From: Gammaproteobacteria bacterium
GTDB lineage: Bacteria > Pseudomonadota > Gammaproteobacteria > JBPCXB01
Direction of reading: 5' to 3'
Assembly: GCA_051008935.1 (NCBI GenBank)
Contig: JBPCXB010000110.1
Coordinates: 6,560-70,559 of the forward strand
Length of the DNA stretch: 64,000 nucleotides
Positions 1-64,000 of this stretch are shown here, piece by piece (positions within the stretch are counted from its first letter, which is position 1; each line of letters begins with the position of its first letter). The position numbers were made by a program, and so were the translations under genes. The notes under the pieces are model-generated. The model was given only the letters and a program-made list of their open reading frames with translations, did no database searches and was not told the DNA's origin.

Positions 1-8
1 AAACCCCT

Positions 9-1403
9 TTGAAATTACAGCTTCCTTTATTAGGCTTGCTTCTGTCTCTCTCTATGGCAGGAGTCGTTTCTGCCCAAGCTGAAGAAACGCTTGCTGAAGG
101 CGAAGAGGCTGGCACTTTGGAACAGTTGCTTGAACTCGTTCGTCAGGGAAAAATTCGAGAAGACCGCGAAGCATCCCGTCGAGAAGAGACCTTTACGCGT
201 CAGGTGTCGCGCCAAAAGGCTCGGGTTGATTCGTTGAAGAACCGCTTGAACGAGTTGCGTGAAGATAGTACGCGCCTAGAGAATAAACGCAACGAGAATA
301 ATCTGGAAATTGCTCGGTTGCGTGAGCAAAAAGAGCGTAGCGAAGGGAGCCTGAAGGAAGTATTTGGTAATCTCCAAGCCAGCGCTTCAGCGGCAGCGGA
401 GTTGATGCAGACTTCTTTGGTGACTGCTCAATTAGGTACTGGGCGTATTGCGTACTTGCGAGATCTCGCTTTGCGTATGGAGAATACCGATAGGTTGCCA
501 GACATCTCCGAAATCGAGGAGCTCTGGGCTAAGTTGCAGGAAGAGCTGTATGAAGCAGGACGTGTTGTCTCTTTCCAAACAGAGGTCGTTGGTCTGGATG
601 GTGTTGCTAGACCTTGCGATGCACACCGCATTTCGGTTTACAACATTGTCTGCGATGGGAACTATGTAGTTTTGCAGCGAGCAGGCCATCTGTCTGAGTT
701 AAAAGCGCAGCCAGCCAGCAGATTTCATGCATCTGCGTCTAATCTAGGCAGCAAAGAGTACGTGCCTTTCGGTATAGACCCCACTGGGCCTCAAGGCAAT
801 ACGCTGCTCAAAAATTTGATCAGTAGCCCCACTTTAGGTGAGCGTATTGAACACGGCGGCATTATAGGTCGCCTGATCCTTATGCTGGGGAGCATTGGTA
901 TTCTTCTAGCACTCGCTAAGTTTGCTGAGATGACTTATATCAGCATTCAGCTGAGGGGACAATTGCGCAGAGAAGAAGTGTCTGAGAGCAATCCTCTGGG
1001 CCGCGTGCTGAAAGTTTACGATGAGCATAAGAATGCTTCGCTGGATGCGCTTGAAGCGCATTTGGCTCAGGCGATTGGGCGTGAGCGGCCGCGGATCGAA
1101 CGCTTTGTGCCGTTCTTGAAAATTATTGCCACTGTGGCGCCTCTTATGGGGCTATTAGGTACAGTGACCGGCATGATTATTACGTTCCAGCAGATCACTA
1201 TCTATGGAACAGGTGATCCCAAAACCATGGCGGGTGGTATTTCGGTTGCTTTGGTAACAACCGTTTTAGGCTTGGTTGTAGCTATTCCAATGGTGTTGGC
1301 GCATGCTATTGTGGCTTCAAGAGTCAAATCCGTGCTGACCATTTTGGAAGAACGTAGTATTGGTCTGGTCGCGCGTAAAGCTGAGGCTGAGGCAAGCGCT
1401 TAG
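9..1403 (+). CDS. TtpC-like MotA/TolQ/ExbB family protein with a long N-terminal signal peptide and coiled-coil region. The start is TTG at 9 or lies upstream of the window.
   Basis: Signal-peptide-like N-terminus (LKLQLPLLGLLLSLSMAGVVSAQA). About 250 aa of charged coiled coil. Three C-terminal TM helices with the MotA/ExbB signature (PLMGLLGTVTGMI...GGISVALVTTVLGLVVAIP). First gene of an exbB-exbD-tonB-TPR cluster, as in the Vibrio TonB2 system. Confidence 0.7.
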   Translation: MKLQLPLLGLLLSLSMAGVVSAQAEETLAEGEEAGTLEQLLELVRQGKIREDREASRREETFTRQVSRQKARVDSLKNRLNELREDSTRLENKRNENNLEIARLREQKERSEGSLKEVFGNLQASASAAAELMQTSLVTAQLGTGRIAYLRDLALRMENTDRLPDISEIEELWAKLQEELYEAGRVVSFQTEVVGLDGVARPCDAHRISVYNIVCDGNYVVLQRAGHLSELKAQPASRFHASASNLGSKEYVPFGIDPTGPQGNTLLKNLISSPTLGERIEHGGIIGRLILMLGSIGILLALAKFAEMTYISIQLRGQLRREEVSESNPLGRVLKVYDEHKNASLDALEAHLAQAIGRERPRIERFVPFLKIIATVAPLMGLLGTVTGMIITFQQITIYGTGDPKTMAGGISVALVTTVLGLVVAIPMVLAHAIVASRVKSVLTILEERSIGLVARKAEAEASA

Positions 1404-1454
1404 TTCGCTTTCCGAAGCCAAGAAGGAATTCAACTGGTAAACCAGGAGTAATAA

Positions 1455-1994
1455 ATGATCGACACTCTTTTAGTCTTTTATTACAATTCGCTGGACGCAG
1501 TTGTAGATTTCGGCGAAAGAGGTGGGCCAATTATTAACTACATAGGAATCGTCATTTTTTTTATGTGGTTTTTGGTTTTTGAGCGCTTCTGGTATTACTC
1601 AGTTGGGTATCGCGCATTACATCGCGATCTGATTGAGGAGTGGTCGCAACGGACCGAGTTGGTCTCTTGGTATGCGCAGAATATCAGGGCAGATTTGCTG
1701 TCTCAGGGTAAGATGGAAATCAACCGCAACATCAGCCTCATTGAATCTTGCTTTATGTTGTGTCCGTTGCTGGGGCTTTTAGGTACAGTAACCGGTATGA
1801 TAGATGTTTTTCAAGTGTTGGCAGTGACTGGAGGGGGAGACGCCAAGCCCATGGCGGGTGGTGTTTCTAGAGCGACTTTGCCGACTCTTTCTGGTATGGT
1901 AGGGGCTCTTTCAGGATATATTGCTTTGTTGTTTGTTCGGGCTCAGGCTAGGCGCAGAGAGCGAATTCTGGAATTTAACCTGCCGTCATCCTGA
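1455..1994 (+). CDS. exbB: ExbB-type proton channel (MotA/TolQ/ExbB family), short form
   Basis: ATG preceded by AGGAG. TM helices and the motif LLGLLGTVTGMIDVF...MAGGVSRATLPTLSGMVGAL. Immediately upstream of exbD. Confidence 0.8.
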   Translation: MIDTLLVFYYNSLDAVVDFGERGGPIINYIGIVIFFMWFLVFERFWYYSVGYRALHRDLIEEWSQRTELVSWYAQNIRADLLSQGKMEINRNISLIESCFMLCPLLGLLGTVTGMIDVFQVLAVTGGGDAKPMAGGVSRATLPTLSGMVGALSGYIALLFVRAQARRRERILEFNLPSS

Positions 1995-2056
1995 AGAAGA
2001 ATCAGGGATTTGTGTGGGCAAGATGAACCGGCATAGACAGGTTTAGGAGAATACGG

Positions 2057-2464
2057 ATGAGAAGAAACCTGATTCAGGCTGCAGTAGAAGAGCAGAATGA
2101 GATCGATATGACCCCCATGCTGGATGTGGTGTTCATCATGCTGATCTTCTTTATCGTCACGGCTAATTTTGTCAAGGAGCCAGGTTTGGAAGTCTCTCGA
2201 CCTGATTCGGAAACGGCCGAACAGCAAGAAAATGCCGGCATTTTGGTTGCAGTTGGGCAGCAAGGGGATGTCTATATGGATGGTAGACGCATTGATGTGC
2301 GTCAGGTCAAGGCGAATGTGCTTAGATTGCGAGCAGAACGGCCAGATGCAGCTGTTGTCATCCGGGCAGATAGCCTTGCGACTGCTGATATCATCACCGA
2401 GGTCATGGATGGTATCCGGGCTGCTGGTGTCCGAGACATTTCTTTGGCAGCTGATCCGAAATAA
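2057..2464 (+). CDS. exbD: ExbD/TolR biopolymer transport protein
   Basis: MTPMLDVVFIMLIFFIV single TM followed by a periplasmic domain. 135 aa. RBS AGGAGA. Confidence 0.85.
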   Translation: MRRNLIQAAVEEQNEIDMTPMLDVVFIMLIFFIVTANFVKEPGLEVSRPDSETAEQQENAGILVAVGQQGDVYMDGRRIDVRQVKANVLRLRAERPDAAVVIRADSLATADIITEVMDGIRAAGVRDISLAADPK

Positions 2465-2466
2465 TC

Positions 2467-3159
2467 ATGTTTGCCAAACTCAATCTAGATGCAGAGAGAA
2501 TTCTCGGCAGACTGTCGTGGTCTGTTTCTATCTATACCATCAGGTCTTGGGCCTTGCCCACCCTCTTCAGCTTGGGGGTGACATCTAGTCTATTTCTATT
2601 GATGATTGTGTTGATTGAGGCTGGCGATCAGCACAGAGAGATCTTTAAAGGCTATAAGATCAAAGATGTTGTCATGCCTCAGCGCGATATTGAAGTGGTG
2701 GATATTCCAGACCCCGAACCGCCGCCGGATCTTTTAAATCCCCCTGAAGTGCCTCAGCCGCAGAACGATGCAGATATCCAGCCAATCAACACCTCTTTTG
2801 TCAAGCCGGTTATTAATAATGCGGTATCTTTTACCGGGGCTGCCTTGGGTCAGAATTCGGAATTGATCCCCATTGTGCGCGTTAATCCGGTCTATCCGCA
2901 GCGTGCAGTCTCACGTGGTATTGAAGGCTGGGTGATGTTGGAATTTACCATTAATGGCGATGGACGCACCAAAGATATAAGCGTCATACGGCGTGAACCC
3001 AGTAGCATCTTTGATGGTGCGGCTATCAAAGCTATTTCCAAATGGCGCTATAGGCCCCGTATTATAGATGGGGAGCCACAAGAAGTAGAAGGGGTTCAGG
3101 TAAGACTGACTTTTGAGTTGGAAAAAGGGACAAATCAAAGCAGCCGTAATTTGTTTTAA
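2467..3159 (+). CDS. tonB: TonB energy transducer
   Basis: N-terminal TM, Pro-rich spacer (PDPEPPPDLLNPPEVPQPQ), and a TonB C-terminal domain (PVYPQRAVSRGIEGWVMLEFTINGDG...WRYRP). Confidence 0.75.
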   Translation: MFAKLNLDAERILGRLSWSVSIYTIRSWALPTLFSLGVTSSLFLLMIVLIEAGDQHREIFKGYKIKDVVMPQRDIEVVDIPDPEPPPDLLNPPEVPQPQNDADIQPINTSFVKPVINNAVSFTGAALGQNSELIPIVRVNPVYPQRAVSRGIEGWVMLEFTINGDGRTKDISVIRREPSSIFDGAAIKAISKWRYRPRIIDGEPQEVEGVQVRLTFELEKGTNQSSRNLF

Positions 3160-3257
3160 TCGGTTTCTGAAGGGGCTTGCAGAGCGTCCCGAGATCTTGC
3201 TATGATCTAGAAGTATAGATGGCAGGTATCGGGATAGTTGGAATTGGAGGTTTGGAA

Positions 3258-4853
3258 ATGTCACAAAATACCTTGCTCAAGTTGCCTGTGTATGGATTAA
3301 CCGTTGTTCTCGGTTTCGGTTGGATTTCGGTGCATGCTATGACGCTACTTGCACCCACTTTTGCCCATGCGCAAGAGAGTAAAAAACCTGCCAAAAAGCG
3401 TGTGGTTAAAAAAGTGAAGGCGCTGAGCCTAGTCGCACAGGGCTATGTCATCAAGGTCACGCGTATTTTTGGCGAAGCGACAAAATTGGGGGAGCGGGCT
3501 AGCAACATCCTGGCAAGCGCTGAACAGGCCAAGAAAGATATCGTAGTCTGGCAAGAAGAAATTAAGGCCGGCGATCTCAGTACCAAAAAAGTCGCAAAAC
3601 TCCGAGCGCAGATTGAAGACGCAGAAAAACTGATAGCCAGTGCCCCTAAAACCAGCGAGGCACTCAACGCAGCTTCTTTGAAATTAGTAGGCAGAGCTTT
3701 GCCAGTGCTAGATACGATGCGGGCCAATATAGGCAAGTTGCAAAGTCAAGATCGGGCAGCCATGTGGAACTACTATGGCTATATTTATTCCCTTCAGGAA
3801 AACTACAGAGGAGCACGAAGGGCGTATGATAATCTGCTCAAAGAAAGCGAAGTGGCGCCGAACCTGCGCTTACAGGCTATGTTTTCCAGCGGTCAACTGT
3901 CTATGGTTCTGGAAGAGTATCAGAAAGGTGTCAAGCGTTTAGAGCAGTGGTATGCCTATGCGCGCGAATTGGAGAAGCCCATCCGCCCAGGAGACCATTT
4001 TCTCTTAGCGCAGGGCTACTATGCGCTCTCGGAATATGACAAAGTGATTGTGCGCATCAATGATGCTATCGAGTTGGCCTTGTCGAAAGCAATACCTCTT
4101 AGAGAGGGCTGGTTGCGCCTTTTGGTTGCTACTTATTTTGTGAAAGAAAATTTCACAGCTGCCCGCGAGCCTTTAGAGGCCTTAGTGCTTTTATTTCCCA
4201 AGCGAGAATACTGGATACAGCTGCAGGGTACTTACGGCGAACTGGAATTACGCGAGAACCAGCTGGCGATTCTGGATTTGGCGTGGCGGCAAGGTTTGCT
4301 AGAACGTTCGAGTGAGTTTGTGGCTTTATCTCAGCATTTGCAGTTGGCAGGCGATCCATTGCAGGCAGCTTTAGTCCTGACAGATGGCATCGATCAGGAG
4401 ATTGTGGAAGAGGATTTTGATAAGCTGTCGCTGCTTGCAAATTACTGGTTGCGTGCGCAGGAAATTAAAAAAGCCCTAGAGAGCTTTGAAAAGGCGAGCG
4501 AAGAGACCGATAGTGGAAAAATGCACTTTCGTATGGCGCAAATTCTGTTTCTTGAAAATCAGATAGAAGAGGCCTATAAGGCAGCAGAGATCGCTTATAA
4601 AAGGGGCGGCATCGATGATTTGGAAAGCGTGCGTATTCTGATGGCTCAGTCTTTATTGGAACTTGGCGAATACGAACAAGCCCTCGAGATTTTTAATGAT
4701 ATTGCCAGTGAAAGCGAGAAGGCGAAATCTCGGGTCAAAAGTTGGTTGAAATATGCTGCTACTCAGCAGGATGCCATTGATGCAATGAATGCGGCTATTG
4801 ATGTTTATAAAGCTCAAGAGCGGGAAATTCTGTCTAGTTTGGAGCTTCGGTAA
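3258..4853 (+). CDS. TPR-repeat periplasmic protein (TtpD-like accessory protein of the TonB2 system)
   Basis: Signal peptide MSQNTLLKLPVYGLTVVLGFGWISVHAMTLLAPTFAHA after a GGAGG RBS. Helical TPR-like repeats throughout. Position directly after tonB. Confidence 0.6.
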   Translation: MSQNTLLKLPVYGLTVVLGFGWISVHAMTLLAPTFAHAQESKKPAKKRVVKKVKALSLVAQGYVIKVTRIFGEATKLGERASNILASAEQAKKDIVVWQEEIKAGDLSTKKVAKLRAQIEDAEKLIASAPKTSEALNAASLKLVGRALPVLDTMRANIGKLQSQDRAAMWNYYGYIYSLQENYRGARRAYDNLLKESEVAPNLRLQAMFSSGQLSMVLEEYQKGVKRLEQWYAYARELEKPIRPGDHFLLAQGYYALSEYDKVIVRINDAIELALSKAIPLREGWLRLLVATYFVKENFTAAREPLEALVLLFPKREYWIQLQGTYGELELRENQLAILDLAWRQGLLERSSEFVALSQHLQLAGDPLQAALVLTDGIDQEIVEEDFDKLSLLANYWLRAQEIKKALESFEKASEETDSGKMHFRMAQILFLENQIEEAYKAAEIAYKRGGIDDLESVRILMAQSLLELGEYEQALEIFNDIASESEKAKSRVKSWLKYAATQQDAIDAMNAAIDVYKAQEREILSSLELR

Positions 4854-4856
4854 AGA

Positions 4857-5489
4857 CTAGCGCACCGGGCGGGTATAGCTGCAGAAGCGGATGCTGGCTT
4901 CACCTGCCGCTGTTGTTGTACCGGCTCTTTCATGTTGCAGAATCCAGTCTGTTTTTAGCTTGAAATCTGGTAAGTACGTGTTGCCCGAGACCGTTTGATC
5001 GATCCAGGTGATATAGAGATTTTCGGCTTGAGCCACCGTCTGTTCGTAGATCGTTGCTCCCCCTATTACCATCAAATCGCGCTTGCCTTCGGCAAGAGAC
5101 TGGGCTTTGTTCAATCCGGTTTCCAGAGCAGCATCCAGCTGGTTGAAAAGGTACAGGCAGGGTGCATCCTGCGCTTGAGCTAGTGCCAGCTTGTCAGCAT
5201 CGTTGTGATAAATTGGCACATCGGTTACCAGATGCTGTTTGAGTTCAGTCGGTTGTTTGGAACTAACGACTAAGTTGATGCGTTGATGCAAGGGGGCTCC
5301 GATACTGGAAAAAGTGTTCTGGCCCATGAGTACCACTTTTCCAAGTGTCATGTCGCGGAAGTACCTTAAATCTTCTGGAATGTGCCAAGGCATTTTGTTG
5401 TCCGCCCCAATGATCCATCTGTCGGCATGGTGGCTCTTAGCGGCGGCGACGATGAGCGATATTTTTTTCTTTGCCTGCACGCTAACCAT
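4857..5489 (-). CDS. folA: dihydrofolate reductase, with a C-terminal extension
   Basis: ISLIVAAAKS...RWIIGADNKMPWHIPEDLRYFRDMTLGKVVLMGQNTFSSIG matches the DHFR fold motifs. Adjacent to thyA. Confidence 0.8.
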   Translation of the reverse strand: MVSVQAKKKISLIVAAAKSHHADRWIIGADNKMPWHIPEDLRYFRDMTLGKVVLMGQNTFSSIGAPLHQRINLVVSSKQPTELKQHLVTDVPIYHNDADKLALAQAQDAPCLYLFNQLDAALETGLNKAQSLAEGKRDLMVIGGATIYEQTVAQAENLYITWIDQTVSGNTYLPDFKLKTDWILQHERAGTTTAAGEASIRFCSYTRPVR

Positions 5490-5514
5490 CAGATGTGTCG
5501 TTAGGGGTGATTTA

Positions 5515-6330
5515 TCAGACTGCGACCGGGGCAGCGATGTGAGGGGCAGGCTGATAGCCCTCTAGCTTCAGGTGCTCATATTCAAGCGATAGCAGTTGCT
5601 TTAGGCGGTTCTGCTGATTGTTTGCAGGTGCTAAGATCGATAAGCGTGGCAAATCCCTCGGGTTACGCTGCAACTGTTCCCGAGCTTGATCGAGATGGTT
5701 GAGGTACAGATGGCAGTCGCCTATGGTGTGAATGAATTCGCCGACGTCTAGCTTGCAGCTGTATGCAATCATGTGTGTTAATAGAGCGTAGCTGGCGATA
5801 TTAAAGGGTACGCCCAAAAACAAATCGGCGCTTCGTTGGTAGAGCTGGCAGGACAGTTTATTGTCAGAGATATAGAATTGCGCCATCAAATGGCAGGGCG
5901 GCAAGGCCATTTCATTGATGGATTCAGGGTTCCAAGCGCTAAGGATGTGCCTTCGCGAATAGGGTTGCTCTACCAATCCTTGGAGCAGGTTGGCAATCTG
6001 GTCGATTGATTTTTCAGGTTGCTGAGACCATTTTCGCCACTGAAAACCGTATACAGGGCCCAATTCGCCTTGAGCGTCTGCCCATTCATCCCATATCGTC
6101 ACACCGTGTTTCTGCAACCACCGGACATTGGTTTCTCCGCGCAAGAACCACAGCAACTCGTATGCCACTGATCGGAAGTGGATTTTTTTAGTCGTAACAA
6201 GGGGGAAGCCTTGCTGCAAATCGTACCTGCATTGCGCACCGAACAGACCCATTGTGCCTATTCCAGTGCGATCAACTCGGCGTTCGCCGTGGTTCAGAAC
6301 ATTCTCGACCAGATCTAGATATTGGCGCAT
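5515..6330 (-). CDS. thyA: thymidylate synthase. The start is taken at MRQYLDL, not the upstream ATG of the ORF track.
   Basis: [26 protein letters not shown]...[12 protein letters not shown] (active-site Cys). Confidence 0.9.
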
Positions 6331-6352
6331 GGAACCTGCTCTTTGCCCAGAT

Positions 6353-7180
6353 TTAGCGGTAGAAACGCTTGATTGCCCTATCCCAGTGCAACAGCAGACT
6401 AGAGCGCATGATATAAACGAATAATCCGACTCCTGCAATTAGAACAGGGAGTGTCAGCAATTGGCCGCGCGTGACCCAGCCCCACAGATCAAAGCCTATG
6501 TGAGTGTCTGGGGTACGGACGAACTCGATACTAATACGGAAGATTCCGTAGCCGACCAGAAAGAGAGCGGCTAATAGCCCGTCGGGCTGATTTTTTCTGT
6601 CCCGGAGCGCCAGCCAATTCAGAACAAAAAACAGCACCAGCCCTTCCAAGACAGCTTCATAGAGCTGTGAGGGGTGTCGGAGCAGTTTTTCAGGGTCAGT
6701 TGCAAAGATCACACCCCAGGGCCCATCGGTTGGTCGGCCCCAGAGTTCTGCATTGATAAAGTTCGCAATACGCATGCAAAAAATGACCAGAGGTGCAGAC
6801 AGGGCGGCTAGATCCATAGCTTGGAGCAAGTTTTTTTGATAGTGTCTGCAACACAGCCAGATGGTGATCAGTCCGCCACATAAAGCGCCGTGGAAAGAGA
6901 GCCCGCCTTCCCACAGGAAGAAAATATCTAGAGGGTTTTGCCAATAGTAAGCAGCATTGTAGAACAATATATACCCAAGCCGTGCTCCGAGCAGTGCGCC
7001 TACAAAGATGTATAGTAGAAAAGTTTCTACCAGCTCGTCGTTCCAGCTAGGCCACTTGCGCGCTACCCGCATCGCTGTGATCCAAGCCATTAACACGCCA
7101 GTAAATGCACAGATGCCATACCAGTGCACAGACAAGGGCCCTAGAGACAGGGCGACTGGATCAATATAAGGCAGGTGCAT
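6353..7180 (-). CDS. lgt: prolipoprotein diacylglyceryl transferase
   Basis: [19 protein letters not shown]...[12 protein letters not shown]...HPSQLYEA. Conserved lgt-thyA pairing. Confidence 0.9.
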
Positions 7181-7979
7181 AGGCGGGTCCTATCAGGTAT
7201 ATAGAGATAATCAACAAGTACCCAGCAAATAGACGCTTCAGCAATACAGGTGGCAGCTTTTTTGCAGCCCGAGCACCTACCCAGGCACTGGGCACGCTGG
7301 TCAGCACGATGGCCAGCACAGCAGGCCAGTAAATATAGCCAGTGCTGAAAGGCTGGTCGTACGATGGGTCCGTAAGAAGAGCATAGGTCAGCGTGGCGGC
7401 AAAAGCAATGGGTACAGTGCATGCGGCTGAAGTGGCAATGGCCTGATGAATGGAGCGCCCAGCCCAACTGAGAAAAGGAACTGTAATTGAGCCGCCACCT
7501 ACACCGAAAATACTGGAAGCAACGCCTATTGTGCAGCCAATAGGGAGTAGACGCGGGCCGGCATAGCGCATGACCTGCTCCTCTTTGATTCGATGGAGGC
7601 TCATTTGCAGGGCTGTCAGAATTGCAAACACGCCGATGGCGATACTCAGAGTTTTCCCGTCCAACTGGCCAGCAATCAATGCCCCTAACACGGCGCCCAC
7701 AAGAAGCCCCGGTACCAACCATTGGACATCCCGCCAGTCGATAGGGCTCTGAATGATATGTTGGCGTGCGGATGCGATTGAGGTAAAACAGATGGTCGCC
7801 AAAGAGGATGCAATGGCCACATGACTAACTCGGTCGGGGTGGAAGCCCGTTGGGTCAAAGGAAAATACGAAAATGAGCAGGGGTACGATTACCAGCCCAC
7901 CGCCAATTCCAAATAGGCCCGCCAGCAACCCGGCTACTGTACCTGTCAATAAGTAGAGCAGACTGATCAAAGAAAGCAT
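7161..7979 (-). CDS. TauE/SafE family (DUF81) sulfite/anion exporter. Its 3' end overlaps lgt by 20 bp.
   Basis: Two internal repeats with G-rich TM motifs (GLLAGLFGIGGGLVIVPLL ... IFGVGGGSITVPFL). Confidence 0.75.
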   Translation of the reverse strand: MLSLISLLYLLTGTVAGLLAGLFGIGGGLVIVPLLIFVFSFDPTGFHPDRVSHVAIASSLATICFTSIASARQHIIQSPIDWRDVQWLVPGLLVGAVLGALIAGQLDGKTLSIAIGVFAILTALQMSLHRIKEEQVMRYAGPRLLPIGCTIGVASSIFGVGGGSITVPFLSWAGRSIHQAIATSAACTVPIAFAATLTYALLTDPSYDQPFSTGYIYWPAVLAIVLTSVPSAWVGARAAKKLPPVLLKRLFAGYLLIISIYLIGPAYAPALY

Positions 7980-8039
7980 GATCTGCCGTAGTGCTGGGAG
8001 TTTCTAAACAAAATTTTAAGTGGAATCCGTATTTTTTAT

Positions 8040-8995
8040 TACTAAACGTTGCCTGAGACAAGCTCAGGCAACGTAGGACTCTAGACAGCCTTAAACACAA
8101 ATTCTTACTACACCACTACGCACTTAAACACACCCCTCTCTGACACTACTACGCGCCCTGAGCCTGACGAAGGGCGCCTTTAGAAAAAGAGTAAAAATCA
8201 CAAGCTCAGGCAACGTTGTGCACTAGACAGCCTTAAACACAAATTCCATCTACCCTACCACGCGCCCTAAGATAGCCGCTGGCATTTTTTACTTTTTTAT
8301 TTCTAAAGGCTGGACTAGTGCTCTTTACTAAAGGTTGCCTGAAACAAGTTCAGGCAACGTTGTGTACTAGATAGACTTAAACACAAATTCCCTCTACTCC
8401 ACTACGCACTTAAACACACCCCTCTCTGACACTACTACGCGCCCTGAGCCTGACGAAGGGCGCCTTTAGAGAAAGAGTACCAGTTGCCTTTAGAAAAAGA
8501 GTAAAAATCACAGGTTCAGGCAACGTTGTGCACTAGACAGCCTTAAACACAAATTCCATCTACCCTACCACGCGCCCTGAGATAGCCGCTGGCATTTTTT
8601 ACTTTTTTATTTCTAAAGGTTGCCTGAAACAAGTTCAGGCAACGTGGAACTCTAGAAAGTCTTGAACACAAATTCTTATTACACCACTACGCACTCTAAA
8701 CACAATTCCCTCTACTCCACTACGCACTTAAACACACCCCTCTCTGACACCACTACGCGCCCTGAGCCTGACGAAGGGCGCCTTTAGAGAAAGAGTACTA
8801 GTCCGCCTGACTTTTTTTATTACTAAAGGTTGCCTGAAACAAGTTCAGGCAACGTTGTGTACTAGACAGACTTAAACACAATCCTATCTACACTACCACG
8901 CGCCCTGAGCTTGACGAAGGGCGCCTTTAGAAAAAGAGTAAAAATGCCTTTAGAGAAAGAGTACTAGTATAGAATAGCCGCAACCAGAGTTCTCA
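8040..8995. repeat. Non-coding complex tandem macro-repeat array. About 3.5 copies of a 285-300 bp unit, each carrying two conserved hairpins.
   Basis: Direct reading. Recurrent GTTGCCTGAAACAAGTTCAGGCAAC (9-bp stem) at about 8048, 8345, 8628 and 8829, with half copies near 8200 and 8510. Recurrent GCGCCCTGAGCCTGACGAAGGGCGC hairpins. Recurrent CACTACGCAC and TTAAACACAAATTCC motifs. No ORF. Confidence 0.85.
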
Positions 8996-9035
8996 ACGGC
9001 TAACGCCAGTTGAGAGGTACTAGGAGATTTTTTTT

Positions 9036-10154
9036 ATGTTGTGTGCAACTATCTATCAGGCTAGTTATGGTAAGAAGTTTTTTGGGGGTACGCTGATCGT
9101 TGCTGGTATGCTACTTCTGCAGGGTTGCTCGCAAGAGCCAGAGCCGCTTTTGGCGGAAGTTTCCTGCCAAGATGTAGGCGATATTGAGGTAGTCTGTGGT
9201 TTTCACCGGCCGGAAGATCTTGAGCTAACGCCGGATGGTAGTTACCTGATTGTGAGTGAGATGAACGGTACCATTGATGCGACTTTCGACCCGGGTCGGC
9301 TGTCGTTTTATGATCTTCGCACGCGCAAGCGAATCACTGCTGACTTGGAGCTAGATGCGACTCCAGGCTGGGGAGACCCAAACTGTCAGTCGCCCGAGCA
9401 CTTGGATTTTTCGCCGCATGGTATTTATCTGCAGACACAGACCCAACACCCCTACCCAGTGCTGGCGGTAGTCAGTCACTACCCTCGTGAAGCAATAGAA
9501 ATTTTCAGCCTCCAGCACCAAGAAGACGGTCGGCCTTACTTGGTCTGGCGTGGTTGTCTGATCCCACCTGGTATGCCATTTCTGAATGATGTGGCAATTA
9601 CCACTGACGGCACGTTTTATTTCACACATATGTTTGATCGGGATGCTTGGGGTTTTGGGCTGATTGCTCGACTGGTGTTGTCATGGGATACGGGCTTTGT
9701 GTGGTCTTGGTCACCAGCAACAGGCTACAACAAGGTGCCGGGTTCAGATGGCAGCTTTCCCAACGGTATCAGCCTGGACCCCGATGCGGGTATCTTGCTA
9801 GTGAACTATTACACAGATAATCTGATGCAGACTTTTAGCTTAGAGACAGGAAACCGCCTCGGGGCATTTGAGATTCAGTTCCCGGACAATGTGTCTTATG
9901 TTGATGGAGTAGCCTATGTAGCTTCGCACCAGATCGAGTTGGGTGGTTCGGATGCCTGCGCTCACCTGACCAGTACGTGCCCGCTTCCTTACAGCATCTA
10001 CCGGATAGACCCTGTCACTCTGGAAGGTGAGCAGATACTTTATGGTGACGGCCCGCCGTTTGGCTTGGCAACGGTGGCTATTCCTGTGGAGAGGCGATTA
10101 TGGATGGGTTCTTTTACCGGTGATCGTATTGCAAGCGCGCCTTTGGCGCGTTGA
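9036..10154 (+). CDS. Lipoprotein, likely six-bladed beta-propeller (SMP-30/gluconolactonase/LRE-like)
   Basis: Lipobox LLLQGC. DG/NG-rich blade-like segments (PNGISLDPDAG, TDGTFYFTH). Confidence 0.45.
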   Translation: MLCATIYQASYGKKFFGGTLIVAGMLLLQGCSQEPEPLLAEVSCQDVGDIEVVCGFHRPEDLELTPDGSYLIVSEMNGTIDATFDPGRLSFYDLRTRKRITADLELDATPGWGDPNCQSPEHLDFSPHGIYLQTQTQHPYPVLAVVSHYPREAIEIFSLQHQEDGRPYLVWRGCLIPPGMPFLNDVAITTDGTFYFTHMFDRDAWGFGLIARLVLSWDTGFVWSWSPATGYNKVPGSDGSFPNGISLDPDAGILLVNYYTDNLMQTFSLETGNRLGAFEIQFPDNVSYVDGVAYVASHQIELGGSDACAHLTSTCPLPYSIYRIDPVTLEGEQILYGDGPPFGLATVAIPVERRLWMGSFTGDRIASAPLAR

Positions 10155-10164
10155 TATAGTCAGC

Positions 10165-11187
10165 TCATTTGCTAATGGCGGATACCGTTTCCTGTAGCAG
10201 GCTATAGCTTTTGATGCGAGCCTGTATCGGCTCGCAGATGGTCACGACCATCAGTTCGTCGGCATCGCTCTTTTCAACCAGTTTTTGGAGTTTGCTACGA
10301 AGCTGTTCGGGCGTGCCGATCAGGGCGCGTTCATTCTCGGCGGCCGGTTTATTCTGTAAAGCTATGGCGGCTTCTTCGGTGGTGGCAAACTGGCCAAAAA
10401 GCCCGCGCTGTATTTGGTTGCGCCAGAGTGCCGCAGGCTGTGCAAGCTGCCGGGCTTCTGCTTCGGTTTCAGCACAGATGGCAAACACTGCCAGTATGAT
10501 TCTGCCGTCGTCGCTCGAATCTACGGGGCTGTGTTCTTGATTGTAATGTGCGCGCGCTTTTCGATATTCTTGAGCATAATCTGTGCACTCTGGATTGATG
10601 AAGTGGGCTAAAGCCAAGGGCAGCCCGAAATGAGCTGCATAAAGTGCCCCATCCTGACTCGATGCCAATTGCCAGATTTCAGGACGAGGCTGGCCGCTAT
10701 CCACGAGCTGGATACGCCGGAATGCTTCGGTAGTAGGTGCTTCGCCATTGATCCATGCGGTCAGATCGGCTACCTTGGTAGGGTAAAAATCTGCCCCAGT
10801 TGTTTTAGAACCGTAAGCGAGTGCGCCAGCTTGTAAGGGGTCGCCGCCCGGTGCGCGGCCTATACCGAGATCAATCCGATCTGGAAATAAAGTGGCCATG
10901 AGGCTGAAGCATTCAGCCACTTTCAGAGGGCTGTAGTGATTGAGCATAACGCCGCCGGAGCCTACACGGATTGTGTTTGTCCGTGCTGCCAAAGCAGGCA
11001 TCAGCACTTCGGGTGCATTGCCTGCAAAGCTTCGGGCTCCACTTCTGGAATTATGATGCTCTGCAACCCAATAGCGTTTCAGCCCGAGTTTTTCACAGGC
11101 GATTGCACATTCCAAGGTGTTTTGGAGCGCTTCGGCTGATGTTTGGTTGCTGAATACGGGGGATTGGTCTAAAGCGGACAGGTCCAT
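10165..11187 (-). CDS. LLM-class (luciferase-like) flavin-dependent oxidoreductase. Start taken at MDLSAL.
   Basis: MDLSAL...YWVAEHHNS...LGIGRAPGGD motifs typical of the luciferase-like monooxygenase family. Confidence 0.8.
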   Translation of the reverse strand: MDLSALDQSPVFSNQTSAEALQNTLECAIACEKLGLKRYWVAEHHNSRSGARSFAGNAPEVLMPALAARTNTIRVGSGGVMLNHYSPLKVAECFSLMATLFPDRIDLGIGRAPGGDPLQAGALAYGSKTTGADFYPTKVADLTAWINGEAPTTEAFRRIQLVDSGQPRPEIWQLASSQDGALYAAHFGLPLALAHFINPECTDYAQEYRKARAHYNQEHSPVDSSDDGRIILAVFAICAETEAEARQLAQPAALWRNQIQRGLFGQFATTEEAAIALQNKPAAENERALIGTPEQLRSKLQKLVEKSDADELMVVTICEPIQARIKSYSLLQETVSAISK

Positions 11188-11391
11188 TTGCAAGCTGCCA
11201 GTTGGCAGGCGGTAAGATTTTTGAATGCGCTTCATTATATGAGAGCCTAGTACAGGCGTATACCGATTGCGTGGGGGAGGCATCCATGCTTTATTAATGC
11301 GCATGAGCCCCTAGGTTGTTTCTGTGTAGGGTGATTGCCATTTGTTCTCTAGTGAAAGAGTGCCTGTGATAAAGTGTGATGCAGCAGTATA

Positions 11392-13119
11392 GTGCAGCGC
11401 AATATTTGTATCCTCGCATGGCCTGTTGCCATTTATCTCCCTGTTTCAAACTGGTTCTGGATTGATTTGAAAACAGATTGGCTCCAGATTACCCCGGGTG
11501 CGGCTGGCTTTTTGCCTGACCGATTGTCTCGGCCCTTGCGCCTTCAATCGGCGCGTAATATCCGCAAACTGGAATCTTTGGCTAACGCACAGCGTATCAG
11601 CAATTGGACGTTGATGCGTCGTGCAGGTCGGACTGCTTTTGATCTGCTGGGCATCCTGTGGCCCAAGGCCCGGCGACTAACCGTCATTACTGGATCGGGC
11701 AATAATGGTGGAGATGGTTGTGTGCTTGCAGCTTTGGCTGTGCAGGCGGGCTATTCCGTAAATCTGGTTCAATATCAAGGCCGCACCGAGCCATCGGAGC
11801 AGCTGCAGCAGGCTCAAGCCTTGCTCAATGAATGTTCGGCCGAGCATTTGACTCGAATAGAGGCGTCGGGCTGGCAAGCCGGTGAGGAGGAAGCAGATGT
11901 GGTTGTTGACGCGCTGTTTGGCACAGGTTTGGCCCGCACTTTAACCGAAGAAGCCAGTGCACTTTTACGTCAGATGAAGCAGGTGCGCGCTCCTGTGTTC
12001 GCATTGGATATCCCCTCTGGACTGCATGCGGATACGGGGGATTGTGCAGAAGAGATCGTTGAAGCAGAGAGGGTCGATATGGCGGTCAAAGCCGATGCGA
12101 CTCTCACATTTATCGCCCCTAAGCTCGGTCTTTTTACGGGTAAGGGCAGGCACTTCAGCGGTGCAATCTTTGTGACAGATCTGGGTTTGATACAGCAGGA
12201 TTTAGACGCGTCAGAGTTACCGGATAAAGGAGTCGAAACGCTGTGCACGCGCTTTCTGAGTTCTCATATCCCCCAAGTTCCGGCTTATGCTCACAAAGCC
12301 AGTAAGGGACGTGTGCTGGTATTAGGGGGGAGCCCGGGTATGGGCGGGGCCGCTATACTAGCCGCAGAAGCAGCTTTGGTGTCTGGATCTGGTTTGGTGA
12401 CAGCTGCCATAGCCGATGGAACGACCTTGACGGCTCTGTTAGCCCGCCGCCCTGAAGTGATGGGGCATGTCATCCAGCGCCGCTCTGATCTTGAAGCGTT
12501 GTTGTCAAATGTGGATGCAGTTGTTGTAGGCCCAGGTTTGGCTGCGGATGAAACAGGCGCTGATAGGCTGGAACAAGTGCTGCATTGGGCAAATGCCTCT
12601 TCAGCGGGTTCAGCCCGCTTGGTGCTGGATGCAGGTGCTCTGCGTCTTCTGGCTTCCAGTAACCCGGCTCTGAAGATTCCCGCAGATACCGTCTTGACTC
12701 CTCACCCCGGTGAAGCTGCGCAACTCTTGGCATGTTCCACTGCACAGATCCAACAGGATCGGCAACGCAGTGCTGTAGCTCTAGCACAAAAATGGCAGGC
12801 GACGGTAATATTAAAAGGTTCGGGGACAATAGTGGCAGATTCTCGGGGTCAACTGGATCTGTGTCCTTCTGGTAGTATTGCATTGGCGACCGCAGGAACT
12901 GGAGATGTACTCACAGGCCTAGTAGGTTCGCTCCTAGCTATGGGAATGGAGGTGAATGCTGCAGCTGCCTTGGCGACAGCCATGCATGCAGAAGCAGGCG
13001 ATCGGGTAGCCGCATTGGGTACGGTAACGGCATCAAGCTTGATCAGTAGCATATCTGAATTATTCATGGTCTTGCAGACAGCTAATACGCGATCATTACC
13101 ATTGGGCTCATTGAGGTAA
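11392..13119 (+). CDS. nnr: Bifunctional NAD(P)H-hydrate epimerase/dehydratase Nnr (YjeF N- and C-terminal domains). The 5' end is uncertain: the listed start is GTG, and the true start is probably about 100-150 nt downstream.
   Basis: YjeF-N: LMRRAGRTAF...ITGSGNNGGDGCVLAA. YjeF-C: KGRVLVLGGSPGMGGAAILAAEAAL...GTGDVLTG. Synteny nnr-tsaE-amiB-mutL. Confidence 0.85.
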   Translation: MQRNICILAWPVAIYLPVSNWFWIDLKTDWLQITPGAAGFLPDRLSRPLRLQSARNIRKLESLANAQRISNWTLMRRAGRTAFDLLGILWPKARRLTVITGSGNNGGDGCVLAALAVQAGYSVNLVQYQGRTEPSEQLQQAQALLNECSAEHLTRIEASGWQAGEEEADVVVDALFGTGLARTLTEEASALLRQMKQVRAPVFALDIPSGLHADTGDCAEEIVEAERVDMAVKADATLTFIAPKLGLFTGKGRHFSGAIFVTDLGLIQQDLDASELPDKGVETLCTRFLSSHIPQVPAYAHKASKGRVLVLGGSPGMGGAAILAAEAALVSGSGLVTAAIADGTTLTALLARRPEVMGHVIQRRSDLEALLSNVDAVVVGPGLAADETGADRLEQVLHWANASSAGSARLVLDAGALRLLASSNPALKIPADTVLTPHPGEAAQLLACSTAQIQQDRQRSAVALAQKWQATVILKGSGTIVADSRGQLDLCPSGSIALATAGTGDVLTGLVGSLLAMGMEVNAAAALATAMHAEAGDRVAALGTVTASSLISSISELFMVLQTANTRSLPLGSLR

Positions 13120-13135
13120 GCAAAGATTGGTGCTG

Positions 13136-13645
13136 ATGAAGCCTTCCGAACAGCCTCAATGGCACCTGCTTGAAACAGAGCAGGAAACAGGTGTTTTTGC
13201 GGCAGATGTCGCTCGGCGGTTGCTGTCACACATCAAGCAGCAACTGCCCCAAGAGGCTTGGGTGCTGGGCCTGAAGGGCGGCTTGGGTAGTGGTAAGACC
13301 ACTTGGATGCGCTATATGCTACGCACTTTAGGCCATCAGGGCCCAGTGCCGAGCCCCAGTTATACTCTGGCTGAATACTATCAATTGCAGGATTTGCATT
13401 GTTGGCATTTGGATCTTTACCGCTTGCAGCAGGAATCCGAAGTGGCCGCTTTAGGTTTGGATGAGATGCTTTCTATAGGCGGGGTTAGCCAGCCGGTGGT
13501 GTTAGTGGTTGAATGGCCAGAGAAAGGAGGAACGGCATTGCCTGATATCGATCTCGCAATCGAGTTCAAGCACCGGAGTGCAGATGCGCGATGCTACAGT
13601 CTGGAGGCTTACTCTCAGCGTGGTCGGAAGCTGGTGAGCATCTGA
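13136..13645 (+). CDS. tsaE: tRNA threonylcarbamoyladenosine biosynthesis ATPase TsaE
   Basis: P-loop GLKGGLGSGKTT, PSPSYTL, HLDLYRL. Confidence 0.85.
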   Translation: MKPSEQPQWHLLETEQETGVFAADVARRLLSHIKQQLPQEAWVLGLKGGLGSGKTTWMRYMLRTLGHQGPVPSPSYTLAEYYQLQDLHCWHLDLYRLQQESEVAALGLDEMLSIGGVSQPVVLVVEWPEKGGTALPDIDLAIEFKHRSADARCYSLEAYSQRGRKLVSI

Positions 13646-13646
13646 G

Positions 13647-14987
13647 ATGAGGTTGCTGTTAATTGCGGGGCTGTTGTTGGCCAATGCCTGGGCTTCTACC
13701 CCGGTTGCAGGGCAAGTTCCTGTTGAAATCGAACTGCAGGAGTTGATGCTTTATGAGGTAGATCAAGGCGTACGGCTGGAAATCAAACTCGAGCAGCCTG
13801 TGCAGGCTTCGCACTTTGCGTTGAAGCTTCCCGATCGCATAGTGATCGATCTGCCTCAGGTTGTGCGCAAGAAACTTGTCAAGCTGGATATCCCTTATCC
13901 CGCTCAGAAGTGGATTCGCGGCTTGCGCTTAGGCACCCACAAAAAGCATCTGCGGCTGGTTCTCGATTTAACGAAGCCTGTAGATTACAGCTTCAATGCC
14001 GACGGCGCCAGTTGGTATTTGGATATAGATTTACCCAGAGCGCAAACGGAGCAAGGTTTACAGGATACGGCAAACTCAGGTCCTGCAAAGCGTGATCTGG
14101 TGGTATTGATCGATGCCGGGCATGGCGGTAAAGACCCAGGCGCAATCAGTCGCCGAGGGTTGCAGGAAAAAGAAGTAGCACTGCAGATTGCCGCTCATTT
14201 ATACCACTTACTGTTACCTTTAGAGGGGTTTCAGCCCCATATGACCCGTAGCCAAGACTATTATCTGAAGTTGCGCGAACGGCGTGAGCATGCCCAGAAA
14301 ATCAAGGCAGATGTATTTATTTCAGTGCATGCAGATTCAGCGCGCAGTTCTAGAGCACGTGGCGGTTCTGTCTACACTCTGTCACTGGCAGGCGCATCGA
14401 GTGAGGCAGCACGCCAGTTGGCAAAGCGCGAAAATGAAGCAGACAATGAAGTATTGAAAGTGGGAGAGATTGCTTTGGAAGGCGATAAGTCTTTCGACAC
14501 CACTATCGTTGATCTGGCTCAGAGCTCTACCATTGAGCGTAGCCAGTATCTAGCCAAAGCGATCATTAATCAGCTGCGCCAAGTCTCTTATGTGCGTTCG
14601 CTCACTCCAGGAAGGGCTAATTTTGCAGTTTTACGCATGCCATACATTCCTTCGGTTTTGGTAGAGGCTGGTTATCTGAGCAACAACAAGGATGCCGCTT
14701 CTTTAAGTAATGTACGTTTTCGACGCAGGATTGCTCGCGCTATATTGGGAGGCTTGCATCATTATGTGCACAGCAATCCTTATCCAGGTACTATTCGTAG
14801 CCAATCTTCGCGTTTTTTGACTTATAGGGTCAAACAGGGTGACCAATTGTTGCGTATCGCTACTGACTACGGTGTCACGCAATCCTCGATCATGAAGAGC
14901 AACGGTATCCCGCAGGATGCCGAAAATGATTTACAGCCGGGTCAGTTGTTGCGTATTCCCGTTCGCCCTGACCGCGTTAGGAAGTAA
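13647..14987 (+). CDS. amiB: N-acetylmuramoyl-L-alanine amidase (AMIN domain + Amidase_3 + C-terminal LysM)
   Basis: Signal peptide. LVVLIDAGHGGKDPGAI and SVHADS amidase motifs. LysM YRVKQGDQLLRIATDYGV. Locus position upstream of mutL. Confidence 0.8.
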   Translation: MRLLLIAGLLLANAWASTPVAGQVPVEIELQELMLYEVDQGVRLEIKLEQPVQASHFALKLPDRIVIDLPQVVRKKLVKLDIPYPAQKWIRGLRLGTHKKHLRLVLDLTKPVDYSFNADGASWYLDIDLPRAQTEQGLQDTANSGPAKRDLVVLIDAGHGGKDPGAISRRGLQEKEVALQIAAHLYHLLLPLEGFQPHMTRSQDYYLKLRERREHAQKIKADVFISVHADSARSSRARGGSVYTLSLAGASSEAARQLAKRENEADNEVLKVGEIALEGDKSFDTTIVDLAQSSTIERSQYLAKAIINQLRQVSYVRSLTPGRANFAVLRMPYIPSVLVEAGYLSNNKDAASLSNVRFRRRIARAILGGLHHYVHSNPYPGTIRSQSSRFLTYRVKQGDQLLRIATDYGVTQSSIMKSNGIPQDAENDLQPGQLLRIPVRPDRVRK

Positions 14988-14989
14988 CC

Positions 14990-16942
14990 ATGGTCCGGCG
15001 TGTGCAATCTATGCCGCAGGCTGTTGCGGAAGCCGTTGCGGCCGGTGAGGTCATTACCAGACCTGCCGCTGTCATCAAAGAGTTGATTGAAAACAGTGCG
15101 GATGCCGGTTGCCGTAGTATCAAAATAGAGGCCGTAGACGGGGGGCGGCAGTGGCTACGGGTCAGTGATGATGGCACGGGTATTCACAGTGGCGATCTGT
15201 CGCTTTGTATGCAGTCACACACCACCAGCAAGCTCAGTAGACTCGACGAGCTGCAGCGTATCTGTACCTATGGCTTCCGTGGCGAAGCGCTTGCGGCTAT
15301 TCGCGCGGTCTCCAACATCAAAATTTCTACCCGTACCCTGTCGAGCACTCCGCATGGTATAGAAGCCAGAGCCGATCAGATACGCCAGATTCGTGCTCTG
15401 GATGAATGGGGGCATTCTGAAACCGGTACCGTCATACAGGTTGAAGATCTGTTCTTTAATGTGCCCGCTCGGCGTAAGTTTATGCAGTCCGCTGCAACCG
15501 AGAGCCGCCATATTCGTCGGGTTTGCCAACAGTTTGCCTTGGCGCGCCCTGACTTAGGGTTGTCTTTGCTGCTCGATCACAAGATGGTATTGAATCTCCA
15601 GAGCACTGCAAACCGAACGGAAATTCCCCAACGGCTGATCGGATTGATCGGCTCTGATTGGCAGGATCAATTGATACCCCTACAGGCACAGTCCGGAGGC
15701 ATTGAACTCTATGGCTGGTTGGGTAACCCGGATAGGCTCCAGACGCAGCCGTTGCACCAATATTTTTTTATCAATGACCGCCCGATCTCTGATAAGACTA
15801 TTTCAGGTGCAATTCGTTCCTGTTTGGGCTCTGTAGTAGGGCGTAGAGCGCATCCGGTTATAGCTTTATGGTTGTCTATGGATCCTTCACAGGTGGACGT
15901 CAATGTGCATCCTGCCAAGGAAGAAGTGCGCTTTCTATACGCACAAGCAGTGTATGGTATTGTGCGCGCAAGCCTAGAGTCTGCTCTGGCAAGATATGTA
16001 CCAGAGCGGGAATTGAGTGTCCAGCGGGTGAAAAAGCCCAGTGGAGAGACTGCAGCCGTTGTACAGCCTAGGCAGCCGGGCTCAACAGGCGCAAAAAGTC
16101 TTGATTTTTGGGCCAATGCCGGCAAGGAAGCGGATCGATACCCAGCATCGACTGCCATACGTGACGTTATGCGGCAACAGCCCCCCCGATCAGACAGAGC
16201 AGATATTCAAATCGGTGACAGTATTAGCGATCAACCAGCGTCATCCGATTATTTAGAGCTTCTGGATGCTGGTGCCGCTACTGAGAGCCATGGAGAAGCC
16301 TTTAGCCATGGAGAAGCCTTTAGCCAGGAAGCCCTTAGCCAGACAAACGCCCTGCCGCCTTTTACCCTTGGTCATCCGCTGGCGCATTTGGCCGGCGTTT
16401 TTATACTGGCTCAGAATGCCCAAGGACTTGTAATCGTGGATGCGCATGCTGCTCATGAACGTTGTTTGTATGAACAGGTCAGAGCGGAGCTGGATTTGGG
16501 CCAGCTGACGATACAACCTTTACTCATACCCGTGCGCATGAAGCTGGGCGCTGACTTACTCGATGTAGCTGCCGAGCAGGCCCAAGCAATAGGTCGTTTG
16601 GGTTTGGATATCTCTGTGAATGAGGCTAGAGAGTTGGAAGTGCGTGCCGTACCGACTCTGTTGTCGAAGCTAGACCCCACGGATTTAGTAACGACTTTGC
16701 TGATGGATATGGCTCAGGATGCACCGTCGGATGTGTTTGCCGAATCCTTGGCTCATGTATTGGGCAATCTGTGCTGTAAAGCAGCCACCAAGGCGGGCAC
16801 AGAATTGACCCCGAGTGCCATGGAGGCTCTGCTAAGGGCGATGGAGCGCCTGCCGCACACTTCGTATTGCAACCATGGACGCCCCAGTTGGTATGTATTG
16901 CCTCTAGGTGAGTTGGATAAATTGTGCCACAGAGGCCGCTGA
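14990..16942 (+). CDS. mutL: DNA mismatch repair endonuclease MutL. An alternative start is ATG 15011.
   Basis: AAGEVITRPAAVIKELIENSADAG N-terminal GHKL ATPase. C-terminal dimerisation/endonuclease region. Confidence 0.9.
   Translation: MVRRVQSMPQAVAEAVAAGEVITRPAAVIKELIENSADAGCRSIKIEAVDGGRQWLRVSDDGTGIHSGDLSLCMQSHTTSKLSRLDELQRICTYGFRGEALAAIRAVSNIKISTRTLSSTPHGIEARADQIRQIRALDEWGHSETGTVIQVEDLFFNVPARRKFMQSAATESRHIRRVCQQFALARPDLGLSLLLDHKMVLNLQSTANRTEIPQRLIGLIGSDWQDQLIPLQAQSGGIELYGWLGNPDRLQTQPLHQYFFINDRPISDKTISGAIRSCLGSVVGRRAHPVIALWLSMDPSQVDVNVHPAKEEVRFLYAQAVYGIVRASLESALARYVPERELSVQRVKKPSGETAAVVQPRQPGSTGAKSLDFWANAGKEADRYPASTAIRDVMRQQPPRSDRADIQIGDSISDQPASSDYLELLDAGAATESHGEAFSHGEAFSQEALSQTNALPPFTLGHPLAHLAGVFILAQNAQGLVIVDAHAAHERCLYEQVRAELDLGQLTIQPLLIPVRMKLGADLLDVAAEQAQAIGRLGLDISVNEARELEVRAVPTLLSKLDPTDLVTTLLMDMAQDAPSDVFAESLAHVLGNLCCKAATKAGTELTPSAMEALLRAMERLPHTSYCNHGRPSWYVLPLGELDKLCHRGR
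16288..16341 (+). repeat. In-frame 18-bp tandem repeat inside the mutL linker (CCATGGAGAAGCCTTTAG x2, plus a degenerate third copy)
   Basis: Protein ...ESHGEAFSHGEAFSQEALSQ.... DNA read directly. Confidence 0.8.
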
Positions 16943-17016
16943 GGGTAAAATTCCCTATCTGACTCGGCTGCCCGGAAATCTATCAGACAGTTTTCTGTTC
17001 GGCGCCTTCACTCCAG

Positions 17017-18066
17017 ATGCCTGATTCTGTGCATTCAATACCGATAACTCACAACCGTAGTACTCCTCGTACTCCCAGTAGTCACAAAGGCTTAATGTCG
17101 GCTGAATTCAGTTACTGGGTACTTACATTAGCAGCCTTTTGCGGTCTGATAGCAATGATCGTGTATATTGCCGACAAGCATCAACGCTTGAATTTTTTGG
17201 AGATCCCGTGGGATCTTGTCGTGCCTCCTACTGTGAATGTGGCTGAGTTGCTAGAAGCTTCGGAACAGCATTTGAGATACATTGGGCAGTTAGAGGAAGC
17301 CATCAATGAGCATCTCCTCTACTATCTGACACAGTCTGAGCAAGACGATAAGTTTGCCCAGCAGTGGCAGTGGCCTGCAGGGGTGGATGAATTATTTCTG
17401 GTAGGAAACGACAGTTTTATCGGTTGGGCACAGACTGTTCGTTTTTCTGCTTTGGCGAGTGGCAAACTAGAGTTACTAATTCCTATTCCTGAGCAACGGA
17501 TCAGGGAATTGGTATACAGACAATTGATCGATCAGAATCGGGAAGCTTATTACTTTGAAGACGCCCGACAGGATGCAGGTGTTCGCATCTTAATACTTCC
17601 AGAGCTGTATCTGATTAATCTGGCGGTTACAGGCACTCTCTCTGTGGTCAATCGTTGGATTCAGGAGCTACCCTCCGTAGCAAGGCGGGGTTCAGGGGGC
17701 TATCAGACGCGCCAAGCGCGTGTCCAAGCAAGGTTGTGTCGGCCGCTTGGGCAGAAATGGGCGCAATACCCTTCTCTGAGGCAGTTTGGATACAGCCCGC
17801 GTTTATATCGTGAGCAATTGATAGCCAAGATGGGTGAAGAGGAGGGGGCTCAGTACTTTAAATATTGCTTAACTACTGCGGCTCGACGCCGATTCGAAAT
17901 TGAAAACAAGCTGGCTTTGGGAGAGGAATTAACGGAAGTTCAGTTGACGCTTGAGGGGTTGGAGCAGCGCATAGGGGAGATTCAGGATCAAGCCAAGTCT
18001 GAAGAGTATATGGAACAGCTAGAGCGAATCAAAATGCGTTTGCAGTTTATTACGGTTTTGTCCTGA
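17017..18066 (+). CDS. Hypothetical single-pass membrane protein with a C-terminal coiled coil
   Basis: One TM (YWVLTLAAFCGLIAMIVYIA). Heptad-rich C-terminus. No recognisable catalytic motif. Confidence 0.4.
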   Translation: MPDSVHSIPITHNRSTPRTPSSHKGLMSAEFSYWVLTLAAFCGLIAMIVYIADKHQRLNFLEIPWDLVVPPTVNVAELLEASEQHLRYIGQLEEAINEHLLYYLTQSEQDDKFAQQWQWPAGVDELFLVGNDSFIGWAQTVRFSALASGKLELLIPIPEQRIRELVYRQLIDQNREAYYFEDARQDAGVRILILPELYLINLAVTGTLSVVNRWIQELPSVARRGSGGYQTRQARVQARLCRPLGQKWAQYPSLRQFGYSPRLYREQLIAKMGEEEGAQYFKYCLTTAARRRFEIENKLALGEELTEVQLTLEGLEQRIGEIQDQAKSEEYMEQLERIKMRLQFITVLS

Positions 18067-18139
18067 ATGAGATCAGATTGAGCTTTGGTTGCAAAGATAG
18101 CATCCTTGCTCTAGACTGTTAGTTCTATTTGGTAGGCAC

Positions 18140-19426
18140 ATGAACACGGGTCGCACATCAATACATAGAGGCGCATTGCTGGTAGCAGCATTGGCTTGCA
18201 TGGCGTTATTACAGCCTGTGGCTGCTGTTGTTTTATATCCGGGTCTGGATGTAGACGGGAGGATACAGCAGGCACTTAAGCAGTTGCGCCCGGGCGAAAA
18301 AATCAGCCTGTCCGCTGGTGTTTTTCGCTTCCATCAAAGCTTGACTCTGGATATCGAAGGGTTGGTTTTTCAGGGTGCTGGCCGCGACCAGACCATTTTG
18401 TTGTTTGAGCAGGCGGGTGAAGGCGGCGGCATTCTGGTGCGGTCCAGTGCCGTGCGGTTGTCTGGTTTCTCGGTGCAGAAAACGCAAGGCCCAGCATTGC
18501 ACTTAGAGGGGTGCACGGATATTATCATCAGTGATGTCCGGTTGGAATGGCCAGACAGGCAGTGGCGCATTAATTCCTATCTGGATGAGCCGGTACTGCA
18601 CCACATGCACGATGCGCTGAAGATCAGTAACAGTCAGGATATCCTGATTGAATCGGTCAGGAGCCTTGGCGCTTTGGGCTCTGGGATTTCAGTTACAGAA
18701 TCTGCTCGAGTACTCATTCGCAACAGCGAAGCACGAGAGAGCGCCGTAGGCATCTATGTGATGGATAGTAGCCAGATTGAATTGGATTCCAATCAGGTGG
18801 AATCCAATGGTATCGGGATTTTTATCGACGGCAGTCAAGCTACACGGGGCACCAAGCATGTGCGGATAGTCAAAAACCAGGTGAGCAACAACAATAATTT
18901 CAATTTTGCCATAGAAGATTATTGGCGTTATGTTGAGCCTTTGGGCACGGGCTTAGTGATTGTAGGTGGCAAAGATATAGAGGTTTCTGCCAATAGTATC
19001 AGCTACCACGGCACGGCCAATCTATTGATCAGCGCGCATGATTCTATGCTTTTTCCGGATCGCGTGTACATTCATAACAACGCATTCTCCCATTCAGGTT
19101 ATGCGCCTGATTTTGCTCGGGCAGGTTATCTGTTAATTGCAGGTTCTGGCAAATTAGCCAGTATTGTTTGGGATGGAAACGTGCCTTGGCAGGAGATGCT
19201 AGGCTTCGAACCCAGAACTGGGCGCGTAGTTCTGGGCATTAATGCGGGTGCAGATTTCGTCGATTTGGATCTGCCTTGGTATGATTCCATGCCCGCTTTG
19301 CATAGACCCAAGAGAGATTATCGGAATTACTCAGGTTCGTTGCGACCTTTACCTGCTGTGCGTTTCATCAGCAGTAATGTGGCGGCTTTTAATCGAGAAA
19401 CACAGGATCAGTCTTTACAGGAGTAA
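18140..19426 (+). CDS. Secreted right-handed parallel beta-helix repeat protein (pectate-lyase fold, possible glycan hydrolase or lyase)
   Basis: Signal peptide. Consecutive PbH1-like turns (ISNSQDILIESVRS / GISVTESARVLIRNSEA / GIYVMDSSQIELDSNQVE / GIGIFIDGS). Confidence 0.6.
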   Translation: MNTGRTSIHRGALLVAALACMALLQPVAAVVLYPGLDVDGRIQQALKQLRPGEKISLSAGVFRFHQSLTLDIEGLVFQGAGRDQTILLFEQAGEGGGILVRSSAVRLSGFSVQKTQGPALHLEGCTDIIISDVRLEWPDRQWRINSYLDEPVLHHMHDALKISNSQDILIESVRSLGALGSGISVTESARVLIRNSEARESAVGIYVMDSSQIELDSNQVESNGIGIFIDGSQATRGTKHVRIVKNQVSNNNNFNFAIEDYWRYVEPLGTGLVIVGGKDIEVSANSISYHGTANLLISAHDSMLFPDRVYIHNNAFSHSGYAPDFARAGYLLIAGSGKLASIVWDGNVPWQEMLGFEPRTGRVVLGINAGADFVDLDLPWYDSMPALHRPKRDYRNYSGSLRPLPAVRFISSNVAAFNRETQDQSLQE

Positions 19427-19431
19427 CTGGT

Positions 19432-19454
19432 AATTGCGATTCATTCACAATTGC
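19432..19454 (+). promoter_or_regulatory. Putative Fur box upstream of feoA (imperfect palindrome AATTGCGATTCATTCACAATTGC)
   Basis: AT-rich imperfect dyad of the nATwAT type, 80 bp upstream of feoA. Typical context for Fur-regulated feoAB. Confidence 0.3.
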
Positions 19455-19535
19455 TTATAATATGTACTTGCTAATTTAGGCAGCGTAGCTTCCGTATGCT
19501 CTGTCTCTTCTTGTTTAAGCCACTGTGTCACGATT

Positions 19536-19874
19536 ATGAATCCTTCAAAGCGCCTCGCTCAGATTGCAAATGTAGAGCCTGATCATTCCGAATCGGCTGT
19601 TTTAGAAGAACAGGCGCAGGTCTCCAACGATCTCAACATCAGAAGCTTGGATCAGATGGAGCTGGACGTTCCTGCCCGTATTACCTCTGTTGGTGTAGCA
19701 GGCAAGGACCATGATTTTTTGGATGAGCTGGGCATTCATGCGGGAAACAGTGTGCGTGTCTTTAAGCGCGCTCCTATTTTTCAGGACCCCATAGCGGTTT
19801 ATGTAGGAAGTCGTTTGGTTTCAGTCAGGCGCCATGTGGCTCGCAGAGTGCAGGTGCAGATTATCGACAATTAA
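19536..19874 (+). CDS. feoA: FeoA-family ferrous iron transport protein (N-terminally extended)
   Basis: SH3-like FeoA motif ARITSVGVAGKDHDFLDELGIHAGNSVRVFKRAPIFQDPIAVYVG. Directly upstream of feoB. Confidence 0.7.
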   Translation: MNPSKRLAQIANVEPDHSESAVLEEQAQVSNDLNIRSLDQMELDVPARITSVGVAGKDHDFLDELGIHAGNSVRVFKRAPIFQDPIAVYVGSRLVSVRRHVARRVQVQIIDN

Positions 19875-19927
19875 AAATACCAAGGTTTGGGCGCCTTTTT
19901 CTCTGACCATTAATAGGCGAACTTGGT

Positions 19928-21805
19928 ATGAACAGTGCATTTAGCGTTGCACTGGTAGGTTGCCCGAATAGCGGTAAAACAAGCCTTTTTAATCTACTGA
20001 CAGGTAGCTTCCAACGTATTGCTAATTACGCAGGGGTTACGGTGCAGGTGCAGCAGGGTACCCATCGGCTGCGTGATCAGGGCCGTGATATCCAAGTCAT
20101 TGATTTGCCGGGCATCTATGGCCTGTCAGGATCCACAGAAGAACAGCTGTTGGCGCTGTCCGTACTCAAGGGAGTAGAGGCAGGTAGCAATAGCCGAGAT
20201 GCTGCGCCGGTTGTTGCAGTTGAAAAACCCAACTTGATGCTCTGTGTTATTGATGCTAGCCAGCTAGAGGATCAGTTGCCCTTAGCCATAGCTTTGCGTG
20301 CCCTGAATATTCCTATGGTGGTGGTTCTGAACCAGATGGATATTGTGCGCAAACAGGGCGTATCTGTCGATATAGAGCAGCTGAGTCAGCTGCTGGGATG
20401 TGCCTGCGTCGGCTCTGTAGCAACCCGCCGCAAGGGCATCGCACAGGTGCTCACTACCTTGGCTGATTATGAGCAACGGCATCAAGCGAGCCAGTCTTTG
20501 AAGCTGGAACGGATCCCTGCCAATATTGACTCAGGCCGGATTCAGACCTCTGTTTCAGACATCATGCAGCAGGTATGGAAGCGTACCGGGCAGTCAACGC
20601 ATGCATCCAACCGGTTGGATCAGATACTCCTGAATCCGATACTGGGCCCCGCCATCATGCTGGGGACGCTCTTTTTGCTTTTCCAAGCCGTGTTTGTGTG
20701 GGCGGCGCCTCCTAGTGAGTGGATAGCTGCGGGTTTAGATAACCTAGGGACAGCGCTAGCGCACGCTTGGCCCCAGAATCTTCTGACGGAGGTGTTGTTA
20801 CTGGCCGTCTTGCCTGGTATCGGCGCGGTGCTTGAATTTCTGCCGCCAATTATTCTTGTCAGTCTGTTCCTACTGATCTTGGAAGGAACGGGATATATTG
20901 CTCGGTTGGCATTCTTTTGCGATGCACTTCTAGCACGGATTGGTCTGGGAGGCCATGCCGTCTTTCCCATGTTGTCGGGTTTTGCATGTGCCATACCTGC
21001 CATCATATCCGTGCGCTCTATCCCAGACAGCAGGATCCGTCTGGCTGTGATGATGGCCTTACCTTTGGTGCCCTGCTCTGCCCGACTTCCTGTTTATGCT
21101 TTGGTGATAGCAGCTGTGATTCCGAGCGTTTCTGTGTGGGGTTTTGGCTTGCAGGGGTTGGTTTTATTTGGACTCTATGCGCTTGGATTGATTGCGTCAT
21201 TGGCTGTCGCAGCCATTATCAGCTTTTATTCCTCTGCCAGCCCTTTTACCCCTTTGGAACTTCCAGCTTACAGATGGCCAACGGTGCGTAATATTTTGAT
21301 GGGGCTGTGGCTACGTATGCGGCATTTTCTGACTCGAGCGGGCCAGATTATTCTGGCAGTGTCCGTTTTTCTATGGGTGCTTTCGCAGATTCGGGTCGGT
21401 AGTCAAGAGGGCATAGAGGGAACTTTATTAGGTGCGATAGGTAACGGCATTGCTCCTATTTTTGCTCCGATCGGCTTTAGTTGGGAGATGTCGATAGCTC
21501 TGGTGCCTGGTTTTTTGGCTAGAGAAGTGGCAGTTGCGGCTCTGGCTACTGTGTATGCCATTTCTGCGGGCTCCGTGGATGATCTGGCATCGGCACTTGC
21601 TGCAGACTGGTCTCTGGCCTCAGGGCTGTCTTTCGTAGTGTGGTATGTCTTTGCGCCCCAGTGCGTAGCAACCTTGGGTATGATCAAATCTGAGACAGGA
21701 TCGTGGCGTATCGTGGGATTAACTGCTGGTTATTTGTTTGTGCTAGCCTGGTTGGCGTCTTTTATCGTCTATCAGAGCTTTGCTGGTCTGGATGTGACGA
21801 TCTGA
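19928..21805 (+). CDS. feoB: Ferrous iron transporter FeoB (short, 625 aa, form)
   Basis: G-domain ALVGCPNSGKTSLFNLLTG...DLPGIYGLS...LNQMD. Polytopic membrane domain. Confidence 0.9.
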   Translation: MNSAFSVALVGCPNSGKTSLFNLLTGSFQRIANYAGVTVQVQQGTHRLRDQGRDIQVIDLPGIYGLSGSTEEQLLALSVLKGVEAGSNSRDAAPVVAVEKPNLMLCVIDASQLEDQLPLAIALRALNIPMVVVLNQMDIVRKQGVSVDIEQLSQLLGCACVGSVATRRKGIAQVLTTLADYEQRHQASQSLKLERIPANIDSGRIQTSVSDIMQQVWKRTGQSTHASNRLDQILLNPILGPAIMLGTLFLLFQAVFVWAAPPSEWIAAGLDNLGTALAHAWPQNLLTEVLLLAVLPGIGAVLEFLPPIILVSLFLLILEGTGYIARLAFFCDALLARIGLGGHAVFPMLSGFACAIPAIISVRSIPDSRIRLAVMMALPLVPCSARLPVYALVIAAVIPSVSVWGFGLQGLVLFGLYALGLIASLAVAAIISFYSSASPFTPLELPAYRWPTVRNILMGLWLRMRHFLTRAGQIILAVSVFLWVLSQIRVGSQEGIEGTLLGAIGNGIAPIFAPIGFSWEMSIALVPGFLAREVAVAALATVYAISAGSVDDLASALAADWSLASGLSFVVWYVFAPQCVATLGMIKSETGSWRIVGLTAGYLFVLAWLASFIVYQSFAGLDVTI

Positions 21806-21833
21806 GGCGGTGCCCAGCCCCGACTGAGCCTTT

Positions 21834-22631
21834 TTAGTCCCTCGAATCCGAGCAGCCTGTTTCAGGTATTCGACCGTGATCCGCCAGATAGAACTTTCCT
21901 ATCAGATTGACGTTCATTTTGAGCGTGCCGGCAGCTACGGGCACAGGGGCATTTTCTTTGTGCGCCTGAGTCTGTAATTGGGTATTTCTGAACGCTGATC
22001 GGGGGATGCCAGCGGGGATATTTTCTTCTGTTATGCTCGCAATACCGCTGATCTTGGTGCCGAGAGCCCGCGCCATTTTGTCGGCCTTAGTGCGCAATTT
22101 GGCAGCAGTTTCAATCAGCAACCGTTCTTTCAGGCTCTCTGGATCCGACAGGGTAAAGCGGATATTGTGGGCCATATTGGCACCCGCATTTATAGCTGCA
22201 GTAATGACATAGCCGATGCGGTTCAAATTTTCCAGCTTGACTTCCAGGCGGTTGGTGGCTTCGTAGTGAGAAATTTCTGCCGCTTTTCCGGATTGGTACT
22301 GGTATCTAGGTGCCACTGATAGTGCTTTAGTCTGTATCTGCTTCGGCTTAATACCTAATGCTTCGATGGCATCAAGTACCTGTTGTACCAGTCGCGCATT
22401 GTGGCTGGTAGCTGATTGCGCATCTTTAGCTTCTGTGCGCACACCTAGGGTAATGCGTGCTAGATCGGGGGATGCTTCGGATGTGGTGCTGGCACGGAGG
22501 CTGAGTACGCTGTCGCAGTGCAAGGCGGCGGCAGCTGGAGACGAACCGGCTACACAGAAGGCTAGCATCGACAGAGCCGCAGTTTTTACGAACTCAGAGA
22601 GTGGCAGAGGCGTTCGAGGAAATGTAGGCAT
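21834..22631 (-). CDS. SIMPL (DUF541, YggE-like) periplasmic protein. Start taken at MPTFPRT, not the ORF-track ATG, which would run through argE.
   Basis: Signal peptide plus SIMPL-domain core (ITLGVRTEAKDAQSA...EATNRLEVKLENL...NIRFTLSDPESL). Confidence 0.65.
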   Translation of the reverse strand: MPTFPRTPLPLSEFVKTAALSMLAFCVAGSSPAAAALHCDSVLSLRASTTSEASPDLARITLGVRTEAKDAQSATSHNARLVQQVLDAIEALGIKPKQIQTKALSVAPRYQYQSGKAAEISHYEATNRLEVKLENLNRIGYVITAAINAGANMAHNIRFTLSDPESLKERLLIETAAKLRTKADKMARALGTKISGIASITEENIPAGIPRSAFRNTQLQTQAHKENAPVPVAAGTLKMNVNLIGKFYLADHGRIPETGCSDSRD

Positions 22632-23782
22632 TGGCAGAGTTGTTCTTGAGTGACGAATTCGTTGGGTTTGTGCGCTTGTGCCAGATCGCCTGGCCCTATG
22701 ACAACAGCAGGGATATGGCCATTTTGGAAAAAGCCGGCTTCTGTGCCGATAGACAGTACGCCGGTGTTCTGGCTCCCTGTCAATTGGGCCGCCAGACTGA
22801 GTGCCGGTGATTGTTCGAGGGTGAGTGGTGTGAGTCCGGGATAGGACGCTTCTATGATATTTTCGATGCCAGCCTGCCTGTGCCGCTCTTGCATCGCAGG
22901 TTCGAGCTCGGTATTTAGCCAAGCTTCCAGATGCGACTGGAACAGCTCTAGGTTTGCCCCCGGCATGGATCGGTAGTGCCAGTCGACCTGACAGCGGGCT
23001 GCAAAAATATTGAGCGCGGTGCCGCCTTGGATGACACCAGCATTGATAGTCCCATAGGGTACGTTGAATTGCTGGTATTCGGTGGTGTTCTCTGATTGGA
23101 GGGCCATCTCCTGTTCCAGATCAGACAGATGGGTAACAAAGCGCGCCGCAAAAGGTATGGAGCTGATGCCCTCTTCTGGCATGGAACTGTGTGCGGGTAC
23201 ACCGTGAAACGATGTGTGTGCAACGATACCGCCTTTGTGTCCGGCGATGATTTCCATGCAGGTGGGCTCACCCACCACAGCTGCTGCAGGGCGCATCCCC
23301 GTTTCTCTGAGCATGTCCAGCATGTCGTCTGCGCCTAGGCAGCCAATCTCCTCGTCGCGTGAAAAGGCCAGGTGTACGGGCTTTTTCAGCGGCGCACGGG
23401 CAAATTCAGGAGCCATGGCCAAGGCACAGGCGATAAAGCCTTTCATATCACAGGTGCCCCGCCCATAGAGATATGGAGGTGCGCTTTTGAGCGCAAAGGG
23501 GTCGCTGTGCCAGTCCTGATCTGCTACGTCCACTACATCAGTATGCCCCGAAAGCACTACGCCATCATTTGCTACCGGCCCAATACTGGCTAACAGGTTT
23601 GCCTTGGTGCGCTCAGGGTTCAAGCGTACTTGGCTTTCAAGGTGCAGGCTTGCTTGTAAATGTTGGTTGATCGCTTCGATCAATTCCAGATTGCTGTGTC
23701 GGGAAATAGTGTTGAAGGATACAAGCTGTCTGAGCCATTCAGTTGCCTCAGGTAGTAGCGGGTGAGTGGTCGGTAGAGTCAT
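22586..23782 (-). CDS. argE: Acetylornithine deacetylase (M20 peptidase family)
   Basis: LSGHTDVV...GRGTCDMKG...LAFSRDEE...HKPNEF, co-linear with E. coli ArgE. Confidence 0.8.
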   Translation of the reverse strand: MTLPTTHPLLPEATEWLRQLVSFNTISRHSNLELIEAINQHLQASLHLESQVRLNPERTKANLLASIGPVANDGVVLSGHTDVVDVADQDWHSDPFALKSAPPYLYGRGTCDMKGFIACALAMAPEFARAPLKKPVHLAFSRDEEIGCLGADDMLDMLRETGMRPAAAVVGEPTCMEIIAGHKGGIVAHTSFHGVPAHSSMPEEGISSIPFAARFVTHLSDLEQEMALQSENTTEYQQFNVPYGTINAGVIQGGTALNIFAARCQVDWHYRSMPGANLELFQSHLEAWLNTELEPAMQERHRQAGIENIIEASYPGLTPLTLEQSPALSLAAQLTGSQNTGVLSIGTEAGFFQNGHIPAVVIGPGDLAQAHKPNEFVTQEQLCQCLHFLERLCHSLSS

Positions 23783-24772
<990 letters not shown>

Positions 24773-24779
24773 TCAGATT

Positions 24780-26153
24780 TCACTGTAGATTCAGGCTCTG
24801 TGCATGCTGCTCAAGTGCTGCCTGTACGCGATCGAATAAATCGTGGATCTGCTGTTCGGTAATGATCAGAGGTGGGCAGAAGGCGATACTGTCAACCAGA
24901 TTGCGCACGATGACGCCTTCATTGATGCATAGCTGGCGTAAAGCAGCTCCTTGGCTGCCGACCGGCTGGAAGGGCTCTTTGGTCTTTCGATCTGCTACTA
25001 TTTCAATCGCACCAATGAGGCCTACCCCCCGGACTTCGCCGATTTGTGGGAATTTAGCAAGCTGTTGGATCCTGCTCTGGAAGATAGGCTCTAGTACTGC
25101 AACCCGATCCATGATCCCGTCTTCTGTCAGAATACGCAAATTTTCCAGTGCAACAGCGCAGGCCAAGGGGTGTGCCGCTCCAGTGATGCCGTTGCCAAAT
25201 ATGCCAAATTTCTGGCTGTTATCAGCTGCTTTTTGATAGACCTTATCGTTAATCAGCACAGCAGCCATGGGCATATAAGACGAAGTCAATTGCTTAGACA
25301 GCACCAATATATCCGGTCGGATGTTGTATTTATCGCAGCCGAATCGGGCACCAGTCCGGCCAAATCCGCAGATTACCTCGTCAGCAATCAATAGCATGTT
25401 GTGCGCGTTGCATACTTCAGCTATCTTCTGCCAATAGCCTGTCGGAGGAGGAATCACTCCGCCAACCCCCATGACCGGCTCGCCTATAAAAGCAGCCACT
25501 TTATCGGTGCCACCCTGTTCTTGAATAGTCGCTTCCAGCTCAGCAGCGCACCTGGTGCTGAACGCTTCTTCGCTCTCGTTGTCATGCCCATAACGCCAGT
25601 AGTGTGGGCAAGAGGTAAAGCCGATGTTCTCGATTGGCATGCCAAATCCCTGGTGCGCAAAGGGCAGTCCAGTCAAACTACCAGAGCCTATAGTGGAGCC
25701 GTGGTACGCTTTTTCTCGGGAGATGATCACTTGTTTATCGGGCTTTCCGCAGGCGTGATGGTAGTAGCGAGCCAACTTGATGGCGGTGTCGTTGGCTTCG
25801 GATCCTGAGTTGGTGAAATGCGCTCTTGACATATCGGCAGGCGCCATGTCGATCAGTGTTTGCGCTAAAAGCGCGGCACTTTCGTGACTGGAGCCTCCAA
25901 AACTATGGTAGTAAGGTAGTTTTTGTAGCTGCTTGTAGGCTGCTTCCGCGATGCGTTTTTCGCTGAATCCTACTGCGACCGACCAGAGCCCAGCCATAGC
26001 TTCGATGTATTGATTGCCCGATTCATCTTCTACATAGATATTGTTGCCTTTGACAATTGTTAAAGGCCCAGTTTGTTCCATGGCGCGGGCGTTAACGTAA
26101 TGCAACAGGCTGTAGTTTGCATGTAGGCTGGATGCTGAGTGGTTGTGGTGCAT
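24780..26153 (-). CDS. Class-III PLP-dependent aminotransferase (omega-amino acid:pyruvate type)
   Basis: AT-III fold motifs (LIADEVICGFGRTG, HGSTIGSG). Confidence 0.8.
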   Translation of the reverse strand: MHHNHSASSLHANYSLLHYVNARAMEQTGPLTIVKGNNIYVEDESGNQYIEAMAGLWSVAVGFSEKRIAEAAYKQLQKLPYYHSFGGSSHESAALLAQTLIDMAPADMSRAHFTNSGSEANDTAIKLARYYHHACGKPDKQVIISREKAYHGSTIGSGSLTGLPFAHQGFGMPIENIGFTSCPHYWRYGHDNESEEAFSTRCAAELEATIQEQGGTDKVAAFIGEPVMGVGGVIPPPTGYWQKIAEVCNAHNMLLIADEVICGFGRTGARFGCDKYNIRPDILVLSKQLTSSYMPMAAVLINDKVYQKAADNSQKFGIFGNGITGAAHPLACAVALENLRILTEDGIMDRVAVLEPIFQSRIQQLAKFPQIGEVRGVGLIGAIEIVADRKTKEPFQPVGSQGAALRQLCINEGVIVRNLVDSIAFCPPLIITEQQIHDLFDRVQAALEQHAQSLNLQ

Positions 26154-26182
26154 GGAACGTTCAGATTTCGTGGGGTTGGTAT

Positions 26183-26305
26183 CTCAAGGCTGTTTGATTT
26201 TTGCTCAGGGCTGTTTTCTTTCAGCTCAAGGCTGTTTGCTCTTTGCTCAGGGCTGTACTCTTTTGCTCAGGGCTGTTTCTTTTTTGCTCAGGGCTGTTTG
26301 CCTTC
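26183..26305. repeat. Six tandem copies of a ~20-bp unit (GCTCAGGGCTGTTTnnTTTT) in the aminotransferase promoter region
   Basis: Direct reading of 26183-26305: ctcaaggctgtttgattttt / gctcagggctgttttctttca / gctcaaggctgtttgctcttt / gctcagggctgtactctttt / gctcagggctgtttctttttt / gctcagggctgtttgcct. Confidence 0.8.
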
Positions 26306-26530
26306 TGCCAGTTTTAGGGCAGTTTCTATGCGTTGTTTCATTTCATCCAGAAGCTCGAACGTGTGACGTTGCGACAGCACAGTTTTCCGCTCTCGTCCAA
26401 GTTTGATAATCGCTTCTTCTAGGAATTGCAGTTGTTCCATAAGCGGTTCTTTAGGTCTATTCATGGGTTGGGCCGGCTCCAAGCTGGAATCAGAAAGAGG
26501 GGACTGTCCATTGTATGACACAACGAACAA
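26288..26530 (-). CDS. Small hypothetical coiled-coil protein (possibly starting at the internal MNRPKEP)
   Basis: 80-aa ORF (58 aa from the internal Met), charged helical. No known motif. Sits between the repeat tract and the divergent cysQ. Confidence 0.25.
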   Translation of the reverse strand: MFVVSYNGQSPLSDSSLEPAQPMNRPKEPLMEQLQFLEEAIIKLGRERKTVLSQRHTFELLDEMKQRIETALKLAEGKQP

Positions 26531-26629
26531 TCCTAATTATATGGTGATTGCATCCAGCTCCTGAATGGCTTGATGCGGCTAAAATGGCTGAACTGAGCTA
26601 TTCTTGGTTTTTGTGATATCTGTGTACAG

Positions 26630-27484
26630 ATGATGCAGTTGGTTCAACGTCCGTTTCAGAAAGAGGATATCTTGCCTCTGGCCGATAGCGCGCGAGGAAT
26701 AATACGTGCAGCAGCACGCGAAGTGATGGGGGTTTACCAGCAATATCTGGATGATCTTGATTTTGAGATCCAGAGCAAACAGGATGGTTCACCCTTGACG
26801 ATAGCAGATCGCATTTCGCATCAGGTTTTGTGTGATGGTTTGCGGGCCCTGTCACCTGTTTTGCCGATTGTGTCTGAGGAAGGCAAGGATAGCAAAGAGG
26901 CCCCCGTAGGAGAACATGCTGCTTATTGGCTCCTTGATCCTTTGGATGGTACCAAGGAATTTCTGGCTAGAAATGGCGAATTTACCGTTAATATCGCCTT
27001 GATGCAGGGCAGTAAAACGGTTTGGGGTGCGGTTTCAGTTCCAGCACAGGATTGTGTATATGAAGGTGGGCCTGGGCTAGGATGCCGTTTATGGCACCAG
27101 ATGTCCTGTCAATCTATCCAGACCGTGTCGGCGCCGAGGCGTCAATGTCGGGTATTGTTTAGCCGTTCGCATTCACAGAATGATCAGAATGCGCAGCTGG
27201 TCCAGCAACTACGGGCGCATTTTGACCAAACCGAACAGCTAATACGTGGCAGTTCCCTTAAGCTCTGTAGCGTTGCGAGCGGTGAAGCGGACCTGTATCC
27301 TCGCCTTGGGCCTATACGCCAGTGGGATATAGCCGCCGGTCATGCCGTTCTGGTTGGTGCCGGTGGCACAATCATGCATATGGATGGAACAGAAATAACC
27401 TATGGCGGAGACACCATGGTACCCATCAGCCCATTCATTGCAGTTGGCGATGCCAGTATCGACTGGCTGGCTATACTGAACTGA
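26630..27484 (+). CDS. cysQ: 3'(2'),5'-bisphosphate nucleotidase
   Basis: WLLDPLDGTKEFL, GEFTVNIAL, WDIAAGHAV. Co-linear with E. coli CysQ. Confidence 0.8.
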   Translation: MMQLVQRPFQKEDILPLADSARGIIRAAAREVMGVYQQYLDDLDFEIQSKQDGSPLTIADRISHQVLCDGLRALSPVLPIVSEEGKDSKEAPVGEHAAYWLLDPLDGTKEFLARNGEFTVNIALMQGSKTVWGAVSVPAQDCVYEGGPGLGCRLWHQMSCQSIQTVSAPRRQCRVLFSRSHSQNDQNAQLVQQLRAHFDQTEQLIRGSSLKLCSVASGEADLYPRLGPIRQWDIAAGHAVLVGAGGTIMHMDGTEITYGGDTMVPISPFIAVGDASIDWLAILN

Positions 27485-27517
27485 GCATTTTGAGCACATG
27501 ATACGAGGTGTACCTGC

Positions 27518-28576
27518 ATGCCAGTAGTTAGTGTCATTATGGCCCTGTACAACAGGCAGGATTACTTAGCAGAAGCTATCGAAAGCATCCAGTCGCAGAC
27601 GCTTGAAGATTGGGAGTTGGTCATCGTGGACGATGGCTCTGGGGATAACAGTCTGCCTATTGCCCGAGCCTATGAGGCCAAGGATAAGCGTATCAAGGTT
27701 ATTAGTCAGCAGAATAAAGGCCTTGCAGGGGCGCGGCAGACTGGCTTGCGTTTCGCTACTGGCATTTATGTTGCAGTCAATGATGATGACGATCTGTCTG
27801 CCCCTAACCGGCTGGCTCGATTGGTAGACTTCATGACAGCCCATCCGCAGGCAGCTGCAGTTGTCAGCCAATCCAGAAGCATTGATGCCAAAAGCCGTAC
27901 CATTGGCTATAGTCATCGTTGGTGGCAGGACAAATACCCCAAACCTGCGTTATTACCTCAGGATTTCAGCGCCCAGACTATTGCGAAAAAAATCTATACC
28001 GTTACCGATTCGCCATCTGTGTTGTTTAGACGAGAGATGTTATTGTCTGTAGGCGGATGGAGAACGTGGTTTCGGATTCGAGAAGACTACGATTTGGCTC
28101 TGAGACTTGAAGATAAATATCCCGTGGGCGTATTTCCGCAACCGCTCTATATTAGACGCAGGCATTCCAAATATGAACAATTGACCGGCCATGCGACCTA
28201 TTGGCATTACGGAGCGGCGGCAGTGGTCAGCGCCTTTGCGCGTCGTCACCATTTACCGGATGTTGTTGAGCAAGGCGGAAGTTTGGATGAGGCGTTAGCG
28301 AATTTCTCCGCGTTGCCGCATCACCACATTCAGGTGCTTTCCATGGCTGGGCGCGAATCGATCAAGTCTGTGCGCACCAAAGCTCTGTTTTTGCTGTGGA
28401 AGCGCAGCTATGCTGAGCTGGATCGTCAGATTGATCGTGTGCGTAATACGCAAGCGCTCATTATTGAGAAATATCCGCGTTGGTCTCGAGCCAGGTTACA
28501 GATTCTGTTCTATATGTGGGCTCTTGGGCGCATGGATTATTGGTGGTGGCGCTTGTTGACGCGATCCGGGTTTTAG
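27518..28576 (+). CDS. Family-2 glycosyltransferase
   Basis: VSVIMALYNRQDYLAEAIESIQSQT...WELVIVDDGSGDNS (GT-A, DxD). Confidence 0.8.
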   Translation: MPVVSVIMALYNRQDYLAEAIESIQSQTLEDWELVIVDDGSGDNSLPIARAYEAKDKRIKVISQQNKGLAGARQTGLRFATGIYVAVNDDDDLSAPNRLARLVDFMTAHPQAAAVVSQSRSIDAKSRTIGYSHRWWQDKYPKPALLPQDFSAQTIAKKIYTVTDSPSVLFRREMLLSVGGWRTWFRIREDYDLALRLEDKYPVGVFPQPLYIRRRHSKYEQLTGHATYWHYGAAAVVSAFARRHHLPDVVEQGGSLDEALANFSALPHHHIQVLSMAGRESIKSVRTKALFLLWKRSYAELDRQIDRVRNTQALIIEKYPRWSRARLQILFYMWALGRMDYWWWRLLTRSGF

Positions 28577-28610
28577 TACGGCGATGCTGTAGAGAGCGTG
28601 CGTTGCTAGC

Positions 28611-29642
28611 CTAGCAGGGAATGCTCAGCCAGCTTTCCGGCACCACGACTCCAAAATGTTCAGGCACTGGCACAGCTGGATTGTTGAACCAGGGCGTGGG
28701 GGCAACAATACGATCGGATGGCCTGTCTTCAGGCTGGCGCAGGCTGGCCATAAAAGCGCCCCACCACGAGAAAGTGCTGTTGGAAAGAATGTGGAATTGG
28801 CACAGACTCATCAGTATTAGGTCGCGCCAGATCGTTGCAGTTGACGGGGTTATGACGATGCCTTGTTGGTGCACCAAAGGCATAAGATGGGTCTGGGACC
28901 ATTTAGGATCATCGCCGAATAGGTAGAAGAAAGCATCCGGGCGCATGCTTTTCACCTGGCTTATCGCATCTTGATAGTACGATATGGGCAGTGGGATTTG
29001 TGGATGCTGGTGGCGGATCACTTGCTGGTTCTGGTCGCAATCCCAAAGTCGTCGTACGTGTACCATGACGGCATTTTTCTGGGTTATGGCCTGGAATTCA
29101 GGTGGCAGCACGAAACAGCGCACCAGGTCGCGTAATTTGTGGTGTAATACGGACGCCCTTTCTACCAAGCGGTAATCCTGCCAGTGTCCGCTCAGATAAG
29201 ACGGGTCGCGTCTTTTGATCAATACTTCAGGCCAGTTTGGTGTGAGTCTTTCGATAACTTCTGTGGCTTTGGGCAGTTGTAGTAGGTTGCGCCCCCATAT
29301 CAGAGGTTGCAAGAGTGGATTCTGGCTCGGCTTGTCGGCGACCGCAGGTGGCTTCCAAACAGGAATGTATGTTGAGGCATTTGATCGAATCAGGCGCAGC
29401 GGCCACTGTCTGACTTGTTTGTTGATAGGTTCAAGCTCGTAGTTTCGTAGGTATTTATCTTTAGGGAAATGCTGAATATCCAGCATAATGCGCCCGCTTT
29501 TTTTTTGTAGCAGACACGCCAGACTGTATTGAAACAATTGGTTCCCTACCCCACCTGAAAGCCGTACAATTGCGCGCAACTGGGCCAACGCCCTAGGGCG
29601 GTCCAACAAAGGTAGCCAGTCGGCTAGAGAGTCTTTATTCAA
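28611..29642 (-). CDS. GT11-family alpha-1,2-fucosyltransferase. Apparent TTG start, forming a TTGA overlap with the stop of the upstream qor.
   Basis: N-terminal GT11 signature LSGGVGNQLFQYSLA. Confidence 0.65.
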   Translation of the reverse strand: MNKDSLADWLPLLDRPRALAQLRAIVRLSGGVGNQLFQYSLACLLQKKSGRIMLDIQHFPKDKYLRNYELEPINKQVRQWPLRLIRSNASTYIPVWKPPAVADKPSQNPLLQPLIWGRNLLQLPKATEVIERLTPNWPEVLIKRRDPSYLSGHWQDYRLVERASVLHHKLRDLVRCFVLPPEFQAITQKNAVMVHVRRLWDCDQNQQVIRHQHPQIPLPISYYQDAISQVKSMRPDAFFYLFGDDPKWSQTHLMPLVHQQGIVITPSTATIWRDLILMSLCQFHILSNSTFSWWGAFMASLRQPEDRPSDRIVAPTPWFNNPAVPVPEHFGVVVPESWLSIPC

Positions 29643-30640
29643 GGCCTGTTTTCAGGCCAATCCAGAAGGATTTTGCCCATGCTCTGGTTGCTGGCCATGT
29701 ATGCATGCGCTTCAGCCGCCTGATGCCATGGGAAAATGCGATCAATAACAGGTTTGATTGTTCCTGTAGTGAGTGCCGGCCAGATCTCGGTCACCAGCTG
29801 GTTCATGATCTCTGTTTTTTTGGCAACGGGTTGCGCTCTCAATGTTGAGCCAATAATTTTTTGCCTTTTGATCAGAAGGTCGGAAAGCCGGATCTTTGCA
29901 TGTGCCCCGCCCATCAGCCCTATGATGATGGTGCGACCATCCGCAGCTAGAAGGCTTTGGTTTTGTTCGAAATAACTACCGCCCACTGGGTCTAAGATAA
30001 TGTCGATGCCGTTAGGGGACCAGTTTTTAACCTGATCGACCCAGTTTTGGGTTCTGATCGCACCGCCGTCTGCTTTGAGCTGCCGGCATTTGGCTATTTT
30101 GCTCTCGCTGCTGGCAGTGACGAAGCAAGAAGCGCCTATCAGTTGACACAGTTGGATAGCAGCTGTGCCGACACCGCTGCCTCCAGCGTGGATCAGTACT
30201 CTATCTCCAGCACGCATTTGACCTTGCATACAGAGATTGAAAAAAGCAGTTGCAAAGATTTCGGGCAGTGCGCCGGCAGTAACCAGATCCATGCCGTCTG
30301 GAATAGGAACTGCCTGTCCAGCTGGGCAAATCAGCTCTTGTGCATAGCCACCCCCGCTCAGCAAGGCGCATACAGGCTGGCCGAGTGGTAAGTGAGAGAC
30401 GGCAGCCCCTCGTTCCACTATCCATCCCGAACACTCGAGCCCCAACACACTGCTAGCACCAGGGGGCGGCGGGTAAAAGCCAGCCACCTGCGCTAGATCG
30501 GCGCGATTAATACCAGAAGTGTGTACTTTGATGCGCACTTCATCGGGTTCTAAAGAGGCCGTTTTGCCCAGATTGGTTAGCTGGAGCGTGCTTTCGTGGG
30601 CTATCCAACCCTGTATCGGGGGAGGGGATGAAGGAGACAT
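29639..30640 (-). CDS. qor: NAD(P)H:quinone oxidoreductase (zinc-free MDR, PIG3/Qor type). Start at MSPSSPPP is probable. The ORF track begins 12 codons upstream at a TTG.
   Basis: VRIKVHTSGINRADLAQVAGFYPPPPGASSVLGLECSG...GGSGVGTAAIQL. Confidence 0.75.
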   Translation of the reverse strand: MSPSSPPPIQGWIAHESTLQLTNLGKTASLEPDEVRIKVHTSGINRADLAQVAGFYPPPPGASSVLGLECSGWIVERGAAVSHLPLGQPVCALLSGGGYAQELICPAGQAVPIPDGMDLVTAGALPEIFATAFFNLCMQGQMRAGDRVLIHAGGSGVGTAAIQLCQLIGASCFVTASSESKIAKCRQLKADGGAIRTQNWVDQVKNWSPNGIDIILDPVGGSYFEQNQSLLAADGRTIIIGLMGGAHAKIRLSDLLIKRQKIIGSTLRAQPVAKKTEIMNQLVTEIWPALTTGTIKPVIDRIFPWHQAAEAHAYMASNQSMGKILLDWPENRP

Positions 30641-30761
30641 GGCGGCCAGCACCAGACTGGAGGAGTAACTATTCAACAGTCATTTTAGTGGCTGGTATCA
30701 GGGCACTGTCATCTAAAATACCACCATCTTTTTCAGGCGTAATTGCTCATACCGATCAGCT

Positions 30762-31544
30762 ATGAATATGCATTCGGCATCGCAGGCTCGATCCGTGAAA
30801 GATCGAGTGGTCGTTATCACCGGGGCAGGTAGCGGCATAGGAGCCGCGACTGCTGCTCTTTTTGCCGCCGAGGGGGCCAGGGTTATTGCTGTAGACCTTG
30901 ACCGCGAAAGAGTGAAGCGAATCGTCGCAGAGATTACTGCAGGCGGTGGAACGGCTGAGGCCGTATCGCTCGATGTAAGCGATAGACAGGCGATGCAGGC
31001 ATGCATGGACGATGTGGGCAAGCGTTTTGGAGTGCTAGATGTGCTGATCAATAACGCCGGCATATCAAGCCCTGCTTCCCTAGAGGCACCTGAGTTTCCA
31101 CAGATATGGGACAGAGCACTTGATGTGTTGCTGACCGCTCAAGTTTTTGCTGCAAGAGCGGCACTGCCTTGGTTGCGCCATTCCAGTGCTGCCCGTATTA
31201 TCAACGTTGCATCCAGTGAAGCGCTGGGGGCAACAGCCGCTATGGCTGCCTATACATCTGCAAAGACAGCTGTTGTAGGGTTAACACGTTCGCTGGCAGT
31301 GGAGTTGGGGGCCGAGCAGATCACGGTCAATTGCGTCTGTCCGGGTCCTATCAATACAGAGATGACAGCCGGTATTCCGGATGAGCAGAAACAGCGATAC
31401 GCTCGCAGACGCATTGCATTGAGACGCTACGCTGAACCCGCAGAAGTGGCTCATGCCATACTGTCTCTGGCTTTGCCTGCTTCTTCTTTTATTACCGGTG
31501 CGATATTGCCGGTAGATGGGGGGTTGACGGCACGCAACGCTTGA
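30762..31544 (+). CDS. SDR-family oxidoreductase
   Basis: VVVITGAGSGIGAATA...NNAG...YTSAKTAVVGLTRSLAVEL (TGxxxGxG, YxxxK). Confidence 0.8.
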   Translation: MNMHSASQARSVKDRVVVITGAGSGIGAATAALFAAEGARVIAVDLDRERVKRIVAEITAGGGTAEAVSLDVSDRQAMQACMDDVGKRFGVLDVLINNAGISSPASLEAPEFPQIWDRALDVLLTAQVFAARAALPWLRHSSAARIINVASSEALGATAAMAAYTSAKTAVVGLTRSLAVELGAEQITVNCVCPGPINTEMTAGIPDEQKQRYARRRIALRRYAEPAEVAHAILSLALPASSFITGAILPVDGGLTARNA

Positions 31545-31578
31545 TGACAAACAGGGCTCATAGGCAGCCCGGTACGCA

Positions 31579-31902
31579 TTAGCGAATTAAATACTGCTTC
31601 TTTTCTTTGACATCGGCCCATTTCTCTGCATCAGGCAGGGGCGCTTTTTGTTCGTTGATATTGGGCCATTCTTCTGCAAGCCGAGCGTTGATTTCGATAA
31701 ATTCCTGTTGTTCTTCGGGCACTTCGTCGTCAGCAAATATGGCATCTACCGGGCATTCAGGTACGCACAGGCCGCAATCGATACACTCGTCCGGATGAAT
31801 AACTAGAAAATTGTCGCCTTCATAAAAACAATCCACAGGACAGACTTCGACGCAGTCAGTATGTTTGCATTTGATACAGGATTCGGTGACGATATAGGTC
31901 AT
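31579..31902 (-). CDS. fdxA: 7Fe ferredoxin (Azotobacter FdxA type)
   Basis: [21 protein letters not shown]...[12 protein letters not shown]. Diverges from mutS, as in pseudomonads. Confidence 0.85.
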
Positions 31903-32016
31903 TGGTTTGGGGGTTGTCAGCTGGTTACAGAGTGTGCAGTTCTATCATCATTCTAGCGTTGAGCCATTTGACTGGTCAATTTGCATCTGGTGGCAATTGT
32001 CGACGTTAGTCGCTAT

Positions 32017-34695
32017 TTAGTCACTAGGGGCATCACGCGGTGATGGGCGCGATATGCGCTGCTGCACACTGTATAAATAATCCAACGCTTCCCGAGGGCT
32101 TAAGTGATCCAGGTCGATTTGTTGTACTTCATTGAGCAGGCGCTCTACCTCGATCAGCCGGGGATTTGCGTCCTGTTTGTCTCTAAGCTTTGAAGGAGTG
32201 GGTTCTGCGTTGTTGTTTTCGGGTGTGAATAACTGCTGCTGATCTTGATGGCTGTGACGGCTCTGGTATTCCAGCCTAGAGAATTCTTTTTGAGCTATAT
32301 CGAGGAAAGATGCGGGCAATCCTGCTAATTGGGCTACTTCCAGACCATAGCTCTGGCTGGCCGGACCGGATTGCGCTTGATACAGAAAGCGGAGGCCGTT
32401 TTTAGCGTCTTTTTCAGCTGAAAAGTGAATATTTGTAGCTGCAGGTATAGACTGCGCTGTTTCCGCCAACTCTACGAAATGGGTGGCAAAGAGTGTGTAG
32501 CATGGCTTGGTTTTACCAAACCAGTGCAGGCAAGCGAAGGACAGGGCTTTTCCGTCTTGGGTGCCAGTGCCGCGCCCAATCTCGTCCAGTAAAACCAGGC
32601 TGTCTGCAGTGGCATTGGCCAGCAGATAGGCCAGCTCGGTCATCTCCACCATAAAAGTTGATTGCCCACGACCCAAACGATCCGATGCGCCGATGCGTGT
32701 CAGAATACGGTCGATGGGCCCGATCTGTGCGGATCTTGCTGCTACAAAGCAACCGGCATGTGCCATCAGTACAGTAAGAGCCGTTTGGCGCATATAGGTT
32801 GATTTGCCGCCCATATTCGGGCCAGTAATCAGCAGCAGTCGGCAGTTGGGCTGTAGCTTTAAACCGTTGGCTGTAAACGGAGTCTTTTGTAAAGCGGCGA
32901 CCACGGGATGCCAGCCTTCAGAGATGTGCAGTATGGGCTTGCTGATTAATTGCGGACGCACCAAGTTCAGGCTCAGGCTGCGCTCGGCTTGGCTGGCAAC
33001 CACATCCAGCTCTGCCAATGCATCGGCAAGCGCCCTGAGCGGTGCAAGTTGCGCTAGGATTTGTTCGCACAGCGCATTGTAGACCCACTTTTCTCGTTCT
33101 AGCGTGCGTGTTTGCAAGCCCAATATGGTGGATTCGAGCTGTTGTAATTCCTGAGTGGCGAAGCGTTGGGCGTTTTTCAGGGTTTGTTGGATGTGGTATT
33201 CTTTGGGCAGGTCGCTGGTGCGGGAGCGTGGTATTTCAAGATAGTACCCATGCACGCGGTTATAGCCAGCTTTCAGTTGCCGAATGCCAGTCGACAGGCG
33301 TTCTTTTTCTTCAATCTGGCGTAGCGTCTGGCCGGAACCCTGACTGGACAGCCGCAGGCTATCCAGCTGTGGATCGTATCCAGAAGCAATCATGCCGCCA
33401 TCGCGAATTGTTGCAGGGGGTGTTTCTACTAGAGCGGTATGCAGCACATCGCGCAGTTGTTCTAAAAGCGGGTTTGAGAACTGCATGTTCAGTAGATTAC
33501 AAGGCTCAGTCTCCGGTTGTTTCAAGGCTTCAATTAATGCGGGCATGGTCAGCAGGATATTTCGAATGCGCACTAGATCTCTAGGGGGAGCGTTGCCCAG
33601 CTGGATTCGAGTGAGGGTTCTTGCTAAATCGCCAAAAGGTTGCATAAGGCGCTGGATCTTGTCGAGTTGAGGCGATTGCATCAATTGCTCTATGGCGTTA
33701 TACCGTTCTTCCAGTAGTTCGCGATTGCGGGTAGGCGCATGCAATCTATTCCGCAGTAGCCTGGCACCCATAGGTGTAGAGGTACTGTCCAAAACTGCCA
33801 GTAAGGTTGCTTGCTGGTCGCCGGATAGGCTGCGGTCAATCTCTAAGCTTTGCCGGCTGGCCGGATCGATGACCAGCATATCGCGCTGCTTCTCATTGAC
33901 CAGTTTTTGAAAAGGAAGCTGTGTGCGAAGTGTTTCCGATGCATAGCACAACAGTGCGCCTAAAGCGCCGAAGCTTGCATGCATATCGGTGCAATCTTGT
34001 AACATCAGAGAGTCTTCGAGCTGCCTTGTGACGCGTACCCGCCCTTCTTTGGCATCGAATTCCCAGTCTGGGCGCGGCAATATCTGGAATTTGACAGCTT
34101 CTTCTGCCTGCTCGTTCAGTTGGTTCAGATGCTGTTGCAGCCATTCGGTTTGCGGATTATCGGGGATGAGAATTTCCCGCGCGTGGCGGCGGTGTAGTTC
34201 GGTTTGTATTTCTTCTGGCCGGCTCATCTCGGTAGCAAACAGGCAACCTTGGCTGACATCCATCCATCCCAACCCATAATGCTGGCTTCGGGGGTCTGCG
34301 AAAATAGCAGCAACCAGATTGTCCCGCGAGCCCGGCAACAACTCTTCCTCGCTGAGTGTTCCGGGCGTTACGATCCGGGTAATCTGGCGCTCCATGAGCT
34401 TGCTTTTGCCTGCTTCTCCCACCTGATCGCAGATGACCACGGATTCGCCCAAGCGCAGCAGGCGGGCTAGATAGTTATCGAGTGAATGCACTGGCACTCC
34501 TGCCATAGGCACCTCACCTCTCTGAGTCAGGGTCAGATCCAGCAAAGATGCAATGCGTTGCGCATCTTCAAAGAAGAGCTCAAAAAAATCACCCATGCGA
34601 AAAAACAGAAACTTGTTGGGTTGTTGCTGTTTAAGCGCCTTGTATTGGCGCATCATGGGAGTATCAATTGAGTGCGAAGATGGATTCGGGCTCAT
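32017..34695 (-). CDS. mutS: DNA mismatch repair protein MutS
   Basis: TPMMRQYKALKQQQPNKFLFFRMGDFFELF..., Walker A GPNMGGKST, 892 aa. Confidence 0.95.
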   Translation of the reverse strand: MSPNPSSHSIDTPMMRQYKALKQQQPNKFLFFRMGDFFELFFEDAQRIASLLDLTLTQRGEVPMAGVPVHSLDNYLARLLRLGESVVICDQVGEAGKSKLMERQITRIVTPGTLSEEELLPGSRDNLVAAIFADPRSQHYGLGWMDVSQGCLFATEMSRPEEIQTELHRRHAREILIPDNPQTEWLQQHLNQLNEQAEEAVKFQILPRPDWEFDAKEGRVRVTRQLEDSLMLQDCTDMHASFGALGALLCYASETLRTQLPFQKLVNEKQRDMLVIDPASRQSLEIDRSLSGDQQATLLAVLDSTSTPMGARLLRNRLHAPTRNRELLEERYNAIEQLMQSPQLDKIQRLMQPFGDLARTLTRIQLGNAPPRDLVRIRNILLTMPALIEALKQPETEPCNLLNMQFSNPLLEQLRDVLHTALVETPPATIRDGGMIASGYDPQLDSLRLSSQGSGQTLRQIEEKERLSTGIRQLKAGYNRVHGYYLEIPRSRTSDLPKEYHIQQTLKNAQRFATQELQQLESTILGLQTRTLEREKWVYNALCEQILAQLAPLRALADALAELDVVASQAERSLSLNLVRPQLISKPILHISEGWHPVVAALQKTPFTANGLKLQPNCRLLLITGPNMGGKSTYMRQTALTVLMAHAGCFVAARSAQIGPIDRILTRIGASDRLGRGQSTFMVEMTELAYLLANATADSLVLLDEIGRGTGTQDGKALSFACLHWFGKTKPCYTLFATHFVELAETAQSIPAATNIHFSAEKDAKNGLRFLYQAQSGPASQSYGLEVAQLAGLPASFLDIAQKEFSRLEYQSRHSHQDQQQLFTPENNNAEPTPSKLRDKQDANPRLIEVERLLNEVQQIDLDHLSPREALDYLYSVQQRISRPSPRDAPSD

Positions 34696-34775
34696 CTCTC
34701 GCTCCAGACAAGCAGATTAACATAAAGTTATTATCTACAGAGTGGATTCTCAGTACCTGCAAGAGGGACTAAACG

Positions 34776-35315
34776 ATGAACGATCTGGCGCAGATCGATA
34801 AGCTAGATGGCGATTTCAATCTGGCGATAGAACAACAAGTGGCGACACTAGGCAGCCTCCTTGAGGACCTAAAGACGCGTATTGTCACAGCTGAATCCTG
34901 CACAGGCGGTTGGCTATCAGCTGCGCTGACCTCGGTAGCAGGCTCATCTAAATGGTTTGGAACAGGCGTTTGTACTTATGCGAACAGCGCAAAGGTACAG
35001 ATTTTGGGCGTATCTGAGCAGATGCTGGTAGCGCATGGCGCAGTCAGTAAAGAGGTCGTGCAGGCAATGGCATCCGGTGCTTTGCGGCTTGATCCGGGGG
35101 CAGTGATTTCAGTGGCTATCAGCGGAGTTGCAGGCCCCGGCCAATCGGCTGCTCATAGCGCTGGAACGGTGTACATGGCTTGGATGTTGCGTGGGCAGCA
35201 AGCCCGCATTCAGAAGTTTATTTTTGACGGCACACGCAATGAAGTACGTTTGTCTTCGATCAAAGTCGCTCTCCGTGGTGCTATACAGGATATAGAAGCG
35301 TTGATGGGTACATAG
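34776..35315 (+). CDS. pncC: CinA-family protein (NMN amidohydrolase PncC-like)
   Basis: RIVTAESCTGGWLSAALTSVAGSS...GVAGPG. Conserved position upstream of recA. Confidence 0.8.
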   Translation: MNDLAQIDKLDGDFNLAIEQQVATLGSLLEDLKTRIVTAESCTGGWLSAALTSVAGSSKWFGTGVCTYANSAKVQILGVSEQMLVAHGAVSKEVVQAMASGALRLDPGAVISVAISGVAGPGQSAAHSAGTVYMAWMLRGQQARIQKFIFDGTRNEVRLSSIKVALRGAIQDIEALMGT

Positions 35316-35431
35316 AGTGCATAAAATCTGCTTTGTGTGCTAGCTCCCGTTATGGTTTGAGAGCAGATACTAAACTGGGCCATAGGCGTGGGCCCACAAA
35401 CAGGTTTAATTTTCAGTGAGAGAGGAATAGC

Positions 35432-36460
35432 GTGTCGGCAGCAAAAGAGCGTGCGGAAAACCGCACCAATAAGCAACAGGTTCTTCAAGGTGCATTGAGG
35501 CAGCTCAATAAACAATTCGGCGAGGGGGTGGTGATGCGTCTAGGGGAGCAACCTTCCGATTCAATATCTGTTATTTCGACAGGTTCCATGGCTTTAGATG
35601 CGGCTTTGGGCGTTGGTGGGCTGCCCAGAGGGCGGGTGGTAGAAATTTACGGCCCTGAATCGTCTGGCAAGACAACGCTGTCTTTGCATGTCATAGCAGA
35701 AGCGCAGAAAGCAGGGGGTATTGCCGCATTTATCGATTCAGAGCACGCTCTAGATCCTACTTATGCTGCCAAGCTGGGCGTGGATGTAGATCAGCTGCTG
35801 GTATCTCAGCCCGACAGTGGCGAACAGGCTTTAGAAATTGCAGATACGCTGATTAATTCAGGAGCAGTCGATCTGATTGTCATCGATTCAGTGGCAGCAT
35901 TGGTGCCCCGTGCTGAGATAGATGGCGAGATGGGAGATCAGCATATGGGTCTTCAGGCCCGCTTGATGTCACAGGCCTTGCGGAAAATCACTGGTAATTT
36001 GAAAAAATCCAATACAACGATTGTTTTCATCAACCAGATTCGTATGAAAATCGGAGTCATGTTTGGTAACCCGGAAACAACGACTGGGGGCAATGCCCTC
36101 AAGTTTTATTCTTCGGTACGGCTCGATATTCGTCAGATCGGCAAAATCAGAGAGGGCGATGAAATAGTCGGAGGGCAGACACGTGTGCGGGTTGTCAAAA
36201 ACAAGGTCGCTCCTCCCTTCCGGGATGCGGAATTTCAGATTTTTTACGGTAAGGGCATTGATCGGCTGGGCGAGGTTATCGATCAAGGCGTGGCAAAAGA
36301 TGTTATTGAAAAATCAGGCGCTTGGTACGGATATAACGGCCAAAGAATTGGCCAAGGCAAAGCGAAGGTGAGGGATTTTCTGCAGGCGAAGCCCGAAATT
36401 CTGCAGCAGATAGAGCAGGATTTAAAGCAGAAGAACGCCCCTGCCACCGAGACTGCCTGA
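35432..36460 (+). CDS. recA: Recombinase RecA (GTG start)
   Basis: Essentially co-linear with E. coli RecA ([17 protein letters not shown]...[29 protein letters not shown]). Confidence 0.95.
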
Positions 36461-36539
36461 GTTTTTTTCAGTAAGCCCTGATACATCACTTGAGCAGGGT
36501 TTATAATTGCTGCAATTTACGAGATCGGAAGTATCTGTC

Positions 36540-37718
36540 ATGCCCCAAGCCTATATAGTCAATGCCGTCAGGACCGCCGGCGGCCGCAGAGAAGGAAGCC
36601 TCAGAGAATGGCACCCTGCTGATCTGGGTGCTGCCGTCTTGGATGAGTTGGTTGCTCGCAGTCAATTTGCCCCTGAATTGATCGATGACGTTATTTTTGG
36701 GTGCGTCAGTCAGGTTGGTGCTCAATCTGGTAACTTGGCACGCAATGCGGTGCTGTCATCTGGCTTGCCAGAATCTGTGCCTGGCACCACGGTCGATCGT
36801 CAGTGTGGATCATCCCAGCAAGCCATTCATTTTGCAGTGCAGGCGGTGCTATCTGGTACGCAGGATATCGTCATTGCAGGCGGTGTTGAAGTGATGAGTA
36901 AAGTGCCCATTGGAGCCAGTGTCGTCGACGGGTACAAAGCAGGTCATGGCCAGCCTTTTAACGGCGATGGTATTGCAAAACGCTATCCGGGGGTTCAATT
37001 CAGTCAGTTCACCGGTGCTGAGATGATCGCAAAGCAATGGAATTTAGAGCGGCGGGATCTGGATGCTTTTGCGCTAAGCAGCCATCAAAAGGCTCTACAG
37101 GCAACTGAGGCAGGCTACTTTGATCGGGAACTGGTCGCTTTAGAAGGCCAGACTCCTGCAGGTGAGCCTTGTTTAGTGAGCCGAGATGAGGGTATTCGGG
37201 CGGATTGCAGTCTGGAAGGTTTGTCCGGCTTGAAACTTTTGGATGAAAAGAACGGCAGGCTCACAGCTGGAACTGCTAGCCAGATTACAGACGGTGCTGC
37301 TGCTGTTCTGATCTGTAATGAAGAAGGTTTAAAGAAGTTGGGATCGGACCCACGTGCCCGTATTGTCGCTCTCGCGCTAGCGGGAACGGACCCAGTCACT
37401 ATGCTTACTGGCCCTATTCCCGCCACGCAGAAAGTGCTTGAGCGGGCAGGTCTTGCCATATCGCAGATGGCGCTTTATGAAGTCAACGAAGCTTTTGCGT
37501 CAGTACCCTTGGCTTGGCTGCACGATACAAAGGCCGACGCTGAGAAGCTGAATGTCAATGGTGGGGCTATTGCGTTGGGGCATCCTTTGGGCGCCACAGG
37601 TGCCAAGCTGATGACGACCTTGCTCCATGAGTTGGAGCGTAGAGAAGGTCAGTACGGTTTGCAGGCCATCTGTGAAGGCGGGGGCACCGCCAATGCAACC
37701 ATCATCGAACGCTGTTGA
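36540..37718 (+). CDS. Acetyl-CoA C-acyltransferase (thiolase)
   Basis: AYIVNAVRTAGGRR...CGSSQQA...NVNGGAIALGHPLGATGA...CEGGGTANA. Confidence 0.85.
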   Translation: MPQAYIVNAVRTAGGRREGSLREWHPADLGAAVLDELVARSQFAPELIDDVIFGCVSQVGAQSGNLARNAVLSSGLPESVPGTTVDRQCGSSQQAIHFAVQAVLSGTQDIVIAGGVEVMSKVPIGASVVDGYKAGHGQPFNGDGIAKRYPGVQFSQFTGAEMIAKQWNLERRDLDAFALSSHQKALQATEAGYFDRELVALEGQTPAGEPCLVSRDEGIRADCSLEGLSGLKLLDEKNGRLTAGTASQITDGAAAVLICNEEGLKKLGSDPRARIVALALAGTDPVTMLTGPIPATQKVLERAGLAISQMALYEVNEAFASVPLAWLHDTKADAEKLNVNGGAIALGHPLGATGAKLMTTLLHELERREGQYGLQAICEGGGTANATIIERC

Positions 37719-37744
37719 GTGCTTTAGCATCCACAGGTTGGATG

Positions 37745-39526
37745 CTATTGGGGTGCATGCAATAAAGCGACCAATTCGCTGATATCAGCGTTGTGGGGAA
37801 GGAGTTGCACGCGGCCAGTCTGGCGGTGTCTGTATTCAATCTGCCCATTCTTGAGATTGCGCTCGCCGATGATCAGTGCATGAGGAATGCCGATCAGTTC
37901 GTAATCGGCCAGCTTGTGCCCTGGTCTGATATCTCGGTCATCGAGCAGCACTTCAATCTGTGCATCGCGTAGTTTGCCATAGAGGTCGTTAGCCAAATCA
38001 ACGGTTTCTGGAGACTGTGCCCGAGAGTGCAATGGAATGATGGCCAGTTGGAAAGGTGCAATGCTGGATGGCCATATAATCCCTTTTTCGTCGGCATTTT
38101 GTTCAATGGCAGCGGCTAGAATGCGGCTGACACCTATACCATAGCAGCCCATCACAGGTGCCACGTTTTTGGACTCTGGGCTGAGTACTTGAACAGACAT
38201 GGGGCTACTGTAGCGGTCGCTCAATTGGAAAATATGCCCGACTTCAATGCCGGTAGCAGCTTTCAATATTCCGTCTCCAGCTGGGCTCAGGTCGCCTTCA
38301 ACGGCCAGCCGCAAATCGCAGATGCGCGTCCATTGCGCATCTCTTTCCCAATTAGCGTTCAGGTAGTGCAGATCGTCTTGATTGGCACCGCAGCAAAAAT
38401 TGTCCACGGCAGCAGCGTGGATGTCGACTAGCACCGGGATGGGGCAGTTCACTGGTCCTAGCGAGCCGGAGCTGGCATGCATGGCAGTTTTAATGTCCTC
38501 GGCACTGGCCATGGTCAGAGGTTGGGCTATTTCTGGCTGGCGTTCCGCCTTGAGTTCATTGAGTTGGTGGTCTCCTCTGAGTACCAGTGCCACCAGTGCT
38601 CCCTGCGTACCCTGTGCTCCTTGTGCCTCCTGTGCTCCTTGTGCACCCCGGGGCGCAACTGTTTGGTTGCCTTTGACAATCAACGTTTTTAGGCTGGATT
38701 CGGGAGGAATTTGTAAAGCGGTACACACCTCTTCAATCGTGCGCAATTCAGGGGTCGGCACGGTCTCGATGGGCAGTTTTTGATTGGTTGGCGTGCGTTT
38801 TTCTGGGTCAGCCGCGCGAGCAAGTTCTGTATTGGCTGCATAAAGGCCTCCTTCGCTGAGCAAAATACGGTCTTCGCCAGAATCGGCCAGCACTTGAAAC
38901 TCTTCGGACTGGCTCCCCCCTATAGAGCCGGAATCGGCCTTGACAATACGATAATCCAGACCGATGCGATCGAAAATACGGGAATAAGCGCCGCGCATTT
39001 GTTGATAGGTTTCTTCGAGTGACTCGGCATCTAAATGAAAGCTGTAGGCATCTTTCATCAGAAATTCGCGGCAGCGTATCAGGCCAAATCTGGGGCGCAA
39101 CTCGCTGCGGTATTTCGTTTGGATTTGGTAGTAGCATACCGGTAGATCGCGATAGCTTTTGATCTGCTCGCGTGCTAGAGCGCAGATTACTTCTTCATGC
39201 GTGGGGCCCAGACAGAATTGGCGTCCTTTCCGGTCTTCAAAACGTTGCAGTTCGGGGCCGTATTCGTCCCATCTGCCAGATTGCTTCCAGAGCGCGGCAG
39301 GTTGAGCAATGGGCAGGCTGACTTCTAAGCTGCCGATTGCATCCATTTCTTGGCGCACGATGGCCTCCACTTTGCGCAACACCCTCAGACCCATAGGTAG
39401 CCAGCTATAAAGGCCCGCAGCTTCCATGCGCACCAGCCCTGCTCGTAGCAACAGCTTGTGGTTGATGGCAACGGCGTCAGCAGGCTCTTCTTTAGTGGTA
39501 TTAAGGCGTAGGAATGAAGTGCGCAT
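37745..39526 (-). CDS. proS: Proline--tRNA ligase (bacterial type with editing domain)
   Basis: Co-linear with E. coli ProS (MRTSFLRLNTTKEEPADA...RAGLVR...LVLRGDHQLNE...). Confidence 0.95.
   Translation of the reverse strand: MRTSFLRLNTTKEEPADAVAINHKLLLRAGLVRMEAAGLYSWLPMGLRVLRKVEAIVRQEMDAIGSLEVSLPIAQPAALWKQSGRWDEYGPELQRFEDRKGRQFCLGPTHEEVICALAREQIKSYRDLPVCYYQIQTKYRSELRPRFGLIRCREFLMKDAYSFHLDAESLEETYQQMRGAYSRIFDRIGLDYRIVKADSGSIGGSQSEEFQVLADSGEDRILLSEGGLYAANTELARAADPEKRTPTNQKLPIETVPTPELRTIEEVCTALQIPPESSLKTLIVKGNQTVAPRGAQGAQEAQGAQGTQGALVALVLRGDHQLNELKAERQPEIAQPLTMASAEDIKTAMHASSGSLGPVNCPIPVLVDIHAAAVDNFCCGANQDDLHYLNANWERDAQWTRICDLRLAVEGDLSPAGDGILKAATGIEVGHIFQLSDRYSSPMSVQVLSPESKNVAPVMGCYGIGVSRILAAAIEQNADEKGIIWPSSIAPFQLAIIPLHSRAQSPETVDLANDLYGKLRDAQIEVLLDDRDIRPGHKLADYELIGIPHALIIGERNLKNGQIEYRHRQTGRVQLLPHNADISELVALLHAPQ
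38601..38650 (-). repeat. In-frame 9-bp microsatellite (GCACAAGGA/GCACAGGAG) giving a GAQGAQEAQGAQGTQGA insertion in the proS editing domain
   Basis: DNA tract ccctgcgtaccctgtgctccttgtgcctcctgtgctccttgtgcacc on the + strand. Absent from the E. coli ProS alignment at this point. Confidence 0.75.
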
Positions 39527-39686
39527 CGGGAATAGGCGTTTGCTTTAAGCCGCTAGGCGGGCAGGTCGTTCGGACAGGTTATAGCTTTGCCTGTTAGGCA
39601 AGGCATTTATAATTTTGCATGAATAGAAGGGCTGATACTTACCTGAAGATGTATCAGCTAAGAGACAATTGCGATGCTCGGTTATT

Positions 39687-40049
39687 ATGCCACTCTATGA
39701 TTACAAGTGCGGTTCCTGCGGGAAAATTGAAGAAATATTGAAGCGCAGCTCAGATGGCGAGGCGGTGATGTGCTCTGCGTGTCAGTGCGCCATGCAACTT
39801 CAGGTTTCGGCCCCATTTTTTCGATTGAAAGGAGGGGGCTGGTATGAGACAGACTTTAAATCAGGCAATCAACGCAATGTCGCTGGAACATCCGATGCCA
39901 GCAGCTCGCCTGCCCCTCAAGAGAATAAATCAGAGAGCAAGTCAGATAAAAAATCAGAGAACAAATCTAGTAACCAGAAATCTGACGGCGGCAGTGGGAC
40001 TTCAGCGGTTTCAAATTCTGCCGGTGCAGGTGAATCTGCGGGATCTTGA
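39687..40049 (+). CDS. FmdB-family zinc-ribbon protein with a low-complexity acidic/Ser-rich tail
   Basis: MPLYDYKCGSCG...CSACQC, a CxxC...CxxC ribbon. Confidence 0.6.
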   Translation: MPLYDYKCGSCGKIEEILKRSSDGEAVMCSACQCAMQLQVSAPFFRLKGGGWYETDFKSGNQRNVAGTSDASSSPAPQENKSESKSDKKSENKSSNQKSDGGSGTSAVSNSAGAGESAGS

Positions 40050-40073
40050 CAATTGTTAGCCGGTTCTATGTCG

Positions 40074-41846
40074 ATGCGTACTGAGTACTGTGGTCAGGTT
40101 GGGCGTATCCCTGTGGGCACAGAGGTGCAGCTGTGCGGTTGGGTACATCGTCGTCGCGACCATGGCGGCATTATTTTTATCGATCTGCGTGACAGAGAGG
40201 GAATTTGTCAGGTTGTAGCAGAACCTGAAAATGCCGAGGCTTTTGCTACGGCTGACCGGTGTCGTAGCGAGTATGTGATCCAGGTCAGGGGTGTTTTACG
40301 GCCTCGTCCAGAAGGCATGACCAATGAGCGTCTTAGTACCGGGCATGTCGAGCTGCTTGCCAGTAGTGTGCAGGTGCTCTCCGAAGCTGAAACGCCTGCG
40401 TTTCCTCTTCAGGATTATTCAGATCCCGGCGAGCAGGCGCGCCTGAGGTATCGCTATCTGGATTTGCGCCGCTCCGACATGAATCAGCGCCTGAAATTGC
40501 GTAGTCAGGCGATGCATGTGTTGCGTAACTGGCTGCATGAGCAGAGCTTTTATGAGGTCGAAACGCCTCAGTTGGTTTTGTCGACGCCAGAGGGTGCACG
40601 CGATTATTTGGTGCCTAGTCGGGTTCAGCCGGGCAAATTCTTTGCATTGGCTCAGTCGCCGCAGCTGTATAAACAATTGTTGATGGTCGGAGGTGTCGAT
40701 CGCTATTATCAGATTGCCCGTTGTTTTCGGGATGAAGATCTGCGCGCTGATCGGCAGCCAGAATTCACGCAACTAGACCTAGAGATGTCGTTTGTAGAGC
40801 CAGAAGATGTGATGCAACTGGCAGAAAAATTGATGGCACATCTGTTAAAAGAACTCATGGGTTTTGAATTACCTCCAGTGCCTCGATTGAGCTATGCGCA
40901 AGCTATGAATGATTACGGTAGCGATAAGCCGGATTTGCGCAATCCGCTGCATCTGGTCGACGTGGGGTCGATTTTTGCAGATCAGAAGTTTGCTGTGCTA
41001 CAAAAGCCGGCTAACGACCCCGAAAGTCGGGTTGCTTGTTTGTGCCTGCCCGGAGGCGCGAGTTTGCCACGTTCTAAGATAGATGCTTATACGCAGCTTG
41101 CTCAGGCTGAAGGGGCAGGTGGGCTGGCTTGGATACGCGTAGAGGGCCCAACGCCTGATCAGTTAAATGCGCCGATCCTCAAATTCCTGAACGATGAATG
41201 CCTGTCGAAGCTACTGAGTGCCACTCAGGCACAAGCAGGGGATATGCTGTTTTTTGGCGCTGGAAAGCGGCCTCTGGTAAACCATTTTATGGATGTACTC
41301 ATTCGCCGGATGGGTGCGGATCAGCAATTGTTGCATTCGGATCCAGCCTTAGCCTGGGTGCATGAATTCCCCATGTTTGAGCGTACCAGTGAGGGGGGCT
41401 GGACATCCTGCCATCATCCTTTTACGCAGCCAGTCCTACACGACCAGCAGGATGGAGACTTGTATGCTGCCACCAGTAACAGTTACGATCTGGTATTCAA
41501 CGGCTATGAGATTGCAGGCGGGTCTATTCGTATCAGTGATGCCAATCAGCAGCTTCAAATTCTGACGCACCTTGGCTTTAGCGCTGCTGAGGCTGAGCGG
41601 CAGTTTGGCTTTTTGCTGCGTGCGCTGAGATCAGGCTGCCCGCCACACGGAGGTATTGCGTTTGGCTTGGATCGCATCATGATGATACTGTCGAAGGCAG
41701 AGAATTTGCGAGAAGTCATCGCTTTCCCCAAGACGCAGACAGCTGCATGTTTACTCACGGGTGCCCCTCTGGAAGTGGAGCCCGATAAACTGGCAGCATT
41801 GGGGTTACGTCCCGGTAACATCCGGGCTCCGTCGCAATCAGGATAA
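40074..41846 (+). CDS. aspS: Aspartate--tRNA ligase
   Basis: Starts MRTEYCGQ like E. coli AspS. Class-II motifs FRDEDLRADRQPEFTQLD and GGSIRI. Confidence 0.95.
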   Translation: MRTEYCGQVGRIPVGTEVQLCGWVHRRRDHGGIIFIDLRDREGICQVVAEPENAEAFATADRCRSEYVIQVRGVLRPRPEGMTNERLSTGHVELLASSVQVLSEAETPAFPLQDYSDPGEQARLRYRYLDLRRSDMNQRLKLRSQAMHVLRNWLHEQSFYEVETPQLVLSTPEGARDYLVPSRVQPGKFFALAQSPQLYKQLLMVGGVDRYYQIARCFRDEDLRADRQPEFTQLDLEMSFVEPEDVMQLAEKLMAHLLKELMGFELPPVPRLSYAQAMNDYGSDKPDLRNPLHLVDVGSIFADQKFAVLQKPANDPESRVACLCLPGGASLPRSKIDAYTQLAQAEGAGGLAWIRVEGPTPDQLNAPILKFLNDECLSKLLSATQAQAGDMLFFGAGKRPLVNHFMDVLIRRMGADQQLLHSDPALAWVHEFPMFERTSEGGWTSCHHPFTQPVLHDQQDGDLYAATSNSYDLVFNGYEIAGGSIRISDANQQLQILTHLGFSAAEAERQFGFLLRALRSGCPPHGGIAFGLDRIMMILSKAENLREVIAFPKTQTAACLLTGAPLEVEPDKLAALGLRPGNIRAPSQSG

Positions 41847-41853
41847 TCGCGCC

Positions 41854-42594
41854 ATGGCTGGTCACTCTAAATGGTCCAATATTAAGCACCGGAAAGCTGC
41901 CCAAGATGCCCAGAGAGGGCGTGCTTTTACGCGTGTAATTGCCGAAATTTCAACAGCGGCTCGCATTGGCGGCGGCAACCCAGCTGATAATCCTCGGCTG
42001 AGATTGGCGCTGGATAAAGCATCTGCCGCCAATATTCCGAAAACAACAGTGCAACGAGCGATAGCTCGAAGTTCCGGCAGTTTAAAAGACAGCAATCTGC
42101 AGGAGTGTGTCTATGAAGGATACGGCCCCGGTGGCGTTGCTATTATGATCGAAGCCTGTACCGACAATCGGAACCGGACTATCGCTGATATTCGTCATGC
42201 TTTCAGCCAGAGTAACAGCAGCTTGGGTACAGGAGGTTCGGTAGCATACTTGTTCAATAAGATAGGGCGAGTGCAATTGGAAACGGCAGATGAAGAAGCG
42301 GTGATGGATGTTGCTGAAAGTGCTGGAGCTGAAGATATTGAAGAGTTGGAATGCGGCTTCATGCTTACCTGTGCGGCCAGCGCTTTAAAAACCCTGATCG
42401 CTGCCTCAGAGACCAGAGAGCTGAACATTGCAGAAGCGGCATTAATTCAGGAGCCCAGCATGCGTATTGAAGTGACAGATGAAGAGAGCGAACAGCTGGC
42501 CTTTCTTTTGGAAAAACTCTCAGAGCTGGATGATGTTCAGGCGATCTACACCAATTCTGGACATGCAGCTCAGAACTTGGCATCAGAAGGCTAA
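41854..42594 (+). CDS. yebC: YebC/PmpR-family transcriptional regulator
   Basis: MAGHSKWSNIKHRKAAQDAQRG. Conserved position upstream of ruvC. Confidence 0.9.
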   Translation: MAGHSKWSNIKHRKAAQDAQRGRAFTRVIAEISTAARIGGGNPADNPRLRLALDKASAANIPKTTVQRAIARSSGSLKDSNLQECVYEGYGPGGVAIMIEACTDNRNRTIADIRHAFSQSNSSLGTGGSVAYLFNKIGRVQLETADEEAVMDVAESAGAEDIEELECGFMLTCAASALKTLIAASETRELNIAEAALIQEPSMRIEVTDEESEQLAFLLEKLSELDDVQAIYTNSGHAAQNLASEG

Positions 42595-43119
42595 ATGGGA
42601 GCACCCAACTATTGTGTATTGGGAATAGACCCAGGTTCCAGACGTACCGGATGGGGGGTCATTACTGCAGTAGGGCAGCAACAGCCTCAGGCTGAGGCGT
42701 TCGGCGTTATAGCGCCCCATCCGGATCAACCGATGGAGCAGCGATTGGCGCAGATAGCCAGTGGTATTTCAGAGGTTATCCAAAACCATAGGGTTGCAGC
42801 AGCGGCCATTGAGGGAGTATTTGTTGCGCGCAATGTGTCAGCTGCACTCAAACTAGGTCAGGCCAGAGGGGCCATTTTGGCTGCTCTGGGTCAGGCAGAA
42901 CTGCCATGCTTTGAATATGCGCCTACCCGTATCAAGCAAGCAATAGTAGGTAGAGGTCGCGCCGAGAAATCTCAGGTAGGGGCTTTGGTTATGCGTTTGC
43001 TGAGCCTGCATCAACCTGCTCCGGAAGATGCTGCAGACGCATTGGCTGTTGCGTTGAGCCATTGGTTGATCTACAGCACCCAGCAACGTATTGAAGCTGC
43101 TAGCTACAAGACCTGCTGA
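42595..43119 (+). CDS. ruvC: Holliday junction resolvase RuvC
   Basis: VLGIDPGSRRTGWGVI... Confidence 0.9.
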   Translation: MGAPNYCVLGIDPGSRRTGWGVITAVGQQQPQAEAFGVIAPHPDQPMEQRLAQIASGISEVIQNHRVAAAAIEGVFVARNVSAALKLGQARGAILAALGQAELPCFEYAPTRIKQAIVGRGRAEKSQVGALVMRLLSLHQPAPEDAADALAVALSHWLIYSTQQRIEAASYKTC

Positions 43120-43122
43120 TAC

Positions 43123-43728
43123 ATGATTACTCGCATTAGAGGTATCTTGCTATATAGAGGGGCGCATGTGATAGAGCTGGAAACAGCATCGGGTTTGACC
43201 TACGAAGTGAGAGCCACCGCAGATACGCTACCCGCAACCATTGAAAGAGGAGCGGAAGTGGTACTCTATACGCATATGGTGGTGCGCGAGAGTAGTATGG
43301 AGTTGTTCGGGTTTCGTACGCAACAACACAGATCTTTGTTCCAGAAGCTCATTGGCATTAGTGGAGTTGGGCCTCGGTCTGCGCAGGCTTTATTGTCGGT
43401 CCTGGCTCCTGAAGATTTTCTCATCGCTCTGGCAGCTGGAGACACACACAGCTTGGCTCAGGCTCCGGGAATTGGCCCGAAAACAGCAAAGAGAATTATC
43501 GCTGAATTACAAGGCTGGGCTGCTCCAAGTGCACTCGATGGCGGTACTACCGACCGCATGGATGCAATCGTTGCTCTACAGAATCTTTCTTTTTCGGCCA
43601 CAGATGCTGTAGCTCTGGTTCAACGGGCAGTGCAGATTGCAGCAACCGAATCTGAAGATGCTAGCACCGAACGATTGATCGGCCTTGCTTTGCAACTGGC
43701 GGATCGCAAAAATGATTCAAAGGGATAA
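43123..43728 (+). CDS. ruvA: Holliday junction branch migration protein RuvA
   Basis: MITRIRGIL..., HhH motifs GIGPKTAKRII. Confidence 0.9.
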   Translation: MITRIRGILLYRGAHVIELETASGLTYEVRATADTLPATIERGAEVVLYTHMVVRESSMELFGFRTQQHRSLFQKLIGISGVGPRSAQALLSVLAPEDFLIALAAGDTHSLAQAPGIGPKTAKRIIAELQGWAAPSALDGGTTDRMDAIVALQNLSFSATDAVALVQRAVQIAATESEDASTERLIGLALQLADRKNDSKG

Positions 43729-43753
43729 ATACTGAAGTTCTCCGTGATACAGC

Positions 43754-44791
43754 ATGACACAGCCAGATTCTAGCAATAGTCGCAACCCTCTTTTGGATGC
43801 GCAAAGGGCTTCTATTCCTGAGAGGCGGGAAGATCATGCTCTTAGACCTGTCAGCCTGAATGAATATGTGGGTCAGGCTGAGGTTTGTGCGCAGATGGAT
43901 GTGTTCATACGTGCCGCAATGGAACGTGGAGACAGCTTGGACCACACGCTGTTCTATGGGCCGCCAGGCTTGGGGAAAACGACCTTGGCGCGTATTGTCG
44001 CTAACGAGCTGGGGGCTGATATTCGAGCTACCTCAGGGCCAGTGATAGAAAAAACAGGAGATTTGGCAGCCATTCTCACTAATCTGGAACCCAATCAAGT
44101 GCTCTTTATTGATGAAATTCATCGCTTGCCTCTGGCTGTAGAAGAACTACTGTATCCGGCCTTGGAAGACTTTCGGCTCGATCTGGTCGTAGGTGAGGGG
44201 CCGGCAGCGCGTTCATTGCGCTTGGAACTGGCGCCTTTTACTCTGGTGGGTGCGACTACACGTGTGGGCCTGCTCAGTGCCCCTCTGCGTTCTAGATTTG
44301 GCATTGTGCAGCGGTTGAATTTTTATGGGGTTAAAGACTTACAGCACATTTTGTTGCGTTCAGCTGCTTTGCTCAATATCAGTCTGACGCAATCGGGCGC
44401 CGAAGCCATTGCAGCGCGTTCGCGCGGGACGCCGCGGATTGCCAACCGGTTGCTGCGGCGTGTGCGCGACTTTGCGCAGGTTGAACGAGCCAGCAATGTC
44501 GATTTGGCCGTTGCGAGTGACAGCCTAGACCGGCTACAAGTAGACAGCCTGGGTTTGGATCGTCTGGATAGGGTATATCTAGAGACATTGTGGAGCCATT
44601 TTGGTGGTGGGCCTGTCGGTCTGGATACTTTGGCCGCCGCGTTGAGCGAAGAGGCAGATACGCTTGAAGAAACTATTGAGCCATTTCTGCTGACTGCGGG
44701 GTTAATTCAGCGCACCCCTAGAGGGCGATCTATCACAGCAAATGGATACAATCATCTGGGTTTGAAGCCTGCAGACCATTCCCTGTTCTAA
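43754..44791 (+). CDS. ruvB: Holliday junction DNA helicase RuvB
   Basis: [17 protein letters not shown]+ sensor motifs. Confidence 0.95.
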
Positions 44792-44800
44792 GAGGAGCTA

Positions 44801-45472
44801 ATGCTTGAGTTTTTTTCGCCCTGGTCCGTATTGACCGATGCTGATCCAGTAGTACAGCTGGTGCTGTTGCTGCTGGTCATGGCTTCCATCCTAACGTGGG
44901 GCATTGTACTGGAACGTTGGTTGTACTTGGCGCGGTTGTCACGGGCGAACTTCAGCTTTGTCGAGGCCTTCTGGTCGGGGCAGGATCTGGTAGGACTGTA
45001 TCAGGATACCAATGCTCAAGGGGCTAGTGGCGTCATTGCTATCTTTACCCGCACCATTCGGGAGTATTTGCGCTTGATCGATCAACAGGCGGATCGATGG
45101 CGCAGTTTAGAGAGTATCCAGCGTGTTCTTCGTATTATGCTATCCAGAGAAGAGCGTGAATTATCGCGCCGATTGCCAATATTGGCGCTGATTGCCTCCA
45201 CAGCTCCCTACGTTGGTCTGTTCGGTACTGTCTGGGGGGTAATTGACAGTTTCCGGGGAATTGGCAATGCCGGTCAGGCCACCTTGGTCTCTATGGCGCC
45301 TGGTATAGCAGAAGCCTTAGTTGCAACGGCTCTCGGGCTTTTCGCCGCTATTCCAGCTGCTGTTGCGCATAACTTGATCGGGGCTGCCGCAGGTCGGCAA
45401 GGTGGCGAGATGGAAGATTTTGCCGAGGATTTGTTGGCAGTTTTAGAACAGCAATTTCCTGAAGATGACTAA
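44801..45472 (+). CDS. tolQ: Tol-Pal system protein TolQ
   Basis: MotA/TolQ/ExbB motifs. Followed by tolR-tolA-tolB-pal-cpoB. Confidence 0.9.
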   Translation: MLEFFSPWSVLTDADPVVQLVLLLLVMASILTWGIVLERWLYLARLSRANFSFVEAFWSGQDLVGLYQDTNAQGASGVIAIFTRTIREYLRLIDQQADRWRSLESIQRVLRIMLSREERELSRRLPILALIASTAPYVGLFGTVWGVIDSFRGIGNAGQATLVSMAPGIAEALVATALGLFAAIPAAVAHNLIGAAAGRQGGEMEDFAEDLLAVLEQQFPEDD

Positions 45473-45962
45473 AGCAGTACTTCGCATTCCCGGGGGGATT
45501 GATCGGGATCGGCGCCGTAGCCAGAACCTGCTCAGGCTGCGCAGCGGTACCGCAGAGATCAATGTCGTGCCATTTATTGATGTGGTGCTGGTGTTGTTAA
45601 TTGTTTTTATGATCGGAGCCCCTTTGGCGGCGCAAGGGGTTGCCGTGCAATTGCCTGCTACTCGTACCTCTAATCTGGGTGCGGGCGCACAGTCTCCAGT
45701 GGTAGTCACTGTCACTCGGGCGGGTGAATATAGCATTATGATTGGGGGTGAGCAGCTGTCGACTCGCAGTTTAGAGCAGATTGGTCGGCATCTAGAAGTT
45801 TTGAACCGGAGAGGGCTCGTGCAAGCTGTAGTGGTGAAAGCCGATGCCCAGGTTAGCTATCAGAAAGTGGCAGCTCTTCTGACGGAAGTGCGTTTTGCGG
45901 GCATCAGGTCGGTTGGGCTGGCTACTCAAATTACCCCAGAACCGCAAAATATCGAGCCCTGA
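45465..45962 (+). CDS. tolR: Tol-Pal system protein TolR
   Basis: INVVPFIDVVLVLLIVFMI TM plus periplasmic domain. Overlaps the end of tolQ. Confidence 0.9.
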   Translation: MTKAVLRIPGGIDRDRRRSQNLLRLRSGTAEINVVPFIDVVLVLLIVFMIGAPLAAQGVAVQLPATRTSNLGAGAQSPVVVTVTRAGEYSIMIGGEQLSTRSLEQIGRHLEVLNRRGLVQAVVVKADAQVSYQKVAALLTEVRFAGIRSVGLATQITPEPQNIEP

Positions 45963-45968
45963 GTTCAG

Positions 45969-46859
45969 ATGAAATGGGTAGGCACCGGCTGGTTTAAAGG
46001 CAAGCAGCCGTTGATAGCACAGTTGCAGTTTGGCTGGGATCGTTTTAAGGAGCTGCTGCAACCTTTGATTACTAACTTAGCGCGAACGGCCAAGTTGGGG
46101 TGGCATCGCTTTAAGGGGTTGCTGCAACCCTTGATCGCCAACTTAACGCGAACGGCCAAGTTGGGGTGGCATCGCTTTAAGGAGCTGCTGCAACGAATCC
46201 CTCCAATTTGGTGGCCTGTAGTGATTGCTTCTGCCATTTTGCATATGGCAGCTGTTAGTTTGTTGGCCGGCGCGTCCGTGCGGACCAATCAGGTTTGGGA
46301 GCCCTTTTCTCCCTACCTAGAGACTATAGATGTACGCATTCTGGCACCAATCCCAGTGGCTGATACAGCGGTTGAGCAGTCAACCACGCCTGTTGCTGAC
46401 GCGGCTGCCTCTGAACCGCCCGCATCGTCTCTGGAGGCTTCGCAATCACAATTACCAGTGCGCACTGAATCAGCAGAATCTTTGATTGAACCTGACATCG
46501 TCGCCGTTGCGCCAGATACTCCCGCTGTGCCGAGCAATCAGCCGGATGGAGAATCTGAGTTACGTCTGCAGGTGGCCGCCGATATCTCCAGAGTCATTAA
46601 AAGCCACTGGAAAGTGCCTTTTAGCGCCGTACGCGGGCTGCGCGCACAAGTAGAAGTACAGCTGAATCGGGAGGGTAAACTGGTGCAGATTGTCTTTGTG
46701 CGCCCTAGCGGCTCTGAGAGCTTTGACGCTTCTATTCTGCGCTCTTTGCGCTTGATCAATAGCTTTCCGGCAGTGGCATTACTTTCAGATGTAAGCTATC
46801 ACAATGACTTTCAGACTATTGTGTTGGTGTTTGATTCAGATGAACGTTTGCGTCTCTGA
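45969..46859 (+). CDS. tolA: Cell-envelope integrity protein TolA, with an atypical 78-aa repeat-containing N-terminal segment before the TM anchor
   Basis: TM helix IWWPVVIASAILHMAAVSLLAGA resembling the E. coli TolA anchor. C-terminal TolA domain (VQLNREGKLVQIVFVRPSGSESFDASIL). Position after tolR. Confidence 0.75.
   Translation: MKWVGTGWFKGKQPLIAQLQFGWDRFKELLQPLITNLARTAKLGWHRFKGLLQPLIANLTRTAKLGWHRFKELLQRIPPIWWPVVIASAILHMAAVSLLAGASVRTNQVWEPFSPYLETIDVRILAPIPVADTAVEQSTTPVADAAASEPPASSLEASQSQLPVRTESAESLIEPDIVAVAPDTPAVPSNQPDGESELRLQVAADISRVIKSHWKVPFSAVRGLRAQVEVQLNREGKLVQIVFVRPSGSESFDASILRSLRLINSFPAVALLSDVSYHNDFQTIVLVFDSDERLRL
46031..46195 (+). repeat. 66-bp (22-aa) in-frame tandem repeat x2.5 at the tolA 5' end (LGWHRFKELLQPLIANLTRTAK units)
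   Basis: Direct repeat visible in the DNA (ggtggcatcgctttaagg...gcgaacggccaagttgg). Confidence 0.85.
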
Positions 46860-46875
46860 GCATCTCCGATTATTA

Positions 46876-48183
46876 ATGCGCCAGAGTTCGCGAAGCTTTG
46901 GCGTGTTGTTGCTGCTGATGCTGGCTACTGTCCCAATGTCTTCTAGAGCCCAGACGGTGCTCGAAATCACCGGGGGTTCAAAGCAACTCTGGCGCATAGC
47001 CGCGGTACCCTTTGCATGGCAGATCGCTAATGCTGAAGCGTTTGATCCAGCTCAGACTGTAGAGCAGGATTTAATACGATACAGCGGCTTCCAGCCAGTT
47101 CCGAGGCCAGAAATGCCAAGCTTTCCCGACTCGGTTGTGGATATTGTGCGTTGGGATTGGTTGGTGCTAGATGCTGATTTTGTCTTGACGGGGCAGATTT
47201 CGCATACGGATCAGGCGTTACCGCAACTGAGTTGGGAACTCTACGATGTCTCGCAGGATAAGCGGGTGTTGGATGGAACTTTTGTTGACGATGGCCAAGG
47301 CATTCGCCATATGGCTCACCGAATCAGCGATCGCATACACAGGTATGTATTGGGCGTGCCCAGCGCCAGTATTGCGCGCTTCGTCTATATCAGCGTAACT
47401 ACCAATCTTTGGGGGCAGAAACTGTATCGATTGATGCAGGCCGATGCTGATGGCGGCAATCAGAAAATCTTATTTTCTTCCAACGAGCCAATCCTGGCGC
47501 CCAATTGGTCGCCTGATGGTAGACGGGTCGTCTTTTCTACTATTCGTTCCGGTAACCTCAGGATCCAGATTCTGGATCTGGCTACAGGGCGTATGCGTTA
47601 TTTAGGCCCTTGGGGAGGTAATTCCAGTGATCCGGTATTTTCGCCTAGTGGGGACTATCTGGCTCTGACCTTGTCTAAAGACACCAACCCCGATATTTAT
47701 ATCTATCATATCGAAACAGGCTCATTGCAACGTTTGACGCGGCACTTTGCTATAGACGCCGAACCAGTATGGGCGCTAAGTGGCACACAGATTTTGTTTA
47801 CTTCTGATCGTAGCGGCAACCCGCAACTGTATCGTTTCAACCTGCTTTCTGGCGTGCTGGATCGAGTGACGTTTTTTGAAGGTCAGGATGGAGGTGCGCA
47901 AGTGATGTCCAATGGCAGAGAAGCTATTTTCCTGCGCAGCAAAGGGGCTCTTTCTTGGATTGCGCATCTGGATCTGGAGACATTGCACATTCGCGATGTA
48001 TCGGAACAGGGTAGCCATGATTCACCTGCCATTTCTCCAGATGGCAATGTGGTGCTCTATTCAGACTCTGGCGGCCAGAGCAGCAGTCTAGTAGGACTTT
48101 TGCTCAAAGGTGGGCACAAATTTCGGCTAGAAAATATTGGCTCGCAGGTTAAATCGCCCGCATGGTCACCTCTTTACCGTTAA
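46876..48183 (+). CDS. tolB: Tol-Pal system beta-propeller protein TolB
   Basis: Signal peptide MRQSSRSFGVLLLLMLATVPMSSRAQT. TolB N-domain plus propeller blades (PNWSPDGRRVVFS, PVFSPSGDYLALT, ISPDGNVVLYS). Confidence 0.9.
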   Translation: MRQSSRSFGVLLLLMLATVPMSSRAQTVLEITGGSKQLWRIAAVPFAWQIANAEAFDPAQTVEQDLIRYSGFQPVPRPEMPSFPDSVVDIVRWDWLVLDADFVLTGQISHTDQALPQLSWELYDVSQDKRVLDGTFVDDGQGIRHMAHRISDRIHRYVLGVPSASIARFVYISVTTNLWGQKLYRLMQADADGGNQKILFSSNEPILAPNWSPDGRRVVFSTIRSGNLRIQILDLATGRMRYLGPWGGNSSDPVFSPSGDYLALTLSKDTNPDIYIYHIETGSLQRLTRHFAIDAEPVWALSGTQILFTSDRSGNPQLYRFNLLSGVLDRVTFFEGQDGGAQVMSNGREAIFLRSKGALSWIAHLDLETLHIRDVSEQGSHDSPAISPDGNVVLYSDSGGQSSSLVGLLLKGGHKFRLENIGSQVKSPAWSPLYR

Positions 48184-48460
48184 CAGATTCTTGGCTAGAT
48201 CTGTTTAAGACCCCAGCCTACTGGAGGCGATAGAATATAATGCTATCACAGGTTATAATTCATTTTGCTGTGATTCAGTACCGTGCTGTATATCCAAATT
48301 CTGGGTTTGCGGTCGGTCTGATTTTCTGCAAGGCAGTCAGGAGCGTAATTGCTTCTATACTGAAATACTATGGAATAGCTCATTTCACATAGACCATGTC
48401 AGACTGAAGCCTATCTAATACCGCACTCCAAGAGTTATTAACGCCAAAGAGTTTCACTAA

Positions 48461-49171
48461 ATGTTTGCTACCAATTCTGCTTTTTTCAGATCCAGGCTTA
48501 GGGTTGTTGCTTTGATCCCCCTTGCAGTCATGTTGTCTGCTTGTTGTTTTTCCACGCGAGCTTCTGAGCGTTTTGCTGGTTCTGCAGATGTAATTCCTCT
48601 TCCCGATGGCTTGATTATTGTAGATAGGGGCAATGATAAGTTCGAAGTGTTGTCGGAAGACTCGCCTGAAGGCCAACGGGCTCTCCGGAATCAAGCTGCT
48701 GCGCGCGAGGCGTTGGTAGCAGGTGCGGCTGAAGAGTTGGATCAGGTCGACGATGAAGTGGTCGTTGAACCAGTCGAACAACCTGTTGTAGCTGCTGAAA
48801 TTCCGGATAGGTGGCGGGCTGATTTTGAGCGGTTGGGGTCCTCGTTGTACTTTGACTTTGATGTTTCCACTCTTACTCCCGGCTCCGTTCGCATTCTAAG
48901 AGGCTGGACAGATGCTCTTAAGGAATATCCGCAAGTAGCTGTGACTGTAAACGGTCACACAGATGCTCGGGGACCGCGAGACTACAACTTGTGGCTAGGT
49001 GAGAGGCGTGCCCAGAGTATTGCTGATTTCCTAGAGATTCGAGGCATAGATCAGAAGCGTATCCGTGTTGTGTCCTACGGTGAAGAAGCATTGGCAGTAC
49101 GCGGTAATAGCGACAGGGCTCACGCTTTGAACCGAAGGGTTGAAATGGAGGTGCGTCAGGGCTCCCCCTGA
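48461..49171 (+). CDS. pal: Peptidoglycan-associated lipoprotein (OmpA-family C-domain), longer than canonical Pal
   Basis: Lipobox MLSACC. OmpA_C motif LYFDFDVSTLTP...NGHTDARGPRDYNLWLGERRAQSIADFL. Confidence 0.8.
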   Translation: MFATNSAFFRSRLRVVALIPLAVMLSACCFSTRASERFAGSADVIPLPDGLIIVDRGNDKFEVLSEDSPEGQRALRNQAAAREALVAGAAEELDQVDDEVVVEPVEQPVVAAEIPDRWRADFERLGSSLYFDFDVSTLTPGSVRILRGWTDALKEYPQVAVTVNGHTDARGPRDYNLWLGERRAQSIADFLEIRGIDQKRIRVVSYGEEALAVRGNSDRAHALNRRVEMEVRQGSP

Positions 49172-49238
49172 AGCTGCTGATCGTTCGTACTGAAGTTGTT
49201 GGTCAGAGTTGGGATACAGATTCCCTGACTTGGGTTGT

Positions 49239-50009
49239 ATGAAGCTTCTGCGGGTTTCGTGCTCCAGATGGATGGACATAGACTGGGCAGGTATTGGGCT
49301 CGGCAAGTTATGTCTCTATGCGGCTCTTTTTGTCATGAGTGCTTCTCCGGCGCATGCACAGGTGTTCGATTCGGATCCGGATGGCTCGGAGTCTGAGCAG
49401 ATTATTCGTGCTGTCAGCGAGCAATTACGGCGCATGCGCCAAGAAATAGCAGGTATTCGTTCTGTTGTTCAAGATCAGGAAGATCAGATCAGCCGTCTTG
49501 AGCAGCGCATGAATCAAATTCACATTGAGTTAAGCAGGGAGTTACTGACTTTCAGAGAACAGTTGGCTGGTGATAACGTGGCGCAATCTATAGAATCGCC
49601 AGATACAAGCCTAGGTATCCCTGCATCAGCGGATTTTCGCACGCGTTTGCAGTCGGCTTTGGGTTTTGTGGAATCGGGGCAGACGCGCATTGCGCAGAAT
49701 ATGCTCAGCGAATTGTTATTGCTGGAACCGGAAAATCCCGATGCACCTCTGGCTTGGTATTGGTTGGGCGAAATGCATCTACAGGCGCGTCAATTTCAGG
49801 ATGCAGAGCAGGCCTTCAGTTATCTAATAGCGGTTTATGAAAACCATTGGCGCGTGCCAGCTTCTGCCTTTAAATTGGGAGAAGTGTTTAGGCTGCAAGA
49901 GCAGCAGCAACGTGCCAGAGTACAGTACAGTCGGGTGGTCGAACGCTATCCAGACAGTCCGGCCGCCCGGTTGTCTGCTTTAGCGCTAGATGCTCTTACC
50001 AGCCCTTGA
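49239..50009 (+). CDS. cpoB: Tol-Pal associated periplasmic protein CpoB/YbgF (coiled coil + TPR)
   Basis: Signal peptide. Coiled coil (EDQISRLEQRMNQIHIEL). C-terminal TPR-like region. Position after pal. Confidence 0.75.
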   Translation: MKLLRVSCSRWMDIDWAGIGLGKLCLYAALFVMSASPAHAQVFDSDPDGSESEQIIRAVSEQLRRMRQEIAGIRSVVQDQEDQISRLEQRMNQIHIELSRELLTFREQLAGDNVAQSIESPDTSLGIPASADFRTRLQSALGFVESGQTRIAQNMLSELLLLEPENPDAPLAWYWLGEMHLQARQFQDAEQAFSYLIAVYENHWRVPASAFKLGEVFRLQEQQQRARVQYSRVVERYPDSPAARLSALALDALTSP

Positions 50010-50088
50010 TGGGTGTGGTGCTGTCAGAGGATATAAAATGGTAGCGTCTATGCCTGTCGCTTGTGTCAGTTTAGGCTCAAGCCCTCAA

Positions 50089-50164
50089 GGGTCGTTAGCT
50101 CAGCTGGTAGAGCAGTCGGCTTTTAACCGATCGGTCGCTGGTTCGAATCCAGCACGACCCACCA
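50089..50164 (+). tRNA. lysT: tRNA-Lys (anticodon UUU), with encoded CCA
   Basis: GGGTCGTTAGCTCAGCTGGTAGAGCAGTCGGCTTTTAACCGATCGGTCGCTGGTTCGAATCCAGCACGACCCACCA. Near-identical to E. coli tRNA-Lys. Same position after ybgF/cpoB as in E. coli. Confidence 0.92.
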
Positions 50165-50332
50165 TCAAGAAGTTGCTATATTTAAATACCGTTCTGTCTC
50201 TGGGCATTGGGCCTGCAGACTGCTTCATTTCTTGGAGATGTTTGCAGAGTCCGTGTGGTATATGGGGTCAGGCTCATCTATAATATATGCGGCTATCACG
50301 CACAAAAAAACAAGGGCAAGCTAGGGTTAGTT

Positions 50333-53300
50333 ATGAATTCTTTGATTTCTATTTTTTCGGTGCATTCAGTACCTTCGTGGATTGTTAGGCAGTTGAGTCG
50401 GCCTGCTCTTGGGCTGCCTGTAGCGCTCTTGCTGGCTATGGTGATGTCTGTGCCTGCAAAAGCGCAGGCTACCGCTTGCGTGGTGTCAAGCAATGACCAT
50501 TTCTCTACTGTGATTAACAGTAGCGATGCAGCTGTTACCGGTTCAGGATCCGGTGCTGTGACCATCAGTGTCGATGAAGAGGATGCCGCGGTCACACTTG
50601 CAATAGCGGTATCCTTCACCAATCCTGCTAATTGTGATAGTTCTGCGTTGTCAGTTACATATAGCGAGGTAACAGGTACGGACGATGACGGGATCTTTAC
50701 AAATTCCGGAGGCACGATTACGGCTACTCCGCCCACATCTATTGCGAGTGGTGTTGATATTGACTCAACGGTGCAATACACAGTTACTGTTAGTGGGCAT
50801 TCGGACACCGTTACGGCAAATATTAAAGTTGTAGCAGTGAACGATGCGCCGGTGCTTACAGCTCTTGCGGATGAATCAGTAACCGAAGATGGCACTGCCC
50901 TTGCGGTGACTTTGGCACTGACGGATGAAGAAAGTCAGGGTGATTTGTCGGTGTTTGACTACAGCTTCAAAGTGTACGATAGCTCTAATGCGGAAGTTGT
51001 CGGCGATTGGTTTAGCTTTGATTCAAGCACTCAGACTGCCAGCTTCAGCCCTTACCACAGTGATCAGGCGGGGGTGTATAGCGTTGAGGTTGTGATCGTA
51101 GACGGCGCTGGAATTCCCACTCATCAGATCAGCGATTCATTTGCATTAACGGTTGTTAGCGTCAATGACCCTCCTGTTCCTACGGATGTGTTTCTTGCGT
51201 TGCAGGCCTCTGGTCTGATTGAGCATGAGCGCACGCCCGAAGAGGCGAAATCGAATGTGTTGTCTGAGGCGTCAACGTATTTTATGGATGAGGAAGACGG
51301 CGCGGATTTAGATGTGACTGTCAGCATAGATTTTGCCGATGGAGTCGGGGATGGCTTGACCCTTGCGGAATTGGATCTGCTCGACGCCAGTGGAGAGTTA
51401 GGCTTTGTCAACGATAGGCAGGCTGGTAGCTATACGCTTTCCTACACGGCTACTGATAAGGGTACGGGTGCTGCAGATAGTACCGCTCAATCCGATACCG
51501 GCGGGGTATCTTTGGAGCTTTTTGCGGTTAATGATCCTATCACCTCTTCGGACATAACGCCCGTATACAACACGTTCGAAGGTACGCCAGAGGCTGGTAT
51601 TTTGGCTGGTATTTATGATGCTGGTACAGTGGTGGCGACCATACAAGTTGTTGATGAAGAAGGGAGTGCTCTAGACACAAATGGTCAACAGCTGTTGACA
51701 GTTACTCTGGGCGGCGATGGTGGTCTCTTTGAAGCATCTGCTTTGGTTCAGCAGTTGAATGACGCTGGTACAGCCGGAACTGTACGGGATGATTACCACG
51801 ACCTGACGATTGACATCGTAGTTAAAGAAGATGGTACATTGTTGAACCAAGACTATACATTGTCGTATACATTGCACGATGGCTCTTCTTACCCGCCGGA
51901 AATTGCGCAGACTTCGGGAAGTGCATTGGTGGATATTATTGTTGCGCCTTTGGCTGATGCAGGTCGCAAATGGACGGCTTTAAGCGGGGACACAGTAACG
52001 CTCAGCGGCTCCGATAGTGTAGATGTGGAAGGCGATGGCTTGCCTCTGACGTACATTTGGGAGCAGTTAGAAGGCGTGAGTGTGACTCTTTCAGATAATG
52101 CAGTTGTTGCGCCTACTTTCATTGCGCCCGAGGAAGCGGGCAAGCTTGTGTTTAGATTGACGGTTGGCACCGACCCGGCTACGTTGACTGATACGGATCT
52201 CGTATCGGTGTATATTCAGAGTCAGGCGCATCTGGATTTGAATCGCGAAGTGCTGATGCGTCAGTTGGTATTGTTGTCTGGTGATGTGTCTGCGGCAATC
52301 AACCAACGTATGGGCATCGGTTCGGCTGGTCGCAATCTATCGAAAGGGTTTACAACGGCAGATGATGTCTCGCCTGCTTCTGTCTGGCTTCAAGGGTCTT
52401 CTTACGAGATAGAGAGCCGTATTACCTCTTCGGTTCTTAATTGGGATGGAGAGGTCAATGCGCTCCAGTTAGGCGTGGATGCTACCCTAACGACAGCTTT
52501 GGCTGCGGGCATTATTTTGAGTACTTCAGAATCTGATGTGGACTGGAACCACAACGATCAGGAGGGGGCTTATGCCAGCGAGATGAGTATGATAAGCCCG
52601 TGGCTCGGTTTAAGGCTCGGTGCTTTGAAGCTGTGGGCTACCTCAGGTCAAGGAGATATATCCATACAGATTGACCAGCGTATTGATTCTGTTGATCAGC
52701 GTTTTCAAACCACAGGTGATTTAGAAAACGAGGCCTACGGAGCATCTTTGAGTCTTGGCGGTTGGCTGGTGTTCAAATCTGAGCGTCAGGTAAGCGGCTT
52801 CGAAGTGCAGGGTCAGGAACTGTTGGCGGCTGTACCTAAGATAGAGAACGAAGTCAATCGATCGGCAGTGCAGTTTTCTCCAATTATCAAATTAAAGAAC
52901 GGTGGTGTATTTATGCCGGCTTTTGAGGTAGGCACTCGTGAAGAAATATTGACCGAGCCAGGCTCTGATACTACTTACGAAGCATTGGCCCGCGATGGTG
53001 AAGAAACCAGCGTTCGTTTGCACTACAGTTCTGCGGCCAGCGGTATGGTCTTTGAAATGGGTGTTCGTAGCTTTGAATCAGACACGGAGGGTTATTCTGA
53101 GGAAGGAACTTGGATGCTCTGGCAGTATGATCCTGGTTTGGCTGGTCGAGGTGTGGCGGTGAGTTTCAGGCCGTCGGCTGGTCAGCTTGCCAGCAATGCG
53201 AGTCAATTGTGGCAGTACCATGCAACGGGGAATAGCGTCATAGAGGGCTTGACTCAGGGTTATGTACCAGAGAGCTCTGCTGTAGATACTTCGGTTAGTT

Positions 53301-53509
53301 ACGCTTTGCCCATGGGGTCAGGATGGATTGTCAGCCCTCAAACGTCGTACAGAATGGCGAATGGCGAGCGCAGCAATTGGGTTGTTGGCAGCCAATTTGA
53401 ATGGAATCAAACAGTACGGCTGGGGCTTCTAGGCGAGCGTAGATGGCATGATCAATACAACAGGCCGTCGGAAGACAGCATTAAATTACAAGGGACGTTT
53501 AGGTTCTGA
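50333..53509 (+). CDS. Giant surface protein 1: signal peptide, cadherin-like/putative-Ig (VNDxPV) repeats, a PKD-like domain (~51950-52215), and a ~420-aa C-terminal predicted beta-barrel ending ...LQGTFRF. Probably autotransporter-like.
   Basis: Signal peptide MNSLISIFSVHSVPSWIVRQLSRPALGLPVALLLAMVMSVPAKAQA. VAVNDAPVL and SVNDPPVP boundaries. PKD-like LSGDTVTLSGSDSVDVEGDGLPLTYIWEQ...FRLTVGTD. Alternating amphipathic C-terminal strands with a terminal aromatic residue. Confidence 0.7.
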   Translation: MNSLISIFSVHSVPSWIVRQLSRPALGLPVALLLAMVMSVPAKAQATACVVSSNDHFSTVINSSDAAVTGSGSGAVTISVDEEDAAVTLAIAVSFTNPANCDSSALSVTYSEVTGTDDDGIFTNSGGTITATPPTSIASGVDIDSTVQYTVTVSGHSDTVTANIKVVAVNDAPVLTALADESVTEDGTALAVTLALTDEESQGDLSVFDYSFKVYDSSNAEVVGDWFSFDSSTQTASFSPYHSDQAGVYSVEVVIVDGAGIPTHQISDSFALTVVSVNDPPVPTDVFLALQASGLIEHERTPEEAKSNVLSEASTYFMDEEDGADLDVTVSIDFADGVGDGLTLAELDLLDASGELGFVNDRQAGSYTLSYTATDKGTGAADSTAQSDTGGVSLELFAVNDPITSSDITPVYNTFEGTPEAGILAGIYDAGTVVATIQVVDEEGSALDTNGQQLLTVTLGGDGGLFEASALVQQLNDAGTAGTVRDDYHDLTIDIVVKEDGTLLNQDYTLSYTLHDGSSYPPEIAQTSGSALVDIIVAPLADAGRKWTALSGDTVTLSGSDSVDVEGDGLPLTYIWEQLEGVSVTLSDNAVVAPTFIAPEEAGKLVFRLTVGTDPATLTDTDLVSVYIQSQAHLDLNREVLMRQLVLLSGDVSAAINQRMGIGSAGRNLSKGFTTADDVSPASVWLQGSSYEIESRITSSVLNWDGEVNALQLGVDATLTTALAAGIILSTSESDVDWNHNDQEGAYASEMSMISPWLGLRLGALKLWATSGQGDISIQIDQRIDSVDQRFQTTGDLENEAYGASLSLGGWLVFKSERQVSGFEVQGQELLAAVPKIENEVNRSAVQFSPIIKLKNGGVFMPAFEVGTREEILTEPGSDTTYEALARDGEETSVRLHYSSAASGMVFEMGVRSFESDTEGYSEEGTWMLWQYDPGLAGRGVAVSFRPSAGQLASNASQLWQYHATGNSVIEGLTQGYVPESSAVDTSVSYALPMGSGWIVSPQTSYRMANGERSNWVVGSQFEWNQTVRLGLLGERRWHDQYNRPSEDSIKLQGTFRF

Positions 53510-53643
53510 CCTAGAAGTCTTTATTAGATTACAAGGGACGTTCGGCTCTAACCTATAAGTCTTTAGTGCGCGTATTTAGTGTACTTAGATGGCTAGACTC
53601 AAAGCGGACAAATCAAGGTTGAGATCAAGGTTGAGATATTAGT

Positions 53644-56600
53644 ATGATTGCAAAAAATTATAGGCTTAGGTTCCTAGCAGTAACCTGTGTGTCGATACTT
53701 GCCAGCTGGCTGCTCGTTGGTCAGGCGGTAGCACAGAATGCGCCTACTATCAGTTCTATCGAAGATAAGACGGTTCGAGTGGGTCAGTATTACGCTATTG
53801 ATTTGACATCCTATGTTACCGAAATGGATGGGGATGCGGTGTCTTACGACTTAAGCGTCGGCCCTTCTGGGGTTTTGGGTTCGTTTGACGACTTTGCTGC
53901 GAATGTTCTAGGAGATTCCAGTTCGTATTTTGTTGAAAATACGGGCTTGCTGATTGTGAACCTCGGCAGCAATGGTACCGCTGGCTCTAGCGAATTGCAG
54001 TTTTCGGCCACTGATCTAGACGGAACAGCCACTGTTTCTTTCAACTTGATAGTCCAGCCGGAGTTCCTGGCGGATATTTCTAATATGCTGATTAGTTCAG
54101 GTTCGGGTTCACTAGATCTTGCAACATACACGACGGAAGATGACATAACATGGGACGCAACTGAGGTAGGTTCGACAACTCTTCCAACGGGATTTAGCTT
54201 GTCAGGTTCGACTCTTAGCTACTCTGGGTTGGCAGCTGGCAGTAACCACGATTTGGCAGTTACAGCGACCTTAACTCTTTCAGACACTGTCTATACCGAT
54301 ACGAGCGCTTTTCGCATTACCGTTGCATCTGCTACGGGCGTGTCATCCACCCTCATAGAGGATTTGGAAATATTGGAAGATGCGACAACCAACCTGCAGC
54401 TTTCTGATTACTTTTCATCTGCTGACACCCTTAGCTATACAGTGGTCGAGCAGGGCACATCGAGCCTGCCTGCAGGCATAACCTTGACAGGCTCTGTGCT
54501 GGAACTGTTGGTTGAATCGTTAGAGGTTGCTACTTCTTATAACTTGCAGGCGACTGCCAGTACTAGCACGGAGTCGGCCTCGCTAGATTTCACGGTAACC
54601 TTTGTACCTATCAATGATGCTCCCGAATTTGCAGGTCCTATCGCGCAACAGACGGTCGCATTGGGCAGCTCTGCTACATTAGATGTCAGCGGTTATTTTT
54701 CAGATGAAGAATCGGATCCATTGACCTTTGAGGCCACACAAGTAGGCGGCACGGCCTTGCCTTCTTGGATCACGCTGGCTGCATCTACGGGTATCTTTAC
54801 TTTTGCACCAAGCGCAAGTGACAATATCAGCACCGAGGTGTTCAGTATTGAGGTTATAGCCAGCGATTTTGGGTTGGACGCTGCCGCTAGCTTTAATCTT
54901 GCAGTTTCGCTTCCACCAGTACTTAGCACTTTGATTCCTGAGAAGAGTGTGGGTGTAGGTGAAACGCTGGTGTTAGAACTGTCGGGTTTCTTTACCAGTA
55001 GCCAAACTTTGAGTTATTCTTTCTCCAGTACGCCTTCGGCATCTTGGATGAGCATCGATGCGACGACTGGTGCGATGGAGTTTGCGCCTACCAGCTCTTC
55101 GGACATTGCTGACTATACAGTTACCGCAACTGCAACTACGCCTGCCTCGCTGTCGGCCAGTGATACCTTTGTGCTGAGCGTTCTTTCCACTCAGTCCCCA
55201 GAAGTTGCTAGTGATGCTTTGACTGCGCATAGTGTCGCTGTCACGGCCATCAGCACTATTGATGCTTCCGCCATTTTTAGCGATCCAGAAGGACTCGTAT
55301 TAACTTATGCAACTGCGGTATCGGGCCAAGATTTTTCATCTTGGATTAGCATAGACTCCAGCTCCGGACTTATTACGCTGGCTCCCACACAGGCAGCGCT
55401 AGCTGGTAATAGCTACACGCTGACAGTCACTGCTACCAATGCTTCTAATTTGTCGACAGATCATGACATTACCCTTAGTGTTTCTGCCAACACGGCTCCT
55501 ACAGTCGCTACGACTCTTGCGGATGTCAGTTTATCAGGCACTTCGCAGGCTTATATTATTAATGGGTTCAGTAGTTTCTTTGCAGATGCTGAAGAAGCTA
55601 CTAGAGGAGCTGACGGCGAGCTGGATGTTGCGGTAGAACTGACCGCTCTTAATGACGCTGGGGATACAGATGACGAGGTTTTGGATATTGCCGTCATCTC
55701 GTGGTTTACGGTTGCGGGAGACGTCATCACCGTCGCTCCCAGCAACAATCTGGTGGGTACGTATCGCATAAAGCTGACAGCAGAAGATTCCGGAGGCTTG
55801 ACAGGGGAGCAGGCTTTTGACCTTGAAATAACCTTCGCTAATGTGGCGCCTGCGGTCGTAGCAAATAATGATGTCTCTAACTCGACGTACACGATAATTG
55901 TTGGAGCTTCACAAGAAGTAGATATATCTGGCGTCTTTTCGGATGCGGACGGCGACGCCTTGACCTTGACGGCAGATCAGAGCGATGGCACGGCGTTGCC
56001 TGCTTGGGTTGTGTTTGATGCTGCTGAACTGACGGTGACAGCCGAGCCAACCAGCTCGGCAGATATTGGCGACATTACCGTACGGCTTACTGCTAGTGAT
56101 GGAACTCTTTCTATTAGTACCACTTTTGATATCACGGTATTAGCTGCGAATATGCAGCCTACGCTTGTATCTGCGCTCAGTGATCAACAGGTAGACGAAG
56201 ATTCTGTGCTCTCTACAACCTCTGTGAAGGTCAATTTCTCTGACCCAGAGGGTATTTCCCTTAATTTGTCTGCTGCATTGTCTGATGGCAATGCGCTGCC
56301 GAGCTTTATCACCTTTACAGCATCGACAGGTGTGTTCAGATTTGCGCCTACTCTGACCAGCGAAGCTGACACTTACAGTATTGAGGTGACTGCTTCGGAT
56401 GGTGCGTTGAGTGTCAGCGATACCTTTGATCTGACAGTGACTGCAGTCGATGACACTCCGATTGTTGCAGTTGTTATTGCCGATCAGTCAGCCACCGAAG
56501 ATGCAACAGCAGAGACTCTTGATGTGTCCTCCAACTTTAGCGATGAAGAGACCAGCACTCTGACGCTGTCGGCGGCATTAGCTAATGGCAATGCTCTGCC

Positions 56601-59337
56601 GAGCTTTATCACCTTTACAGCATCGACAGGTATGTTCAGCTTTGCGCCCACCCTGAGCAGTCAGGCCGGTACTTACAGCATTGAAGTGACTGCTTCAGAT
56701 GGCGCGTTGAGTATCAGCGACACCTTTGATCTGACCGTGTCTGCAGTCAATGACAGTCCAGTTTTCAGTGGGCCTATTCCCATGCAGGTTGTTGAAGCTG
56801 GCACGACGGGAACTTTGAGTGTAACGCAATATTTCCAAGATGAAGAATCACAATCTCTGACCTTTTCGACGAGTGTCGGAGGTGTTGGGTCTGGAGACCC
56901 TGCGTTTCCAAGCTTCATTACGTTCACCGCCGCAACTGGTGCATTCAGCTTTTCGCCTACGCAAGCTGAACGATCAATGGCGTTTACCGTTACGGTCCAG
57001 GCGACTGATGAAGGCAATAAAAGCGCGATGGGTACGTTTACGTTGACGGTAGGTGACGAAGATTCTCCTCCCGTTCTAGTTGGTGGTGGCATAGAGGATA
57101 CGGAGGCATTTGAAGACGCTGTTACCACTTTTGATATCGCTAGTAGCTTTACGGATCCCGCCGGCGACGCGCTGACTTTTACATCGACATTGGCTGATGG
57201 CGTTGCTCTGCCAGCTTTTGTCACTCTCTCGGGCTCTGAATTCACATTCGCACCTACTTTGAGCATTCAAGCTGGTATTTACAGTATTGAGGTGACTGCT
57301 TCAGACAATAGCAGCAGTGTCAGCGATATCTTTGATTTGATTGTGACACCAGTCAACGATGCCCCGATTGCGGCCGTCAGCGTCATGCCGGCTAATGGCA
57401 TACCGGATCAGGTATACACGGAAGATGATCCGGCCATCGTCATAGCGTTATCTGATTATTTCAGTGATGAAGAAGATAACGATAATCTCGCTTATGCGAT
57501 TGAACGTGTGGAATTAGATACAGTCACTGATCTTTATGTAGGTACCGGTGTGATACCGCCTTGGGCTGTTGTCGATAACACTGCCAATACTCTGACCATT
57601 GAGTTGTTGCTGAGCAATACTGGTGCTGCGACTGGTGAATTTCAGATTACGGCAACGGATTCAGGGGGTTTGGAAGCAGAAGATATCTTCAAGATTACGT
57701 TGGATGAACGTAACGACCCACCCAGCTTGCTTTTTGCGATTATTGACCAAGAAATTCCCGTAGATACTGAAACCGTTTTTTCGGTGGGTGGGTTTTTTGT
57801 TGATGAAGAATCTGACAGCTTGAGTTTCTCTGCAACCCTGGATGGTTCGTCCCTACCTGACTGGATCGATTTGGCAATTGGCGGGCGCTTTACATTCAAC
57901 CCGACGACTGCCAACGAGGGTACTTATACCATTAGCGTGACAGCTACAGACAGTACGCTAAGTGTCACGGATGAATTCGAATTGACTGTTCTGCCAGCCC
58001 CTGCACTTGCACAGGATGTGTGGGAAAGTACCTTAGGGCAGCAATTCAGCATGATCAATACCAGCGTAGCTGATTCGATTGGCGGCAGAATGTCGCGTAT
58101 TGGATCTGTAAAACGCGCAGATTCCAATACTGTAGCTCTCATGCTCTCTCAGTATGCTGGATCGGATCGTCAAGGCAATCTCCGGCAACTTCTGAATGGC
58201 AAAACCCTTGGCTATCAATTAGGGTCTTCCTACAGTTCTCAGGCAACAGGCACTGGCGCTAGTTCGATCTGGTTGACCAGTAATAGTAGGACATTGGAAC
58301 AGACAGGTGCTTCAAGCTGGGAGGCAGACCTCTCTGACATGGTTGTTGGTTTCGATACCCGAGTCGGTAGTTCGCTGGTGATTGGGCTGGTCTATGTCAA
58401 TTCTTCTGGTGATTATGCCGTTGCTGCAAGCGGCGGTTCAAACGCCTTTCAATACACCAATGATGTGACCAGTACGCATCCTTGGGTAGGCCTGTCGGCT
58501 GGTAACCTTAACCTGTGGGTTTCGGCAGGAGAAGGGGATGGCACGCTTGAAATAGATGATGGCAATTCTTCTGTGTTGACTACGGATGTAGCGCTCAGCT
58601 CGGTTCAGTTCGGTCTGGAGTTCTCGGTTGCCGAATGGCTAGCATTGAGTTTGACGAATTCCAGTAGCGATTTTTCATCAGAAGCGGTGGGTAATATTCA
58701 ACGAATGGAGTCCAGTCTGGATGAAATGCGGGTTGCGATTAATGCCAAATACAGCTTTAAGGTCGGAAGTAGTGTGTTAACTCCTAAGCTAATTATTGCT
58801 AGCCGTGATCAAAGCATCGGTGAATCTGACGGCGAGTTGAGTGATCCAGCCCATTCAGGCACAGAGATGGGTTTTGACATCGATCTTCGCACAGCATCAG
58901 GTTTGGGATTGGCATTAGGTAGCCGTTCATTTTCATCAGATACAGAAGGCTATGACGAAACAGGTAGTTTCTTTGCCCTGAGTTTTGATTTCGGCGTACC
59001 TAATCGCGGTTTTATCTTTGAACTGAAGCCATCGTATGGGCATACAGATAGCAGAAGCCAAGAGCTTGTAGATGGCTTTTACAAGCCTCAAGTTGATTCT
59101 TTGGGTCGCCAATCTAAGCTGTCGGCCGAAATTTCTTATCCCACAGCACTTGGCTCGGCTTGGCTGGTCAGCCCTTATGTCAGCTTTGATCGCAGTAGCG
59201 CCGACAGCCAGTCGAGGATTTCAGGTGTGCGCTTCGGCTTTACCCGTGCCATTGATCTGGCATTTTCGCACCGCGAACGCCAATCTCTCTTGGGAACTGA
59301 GCAATCTGTTGAATTGCAAGGACGTTTGAGCTTCTAA
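53644..59337 (+). CDS. Giant surface protein 2 (1897 aa): signal peptide, ~15 cadherin-like/CADG-type repeats, and a ~440-aa C-terminal predicted beta-barrel ending ...LQGRLSF, paralogous to protein 1
   Basis: Repeated ALPSFITFTASTG.F.FAPT...YSIEVTASDG.LS.SDTFDLTV.AVND.P units. C-terminal domain alignable with protein 1 (QDVWESTLGQQFSM... vs ASVWLQGSSYEIES...). Confidence 0.75.
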   Translation: MIAKNYRLRFLAVTCVSILASWLLVGQAVAQNAPTISSIEDKTVRVGQYYAIDLTSYVTEMDGDAVSYDLSVGPSGVLGSFDDFAANVLGDSSSYFVENTGLLIVNLGSNGTAGSSELQFSATDLDGTATVSFNLIVQPEFLADISNMLISSGSGSLDLATYTTEDDITWDATEVGSTTLPTGFSLSGSTLSYSGLAAGSNHDLAVTATLTLSDTVYTDTSAFRITVASATGVSSTLIEDLEILEDATTNLQLSDYFSSADTLSYTVVEQGTSSLPAGITLTGSVLELLVESLEVATSYNLQATASTSTESASLDFTVTFVPINDAPEFAGPIAQQTVALGSSATLDVSGYFSDEESDPLTFEATQVGGTALPSWITLAASTGIFTFAPSASDNISTEVFSIEVIASDFGLDAAASFNLAVSLPPVLSTLIPEKSVGVGETLVLELSGFFTSSQTLSYSFSSTPSASWMSIDATTGAMEFAPTSSSDIADYTVTATATTPASLSASDTFVLSVLSTQSPEVASDALTAHSVAVTAISTIDASAIFSDPEGLVLTYATAVSGQDFSSWISIDSSSGLITLAPTQAALAGNSYTLTVTATNASNLSTDHDITLSVSANTAPTVATTLADVSLSGTSQAYIINGFSSFFADAEEATRGADGELDVAVELTALNDAGDTDDEVLDIAVISWFTVAGDVITVAPSNNLVGTYRIKLTAEDSGGLTGEQAFDLEITFANVAPAVVANNDVSNSTYTIIVGASQEVDISGVFSDADGDALTLTADQSDGTALPAWVVFDAAELTVTAEPTSSADIGDITVRLTASDGTLSISTTFDITVLAANMQPTLVSALSDQQVDEDSVLSTTSVKVNFSDPEGISLNLSAALSDGNALPSFITFTASTGVFRFAPTLTSEADTYSIEVTASDGALSVSDTFDLTVTAVDDTPIVAVVIADQSATEDATAETLDVSSNFSDEETSTLTLSAALANGNALPSFITFTASTGMFSFAPTLSSQAGTYSIEVTASDGALSISDTFDLTVSAVNDSPVFSGPIPMQVVEAGTTGTLSVTQYFQDEESQSLTFSTSVGGVGSGDPAFPSFITFTAATGAFSFSPTQAERSMAFTVTVQATDEGNKSAMGTFTLTVGDEDSPPVLVGGGIEDTEAFEDAVTTFDIASSFTDPAGDALTFTSTLADGVALPAFVTLSGSEFTFAPTLSIQAGIYSIEVTASDNSSSVSDIFDLIVTPVNDAPIAAVSVMPANGIPDQVYTEDDPAIVIALSDYFSDEEDNDNLAYAIERVELDTVTDLYVGTGVIPPWAVVDNTANTLTIELLLSNTGAATGEFQITATDSGGLEAEDIFKITLDERNDPPSLLFAIIDQEIPVDTETVFSVGGFFVDEESDSLSFSATLDGSSLPDWIDLAIGGRFTFNPTTANEGTYTISVTATDSTLSVTDEFELTVLPAPALAQDVWESTLGQQFSMINTSVADSIGGRMSRIGSVKRADSNTVALMLSQYAGSDRQGNLRQLLNGKTLGYQLGSSYSSQATGTGASSIWLTSNSRTLEQTGASSWEADLSDMVVGFDTRVGSSLVIGLVYVNSSGDYAVAASGGSNAFQYTNDVTSTHPWVGLSAGNLNLWVSAGEGDGTLEIDDGNSSVLTTDVALSSVQFGLEFSVAEWLALSLTNSSSDFSSEAVGNIQRMESSLDEMRVAINAKYSFKVGSSVLTPKLIIASRDQSIGESDGELSDPAHSGTEMGFDIDLRTASGLGLALGSRSFSSDTEGYDETGSFFALSFDFGVPNRGFIFELKPSYGHTDSRSQELVDGFYKPQVDSLGRQSKLSAEISYPTALGSAWLVSPYVSFDRSSADSQSRISGVRFGFTRAIDLAFSHRERQSLLGTEQSVELQGRLSF

Positions 59338-59362
59338 AGAGCATCAAACTGCTTAGGCATAG

Positions 59363-59387
59363 GCTCGGTGGCTAGAAATCACCGAGC
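59363..59387 (+). terminator. Possible weak terminator hairpin after gene 2 (GCTCGGTG-N9-CACCGAGC). No strong U-tract.
   Basis: 8-bp perfect stem read directly. The downstream sequence is tatgggc, not a T-run. Confidence 0.25.
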
Positions 59388-59710
59388 TATGGGCTATAGC
59401 ACTTCCGAAGGGGAGAAAGAGCGTAGAGGGTGTTTCCTATTCGGGCCCCTTATTCAAACCCTAAACTTAAGCACTAGTCTCCAGCACTAGGTCATTCGGC
59501 GTCATGACAGGGCATGACTCAGCGTACTGCGTGTAAAAAACAGCGGATATTAGCTTCGAAAGGGTTGTACAGGACTGTTGCGCCCTCTATAAGAGCAACT
59601 GGCAGGCGGCACAGCCTTTAAGCGAAGCTTAGAGATTGTGTGCACTATTGTAAGGGGGGAACAATACCTGCCAGTTGCTCTCACAGGTCAAGAAAATTAT
59701 ATGCGAATTT

Positions 59711-60025
59711 TCAATCAGGTGCGCTATTTGTAGCCTTTTCTTGATGCTCTCGCCAAGATTTAAAGCCACCTATCATGCTGGCAACATCGGTAAATCCATG
59801 GCTCTCTAGCTGAGCAGTCATGGGTTGGCTGGAATAGCCAAGATAGCAGTACACGACCGTTGGTAGCTCGGGGTCTAGCCCTGAGATGCCTGCAGCATCT
59901 TCAATCAATATGGCCCCTGGGATTCTGTCTTGCTCCCAGTCGACCCGATTGCGTATATCGATTACCTGAAGGGGATCATCACCCTGCAGGTGTTGTATGA
60001 GTTGTAGAACGGTAATTTCACGCAT
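59711..60025 (-). CDS. Single-domain rhodanese-like sulfurtransferase (GlpE-like)
   Basis: LQVIDIRNRVDWEQDRIPGAILIE...VVYCYLGYSSQ (active-site Cys loop). Confidence 0.75.
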   Translation of the reverse strand: MREITVLQLIQHLQGDDPLQVIDIRNRVDWEQDRIPGAILIEDAAGISGLDPELPTVVYCYLGYSSQPMTAQLESHGFTDVASMIGGFKSWREHQEKATNSAPD

Positions 60026-60091
60026 GGTTTACAAAATCAGGCAAGTTAAATAGTTAATCTTCAAATTTAGGGATAAGTTGTAAAAATCCTA

Positions 60092-60120
60092 TTGACAAGA
60101 TGGTTTAAAAAATTAATATA
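60092..60120 (+). promoter_or_regulatory. Candidate sigma70 promoter for surface-protein gene 3 (TTGACA-N17-AATATA), with an AAGGA RBS 6 nt before the ATG
   Basis: cctaTTGACAagatggtttaaaaaattAATATAgat in an AT-rich spacer. Confidence 0.3.
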
Positions 60121-60141
60121 GATAAATAAATCAAGGACTTA

Positions 60142-63100
60142 ATGGCTTTCATGCAAATTATTTCAGCTTTCAAATTCATTTTCACAGCGGTCCGTGTGCT
60201 GGCAACTGCTGCGGTATTTACACTAATTGTAGCTTTTGCGCCCAACGCATACGCTGCTGACCCTGAAATCGTCGGGTCGGGTATCGCAGATCAGTCGGTC
60301 ACTGAAGATGCAACAGCGGCAGTGCTAGATGTAGCTGGGTCTTTTACGGATCCTGATGGCGATACTCTGACTTTTGCAGCAACTTTGGATGATGGAGATG
60401 ATGATAACGATCTACCAAGCTTCATCACCTTTTCAGGATCGGAATTCACATTTACACCGACTCTGAGCTCTGAAGCCGGCGTGCACAGTATCAAGGTGAC
60501 TGCTTCGGACGCTGGCCGTAGCGTCAGCGATACCTTTGATCTGACGGTGGCCGCAGTCAATGACAATCCGGTTGTCGTTACATCCATTGCAGATCTCTCT
60601 GCTGCTGAAGACGCGACCACTACCTTGAATGTGTCTTCCAACTTTAGCGATGAGGAGACCGTCGCTCTGATGGCCACGGCTGCACTGTCTGATGGCAGTG
60701 CGCTTCCAGGGTTTATCACCTTTACAGCAATGACAGGCGAATTCAGCTTTGCACCCACTCTGACTACTGAGGCGGGTACTTACAGCATTGAGGTAACTGT
60801 TTCGGACGGTACGCTAAGTATCAGCGATACCTTTACTCTGACGGTGACCGCAGTCAACGATACTCCAGTTGTTGCTACAGTTATTGCCGATCAGTCGGTC
60901 ACTGAAGATGCAACACCAGCGTCACTTGATGTATCCTCCAACTTCAGCGATGAAGAGACCAGCGCTCTGACGCTGTCGGCGGCATTGGCTGATAGCACTG
61001 CGCTGCCGAGCTTTGTTACCTTTACAGCATCGACAGGCATGTTCAGCTTTGAGCCTACTCTGACTAGTGAGGCGGGTAGTTACAGCATTGAGGTGACCGC
61101 TTCGGACGGTGCGTTGAGTGTCAGCGATACATTTGATCTGACAGTGGCCGCAGTCAACGACAATCCGGTTGTTGCAACAGCTATTGCGAGTTTAGCTGCA
61201 CCAGAAGACGAGACCACAACCTTGGATGTGTCCTCCAACTTTAGCGATGAGGAGACCAGTCCTCTGACGCTGTCGGCTGCATTGTCTGATGGCAGTGCGT
61301 TGCCGGGCTTTGCCACCTTTACAGCATCAACAGGTACGTTCAGCTTTGAGCCGGTTGCTGCGGATATCGGTACTTACAGCATTGAGGTGACCGCTTCAGA
61401 CGGCGCACTGAGTATCAGCGATACCTTTGATGTGACTGTGGCCGCCGTCAACGCTAGTCCGGTTGTTGCTACAGTCATTCCCGACCAATCGGCCACTGAA
61501 GATGCAACAGTGGTAGCACTAGATGTGGCTGGGTCTTTTTCGGACCCTGATGGCGATACTCTGATTTTTGCAGCAACTTTGGATGACGGAGATGAGGATA
61601 ACGATCTGCCAAGCTTTGTCACCTTTACCGCATCGACAGGCGAATTCAGCTTTGCACCCACACTGACTAGTGAGGCTGATACCTATAGCATTAAGGTGAC
61701 CGCTTCAGATGGCGCGTTGAGTGTCAGCGATACCTTTGATCTGGTAGTGATCGCAGTCAACGACAATCCGGTTGTTGCTACAGCCATTGGGGATCAGTCA
61801 GCCAGTGAAGACGCGACCACAACCTTGGATGTGTCTTCCAACTTTAGCGATGAAGAGACCAGTTCTCTGACGCTGTCGGCGGCCTTGTCTGATAGCAGTG
61901 CGCTGCCGAGCTTTGCCACCTTTACCGCATCGACAGGTATGTTCAGCTTTGCACCCACTCTGACTAGTGAGGCCGGTACTTACAGTATTGAGGTAACCGC
62001 TTCAGACGGCACACTAAGTATCAGCGATACCTTTACTCTGACAGTGGCAGCAGTCAACGACAATCCGGTTGTTGCAACAGCCATTGCAGATACCGCTGCA
62101 CCTGAAGACGCGACCACAACCTTGGAAGTGTCCTCCAACTTCAGCGATGAAGAGACCAGCGCTCTGACGCTGTCAGCGGCATTGTCTGATAGCAGCGCGC
62201 TGCCGAGCTTTGTCACTTTTACCGCATCGACAGGTGTGTTTAGTGTCGCACCGACTCTGACTAGTGATGCGGGTACTTATAGCATTGAAGTGACGGCTTC
62301 GGACGGTGCGTTGAGTATCAGCGATACCTTTGATCTGACAGTGACTGCCGTCAATGACAATCCGGTTGTTGCGACAGCCATTGGGGATGTCGCTGCACCG
62401 GAAGACGCGACCACCGCCTTGGATGTGTCCTCCAACTTTAGCGATGAAGAGACCAATTCTCTGACGCTGTCGGCGGCATTGTCTGATAGCAGTGCGCTGC
62501 CGAGCTTTGCCACCTTTACCGCATCGACAGGTATGTTCAGCTTTGAGCCTGTTGCTGCGGATATCGGCACCTACAGTATTAAAGTGACCGCTTCAGACGG
62601 CGTGCTAAGTATCAGTGATACCTTTGATGTGACGGTGGGCGCCGTCAACGATACTCCGGTTGTTGTTACAGTGATTCCCGATCAATCGGCCACTGAAGAT
62701 GCAACAGCAGCGACTCTTGATGTGTCTGATAACTTTAGCGATGAAGAGACCAGCGTTCTCACGCTGTCGGCGGCATTGGCTGATAGCAGTGCGCTGCCAA
62801 GTTTTGTCACCTTTACAGCATCGACAGGTGTGTTCAGCTTTGCACCCACGCTGAGCAGCCAAGCAGATACTTACAGCATTGAGGTGACAGCTTCGGACGG
62901 TGCCCTGAGTGTCAGTGATACCTTTGATCTGACGGTGCACGCAGTCAACGACAATCCAGTTGTTGCAACAGCCATTGGGGATGTCGCTGCGCCTGAAGAC
63001 GAGACCACTGCCTTGGATGTGTCTGCTAGCTTTAGCGATGAAGAGACCAATTCTCTGACACTGTCGGCGGCATTGTCCGATAGCAGTGCGCTGCCAAGCT

Positions 63101-64000
63101 TTGCCACCTTTACCGCATCGACAGGTATGTTCAGCTTTGAGCCTGCTGCTGCGGATATCGGCACCTACAGTATTGAGGTGACCGCTTCGGACGGTGTGCT
63201 AAGTATCAGCGATATCTTTGATGTGACGGTGGGCGCCGTCAATGACAATCCGGTTGTTGTTACAGCCATTCCAGATTTCACTGCAGTTGAAGACGAGATC
63301 GCAACCTTTGATGTGTCTGATAGCTTCAGCGATGAAGAGACCAGCGCTCTGACGCTGTCGGCCGCATTGTCCGATAGCAGTGCGCTGCCGAGTTTTGTCA
63401 CCTTTACAGCATCGACAGGTATGTTCAGCTTTGCACCCACTCTAACTAGTGAGGCGGGCACTTACAGCATTGAGGTGACCGCTTCGGACGGTGCGCTGAG
63501 TGTCAGTGATACCTTTGATGTGACAGTGCACGCAGTCAATGACAATCCGGTTGTTGCTACAGCCATTTCCGATGTCGCTGCTCCGGAAGACGAGACCACA
63601 ACCTTGGATGTGTCTGCCAACTTTAGCGATGAAGAGACCAATTCTCTGACACTGTCGGCGGCATTGTCCGATGGCAATGCACTGCCGAGCTTTGTCACCT
63701 TTACTGCATCGACAGGTGCGTTTAGCTTTGAGCCTGTTGCTGCGGATATCGGCACCCACAGTATTGAGGTGACTGCTTCGGACGGTGTGCTGAGTATCAG
63801 CGATACCTTTGATGTGGTGGTGGGCGCCGTCAATGACAATCCGGTTGTTGCTACAGCCATTGCAGATACCGCTGCACCTGAAGACGAGACCACAACCTTG
63901 GATGTGTCTTCCAACTTTACCGATGAAGAGACCAGCGTTCTGACGTTGTCGGCCGCATTGTCCGATAGCACTGCGCTCCCGAGCTTTATCACCTTTACAG
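60142..64000 (+). CDS. Giant surface protein 3 (3'-truncated by the window, more than 1286 aa): long signal peptide followed by 12 or more near-identical 100-aa cadherin-like/CADG-type repeats. Not in the supplied ORF track because there is no stop in the window.
   Basis: Translated by hand from ATG 60142: MAFMQIISAFKFIFTAVRVLATAAVFTLIVAFAPNAYA|ADPEIV..., then repeats of ...VNDNPVVATAI.D.AAPEDATTTLDVSSNFSDEETS.LTLSAALSDSSALPSFVTFTASTGMFSFAPTLTSEAGTYSIEVTASDGALSISDTFDLTV.A.... The frame stays open to position 64000. Confidence 0.8.
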   Translation, partial: MAFMQIISAFKFIFTAVRVLATAAVFTLIVAFAPNAYAADPEIVGSGIADQSVTEDATAAVLDVAGSFTDPDGDTLTFAATLDDGDDDNDLPSFITFSGSEFTFTPTLSSEAGVHSIKVTASDAGRSVSDTFDLTVAAVNDNPVVVTSIADLSAAEDATTTLNVSSNFSDEETVALMATAALSDGSALPGFITFTAMTGEFSFAPTLTTEAGTYSIEVTVSDGTLSISDTFTLTVTAVNDTPVVATVIADQSVTEDATPASLDVSSNFSDEETSALTLSAALADSTALPSFVTFTASTGMFSFEPTLTSEAGSYSIEVTASDGALSVSDTFDLTVAAVNDNPVVATAIASLAAPEDETTTLDVSSNFSDEETSPLTLSAALSDGSALPGFATFTASTGTFSFEPVAADIGTYSIEVTASDGALSISDTFDVTVAAVNASPVVATVIPDQSATEDATVVALDVAGSFSDPDGDTLIFAATLDDGDEDNDLPSFVTFTASTGEFSFAPTLTSEADTYSIKVTASDGALSVSDTFDLVVIAVNDNPVVATAIGDQSASEDATTTLDVSSNFSDEETSSLTLSAALSDSSALPSFATFTASTGMFSFAPTLTSEAGTYSIEVTASDGTLSISDTFTLTVAAVNDNPVVATAIADTAAPEDATTTLEVSSNFSDEETSALTLSAALSDSSALPSFVTFTASTGVFSVAPTLTSDAGTYSIEVTASDGALSISDTFDLTVTAVNDNPVVATAIGDVAAPEDATTALDVSSNFSDEETNSLTLSAALSDSSALPSFATFTASTGMFSFEPVAADIGTYSIKVTASDGVLSISDTFDVTVGAVNDTPVVVTVIPDQSATEDATAATLDVSDNFSDEETSVLTLSAALADSSALPSFVTFTASTGVFSFAPTLSSQADTYSIEVTASDGALSVSDTFDLTVHAVNDNPVVATAIGDVAAPEDETTALDVSASFSDEETNSLTLSAALSDSSALPSFATFTASTGMFSFEPAAADIGTYSIEVTASDGVLSISDIFDVTVGAVNDNPVVVTAIPDFTAVEDEIATFDVSDSFSDEETSALTLSAALSDSSALPSFVTFTASTGMFSFAPTLTSEAGTYSIEVTASDGALSVSDTFDVTVHAVNDNPVVATAISDVAAPEDETTTLDVSANFSDEETNSLTLSAALSDGNALPSFVTFTASTGAFSFEPVAADIGTHSIEVTASDGVLSISDTFDVVVGAVNDNPVVATAIADTAAPEDETTTLDVSSNFTDEETSVLTLSAALSDSTALPSFITFT
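60250..64000 (+). repeat. Tandem array of 300-bp coding repeats (period exactly 300 bp, 12 or more copies) within gene 3
   Basis: The gcagtcaa(c/t)gacaatccggttgtt landmark recurs at 60553, 60853, 61153, 61453 ... 63841. Confidence 0.85.

Follow-up and report, generated by a model that had tools for sequence, protein, structure and literature searches.

The closest described systems are small intergenic repeats of bacterial genomes. BrickBuilt, a MITE of Porphyromonas gingivalis, contains an internal minisatellite of variable copy number; it occupies 19 loci in a 2.35-Mb genome, corresponding to 1 per 123 kb, and its promoter activity has been shown experimentally (PMC4596501). The Correia/NEMIS, ERIC/IRU, RUP, and YPAL MITEs are elements of 100–200 bp whose terminal inverted repeats fold into a long stem; they lie in intergenic regions beside promoters, have no coding capacity, and number tens to hundreds of dispersed copies, with target duplications that are well defined; IHF sites are a further feature of Correia and ERIC (PMC2229807). 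REP/BIME/REPIN sequences combine short GC-rich extragenic palindromes with other short motifs in intergenic mosaic clusters; in particular, the REPs of Enterobacteria and Pseudomonas form inverted pairs at hundreds of loci and are accompanied by a RAYT gene (PMC3116915, PMC3337134). The array described here shares traits with all of these and, because of its reiterated 100–200-nt units that combine two hairpins with a C-rich single-stranded segment, also with multicopy sRNA genes. The latter, as LhrC1-5 of Listeria, PrrF1/2, and Qrr1-5, have each their own promoter and U-tract terminator and are conserved across related species.

The array was analysed within a 64,000-nt stretch of DNA (the window) from a Gammaproteobacteria bacterium. 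It is a non-coding mosaic of 943 bases (8026–8968) placed in the divergent intergenic region between a tauE gene and a lipoprotein-like gene (Table 1), while positions 8969–8995 belong to the unique flank and lie outside it. The original prediction, a non-coding repeat of about 1 kb with two hairpins, holds, all the motifs that it described being present far above chance. The tauE gene is transcribed away from the array and its product is identical to an NCBI protein entitled 'MAG: ... Gammaproteobacteria bacterium'; on the other side, the 372-aa protein has a signal peptide and an LLQGC lipobox-like motif, and the compact housekeeping character attributed to the region is correct for the window genes examined. 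The array is indeed AT-richer than its flanks (GC 43–46% vs 50–56%), has a GC skew of -0.19 to -0.30 and an overall content of 17% G and 27% C, with spacers almost free of G. Its composition is unlike the remainder of the window also in CTAG, present at 9.5 per kb vs 2.6 per kb, and in GATC, which is missing from the array and reaches 5.3 per kb in the rest. No conserved ORF was found, as anticipated: no frame stays free of stops for more than 47 codons, and the reading frames differ between copies. The array motifs occur nowhere else in the 64-kb window, nhmmer searches of the window and of the relatives' loci with the unit profile and with single modules gave no match outside the array, and no further copy was seen in the remaining 63 kb or in the loci fetched from relatives.

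Table 1. Features of the array and of its flanking genes (positions in the window).
Feature	Position	Strand	Description
tauE/safE-family membrane protein gene, left neighbour	7161..7979	-	Pfam PF01925, 1.9e-57
Unique left flank, 46 nt	7980..8025	.	remaining native tauE upstream region; not repeated; reproduced in Logan contigs L002 and L003
Complete unit 1	8026..8198	+	T-rich arm 8026-8047; hairpin 1 8048-8072; two 33-nt sub-repeats 8090-8152; hairpin 2 8153-8177; A-rich arm Ra 8177-8198; 8026-8142 assembled independently in L002
Truncated core 1	8199..8283	+	hairpin 1 loop and 3' arm only (8200-8214); one sub-repeat; hairpin 2 5' arm only, then ATAGCCGCTGGC (8262-8283); 96% identical to truncated core 2
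Unit 2 double left arm	8284..8333	+	La (GGCATTTTTTACTTTTTTATTTCTAAAGG) then Lb (CTGGACTAGTGCTCTTTACTAAAGG); complementary to 8463-8508
Unit 2 core	8334..8463	+	hairpin 1 8334-8358; two sub-repeats; hairpin 2 8439-8463
Unit 2 double right arm	8463..8508	+	Rb (CCTTTAGAGAAAGAGTACCAGT) then Ra (CCTTTAGAAAAAGAGTAAAAAT)
Truncated core 2	8509..8593	+	architecture as truncated core 1 (8199-8283)
Complete unit 3	8594..8802	+	arm La 8594-8618; hairpin 1 8619-8643; three 33-nt sub-repeats 8661-8756; hairpin 2 8757-8781; arm Rb 8781-8802
Complete unit 4	8803..8968	+	T-rich arm 8803-8828; hairpin 1 8829-8853; one sub-repeat; hairpin 2 8900-8924 (one loop change); arms Ra 8924-8945 and Rb 8947-8968
Unique right flank, 67 nt	8969..9035	+	contains ATAGCCGC (8974-8981), AGGAG before ATG
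Putative lipoprotein gene (372 aa, beta-propeller/SGL-like), right neighbour	9036..10154	+	transcribed away from array

Six cores, all in the same orientation, make up the array; four are complete and two are truncated, being cut off inside both hairpins. The complete element, of 140–210 bp, consists in order of a T-rich arm ending in CTAAAGG (its end reads ...ACTAGTRCTCTTT(N)CTAAAGG), hairpin 1, a G-poor spacer, hairpin 2, and an A-rich right arm that starts with CCTTTAG and is an imperfect inverted repeat of the left one. The initial count of about 3.5 copies of 285–300 bp was therefore coarse: the actual arrangement is two super-units (8026–8311, 286 bp, and 8312–8618, 307 bp), 83% identical overall and each composed of one complete and one truncated core, and downstream of them two more complete units of ~210 and ~165 bp. 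Hairpin 1, GTTGCCTGA(A/G)ACAAG(T/C)TCAGGCAAC, whose arms are separated by 7 nt, starts at 8048, 8334, 8619, and 8829, where shuffled sequences are expected to contain none; its existence is confirmed, and the 9-bp stem first assigned to it is in fact a perfect stem of 10 bp, extended to 12 bp in copy 1. Hairpin 2, GCGCCCTGAGC(C/T)TGACGAAGGGCGC, has the expected 7-bp GC stem and is also found four times (8153, 8439, 8757, and 8900). The repeated blocks were likewise recovered, GCCTTTAGARAAAGAGTA six times and CTTAAACACAAATTC four times exactly and once with one mismatch, and the CA-rich ones constitute a 33-nt minisatellite of ten sub-repeats in the same orientation, distributed as 2, 1, 2, 1, 3, and 1 copies across the six cores; in unit 3 it is scored as a tandem repeat of period 33 with 2.4 copies. 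Cores 1 and 2 are 90% identical. The right flank contains a 7-bp inverted repeat, TCTCAAC/GTTGAGA (8991–9015).

The history of the locus can be approached through its relatives, the nearest of which have only ~50–54% protein identity. The gene order luciferase-like, lipoprotein, tauE, lgt, thyA, folA is the same in their loci (L004/L006 and L005), and a 50%-identical orthologue of the 372-aa protein sits divergently beside tauE in a relative. The divergent intergenic region of these loci measures 109 nt (L004/L006) and 90 nt (L005) and the array is absent from both. The unique flanks around the array add up to 113 nt (46 + 67), approximately the full intergenic length of the relatives; thus, comparison with the syntenic locus shows the array to be an insertion, although its absence dates the event only loosely since the nearest relatives are so distant. 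No clean direct repeat or target-site duplication was found at the outer borders of the array.

The repeat matches no known RNA or repeat family in the collections searched, so that a hit to a known repeat family, which the original prediction had named as evidence against itself, did not emerge. No Rfam family reached its gathering score, the best sub-threshold match being a eukaryotic microRNA family (E = 0.05), and blastn in distant mode with the whole array as query gave no match among plasmid and phage sequences. Three viral-contig matches to GTTGCCTGA-N7-TCAGGCAAC apparently represent one phage sequence family, share no flanks with the array, and are unrelated; two further array motifs had no match in viral contigs. 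The shorter-spaced pattern GTTGCCTGA-N6-TCAGGCAAC, which cannot match the array copies, was observed at one Actinoplanes site and in 65 metagenome contigs, all unrelated, the latter including a different abundant foldback repeat and scattered palindrome matches. At the protein level, an exact look-up of two array ORFs returned nothing on record, a word-indexed search with the array ORF translations gave no candidate, and two phmmer matches from an exhaustive search are genuine repeat proteins whose KNxSGYL resemblance is due to chance.

The explanation that fits best, and to which about an even likelihood is assigned, is that the array is a lineage-specific MITE-like foldback repeat that contains an internal minisatellite, was amplified in place, and probably lacks a dedicated function. 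It corresponds to the third option of the original prediction, the remnant of a mobile or repeat element, and is favoured by the foldback units, by the AT-rich complementary arms, and by the insertion relative to the relatives. The units (141–209 bp) are non-coding and below ~500 bp, as in MITEs, and in all four complete units CTAAAG...CTTTAG, a short candidate terminal inverted repeat, closes both hairpins; long complementary arms are clear in unit 2 only, where the double arms (~50 nt) give an alignment score of 40 vs 14.0 +/- 2.5 in shuffles and pair with each other in predicted folds, and in units 1, 3, and 4 arm complementarity stays within the shuffle range beyond the core of 6–8 nt. Moreover, the left arm with hairpin 1 is ~70% complementary to hairpin 2 with the right arm (pair I5). 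One such element would have entered the divergent promoter region, then ~110 bp long, that separates tauE from the lipoprotein gene; unequal recombination or replication slippage, acting between the palindromes and sub-repeats of the element itself, would later have amplified and rearranged it on the spot to give the four complete and two truncated copies. A recent local duplication is indicated by the 96% identity of the truncated cores, by the 97% identity of the 137-nt repeat family D4, and by the 8-mer ATAGCCGC, which stands at both truncated-core right junctions (8272 and 8582) and in the right flank (8974); the same 8-mer is found six more times in the window, on both strands. As by-products, the array would space the two promoters ~950 bp apart and would take the place of the sequence preceding the -10 region of tauE, and any transcript of it toward the lipoprotein gene would alternate stable hairpins with C-rich, G-poor single strands.

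Among the known systems, BrickBuilt is likewise intergenic, non-coding, and species-restricted, with total lengths to ~1 kb, partial forms, and a variable internal tandem repeat (23 nt, against 33 nt in 1–3 copies per core here) enclosed by a 'leader' and a 'tail' that are not identical and have small inverted-repeat ends. There is, however, no sequence similarity; BrickBuilt is dispersed and reiterates only its minisatellite, whereas the array reiterates whole elements, is known from one locus, and has no promoter-like sites. From the Correia/ERIC type of MITE, which it resembles in size, folding, position, and lack of coding capacity, the array differs in having neither an IHF consensus nor a clear target duplication and, again, in its single locus. 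Dispersal, the hallmark of a mobile element, finds no support in the other 63 kb of the window, where no copy is present; at a density like that of BrickBuilt a stretch of 63 kb is nevertheless uninformative. No transposase was found among the window genes examined. A REP-like nature, also proposed originally, is not sustained. REPs are defined by a conserved GTAG immediately 5' of an imperfect palindrome; in the array CTAC precedes hairpin 2 on the plus strand, so that GTAG falls 3' of it on the minus strand, which is the wrong polarity, and hairpin 1 has no such tetranucleotide. Furthermore, the units are all in one orientation and not in inverted pairs, no copies exist in the other 63 kb, and the window contains no RAYT gene.

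A purely local origin is unlikely but accounts for several features. In this view, native intergenic sequence, perhaps a leader that already bore hairpins, was tandemly duplicated and then rearranged by slippage and recombination at its palindromes, was never mobile, and exists at this locus only. Every copy has the same orientation at a single locus, the super-units are of 286 and 307 bp, and neighbouring copies have variants in common, since core 1 agrees with truncated core 1, and core 3 with truncated core 2, in the C/T variant at the edge of the hairpin-1 loop; flank-like sequence is also found inside the array, as ATAGCCGC and as the T-rich arm of unit 4, which resembles arm 1 plus the last bases (TCCG) of the left flank. 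Nevertheless, the unique flanks already equal the full intergenic length of the relatives and thus leave no obvious native seed for the duplication, the composition and the CTAG and GATC content are sharply unlike the remaining window, and inverted-repeat arms are typical of inserted foldback elements.

The possibility that the units are tandem structured regulatory RNAs is distinctly improbable. The array could be transcribed on the plus strand, toward the lipoprotein gene, as a chain of ~170-nt RNAs, each a three-way junction of a closing stem, hairpin 1, and hairpin 2; every unit of such a transcript would expose a nearly G-free single strand of 60–95 nt, built from the 33-nt repeats, with UCCC/CCCCUCUCU motifs. 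The chain could serve as a sponge, regulate in the manner of an anti-Shine-Dalgarno sequence, or provide Rho-loading (rut-like) insulators if the lipoprotein gene has a long leader. The predicted folds, whose examination had been proposed from the start, are more stable than shuffles (-61.5 kcal/mol and z = -5.4 for unit 2; z = -9.2 and -7.1 for the whole array on the plus and minus strand, respectively), and the almost G-free spacers and an architecture like that of multicopy sRNAs with C-rich single strands, as LhrC1-5 and RsaE, are in line with this possibility. The covariation sought together with the folds amounts to a single compensatory change among 24 pairs (the tenth pair of hairpin 1, A-U to G-C in copy 1) in four near-identical copies, too similar for a covariation test, and DNA-level templated repair can give palindromes such 'compensatory' changes. 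In contrast to the multicopy sRNA genes, the units have no promoter, no U-tract terminator, and no conservation in relatives: between 7900 and 9100, on both strands, neither sigma-70-like promoters nor intrinsic-terminator-like sites were detected, where shuffles give ~1 of each, and hairpin 2 is followed by CUUUAGAAAA instead of a U-tract. With no Rfam match in addition, the small-RNA family first suggested is unsupported by sequence signals. If it existed, it would be a new RNA class, unknown to Rfam and born from a foldback element, whose multiple copies could regulate by pairing with G-rich Shine-Dalgarno regions, sequester an RNA-binding protein as a sponge, or insulate by loading Rho.

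Very improbable is also a DNA-level protein-binding array, in which the 33-nt sub-repeats or the 10-bp palindromes would titrate or position a protein in a datA-, iteron-, or centromere-like manner. The period of 33 nt is close to three helical turns, the arms are AT-rich with A-tracts, and TTAAACACA, which starts eight of the ten sub-repeats and is present nowhere else in the window, agrees with the consensus of the DnaA box (TTWTNCACA) at 8 of 9 positions. These eight sites are, however, copies of one duplicated unit and not independent events, and they deviate at T4, which is conserved in the DnaA box. Moreover, the array contains no IHF consensus site and is absent from relatives, no rep, par, or dnaA gene is nearby, and GATC is lacking, unlike in gammaproteobacterial origins; oriC or datA is ruled out by the missing GATC, by the lack of a perfect DnaA box, and by the lack of origin-linked genes.

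The least probable alternative is an assembly artefact, by which the number or order of units in this metagenome-assembled contig would be wrong through collapsed, expanded, or chimeric repeats. Besides the origin of the contig, it is suggested by the 137-nt internal repeats, hard to resolve at 97% identity, and by the two independent short-read contigs, which end at or inside the array (8024 and 8142); no independent contig for the right end, sought via the lipoprotein and luciferase-like proteins, is on record. Against it, Logan contig L002 matches 2731–8142 with one mismatch and so reproduces the first 117 nt of the array, and its end falls precisely at the point from which the following 31-mer can also be preceded by sequence of units 2 and 3, as expected if the reads hold two or more variants of the unit. 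Assembly is made possible by the many positions at which the copies differ, and an artefact could alter the copy number but could not create the element.

Other identities can be dismissed briefly. In integron attC sites the R''/R' core sites RYYYAAC ... GTTRRRY bound each imperfect palindrome, and the hairpin ends of the array (GTTGCCT/AGGCAAC and GCGCCCT/AGGGCGC) do not fit them, nor are there cassette ORFs as in a CALIN; a CRISPR array is at odds with inter-hairpin sequences that are themselves repeated and with irregular spacings (142, 144, 166, 119, and 210), and type I toxin-antitoxin repeats (LDR, SIB) with the lack of conserved small ORFs with start codons. By eye, the spacing of a sigma-54 promoter in GGCAACGTTGTGCA is off by one and that of a LexA site does not fit; an IHF site was rejected for want of the consensus, a CRP site was also set aside, and a link to a 21-bp repeat at 26.2 kb through the shared GCCCTGAGC was judged coincidental.

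Taken at face value, the foldback array represents a family of repeats that is so far unclassified, in an uncultured lineage of Gammaproteobacteria without close sequenced relatives; a small foldback element with an internal minisatellite would have reached ~1 kb within a promoter region. Short-read assemblies break on it at the tauE/lipoprotein locus, and it probably alters the upstream control DNA of both genes. The finding would carry more weight if the units were expressed as discrete RNAs or proved to be dispersed; in the latter case they would constitute a new family of MITEs, for which a transposase might be identified. Otherwise it would concern ordinary lineage-specific intergenic repeat DNA.

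The array between tauE and the lipoprotein-like gene (8026-8968) consists of six cores in one shared orientation, which were placed by alignment and motif mapping. In the complete cores a first hairpin, GTTGCCTGA(A/G)ACAAG(T/C)TCAGGCAAC, with a 5-nt loop and a 10-bp stem (the original prediction had counted 9 bp), is followed by a conserved segment of 17-18 nt containing CTAG, by the 33-nt sub-repeats with head CTTAAACACA and tail CYACYACGC (Tandem Repeats Finder: period 33 in unit 3), and by a second hairpin, GCGCCCTGAGC(C/T)TGACGAAGGGCGC, whose GC stem has the 7 bp originally described. The truncated cores, 96% identical to each other, start inside the hairpin-1 loop and end past the 5' arm of hairpin 2, followed by ATAGCCGCTGGC. 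At a coarse level two super-units (8026-8311 and 8312-8618), 83% identical and in their truncated-core part 96-97% identical, precede two more complete units; the earlier count of 3.5 copies holds at this level, the fine level being the six cores. Both truncated cores are closed by the 8-mer ATAGCCGC, which appears again 5 nt inside the right flank; this may reflect co-duplicated flank sequence or an 8-bp target duplication, and is only suggestive because the 8-mer is found six more times in the window.

Positions of the array components, the neighbouring genes and other features of the window
Feature	Position	Strand	Remarks
TauE/SafE gene (tauE)	7161-7979	minus	Pfam 1.9e-57
Left non-repeated flank	7980-8025		46 nt
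Complete core 1	8048-8177		33-nt sub-repeat x2; hairpins at 8048 and 8153
Truncated core 1	8200-8283		
Complete core 2	8334-8463		33-nt sub-repeat x2; hairpins at 8334 and 8439
Truncated core 2	8510-8593		
Complete core 3	8619-8781		33-nt sub-repeat x3; hairpins at 8619 and 8757
Complete core 4	8829-8924		33-nt sub-repeat x1; hairpins at 8829 and 8900
Right non-repeated flank	8969-9035		67 nt; lipoprotein-gene leader
Lipoprotein-like gene	9036-10154	plus	372 aa; signal peptide; lipobox-like LLQGC
Class-III aminotransferase	24780-26153	minus	
21-bp tandem repeat	26183-26308		six copies; consensus CTCAGGGCTGTTTGCTTTTTG; 76% matches
Inositol-monophosphatase-family gene	26630-27484	plus	
Long ORF	45969-46859	plus	
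66-bp tandem repeat	46027-46194		2.5 copies; 87% matches; inside the long ORF
tRNA gene (single)	50089-50161		Rfam tRNA, 73.7 bits
Surface-protein coding sequence	53644-59337, 60494-64000		very large, repetitive

AT-rich arms separate the cores: on the left of complete cores a T-rich arm ends in CTAAAGG, on the right an A-rich arm starts with CCTTTAG, and the two are imperfect reverse complements, always ordered left to right around complete cores and right to left around truncated ones. Since the left arm with hairpin 1 is ~70% complementary to hairpin 2 with the right arm, forming an inverted-repeat pair, a complete unit can be read as a foldback whose terminal inverted repeats are long and degenerate. 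Small size and absence of coding capacity are MITE features shared by the units; as to the third, terminal inverted repeats, the two left and two right arms of unit 2 pair over ~50 nt (score 40 vs 14.0 +/- 2.5 in shuffles), and in units 1, 3 and 4 clear complementarity is limited to the CTAAAG/CTTTAG core.

The motifs originally described are all present, including six copies of GCCTTTAGARAAAGAGTA and, for CTTAAACACAAATTC, four exact copies plus one with one mismatch. Neither hairpin pattern matched dinucleotide-preserving shuffles, in none of which the seven matches of the GCCTTTAGARAAAGAGTA pattern were reached; the six of the short CTTAAACACAAATTC pattern (three mismatches allowed) were equalled in 2 of 100. 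Outside the array the 64 kb contain no copy of any of the four motifs, the remaining matches all carrying three mismatches, and neither a repeat search over the whole window nor an nhmmer unit profile detected a relative outside 8026-8968. The array is foreign in composition relative to the remaining window, with 43-46% GC vs 50-56% in the flanks, a strong C-over-G skew (G 17%, C 27%), CTAG at 9.5/kb vs 2.6/kb, GATC at 0 vs 5.3/kb, and eight copies of TTAAACACA vs none. No stop-free stretch in the six frames exceeds 47 codons, and the reading frame differs between homologous copies; the lack of an ORF was thus correctly noted, as were the AT-richness and the two neighbouring genes.

The surrounding genes (exbB/exbD/tonB, folA, thyA, lgt, nnr, tsaE, amiC, mutL) form the predicted housekeeping region. 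For TauE, NCBI has an identical protein under 'MAG: Gammaproteobacteria bacterium'; the lipoprotein carries the tag ACR2PW_03570 and lies on a contig of 73,250 nt. After these, identity drops to 54% for the best remaining TauE homologue and to 50% for that of the lipoprotein, so the databases contain no close relative. Three related loci were compared. In L004 and L006 the whole gene order is preserved, from the luciferase-like and lipoprotein genes to the divergent tauE-lgt-thyA-folA, with a gap of 109 nt between the divergent genes; the third (L005, a 6-kb contig) keeps tauE-lgt-thyA-folA, with 90 nt to a divergent gene that is cut by the contig end. Because the non-repeated flanks sum to 113 nt, vs 109 and 90 nt in these loci, the 943-bp array behaves, by this comparison, like DNA inserted into a divergent promoter region of the ordinary kind. 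In the lipoprotein-gene leader, a TAGAAT -10-like hexamer (8970-8975) directly adjoins the last arm and a 7-bp inverted repeat, TCTCAAC/GTTGAGA (8991-9015), lies just 5' of an AGGAG ribosome-binding site.

Further copies were sought elsewhere: viral contigs yielded nothing related to the hairpin pattern and other array motifs, blastn against plasmids and phages gave no match, and protein searches with spurious array ORFs returned only chance resemblances to genuine repeat proteins, which were rejected as copies. Absence from 63 kb is weak evidence against dispersal, since the closest analogue, BrickBuilt, a MITE with internal minisatellite in Porphyromonas gingivalis, occupies 19 loci of a 2.35-Mb genome, or roughly one every 123 kb (PMC4596501). 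A purely local duplication, never mobile, is to be weighed between this single locus and the foldback architecture and insertion relative to related loci, and is considered rather unlikely. An unrelated foldback repeat, GTGTGGAGAATGTTGCCTGACTGCAGTCAGGCAACATTCTCCACACAGTGCACACATCTT, is highly abundant on dozens of contigs from a few metagenome samples, often at contig ends (loci L009, L010, L014, L016, L025, L027 and others, on JGI20166J26741, Ga0209628 and Ga0209629 contigs).

In its predicted fold, unit 2 forms a closing stem and two hairpins and leaves a G-poor linker unpaired (-61.5 kcal/mol; z = -5.4 plus strand, -3.9 minus strand), and whole-array folds reach z = -9.2 and -7.1, respectively; these models agree with the foldback architecture. 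That they reflect a new multicopy structured RNA, the tandem small RNAs first suggested, is improbable: no Rfam family reached gathering score (sub-threshold matches were eukaryotic families, E >= 0.05), and neither sigma-70-like promoters nor intrinsic terminators were found on either strand, shuffles giving about one of each. CTTTAGAAAA stands 3' of hairpin 2 instead of a T-run, and the T-rich sequence lies 5' of hairpin 1, as first described, not 3'. The four copies are too alike for a covariation test, the single changed pair being number ten of hairpin 1, where copy 1 has G-C in place of A-T.

An array of protein-binding sites, iteron or DnaA-box-like, is slightly less probable still, and no IHF consensus occurs in the array. 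The REP-like option was discarded, as CTAC lies 5' of hairpin 2, in opposite polarity to REP, and inverted pairs and REP-like density in the window are lacking. Likewise, attC core sites are unlike the hairpin ends, the 'spacers' of a supposed CRISPR array are themselves repeated, and type I toxin-antitoxin repeats are excluded, no small ORF being conserved. No similarity to anything searched emerged, so that the database hit to a known repeat family that the prediction had envisaged was not obtained.

Inner architecture and copy number have the MAG assembly as sole basis, and misassembly of copy number or order is very unlikely. Two Logan contigs, assembled from the short reads of other runs, carry an identical tauE. 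The first (L002) equals window 2731-8142 with a single mismatch and stops exactly where units 2 and 3 give the next 31-mer (8113-8143) a second predecessor, as would be expected if the reads hold several real unit variants. The second (L003, SRR33949960) equals 5992-8024 and ends one to two bases short of the left border, which could be due to low coverage or to a polymorphic boundary (empty-site allele) in that sample.

Among other repeats, the 21-bp tandem lies in the 475 nt that separate the divergent aminotransferase and inositol-monophosphatase-family genes, and its unit has GCCCTGAGC (reverse complement) in common with hairpin 2, probably by coincidence. The surface-protein region, which has the tRNA gene just upstream, includes a 1897-aa ORF with He_PIG and bacterial Ig-like domains and a coding tandem repeat with a unit of 297 bp (99 aa) and at least 11.8 copies, which continues past the window end.

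The preferred reading, given an even chance, is a MITE-like foldback element with internal minisatellite, known from one locus: it would have entered the tauE/lipoprotein promoter region, then been amplified and rearranged in place via its own palindromes and sub-repeats, with no dedicated function and with consequences that would be by-products. In architecture, BrickBuilt and folded bacterial MITEs such as Correia and ERIC (PMC2229807) are closest, without sequence similarity. The mobile-or-repeat-element origin first proposed thus gains from the foldback and the insertion, MITE status being unproven; the array works like a small non-autonomous foldback repeat, a known kind of which it is probably a new member. 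As likely by-products, tauE and the lipoprotein gene now lie ~1 kb apart, and element DNA sits where the -35 of a candidate tauE promoter would be, its best -10-like hexamer being TAAAAT (about 8013-8018, minus strand; picked by eye and missed by the scan). In any transcript running rightward, stable hairpins would alternate with stretches rich in C and poor in G, a base composition such as Rho loading sites should have.

Follow-up and report, generated by a model that had tools for sequence, protein, structure and literature searches.

Does a break in a well-known gene string record an insertion, or an order that is itself old? The question is raised by a metagenome-assembled genome (MAG) of a gammaproteobacterium (GCA_051008935.1), in which a stretch of 64,000 nucleotides (JBPCXB010000110.1:6560-70559; the window, from whose first letter all positions are counted) carries part of the gammaproteobacterial superoperon nnr(yjeF)-tsaE(yjeE)-amiB-mutL-miaA-hfq-hflX. 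Of that string, nnr through mutL keep both order and orientation; however, miaA and hfq are missing from the locus and from the window as a whole, and two genes here called ORF-A and ORF-B, together with feoAB, stand in their place. A sequence-only reading of the window had taken ORF-A and ORF-B for a two-gene insertion. Comparison with the nearest relatives points instead to an old, clade-specific gene order, in which ORF-B is an offshoot of the TIGR03805 family and ORF-A holds a variable slot between mutL and the beta-helix gene, an account to which, taken as a whole, a probability of about 0.6 is assigned.

Gene order at the locus

The window has the order nnr-tsaE-amidase-mutL, ORF-A, ORF-B, feoA-feoB, with the following features.

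11392 to 13119, + strand: nnr, bifunctional NAD(P)H-hydrate repair enzyme (Pfam YjeF_N and Carb_kinase; TIGR00196, TIGR00197)
13127 to 13645, + strand: tsaE (Pfam TsaE; TIGR00150, 96.9 bits against a cutoff of 60.1)
13647 to 14987, + strand: periplasmic N-acetylmuramoyl-L-alanine amidase, AmiB/AmiC-like (AMIN, Amidase_3 and LysM)
14990 to 16942, + strand: mutL (TIGR00585, 456 bits)
17017 to 18066, + strand: ORF-A, a bitopic membrane protein and orphan (349 aa if translated from the first ATG)
18140 to 19426, + strand: ORF-B, secreted right-handed parallel beta-helix protein, 428 aa
19434 to 19461, + strand: promoter-like site TTGCGA-16-TATAAT (10/12), inside the 109-nt spacer 5' of feoA
19536 to 19874, + strand: feoA (Pfam FeoA, 2.6e-10)
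19928 to 21805, + strand: feoB (TIGR00437, 392 bits against a cutoff of 315.65)

Both ORFs have the extents and lengths given to them by the sequence-only reading, and the genes that it named upstream and downstream agree with the Pfam and NCBIfam assignments. The conserved string opens with nnr. Its final gene is mutL, directly 3' of which lies the synteny breakpoint. Further downstream, the promoter-like site in the spacer suggests that feoAB may form a separate transcription unit; the best match to a Fur box 5' of feoA (11/19) is not above background, with 216 sites in the window equally good.

That miaA-hfq normally follows mutL is borne out by the gammaproteobacterial mutL loci that were fetched: about 15 of roughly 20 have mutL-miaA(-hfq), and ten of those loci carry the full nnr-tsaE-amidase-mutL-miaA-hfq string. 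The break in that order was also correctly read, in that feoAB lies downstream of ORF-B and neither miaA nor hfq, intact or as a remnant, was found within the 64 kb window by tblastn or by profile HMMs (29 MiaA sequences in one, 26 Hfq sequences in the other) run against a six-frame translation, a procedure that worked on its positive control (locus L029). The same profile test was negative at the loci of the three nearest relatives (L089, L090 and L091), which are likewise without miaA-hfq beside mutL. A derivation of ORF-A from miaA was also considered. With E. coli MiaA as the query, tblastn gave two weak matches inside ORF-A (E 0.83) in different frames, which were gone without composition-based statistics; the 29-sequence MiaA HMM gave no match in the six-frame translation of the window, and the candidate was rejected.

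Insertion or old gene order

The clade sample consists of this MAG and its three metagenomic relatives. The MutLs of the relatives share 44-49% identity with that of the window and stand apart as a group, with 585-625 bits where the best of the rest reaches 422 bits. The clade picture rests on these four genomes, and conserved adjacency among them may reflect inheritance, not selection. A scan of genome contigs with MutL gave distant MutLs only (at most 37% identical), and a scan of metagenome contigs with the alignment of the ORF-B subfamily gave one irrelevant locus, at 23% identity.

In L089, the order is TPR-folA-thyA-lgt-tauE-unknown-luciferase-like-nnr-tsaE-amidase-mutL-betahelix-feoA-feoB-SIMPL, which is collinear with window positions 3219-22922 except that ORF-A is lacking; the mutL stop overlaps the start of the beta-helix gene (TGATG), leaving the slot empty. 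L090 has mutL, a gene for a 363-aa TM protein, the beta-helix gene, feoA and feoB, and L091 has nnr-tsaE-amidase-mutL followed by a gene for a 352-aa TM protein, after which the contig ends. ORF-B is 42% identical to the beta-helix protein of L089 (E 2e-114) and 38% identical to that of L090 (E 1e-97). The arrangement mutL-(slot)-beta-helix-feoAB is therefore common to the nearest relatives, even though their proteins at the locus are only 38-57% identical to the window's (~40-55% in rounder terms), and this comparison of loci leads us to regard it as an old, clade-wide gene order and not an insertion.

A horizontally acquired two-gene module for envelope or polysaccharide processing, inserted between mutL and miaA, would find some encouragement in the GC content of the ORF-A/ORF-B region (0.47-0.51, slightly below the 0.51-0.56 of the flanks), in the orphan status of ORF-A and in the nature of ORF-B, since beta-helix proteins are often glycan-active or phage-derived and ORF-B gives a weak PHROG tail-spike match (6.4e-05) and lyases and tailspikes in Foldseek. 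However, miaA-hfq should still follow ORF-B if the event had been a simple insertion, and feoAB is found there instead, without a remnant of the missing genes, so that the insertion is unsupported. Furthermore, the borders show no flanking direct repeats, no integrase or transposase lies near by, the only tRNA in the window is at 50089, away from ORF-A and ORF-B, and both genes have native codon usage and GC3. In diverged relatives, too, the beta-helix gene is found at this site. Finally, ORF-A and ORF-B, which had been proposed for a co-occurrence check, are not a fixed pair: the two genes travel apart, L089 having the second without the first, and ORF-A has no detectable homologue. For the most part, then, the locus shows a gene order conserved through the clade and free of insertion traces, the outcome that the sequence-only reading had itself set against an insertion. 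Judged by synteny within the clade, the insertion appears already largely refuted, and we consider such a module very unlikely.

ORF-B as an offshoot of the TIGR03805 family

The old order having been preferred, the nature of its constant member, ORF-B, can be considered. Its parts are as follows.

18140 to 18226, + strand: ORF-B Sec-type signal peptide, residues 1-29 (ending ...QPVAA, followed by VV), from hydropathy and helix 11-24 in the model
18263 to 19177, + strand: ORF-B beta-helix domain, residues 42-346 (TIGR03805 match)
19094 to 19369, + strand: ORF-B C-terminal region, residues ~319-410, from the three-sequence alignment

The description of ORF-B as a parallel beta-helix protein with a signal peptide has held up. 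The sequence matches Pfam Beta_helix (7.5e-17), NosD and TIGR03805, the last with 174.2 bits (cutoff 141.5) and with residues 42-346 covering profile positions 1-313 of 314; the AF2 model (pLDDT 85.6, pTM 0.87) is all beta-helix, with stacked three-strand rungs. Signal peptides are present at the N-terminus of all ORF-B orthologues and canonical homologues. The NCBI start, at M21, would delete that of ORF-B, whereas the alternative gene call P0164 gives 428 aa.

ORF-B resembles canonical TIGR03805 members in length, signal peptide, beta-helix fold, Asn/Gly ladder residues and a C-terminal PD..WDG motif. It differs from them in being at most 31-35% identical, while identity between canonical members is never below 35% and averages 47%, as well as in an 11-residue insertion at residues 150-160 and in its position between mutL and feoAB, with no adjacent cytochrome. 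In all four complete contexts (4/4), the canonical gene is followed by a homologue of the SO2930-family dihaem cytochrome c; two of these partners were verified against TIGR03806 (348-405 bits), the others are 43-50% identical to those, and three of the four contain two CXXCH motifs, the remaining one a single motif. By contrast, the 64 kb window holds no ORF with multiple CXXCH motifs and no tblastn remnant of the partner, and the gene after ORF-B is feoA. ORF-B belongs to a divergent branch of the TIGR03805 family, one without the cytochrome. As to other neighbours of the canonical pair, the locus L002 has the pair and then fur, and at L086 the pair adjoins a gene for a PCuAC-like copper chaperone.

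The divergence extends to residues that the family otherwise keeps. An alignment of 31 canonical members has 53 invariant columns, of which ORF-B retains 27, the L089 protein 28 and the L090 protein 24. The family-invariant residues K121, D180, Y184, Q187, E206, E208 and N209, a cluster that is probably an ancestral metal or active site, are replaced in ORF-B by H, G, S, E, Y, M and D, respectively. At three of these positions the replacements differ among the window, L089 and L090 (G/A/G at D180, Y/R/G at E206 and M/E/S at E208), which indicates relaxed constraint there. The ExE and Asp arrangement of the canonical members presumably recalls the Ca2+ site of PL6 enzymes, and it is exactly these residues that ORF-B has lost. 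The chemistry of the ancestral family is hypothetical, the literature offering no functional data on TIGR03805 or SO2930. Within the clade-specific subfamily, the C-terminal region (SGYAPD...IVWDG...GADFV.L.LPW...ALH) is the best conserved part, and the alignment has many invariant polar residues, too few sequences (three) being available for these to be interpreted. Binding or scaffolding in the periplasm, and not the ancestral enzymatic activity, is the probable role of ORF-B. It may be added that active sites are variably placed in beta-helix enzymes, and the loss of the ancestral site is no proof that ORF-B is non-catalytic.

Possible functions of ORF-B

Two more specific functions were weighed against a binding or scaffold role. 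In the first, ORF-B would be an active periplasmic glycan enzyme (a lyase, epimerase or hydrolase) with a remodelled active site, acting on peptidoglycan or exopolysaccharide together with the AmiB-like amidase, and ORF-A would be its membrane-bound partner or regulator. The best Foldseek matches of ORF-B (E 3.5e-08 to 1e-05) are the mannuronan C5-epimerases AlgE4 and AlgE6, the PL6 lyases chondroitinase B and AlyGC, Pel9A and RbmB; AlgE4 is also the top profile-sequence match (E 0.0027), and precomputed matches include Pel9A-like_beta_helix. Additionally, the beta-helix gene lies close by and on the same strand as the amidase gene and mutL, and in L089 its translation is coupled to that of mutL. 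However, the structural likeness is generic to the fold (TM 0.3-0.5, rmsd 7-16 Å, identity 9-14%), Glyco_hydro_28 scores 15.7, below its cutoff of 22.9, and ORF-B passes no family HMM of the glycan-active beta-helix enzymes, whose catalytic residues are not confidently alignable with it. The invariant D/E/E/K cluster of its own family has been lost, with no conserved substitute at those positions, and adjacency to the amidase gene says little, because the E. coli amiB-mutL-miaA-hfq string groups functionally unrelated genes. A glycan enzyme is on this evidence rather unlikely.

In the second, ORF-B would assist the ferrous-iron transporter FeoAB from the periplasmic side and might, by binding or presenting metal, take over from the redox partner that the ancestral family has. 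The beta-helix gene adjoins feoA-feoB in all three (3/3) clade genomes for which the region is available, while the genes downstream of SIMPL differ (gyrB-recF-dnaN-dnaA in L089, argE-trxB in the window). The ancestral pairing with a cytochrome, the fur and copper-chaperone neighbours noted above and the Pfam NosD match may also be read in this direction. Against it, between the beta-helix gene and feoA there is an AT-rich spacer of 110-187 nt with the promoter-like site, the subfamily has no conserved Cys or His cluster, the adjacency comes from three genomes of one clade only, and canonical TIGR03805 contexts show no consistent link to iron. The match to NosD, the periplasmic beta-helix subunit of NosDFY in N2O reductase maturation, involves residues 152-253 of ORF-B (Pfam NosD, 9.6e-14), yet the NosD family model TIGR04247 reaches 38 bits against a cutoff of 300, and nosZ, nosF, nosY and nosL are absent from the annotated neighbours of ORF-B. 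An accessory role in iron uptake is therefore doubtful, and distinctly less probable than glycan activity. A bolder version, in which the cytochrome-less subfamily would be a previously unrecognised periplasmic accessory of FeoAB Fe(II) uptake, or a broader metal-handling factor, kept beside feoAB clade-wide, and the slot protein (ORF-A and its counterparts in L090 and L091) an inner-membrane tether under diversifying selection, is a long shot, slightly less probable still.

ORF-A and the slot after mutL

ORF-A is an orphan. It has no Pfam, NCBIfam or PHROG match, and its only match was itself, both in a word-indexed search of 5.8 billion clusters and when phmmer was run in full against 1.84 billion representatives; the word-indexed search is limited in that, for ORF-B, it missed orthologues of 38-42% identity present in the collection. 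Two segments can be distinguished.

17104 to 17178, + strand: single transmembrane segment of ORF-A, residues 30-54 (Kyte-Doolittle, 19-residue window, maximum 2.34)
17890 to 18063, + strand: C-terminal heptad-like charged helical region of ORF-A, ~residues 292-348 (crude heptad scan)

The sequence-only description of a 349-aa protein with a single TM and no recognisable motifs stands, as no family matches; the long C-terminal coiled coil, on the other hand, shrinks to about 55 aa. The N-tail has a net charge of +1, against -1 after the TM, and this basic tail weakly favours an N-in topology with a periplasmic C-terminal domain. The single-sequence AF2 model, with helices at 274-300, 312-325 and 329-348, is of such low confidence (pLDDT 38.5) as to be unusable, and no fold search was based on it. 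The coiled coil and the neighbouring amidase gene prompted the idea of an EnvC/NlpD-type amidase activator, which was rejected for want of a LytM (Peptidase_M23) domain: ORF-A has no Pfam or NCBIfam match at E <= 0.01, and its counterparts in L090 and L091 give none at E <= 0.001.

Whether ORF-A is a functional gene, or a spurious or decaying frame, is a fair question for a sequence that is homologue-less in all collections searched, whose first ATG has no convincing Shine-Dalgarno sequence, whose predicted structure is very poor and whose place is empty in L089. However, an open frame of 349 codons at 51% GC has by our own estimate a chance of ~1e-7 per start position, and the in-frame codon-usage score of 0.115 is typical of the other window genes (0.03-0.20), with all five other frames negative; ORF-A is therefore no chance ORF but a gene that is real, or was so until recently. 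An alternative start at 17095 (M27, 323 aa, the length of the alternative gene call P0163) has AAGG 5 nt upstream, whereas the NCBI start at M47 (303 aa) would cut the TM helix, which is clear. The layout of ORF-A, moreover, is that of the L090 and L091 slot proteins: an N-tail, a TM (25-54 in L090 and L091) and a C-terminal domain of ~300 aa. A spurious or decaying frame is accordingly hardly credible.

Homology between ORF-A and those slot proteins is not demonstrable by BLASTP (E > 1), by hhalign (probability 0.55%) or by global alignment (z = 2.2-2.6 when the TM is included, 1.3 and -0.5 when it is removed). A QWQ..WP motif occurs at residue 116-117 in all three proteins and is not significant. 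The pI of ORF-A (5.6, against 9.7 and 10.1) weakens the case for orthology. The L090 and L091 slot proteins are themselves only 32% identical where their MutLs are 72% identical, a comparison by which the slot gene appears to evolve fast. On present comparisons, ORF-A would be either an orthologue diverged past recognition or a lineage-specific replacement.

Proposed account

In a gammaproteobacterial lineage that branches deeply and has been sampled poorly, the nnr-tsaE-amiB-mutL-miaA-hfq string would have been broken right after mutL, with a gene for a periplasmic beta-helix protein, and then feoAB, coming to follow it. That protein would descend from TIGR03805, having lost the cytochrome partner and about half of the family-invariant residues but still having the residues of the structural Gly/Asn ladder and a C-terminal region that is well conserved. 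Exported by Sec and predicted to fold as a beta-helix of roughly 10 rungs, ORF-B may have stopped performing the ancestral, presumably cytochrome-coupled chemistry and may now serve as a periplasmic binding or scaffold protein with a glycan or protein ligand. The place 3' of mutL, ahead of the beta-helix gene, would be a variable slot, empty in L089, holding a 352-363-aa N-terminally anchored protein in L090 and L091 and ORF-A in the window, where ORF-A might act as a membrane tether or partner for periplasmic proteins.

Concluding remarks

The scope of the result is modest, and it touches no long-standing open question. It does illustrate that synteny breaks need clade context, as an apparent insertion beside a known operon appears here as the stable order of a barely sampled gammaproteobacterial clade. 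Within that order, the position after mutL would be a fast-evolving slot, its occupant in the window an orphan against 1.84 billion representatives. For the TIGR03805 family, the locus provides a branch that is without the cytochrome and has a degenerate conserved site, and such a branch could help to dissect the role of the beta-helix/dihaem-cytochrome pair.

Gene order downstream of mutL

The genes considered here include an orphan gene for a single-transmembrane (TM) protein directly after mutL (ORF-A) and, next to it, a gene for a secreted beta-helix protein (ORF-B); opposite-strand genes follow feoAB.

Genes of the window from nnr to feoB
11392-13119, +, nnr
13127-13645, +, tsaE
13647-14987, +, amidase (AMIN, Amidase_3 and LysM domains)
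14990-16942, +, mutL
17017-18066, +, ORF-A, 349 aa
18140-19426, +, ORF-B, 428 aa
19536-19874, +, feoA
19928-21805, +, feoB

Within mutL, a perfect 18-bp tandem duplication at 16286-16321 (AGCCATGGAGAAGCCTTT, twice) keeps the frame and doubles six residues in a variable linker region.

The sequence-only reading took ORF-A and ORF-B for a two-gene insertion at the place where miaA-hfq normally follows mutL. The expectation itself is valid; in a synteny survey with the window MutL as query and one genome per GTDB species (80 loci), mutL-miaA(-hfq) occurs in approximately 15 of approximately 20 gammaproteobacterial loci, ten of which have the full nnr-tsaE-amidase-mutL-miaA-hfq string. The insertion, in turn, is not supported. 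After a simple two-gene insertion, miaA-hfq would be expected to follow ORF-B, and feoAB stands there instead. Escherichia coli MiaA and Hfq queries gave chance matches only in the window, and HMMs from 29 MiaA and 26 Hfq sequences found neither gene, intact or degraded, in its six-frame translation, while scoring a control locus at 2e-136 and 5e-40. There are no direct repeats at the borders of the ORF-A/ORF-B segment and no mobility genes among the annotated neighbours, the sole tRNA is 30 kb distant, and both ORFs are typical of window genes in codon usage (in-frame scores of 0.115 and 0.161) and in GC1/2/3. Elsewhere in the window, tRNA-Lys(UUU) is followed by genes for two giant repeat proteins (50089-59337), the first of 1100 aa with a PKD-like domain and the second of 1897 aa with eight He_PIG Ig domains plus Big_9, Big_13 and RibLong; these look like adhesins, and an island at this tRNA is possible.

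Conservation among the nearest relatives

In a MutL protein search, four sequences were set apart (585-625 bits, 44-49 % identity) from the next-best match (422 bits, 38 %), and none of the species representatives in the GTDB-based collection has a MutL more than 37 % identical to that of the window. Three of the four lie on usable metagenomic contigs (loci L089, L090 and L091). The 883-kb ENA contig of L089 is collinear with the window through a TPR gene, folA, thyA, lgt, tauE, an unnamed gene, a luciferase-like gene, nnr, tsaE, the amidase gene and mutL. It has no gene at the position of ORF-A; the gene of a beta-helix protein (406 aa) directly follows mutL, and feoA, feoB and a SIMPL gene come next. 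In L090, genes for a 363-aa protein lacking a Pfam match and for a beta-helix protein of 412 aa lie, in this order, between mutL and feoA-feoB. The L091 contig has nnr, tsaE, the amidase gene and mutL and breaks off past a gene for a 352-aa protein. With the beta-helix proteins of L089 and L090, ORF-B shares 42 % (E 2e-114) and 38 % (E 1e-97) identity, respectively; other proteins common to the window and its relatives are 36-57 % identical, and the GC content of the window is 51 % versus 61-65 % in the three loci. The window genome belongs to a barely sampled clade, in which it is strongly diverged and lower in GC. In this clade the beta-helix gene has a fixed place between mutL and feoAB. 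Since the order is common to relatives with proteins this diverged, mutL-(slot)-beta-helix-feoAB, in which the slot is the position between mutL and the beta-helix gene, is old and clade-wide, with no sign of insertion, and this is largely the outcome that the sequence-only reading itself had named as refuting an insertion. In L089, the mutL stop and the beta-helix start overlap (TGATG), and the two genes are translationally coupled.

Between tauE and the luciferase-like gene, the window has a 372-aa ORF (9036-10154, +) without a Pfam match, and its L089 counterpart by position (365 aa) likewise has none; this may be another clade-conserved gene without an assigned family. Past feoB, the SIMPL/DUF541 ORF (21834-22922, -), read from a TTG start, overlaps an acetylornithine-deacetylase gene (22586-23782, -) by >300 nt; its listed start is over-extended, as Pfam matches it from residue 141 on and the orthologue in L089 is 247 aa long. 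SIMPL lies on the + strand after feoB in L089 versus the - strand in the window, which implies a local inversion. The mutL-beta-helix-feoAB-SIMPL block of L089 adjoins gyrB-recF-dnaN-dnaA (15424-21845), near the replication origin, whereas the window past SIMPL has argE, trxB, an aminotransferase gene and, later, mutS, cinA and recA; these differing downstream genes indicate further rearrangement between the genomes.

ORF-A and the slot

ORF-A has no family match in Pfam, NCBIfam or PHROG, and both a word-indexed search and a full HMMER search, the latter over 1.84 billion representatives of clusters, returned only ORF-A itself. Its earlier description as a motif-less protein with a single TM segment stands (one hydrophobic segment, residues 30-54), but the long coiled coil shrinks to short heptad-like charged helices at approximately residues 292-348. 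ORF-A is unlikely to be spurious, given a 349-codon open frame in 51 % GC DNA with native, frame-specific codon usage. The deposited NCBI start, M47 (303 aa; window 17017-17155), cuts the TM helix; an independent gene call on Logan assemblies begins at M27 (323 aa), with AAGG upstream. The N-terminal tails of the relatives speak for M1.

L090 and L091 have homologous slot proteins (32 % identity, E 9e-59) while their MutLs are 72 % identical, and so the slot evolves very fast. ORF-A resembles neither by BLASTP (E > 1) or hhalign (probability 0.55 %), and in global alignment z is 2.2-2.6 when the TM segment is included and 1.3 and -0.5 when it is left out. All three proteins nonetheless have a common layout, namely a 22-30-residue N-terminal tail in which Pro, His, Arg and Ser are frequent, a single TM helix at 25-54 and a C-terminal domain of approximately 300 aa; their pI values differ strongly (5.6 for ORF-A versus 9.7 and 10.1). 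Because window and relative MutLs are only ~45 % identical, an orthologue evolving at the L090/L091 slot rate would be undetectable, and the odds that ORF-A is a diverged orthologue of the slot proteins, as opposed to a replacement, are roughly even. Based on a weak positive-inside signal, ORF-A would be an inner-membrane protein with a periplasmic domain, and it may tether or partner periplasmic components.

ORF-B as a branch of TIGR03805

ORF-B is a signal-peptide protein with a beta-helix fold, as first read. Two Pfam families, Beta_helix and NosD, match it, and with NCBIfam TIGR03805 it scores 174.2 bits, above the curated cutoff of 141.5 bits. Its AlphaFold2 model (32 sequences; pLDDT 85.6, pTM 0.87) has beta-helix rungs behind an N-terminal signal helix. 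The deposited NCBI start, M21 (408 aa; window 18140-18200), removes the signal peptide, whereas the independent Logan gene call has the longer, 428-aa start. The homologues found first, by word-indexed search, were canonical TIGR03805 proteins (those outside the clade) at ≤32 % identity; this search missed the ORF-B orthologues P0156 and P0158 (38-42 % identical), which are representatives in the same collection, and for divergent proteins it is unsafe to conclude from it alone that there is no closer homologue.

Identity is at least 35 % (mean 47 %) among canonical members and no more than 31-35 % between these and the clade proteins, which are themselves best conserved in the C-terminal region (approximately residues 319-410). 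Of 53 alignment columns invariant in 31 canonical proteins, 27 are kept in ORF-B, 28 in L089 and 24 in L090. Structural ladder residues, namely Gly, Asn, Leu and Phe, make up most of what is retained. Every invariant charged or polar functional-site candidate (K121, D180, Y184, Q187, E206, E208, N209) is lost, with replacements that differ between ORF-B and its L089 and L090 orthologues. In each of the four complete contexts, the gene directly after the canonical one encodes a 320-380-aa protein of the SO2930 (TIGR03806) cytochrome c family, verified for two partners (348 and 405 bits), to which the others are 43-50 % identical; three of the four partners have two CXXCH motifs and one has a single motif. 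The window has no SO2930-type gene or remnant, and L089 and L090 likewise have feoA, not such a partner, after the beta-helix gene. Judged by these comparisons, ORF-B is a divergent, cytochrome-less branch of TIGR03805.

No function for TIGR03805 or SO2930 was found in the published literature. Near the canonical pairs lie a PCuAC-like (LpqE-like, PF04314) copper chaperone gene (L086, 4951-5466) and a Fur-family regulator gene (L002, 8368-8796), neighbours that in these two contexts give a possible hint of a metal-related role.

ORF-B would be periplasmic, has probably given up an ancestral, presumably cytochrome-coupled chemistry and would work by binding a glycan or a protein instead. A less likely alternative is that ORF-B is catalytically active on glycans, in concert with the amidase encoded nearby. 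The PDB fold matches include AlgE4/AlgE6 epimerases, PL6 lyases, chondroitinase B, RbmB and Pel9A, with AlgE4 as the top profile-sequence match (E 0.0027); these are generic beta-helix enzymes and tailspikes, with TM-scores of 0.3-0.5 and 9-14 % identity. A second alternative, a Feo accessory, is less likely still. An AT-rich spacer of 110-187 nt precedes feoA in all three genomes (window 19427-19535; L089 13066-13251; L090 5105-5244), that of the window containing a promoter-like site (10/12), and ATTGCGAT/ATTGCAAT-type motifs are common to the window and L089. Upstream of feoA, agreement with the Fur-box consensus of E. coli is limited to 11-12 of 19 positions, not above background, and a clade-specific iron-regulator site is possible.

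What is new is a divergent branch of the already known TIGR03805, a family itself without characterized function, and beside it an orphan whose slot evolves fast. The result usefully corrects the insertion reading and is a small evolutionary curiosity; it neither reveals a new mechanism nor opens a way to an unsolved question.

What the first reader, a model, noticed from the sequence alone, without database searches (positions are those of the whole stretch)
60250..64000. Near-identical 300-bp tandem coding repeats in gene 3, sharing units with gene 2: a recombination and size-variation hotspot
Gene 3 contains 12 or more consecutive 300-bp units that differ at only a few positions, for example VNDNPVV vs VNDTPVV and ATAIAD vs ATVIPD. 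Two units of the same family sit in the middle of gene 2 (about 56161-57360), for example ALPSFITFTASTGMFSFAPTLSSQAGTYSIEVTASDGALSISDTFDLTVSAVND. Such arrays expand and contract by slipped or unequal recombination, and they permit gene conversion between paralogues. This could vary adhesin length or antigenicity. They are also prone to assembly collapse, so the true copy number may differ from what is shown.
Basis: seen in the sequence. Interest (0 to 1): 0.65.

Follow-up and report, generated by a model that had tools for sequence, protein, structure and literature searches.

The report
Diverged cadherin-like repeat array in adhesin
Gene 3 encodes a giant bacterial surface protein made of at least 22 cadherin-like 99-residue domains in a row; the repeats are real, but they are only about 80% alike, so this is an ordinary old repeat array and not a demonstrated hotspot of length variation.

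Summary
The tandem array is real. It runs from 60256 to the window end in the + frame of a gene that starts at 60142. There are 12 full units and one cut unit. The period is 297 bp (98-103 codons), not 300. The units are not near-identical. Pairwise DNA identity is 67-93% (mean 80%) and protein identity is 58-94% (mean 76%). Synonymous divergence averages 0.54 (minimum 0.22). The longest exact repeat is 67 nt.

Each unit is a He_PIG, cadherin-like beta-sandwich with a conserved VNDNP linker motif that aligns in register with solved cadherins. The deposited protein (MGI9345366.1, from a Gammaproteobacteria MAG) has 22 units and is cut off by the contig end.

Gene 2 does carry a roughly 500-bp tract of gene-3 type (56267-56766, 78-83% identity) with a sharp breakpoint inside a unit. 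This is an old inter-paralogue transfer. Genes 1 and 2 end in a divergent autotransporter beta-domain.

The array grew by tandem duplication, most recently in two-unit (594-bp) steps, and is under purifying selection (dN/dS 0.26). Variation in copy number between strains could not be tested because no relatives were found. I read it as a new member of a known kind (fibrillar or Periscope-like adhesins), of low interest.

The parts
60142..64000 (+). Gene 3, 5' part. It is 1286 codons long in the window and open to the window end. It equals NCBI MGI9345366.1, which is 2183 aa, partial, and cut by the contig end.
   Evidence: The open frame is shown. Pfam He_PIG scores 369 bits in 12 stretches. 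NCBIfam tandem-95 repeat scores 269.9 bits against a cutoff of 90. A 100% identical database protein, P0001, was found.
60142..60255 (+). Predicted Sec signal peptide (MAFMQIISAFKFIFTAVRVLATAAVFTLIVAFAPNAYA|ADPE).
   Evidence: Read from the sequence: a hydrophobic core followed by an A-x-A site. No predictor was run.
60092..60119 (+). Promoter-like site, TTGACA-16-TAATAT, 23 nt upstream of the start codon. An AAGGA Shine-Dalgarno-like motif lies about 5 nt before the ATG.
   Evidence: Consensus scan and sequence reading. This is a consensus match only.
60256..64000 (+). Tandem array of cadherin-like (He_PIG) units u0-u12, with a 297-bp period. Subtypes: 99 aa (A), 98 aa (B, with FEPVAADIG), 100 aa (T, with VNDTP...TEDATxxxL), and 103 aa (D, with DPDGDTL...DDGDEDND).
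   Evidence: The AlphaFold2 model of u5-u6 has pLDDT 92.1 and shows two 7-stranded beta-sandwiches.
62347..64000 (+). Two-unit (594-bp) super-repeat zone. Units u7-u12 alternate subtype B with subtypes T or A. In the deposited protein the pattern continues to u14.
   Evidence: Identity at a lag of two units is 86-93% nt, against 78-83% at a lag of one. Exact repeats are spaced 591-594 nt apart. u11/u13 are 97% aa identical and u12/u14 are 95%.
61885..61951 (+). Longest exact repeat in the visible array (67 nt). Its second copy is at 62479-62545 (u5/u7). It is a candidate gene-conversion tract.
   Evidence: Sawyer-type permutation test gives p = 0.0002 over 55 pairs.
53644..59337 (+). Gene 2 (1897 aa; NCBI MGI9345364.1 uses a start 15 codons later). 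It has a signal peptide, diverged He_PIG units and a C-terminal autotransporter-like beta-domain.
56267..56766 (+). Gene-3-type tract inside gene 2. It covers the 3' part of unit g2A, all of g2B, and 24 nt of g2C.
   Evidence: blastn gives 78-83% identity to gene-3 unit pairs. The best protein match to P0001 is 83%, at aa 1566-1731.
57052..57348 (+). Gene-2 unit g2D, the counterpart of gene-3 units u0 and u4 (subtype with DPxGDxLTF and SGSEFTF).
   Evidence: blastn of 57148-57359 against 60343-60563 gives 71% identity. Alignment.
57964..59337 (+). Gene 2 C-terminal beta-domain. It is a divergent autotransporter translocator and ends ...LQGRLSF.
   Evidence: PF03797 scores 32.7 bits (gathering threshold 26) when this region is scanned alone, and 10 of 14 family members hit it. 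There are 261 relatives, always at the C-terminus.
50333..53509 (+). Gene 1 (NCBI MGI9345363.1, 1058 aa). It has cadherin-like and PKD units and the same C-terminal beta-domain.

Best explanation
Gene 3 encodes a very large, Sec-exported cell-surface protein.

What it is made of:
- Its exported part is a chain of at least 22 cadherin-like (He_PIG) beta-sandwich domains of about 99 residues each.
- The domains are joined by conserved acidic linker motifs (xEDxT, FSDEE, TASDG, VNDNP).
- By analogy with cadherins and with bacterial Ca2+-dependent adhesins, these motifs bind Ca2+ and stiffen the chain. The result would be a rod of about 100 nm that acts as a stalk and/or a multivalent adhesive surface.
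- By analogy with the two upstream paralogues, it is probably anchored by a C-terminal autotransporter-type barrel. That end lies beyond the contig.

How the array evolved:
- The 297-bp array grew by tandem duplication, most recently in two-unit (594-bp) steps.
- Units occasionally exchanged segments, including a roughly 500-bp tract now found in gene 2.
- Since then the copies have diverged to about 80% DNA identity under purifying selection.
- The visible array is therefore a relic of past expansion. It should now be fairly stable, with only the youngest blocks (u11-u14, which straddle the window end) still likely to recombine.

Shown here: the repeat anatomy, the fold, the motif register, the divergence, the mosaic breakpoints, and the autotransporter domain in genes 1 and 2.
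Inferred: Ca2+ binding, surface location, adhesion, low present-day instability, and the anchor of gene 3.
For: - Array and unit table.
- Family assignment: He_PIG 369 bits and tandem-95 repeat 269.9 bits.
- A profile built from unit pairs hits solved protocadherin gamma-A9, CELSR1 and EP-cadherin (E down to 1.6e-8). The TASDG...VNDNP...ED motifs align with the cadherin D-x-G...D-x-N-D-N-x-P...P-E-N motifs.
- The AF2 model of two units has pLDDT 92.1. Its top fold matches are the tandem Ig/cadherin-like domains of the fucoidanase MfFcnA4, dystroglycan, titin and protocadherin-15.
- Mean dS is 0.54, mean dN is 0.14, and the linker motifs are the most constrained part (dN/dS 0.05-0.12).
- Exact repeats are no longer than 67 nt and are mostly spaced an even number of units apart.
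- The 22-unit protein has u11/u13 at 97% aa identity.
- Mosaic tests.
- Units are more alike within a protein than between proteins across the family.
- The gene 2 beta-domain scores above the PF03797 threshold and is homologous to the gene 1 C-terminus.
- Literature: Ca2+ in the linkers rigidifies tandem cadherin-like extender domains in bacterial adhesins (PMC12153261). Recombination-driven length variation is tied to high DNA identity (PMC8201768).
Against: - No experimental or comparative data exist for this protein. The closest other protein is only 43-48% identical.
- The C-terminus of gene 3 is missing, so its anchor is unknown.
- There is no distinct N-terminal ligand-binding domain, so a 'stalk' role is not obvious.
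- Adjacent-unit protein identity (55-91%) is still far above the under-50% said to be typical of multidomain proteins (PMC8201768). Some ongoing homogenisation therefore cannot be excluded.
- DNA beyond 64000, where the most similar blocks lie, could not be examined.
Confidence: 0.7

Rival explanations
1. One reading: the array is a currently active hotspot, in the Periscope-Protein style. Slipped or unequal recombination between units frequently changes protein length, and gene conversion with gene 2 varies antigenicity.
For: - It is a tandem array of folded domains longer than 50 aa.
- Parts of it meet the 80% protein-identity screen used for Periscope Proteins: u5-u7 at 81-87%, u14-u17 at 83-91%, u11/u13 at 97% (criterion from PMC8201768).
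- There are mosaic tracts and a chimeric gene-2 unit.
- Unit identity is higher within a protein than between proteins.
Against: - Mean DNA identity is 80%, the minimum dS is 0.22, and the longest exact match is 67 nt.
- By established knowledge, homologous recombination needs roughly 25 bp or more of identity and falls by orders of magnitude at 10-20% divergence (Shen & Huang 1986; Rayssiguier 1989; Vulic 1997; my own knowledge, not checked here).
- The gene-2 tract is 17-22% diverged from every visible gene-3 unit, so the transfer is old.
- No window of the unit has dN/dS above 0.5.
- A relative in the same domain family (P0019) shows what a truly near-identical array looks like: median 97% identity between adjacent units.
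Confidence: 0.2
2. Assembly artefact: the array, or its copy number, results from mis-assembly of a metagenome bin, either by collapse or by chimeric joining of strain variants.
For: - The source is a MAG contig of 73,250 bp, and gene 3 is cut by the contig end.
- The 95-97% identical two-unit blocks just past the window could have been collapsed.
Against: - Every visible unit is distinguishable. Exact repeats are no longer than 67 nt, which is shorter than usual reads or the largest assembly k-mers.
- The frame stays open for 2183 codons with intact domain motifs in every unit.
- The contig ends in a diverged unit (u21), not in the homogeneous part.
Confidence: 0.07
3. Functional diversification: the units have diverged because each binds a different ligand, making this a multi-specific lectin or adhesin and not a passive rod.
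For: - The variable segments are concentrated in two patches of the unit (codons 11-30 and 76-85).
- There is no separate N-terminal binding domain.
- Bacterial cadherin-like domains are reported to bind carbohydrate and to mediate Ca2+-dependent interactions (cited in PMC12153261).
Against: dN/dS in the variable patches is still 0.3-0.4, so there is no positive selection. Four recurring subtypes fit duplication history better than unit-by-unit specialisation.
Confidence: 0.15

Closest known systems
Periscope Proteins (variable-length surface proteins such as SasG, Rib, Sgo_0707 and CdrA; Whelan et al. 2021, PMC8201768)
   Same: Both are tandem arrays of folded domains of about 100 residues that form a rod on a surface protein. 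Adjacent-domain identity is well above the under-50% typical of multidomain proteins. In both, the array was built by intragenic duplication.
   Different: Periscope arrays were screened at 80% protein identity or more, and the strongest length variation is seen at the highest DNA identity. Here the mean is 76% aa and 80% nt. No length variation has been observed, because no relatives are available. There is no distinct distal binding domain, and the anchor of gene 3 has not been seen.
Fibrillar adhesins with He_PIG (PF05345), tandem-95 (NF012211) or bacterial cadherin-like stalk domains (for example CabC/CabD of Saccharophagus degradans, SiiE, LapA-type RTX adhesins, BapP; PMC12153261, PMC9210967)
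   Same: The domain family is the same (scores above the curated cutoffs). Both have acidic Ca2+-type linker motifs, giant size, and a Gram-negative, gammaproteobacterial setting.
   Different: Most characterised Gram-negative examples are T1SS/RTX substrates without a Sec signal peptide. Gene 3 has an N-terminal signal peptide, and its neighbours carry an autotransporter-type C-terminal barrel instead of RTX repeats.
Eukaryotic cadherin and protocadherin ectodomains, and dystroglycan
   Same: The repeat length is similar (about 100-110 aa), the fold is a beta-sandwich, and the linker motifs D-x-G / D-x-N-D-N-x-P / x-E-x align in register. Dystroglycan is among the top fold matches.
   Different: The host is bacterial, and there is no transmembrane or cytoplasmic region. 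Sequence identity is low (E around 1e-8 at the profile level only), and Ca2+ binding has not been tested.
Classical type Va autotransporter adhesins (Ag43, AIDA-I, pertactin)
   Same: Genes 1 and 2 have a signal peptide, a passenger, and a C-terminal PF03797-type beta-domain that ends in an aromatic residue.
   Different: The passenger is a chain of Ig/cadherin-like domains, not a beta-helix. The C-terminal domain is about 450 aa and matches only part of the Pfam model, at 32.7 bits. No sequence relative has a solved structure. For gene 3 this end is not available.

Membership tests
Pfam He_PIG (PF05345) / NCBIfam tandem-95 repeat (NF012211) | Profile score above the curated cutoff, with repeated matches | tested here: met
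   Gene 3 scores He_PIG 369.4 bits (cutoff 24) in 12 stretches, and tand_rpt_95 269.9 bits (cutoff 90) in 12 stretches. Gene 2 scores He_PIG 235.5 bits but tand_rpt_95 only 77 bits, below the cutoff of 90.
Cadherin-like repeat | Beta-sandwich of about 100 residues with conserved inter-domain acidic motifs, including D-x-N-D-N-x-P, in register with solved cadherins | tested here: met
   The unit-pair profile hits 5szn, 8vy2 and 1l3w (E 1.6e-8 to 7e-7) with the motifs aligned. The AF2 model has pLDDT 92 and seven strands per unit. D33, D85, E19, D20 and N201 are invariant or nearly so.
Cadherin-like repeat | Ca2+ binding at the linkers and Ca2+-dependent rigidity | not testable with these tools
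   Inferred from the motifs and from the literature (PMC12153261).
Periscope Proteins | [quoted passage not shown] | tested here: inconclusive
   Units are 98-103 aa. Adjacent-unit identity is 55-91%. In-window pairs average 76%. Some stretches pass (u5-u7, u14-u17) and most adjacent pairs (70-76%) do not.
Periscope Proteins | Repeat number differs between closely related strains | not testable with these tools
   No related contig or genome was found. The protein cluster has a single member.
Periscope Proteins | High DNA identity between repeats, as the substrate for intragenic recombination | tested here: not met
   Within the window, identity is 67-93% nt (mean 80%), the longest exact repeat is 67 nt, and dS is 0.22-0.9. 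DNA of the closer u11-u14 blocks is not available.
Type Va autotransporter | C-terminal PF03797 beta-domain | tested here: inconclusive
   Met for gene 2 (32.7 bits against 26 when the C-terminal 457 aa are scanned alone; 10 of 14 relatives hit). Met for gene 1 by homology. For gene 3 the C-terminus lies beyond the contig end.
Type Va autotransporter | N-terminal Sec signal peptide | tested here: met
   Read from the sequence of genes 2 and 3. No dedicated predictor was run.
T1SS RTX (LapA-like) adhesin | No Sec signal peptide; C-terminal RTX nonapeptide repeats (PF00353) and a secretion signal | tested here: not met
   Genes 2 and 3 start with signal peptides. There is no PF00353 hit in gene 2 or in the visible part of gene 3. 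The C-terminus of gene 3 has not been seen.

The most novel reading that the evidence does not exclude
The three adjacent genes would represent an under-described class of autotransporter-like surface proteins. Their passenger would be a Ca2+-stiffened chain of cadherin-like domains instead of a beta-helix, carried by an unusually large (about 450 aa) and divergent C-terminal barrel. This barrel family has 261 representatives and no relative with a solved structure. The paralogues would exchange repeat blocks. The A/B alternation of unit subtypes would be a selected compromise: adjacent domains stay dissimilar enough to fold, while a 594-bp register is preserved for length change.
Probability: 0.2. 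Interest if true: 0.45.

Novelty: new member of a known kind. Interest (0 to 1): 0.2.

Why it matters
The evidence instead shows an ordinary repeat-rich surface protein whose repeats are old.

It has some use in three ways:
- It is a worked example that 'repetitive' does not mean 'recombinogenic'.
- It is a caution for MAG annotation, because the gene is truncated at the contig end.
- It is a pointer to a cluster of autotransporter-like proteins with cadherin-like passengers in an unsampled gammaproteobacterial lineage.

It answers no long-standing question.

Tried and rejected
- Exact-product look-ups of gene 2, P0001 and P0027 to fetch DNA beyond the window all returned 'not on record'.
- Scans of genome contigs and metagenome contigs with the unique gene-2 C-terminal domain found no relative.
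- A genome-contig scan with Pal found only unrelated Bacteroidota OmpA-family hits. No strain or species comparison was therefore possible.
- The search for homologous proteins with the gene-2 C-terminus returned nothing, not even the protein itself. The word index was swamped. The exhaustive HMMER search replaced it.
- Single-sequence AlphaFold2 of that domain failed (pLDDT 33) and was not used.
- A profile of that domain found no relative among PDB sequences.
- Rfam and terminator scans of the 804-bp gap upstream of gene 3 gave nothing credible. There is no c-di-GMP riboswitch.
- Collinearity of the gene-3 tail with gene 2, tried as a way to infer the missing C-terminus, was ambiguous.
- The first Sawyer-type test was inflated by two very divergent sequences. 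It was redone on a conservative set.
- Minus-strand ORFs inside the array (for example 63462-63992) were rejected as by-products. The + frame carries the domain hits and stays open for 2183 codons.
Full report
**1. The observation**

Tandem Repeats Finder reports a single array in the region, at 60494-64000. It has a period of 297, 11.8 copies, 77% matches and a score of 3646.

The + frame is open from an ATG at 60142 to the window end. After a signal-peptide-like N-terminus (MAFMQ...APNAYA|ADPE), the protein splits cleanly at the recurring AVNDxP motif. This gives units u0 (60256-60552) to u11 (63532-63825) and a truncated u12. Each unit is 98-103 codons.

The description 'near-identical' is not correct:
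- Pairwise nucleotide identity of full units is 67-93%, mean 80%.
- Protein identity is 58-94%, mean 76%.
- Nei-Gojobori synonymous divergence among the ten core units averages 0.54, with a minimum of 0.22 for u9/u11. dN averages 0.14.
- The longest exact repeat in the visible array is 67 nt (61885/62479). Only 20 exact repeats reach 30 nt.

**2. Shared units with gene 2**

blastn shows that gene 2 nt 56266-56766 matches every gene-3 unit pair at 73-83% identity. It also shows that 57148-57360 matches at 71-74%, best to u0.

The first tract does not respect unit boundaries. Unit g2A differs from gene-3 units at 58% of sites to the left of about 56267 and at 15% to the right. The maximum chi-square is 59-66 (p < 0.0005), against 4-17 for control pairs within gene 3. 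The tract ends 24 nt into the next unit.

This is the footprint of a transfer or conversion of about 1.7 units between the paralogues. It is old:
- The best DNA match is 83%.
- The best protein match anywhere in the 2183-aa deposited gene 3 is 83%.
- dS between g2B and its closest gene-3 unit is 0.49.
- The longest exact match between the two genes is 37 nt.

**3. What the units are**

Gene 3 scores 369 bits on Pfam He_PIG in 12 stretches. It also hits Cadherin_4, Cadherin_5 and Big_9. It scores 269.9 bits on NCBIfam 'tandem-95 repeat' against a cutoff of 90.

A profile built from 14 unit pairs finds solved eukaryotic cadherins by sequence alone: protocadherin gamma-A9 (E 1.6e-8), CELSR1 and EP-cadherin. 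The segment TASDG...LTVxAVNDNPVV...xED aligns to the cadherin D-x-G...D-x-N-D-N-x-P...P-E-N segment that spans the inter-domain linker.

AlphaFold2 on u5-u6 gives pLDDT 92.1 and two seven-stranded sandwiches. Foldseek's best PDB matches are as follows:
- the tandem Ig/cadherin-like domains of the marine fucoidanase MfFcnA4 (24% identity)
- dystroglycan
- titin
- protocadherin-15

The linker motifs are the most constrained part of the unit (dN/dS 0.05-0.12). No 10-codon window exceeds 0.49.

The literature describes tandem cadherin-like domains in bacterial adhesins (SiiE, CabC/D, LapA, BapP). In these, Ca2+ bound in the linkers rigidifies the extender (PMC12153261). Ca2+ binding here is inferred, not tested.

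**4. The whole gene and its neighbours**

The database holds an identical protein, MGI9345366.1. It is annotated 'MAG: putative Ig domain-containing protein, partial [Gammaproteobacteria bacterium]', is 2183 aa long, and sits on a 73,250-bp contig.

It has 22 units. Units u1-u17 are the homogeneous family and u18-u21 are diverged. The contig ends inside u21.

Units fall into four recurring subtypes. From u7 to u14 a 98-aa subtype alternates with 99- or 100-aa subtypes. Identity at a lag of two units (83-97% aa) exceeds adjacent identity (70-76%). Exact DNA repeats are mostly spaced 2, 4 or 8 units apart. The most recent growth was therefore by 594-bp two-unit blocks. The youngest blocks (u11-12 and u13-14, 95-97% aa) straddle the window end.

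Upstream lie aspS, yebC, ruvCAB and tolQRAB-pal-cpoB. Next come gene 1 and gene 2. Both end in a homologous C-terminal domain of about 400-450 aa (26% identity, E 9e-35; both end in Phe).

Scanned alone, the gene-2 domain reaches the Pfam Autotransporter gathering score (32.7 against 26 bits), as do 10 of 14 relatives. An exhaustive HMMER search finds 261 relatives, always at the C-terminus of proteins of 416-5859 aa that carry He_PIG, PKD, LRR or SWM passengers.

Genes 1 and 2 are therefore autotransporter-like surface proteins with Ig-like passengers. Gene 3 probably is too, but its C-terminus has not been seen. A rhodanese gene on the minus strand (59711-60025) separates gene 2 from gene 3. 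Gene 3 has its own promoter-like site.

**5. Mechanism and the hotspot claim**

In the ten closest proteins, units are always more alike within a protein (medians 57-94%) than between proteins (best 45-56% to gene 3). Lineage-specific expansion and homogenisation are therefore general in this family, and gene 3 sits mid-range. One relative, P0019, shows what a truly near-identical array looks like (median 97% between adjacent units).

Inside gene 3, one tract (u5/u7) survives Bonferroni correction in a Sawyer-type test (p = 0.0002). A gene-2/gene-3 tract is only suggestive (p = 0.0018 over 55 pairs). Recombination has shaped the array.

However, divergence is about 20% and identical runs are 67 nt or shorter. 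Established recombination genetics (a minimal processing segment of about 25 bp, and a steep fall with divergence; my own knowledge) therefore predicts low present-day rates in the visible part.

The Periscope Protein study screened for 80% protein identity or more. It found the largest length variation at the highest DNA identity (PMC8201768). Gene 3 is at or below that margin.

Nothing supports antigenic diversification. Copy-number variation among strains could not be tested. Look-ups and scans found no related sequence.

**6. Verdict**

The array and the shared units are real, but the units are not near-identical and the period is 297.

Duplication and inter-paralogue exchange did occur historically. 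An active hotspot is neither shown nor likely for the visible part.

The object is a new member of a known kind: a fibrillar, Periscope-like adhesin built from He_PIG, cadherin-like repeats, already annotated as such in NCBI. Interest is low. The most unusual aspect, noted in passing, is the autotransporter-like anchoring of cadherin-like chains in a three-gene paralogous cluster.

Noticed in passing
window 57964-59337 (gene 2) and about 52376-53509 (gene 1): Both genes end in a homologous domain of about 400-450 aa that only marginally matches the Pfam Autotransporter model (32.7 bits against a threshold of 26). The domain has 261 relatives among 1.84 billion representatives. These are always C-terminal and sit on proteins with He_PIG, PKD, LRR or SWM passengers. 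No sequence relative has a solved structure. It may be an under-described barrel type that carries Ig-like chains.
   Followed up: partly
window 59711-60025 (-): A 104-aa rhodanese-domain gene (PF00581, 52 bits) lies on the opposite strand between gene 2 and gene 3. The two adhesin genes are therefore not one operon. The gap in NCBI accession numbers (MGI9345365.1) suggests this gene is annotated.
   Followed up: yes
window 60256-60552 (u0), 61444-61752 (u4), 57052-57348 (g2D): A distinct unit subtype has the middle segment FxDPDGDTLxF...DDGDxDND, an extra acidic insert. Unit u4 has core-family ends around this middle and so looks mosaic. Gene 2 carries the counterpart unit. The insert might be an additional Ca2+ site.
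   Followed up: partly
window 40053-50009: A conserved housekeeping block (aspS, yebC, ruvC/A/B, tolQ-tolR-tolA-tolB-pal-cpoB) lies immediately before the three surface-protein genes. GC content (0.49-0.53) does not change across the junction, so there is no compositional sign of a recently acquired island.
   Followed up: partly
P0019 (ENA metagenome protein, 1772 aa): This He_PIG protein has a T9SS-type C-terminal tail and about ten units that are 97-100% identical. It is a much better candidate for recombination-driven length variation than the window's gene 3.
   Followed up: no
window 62605-62940, 63442-63759, 63462-63992 (-): Long minus-strand ORFs lie inside the array. They recur because the repeat lacks stop codons in an antisense frame. 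They are very probably not genes.
   Followed up: partly
tool behaviour: The word-indexed protein search returned nothing for the Ser/Gly-rich gene-2 C-terminus, even though the identical protein (P0027) is in the database. Negative results from that tool should not be trusted for low-complexity queries.
   Followed up: yes
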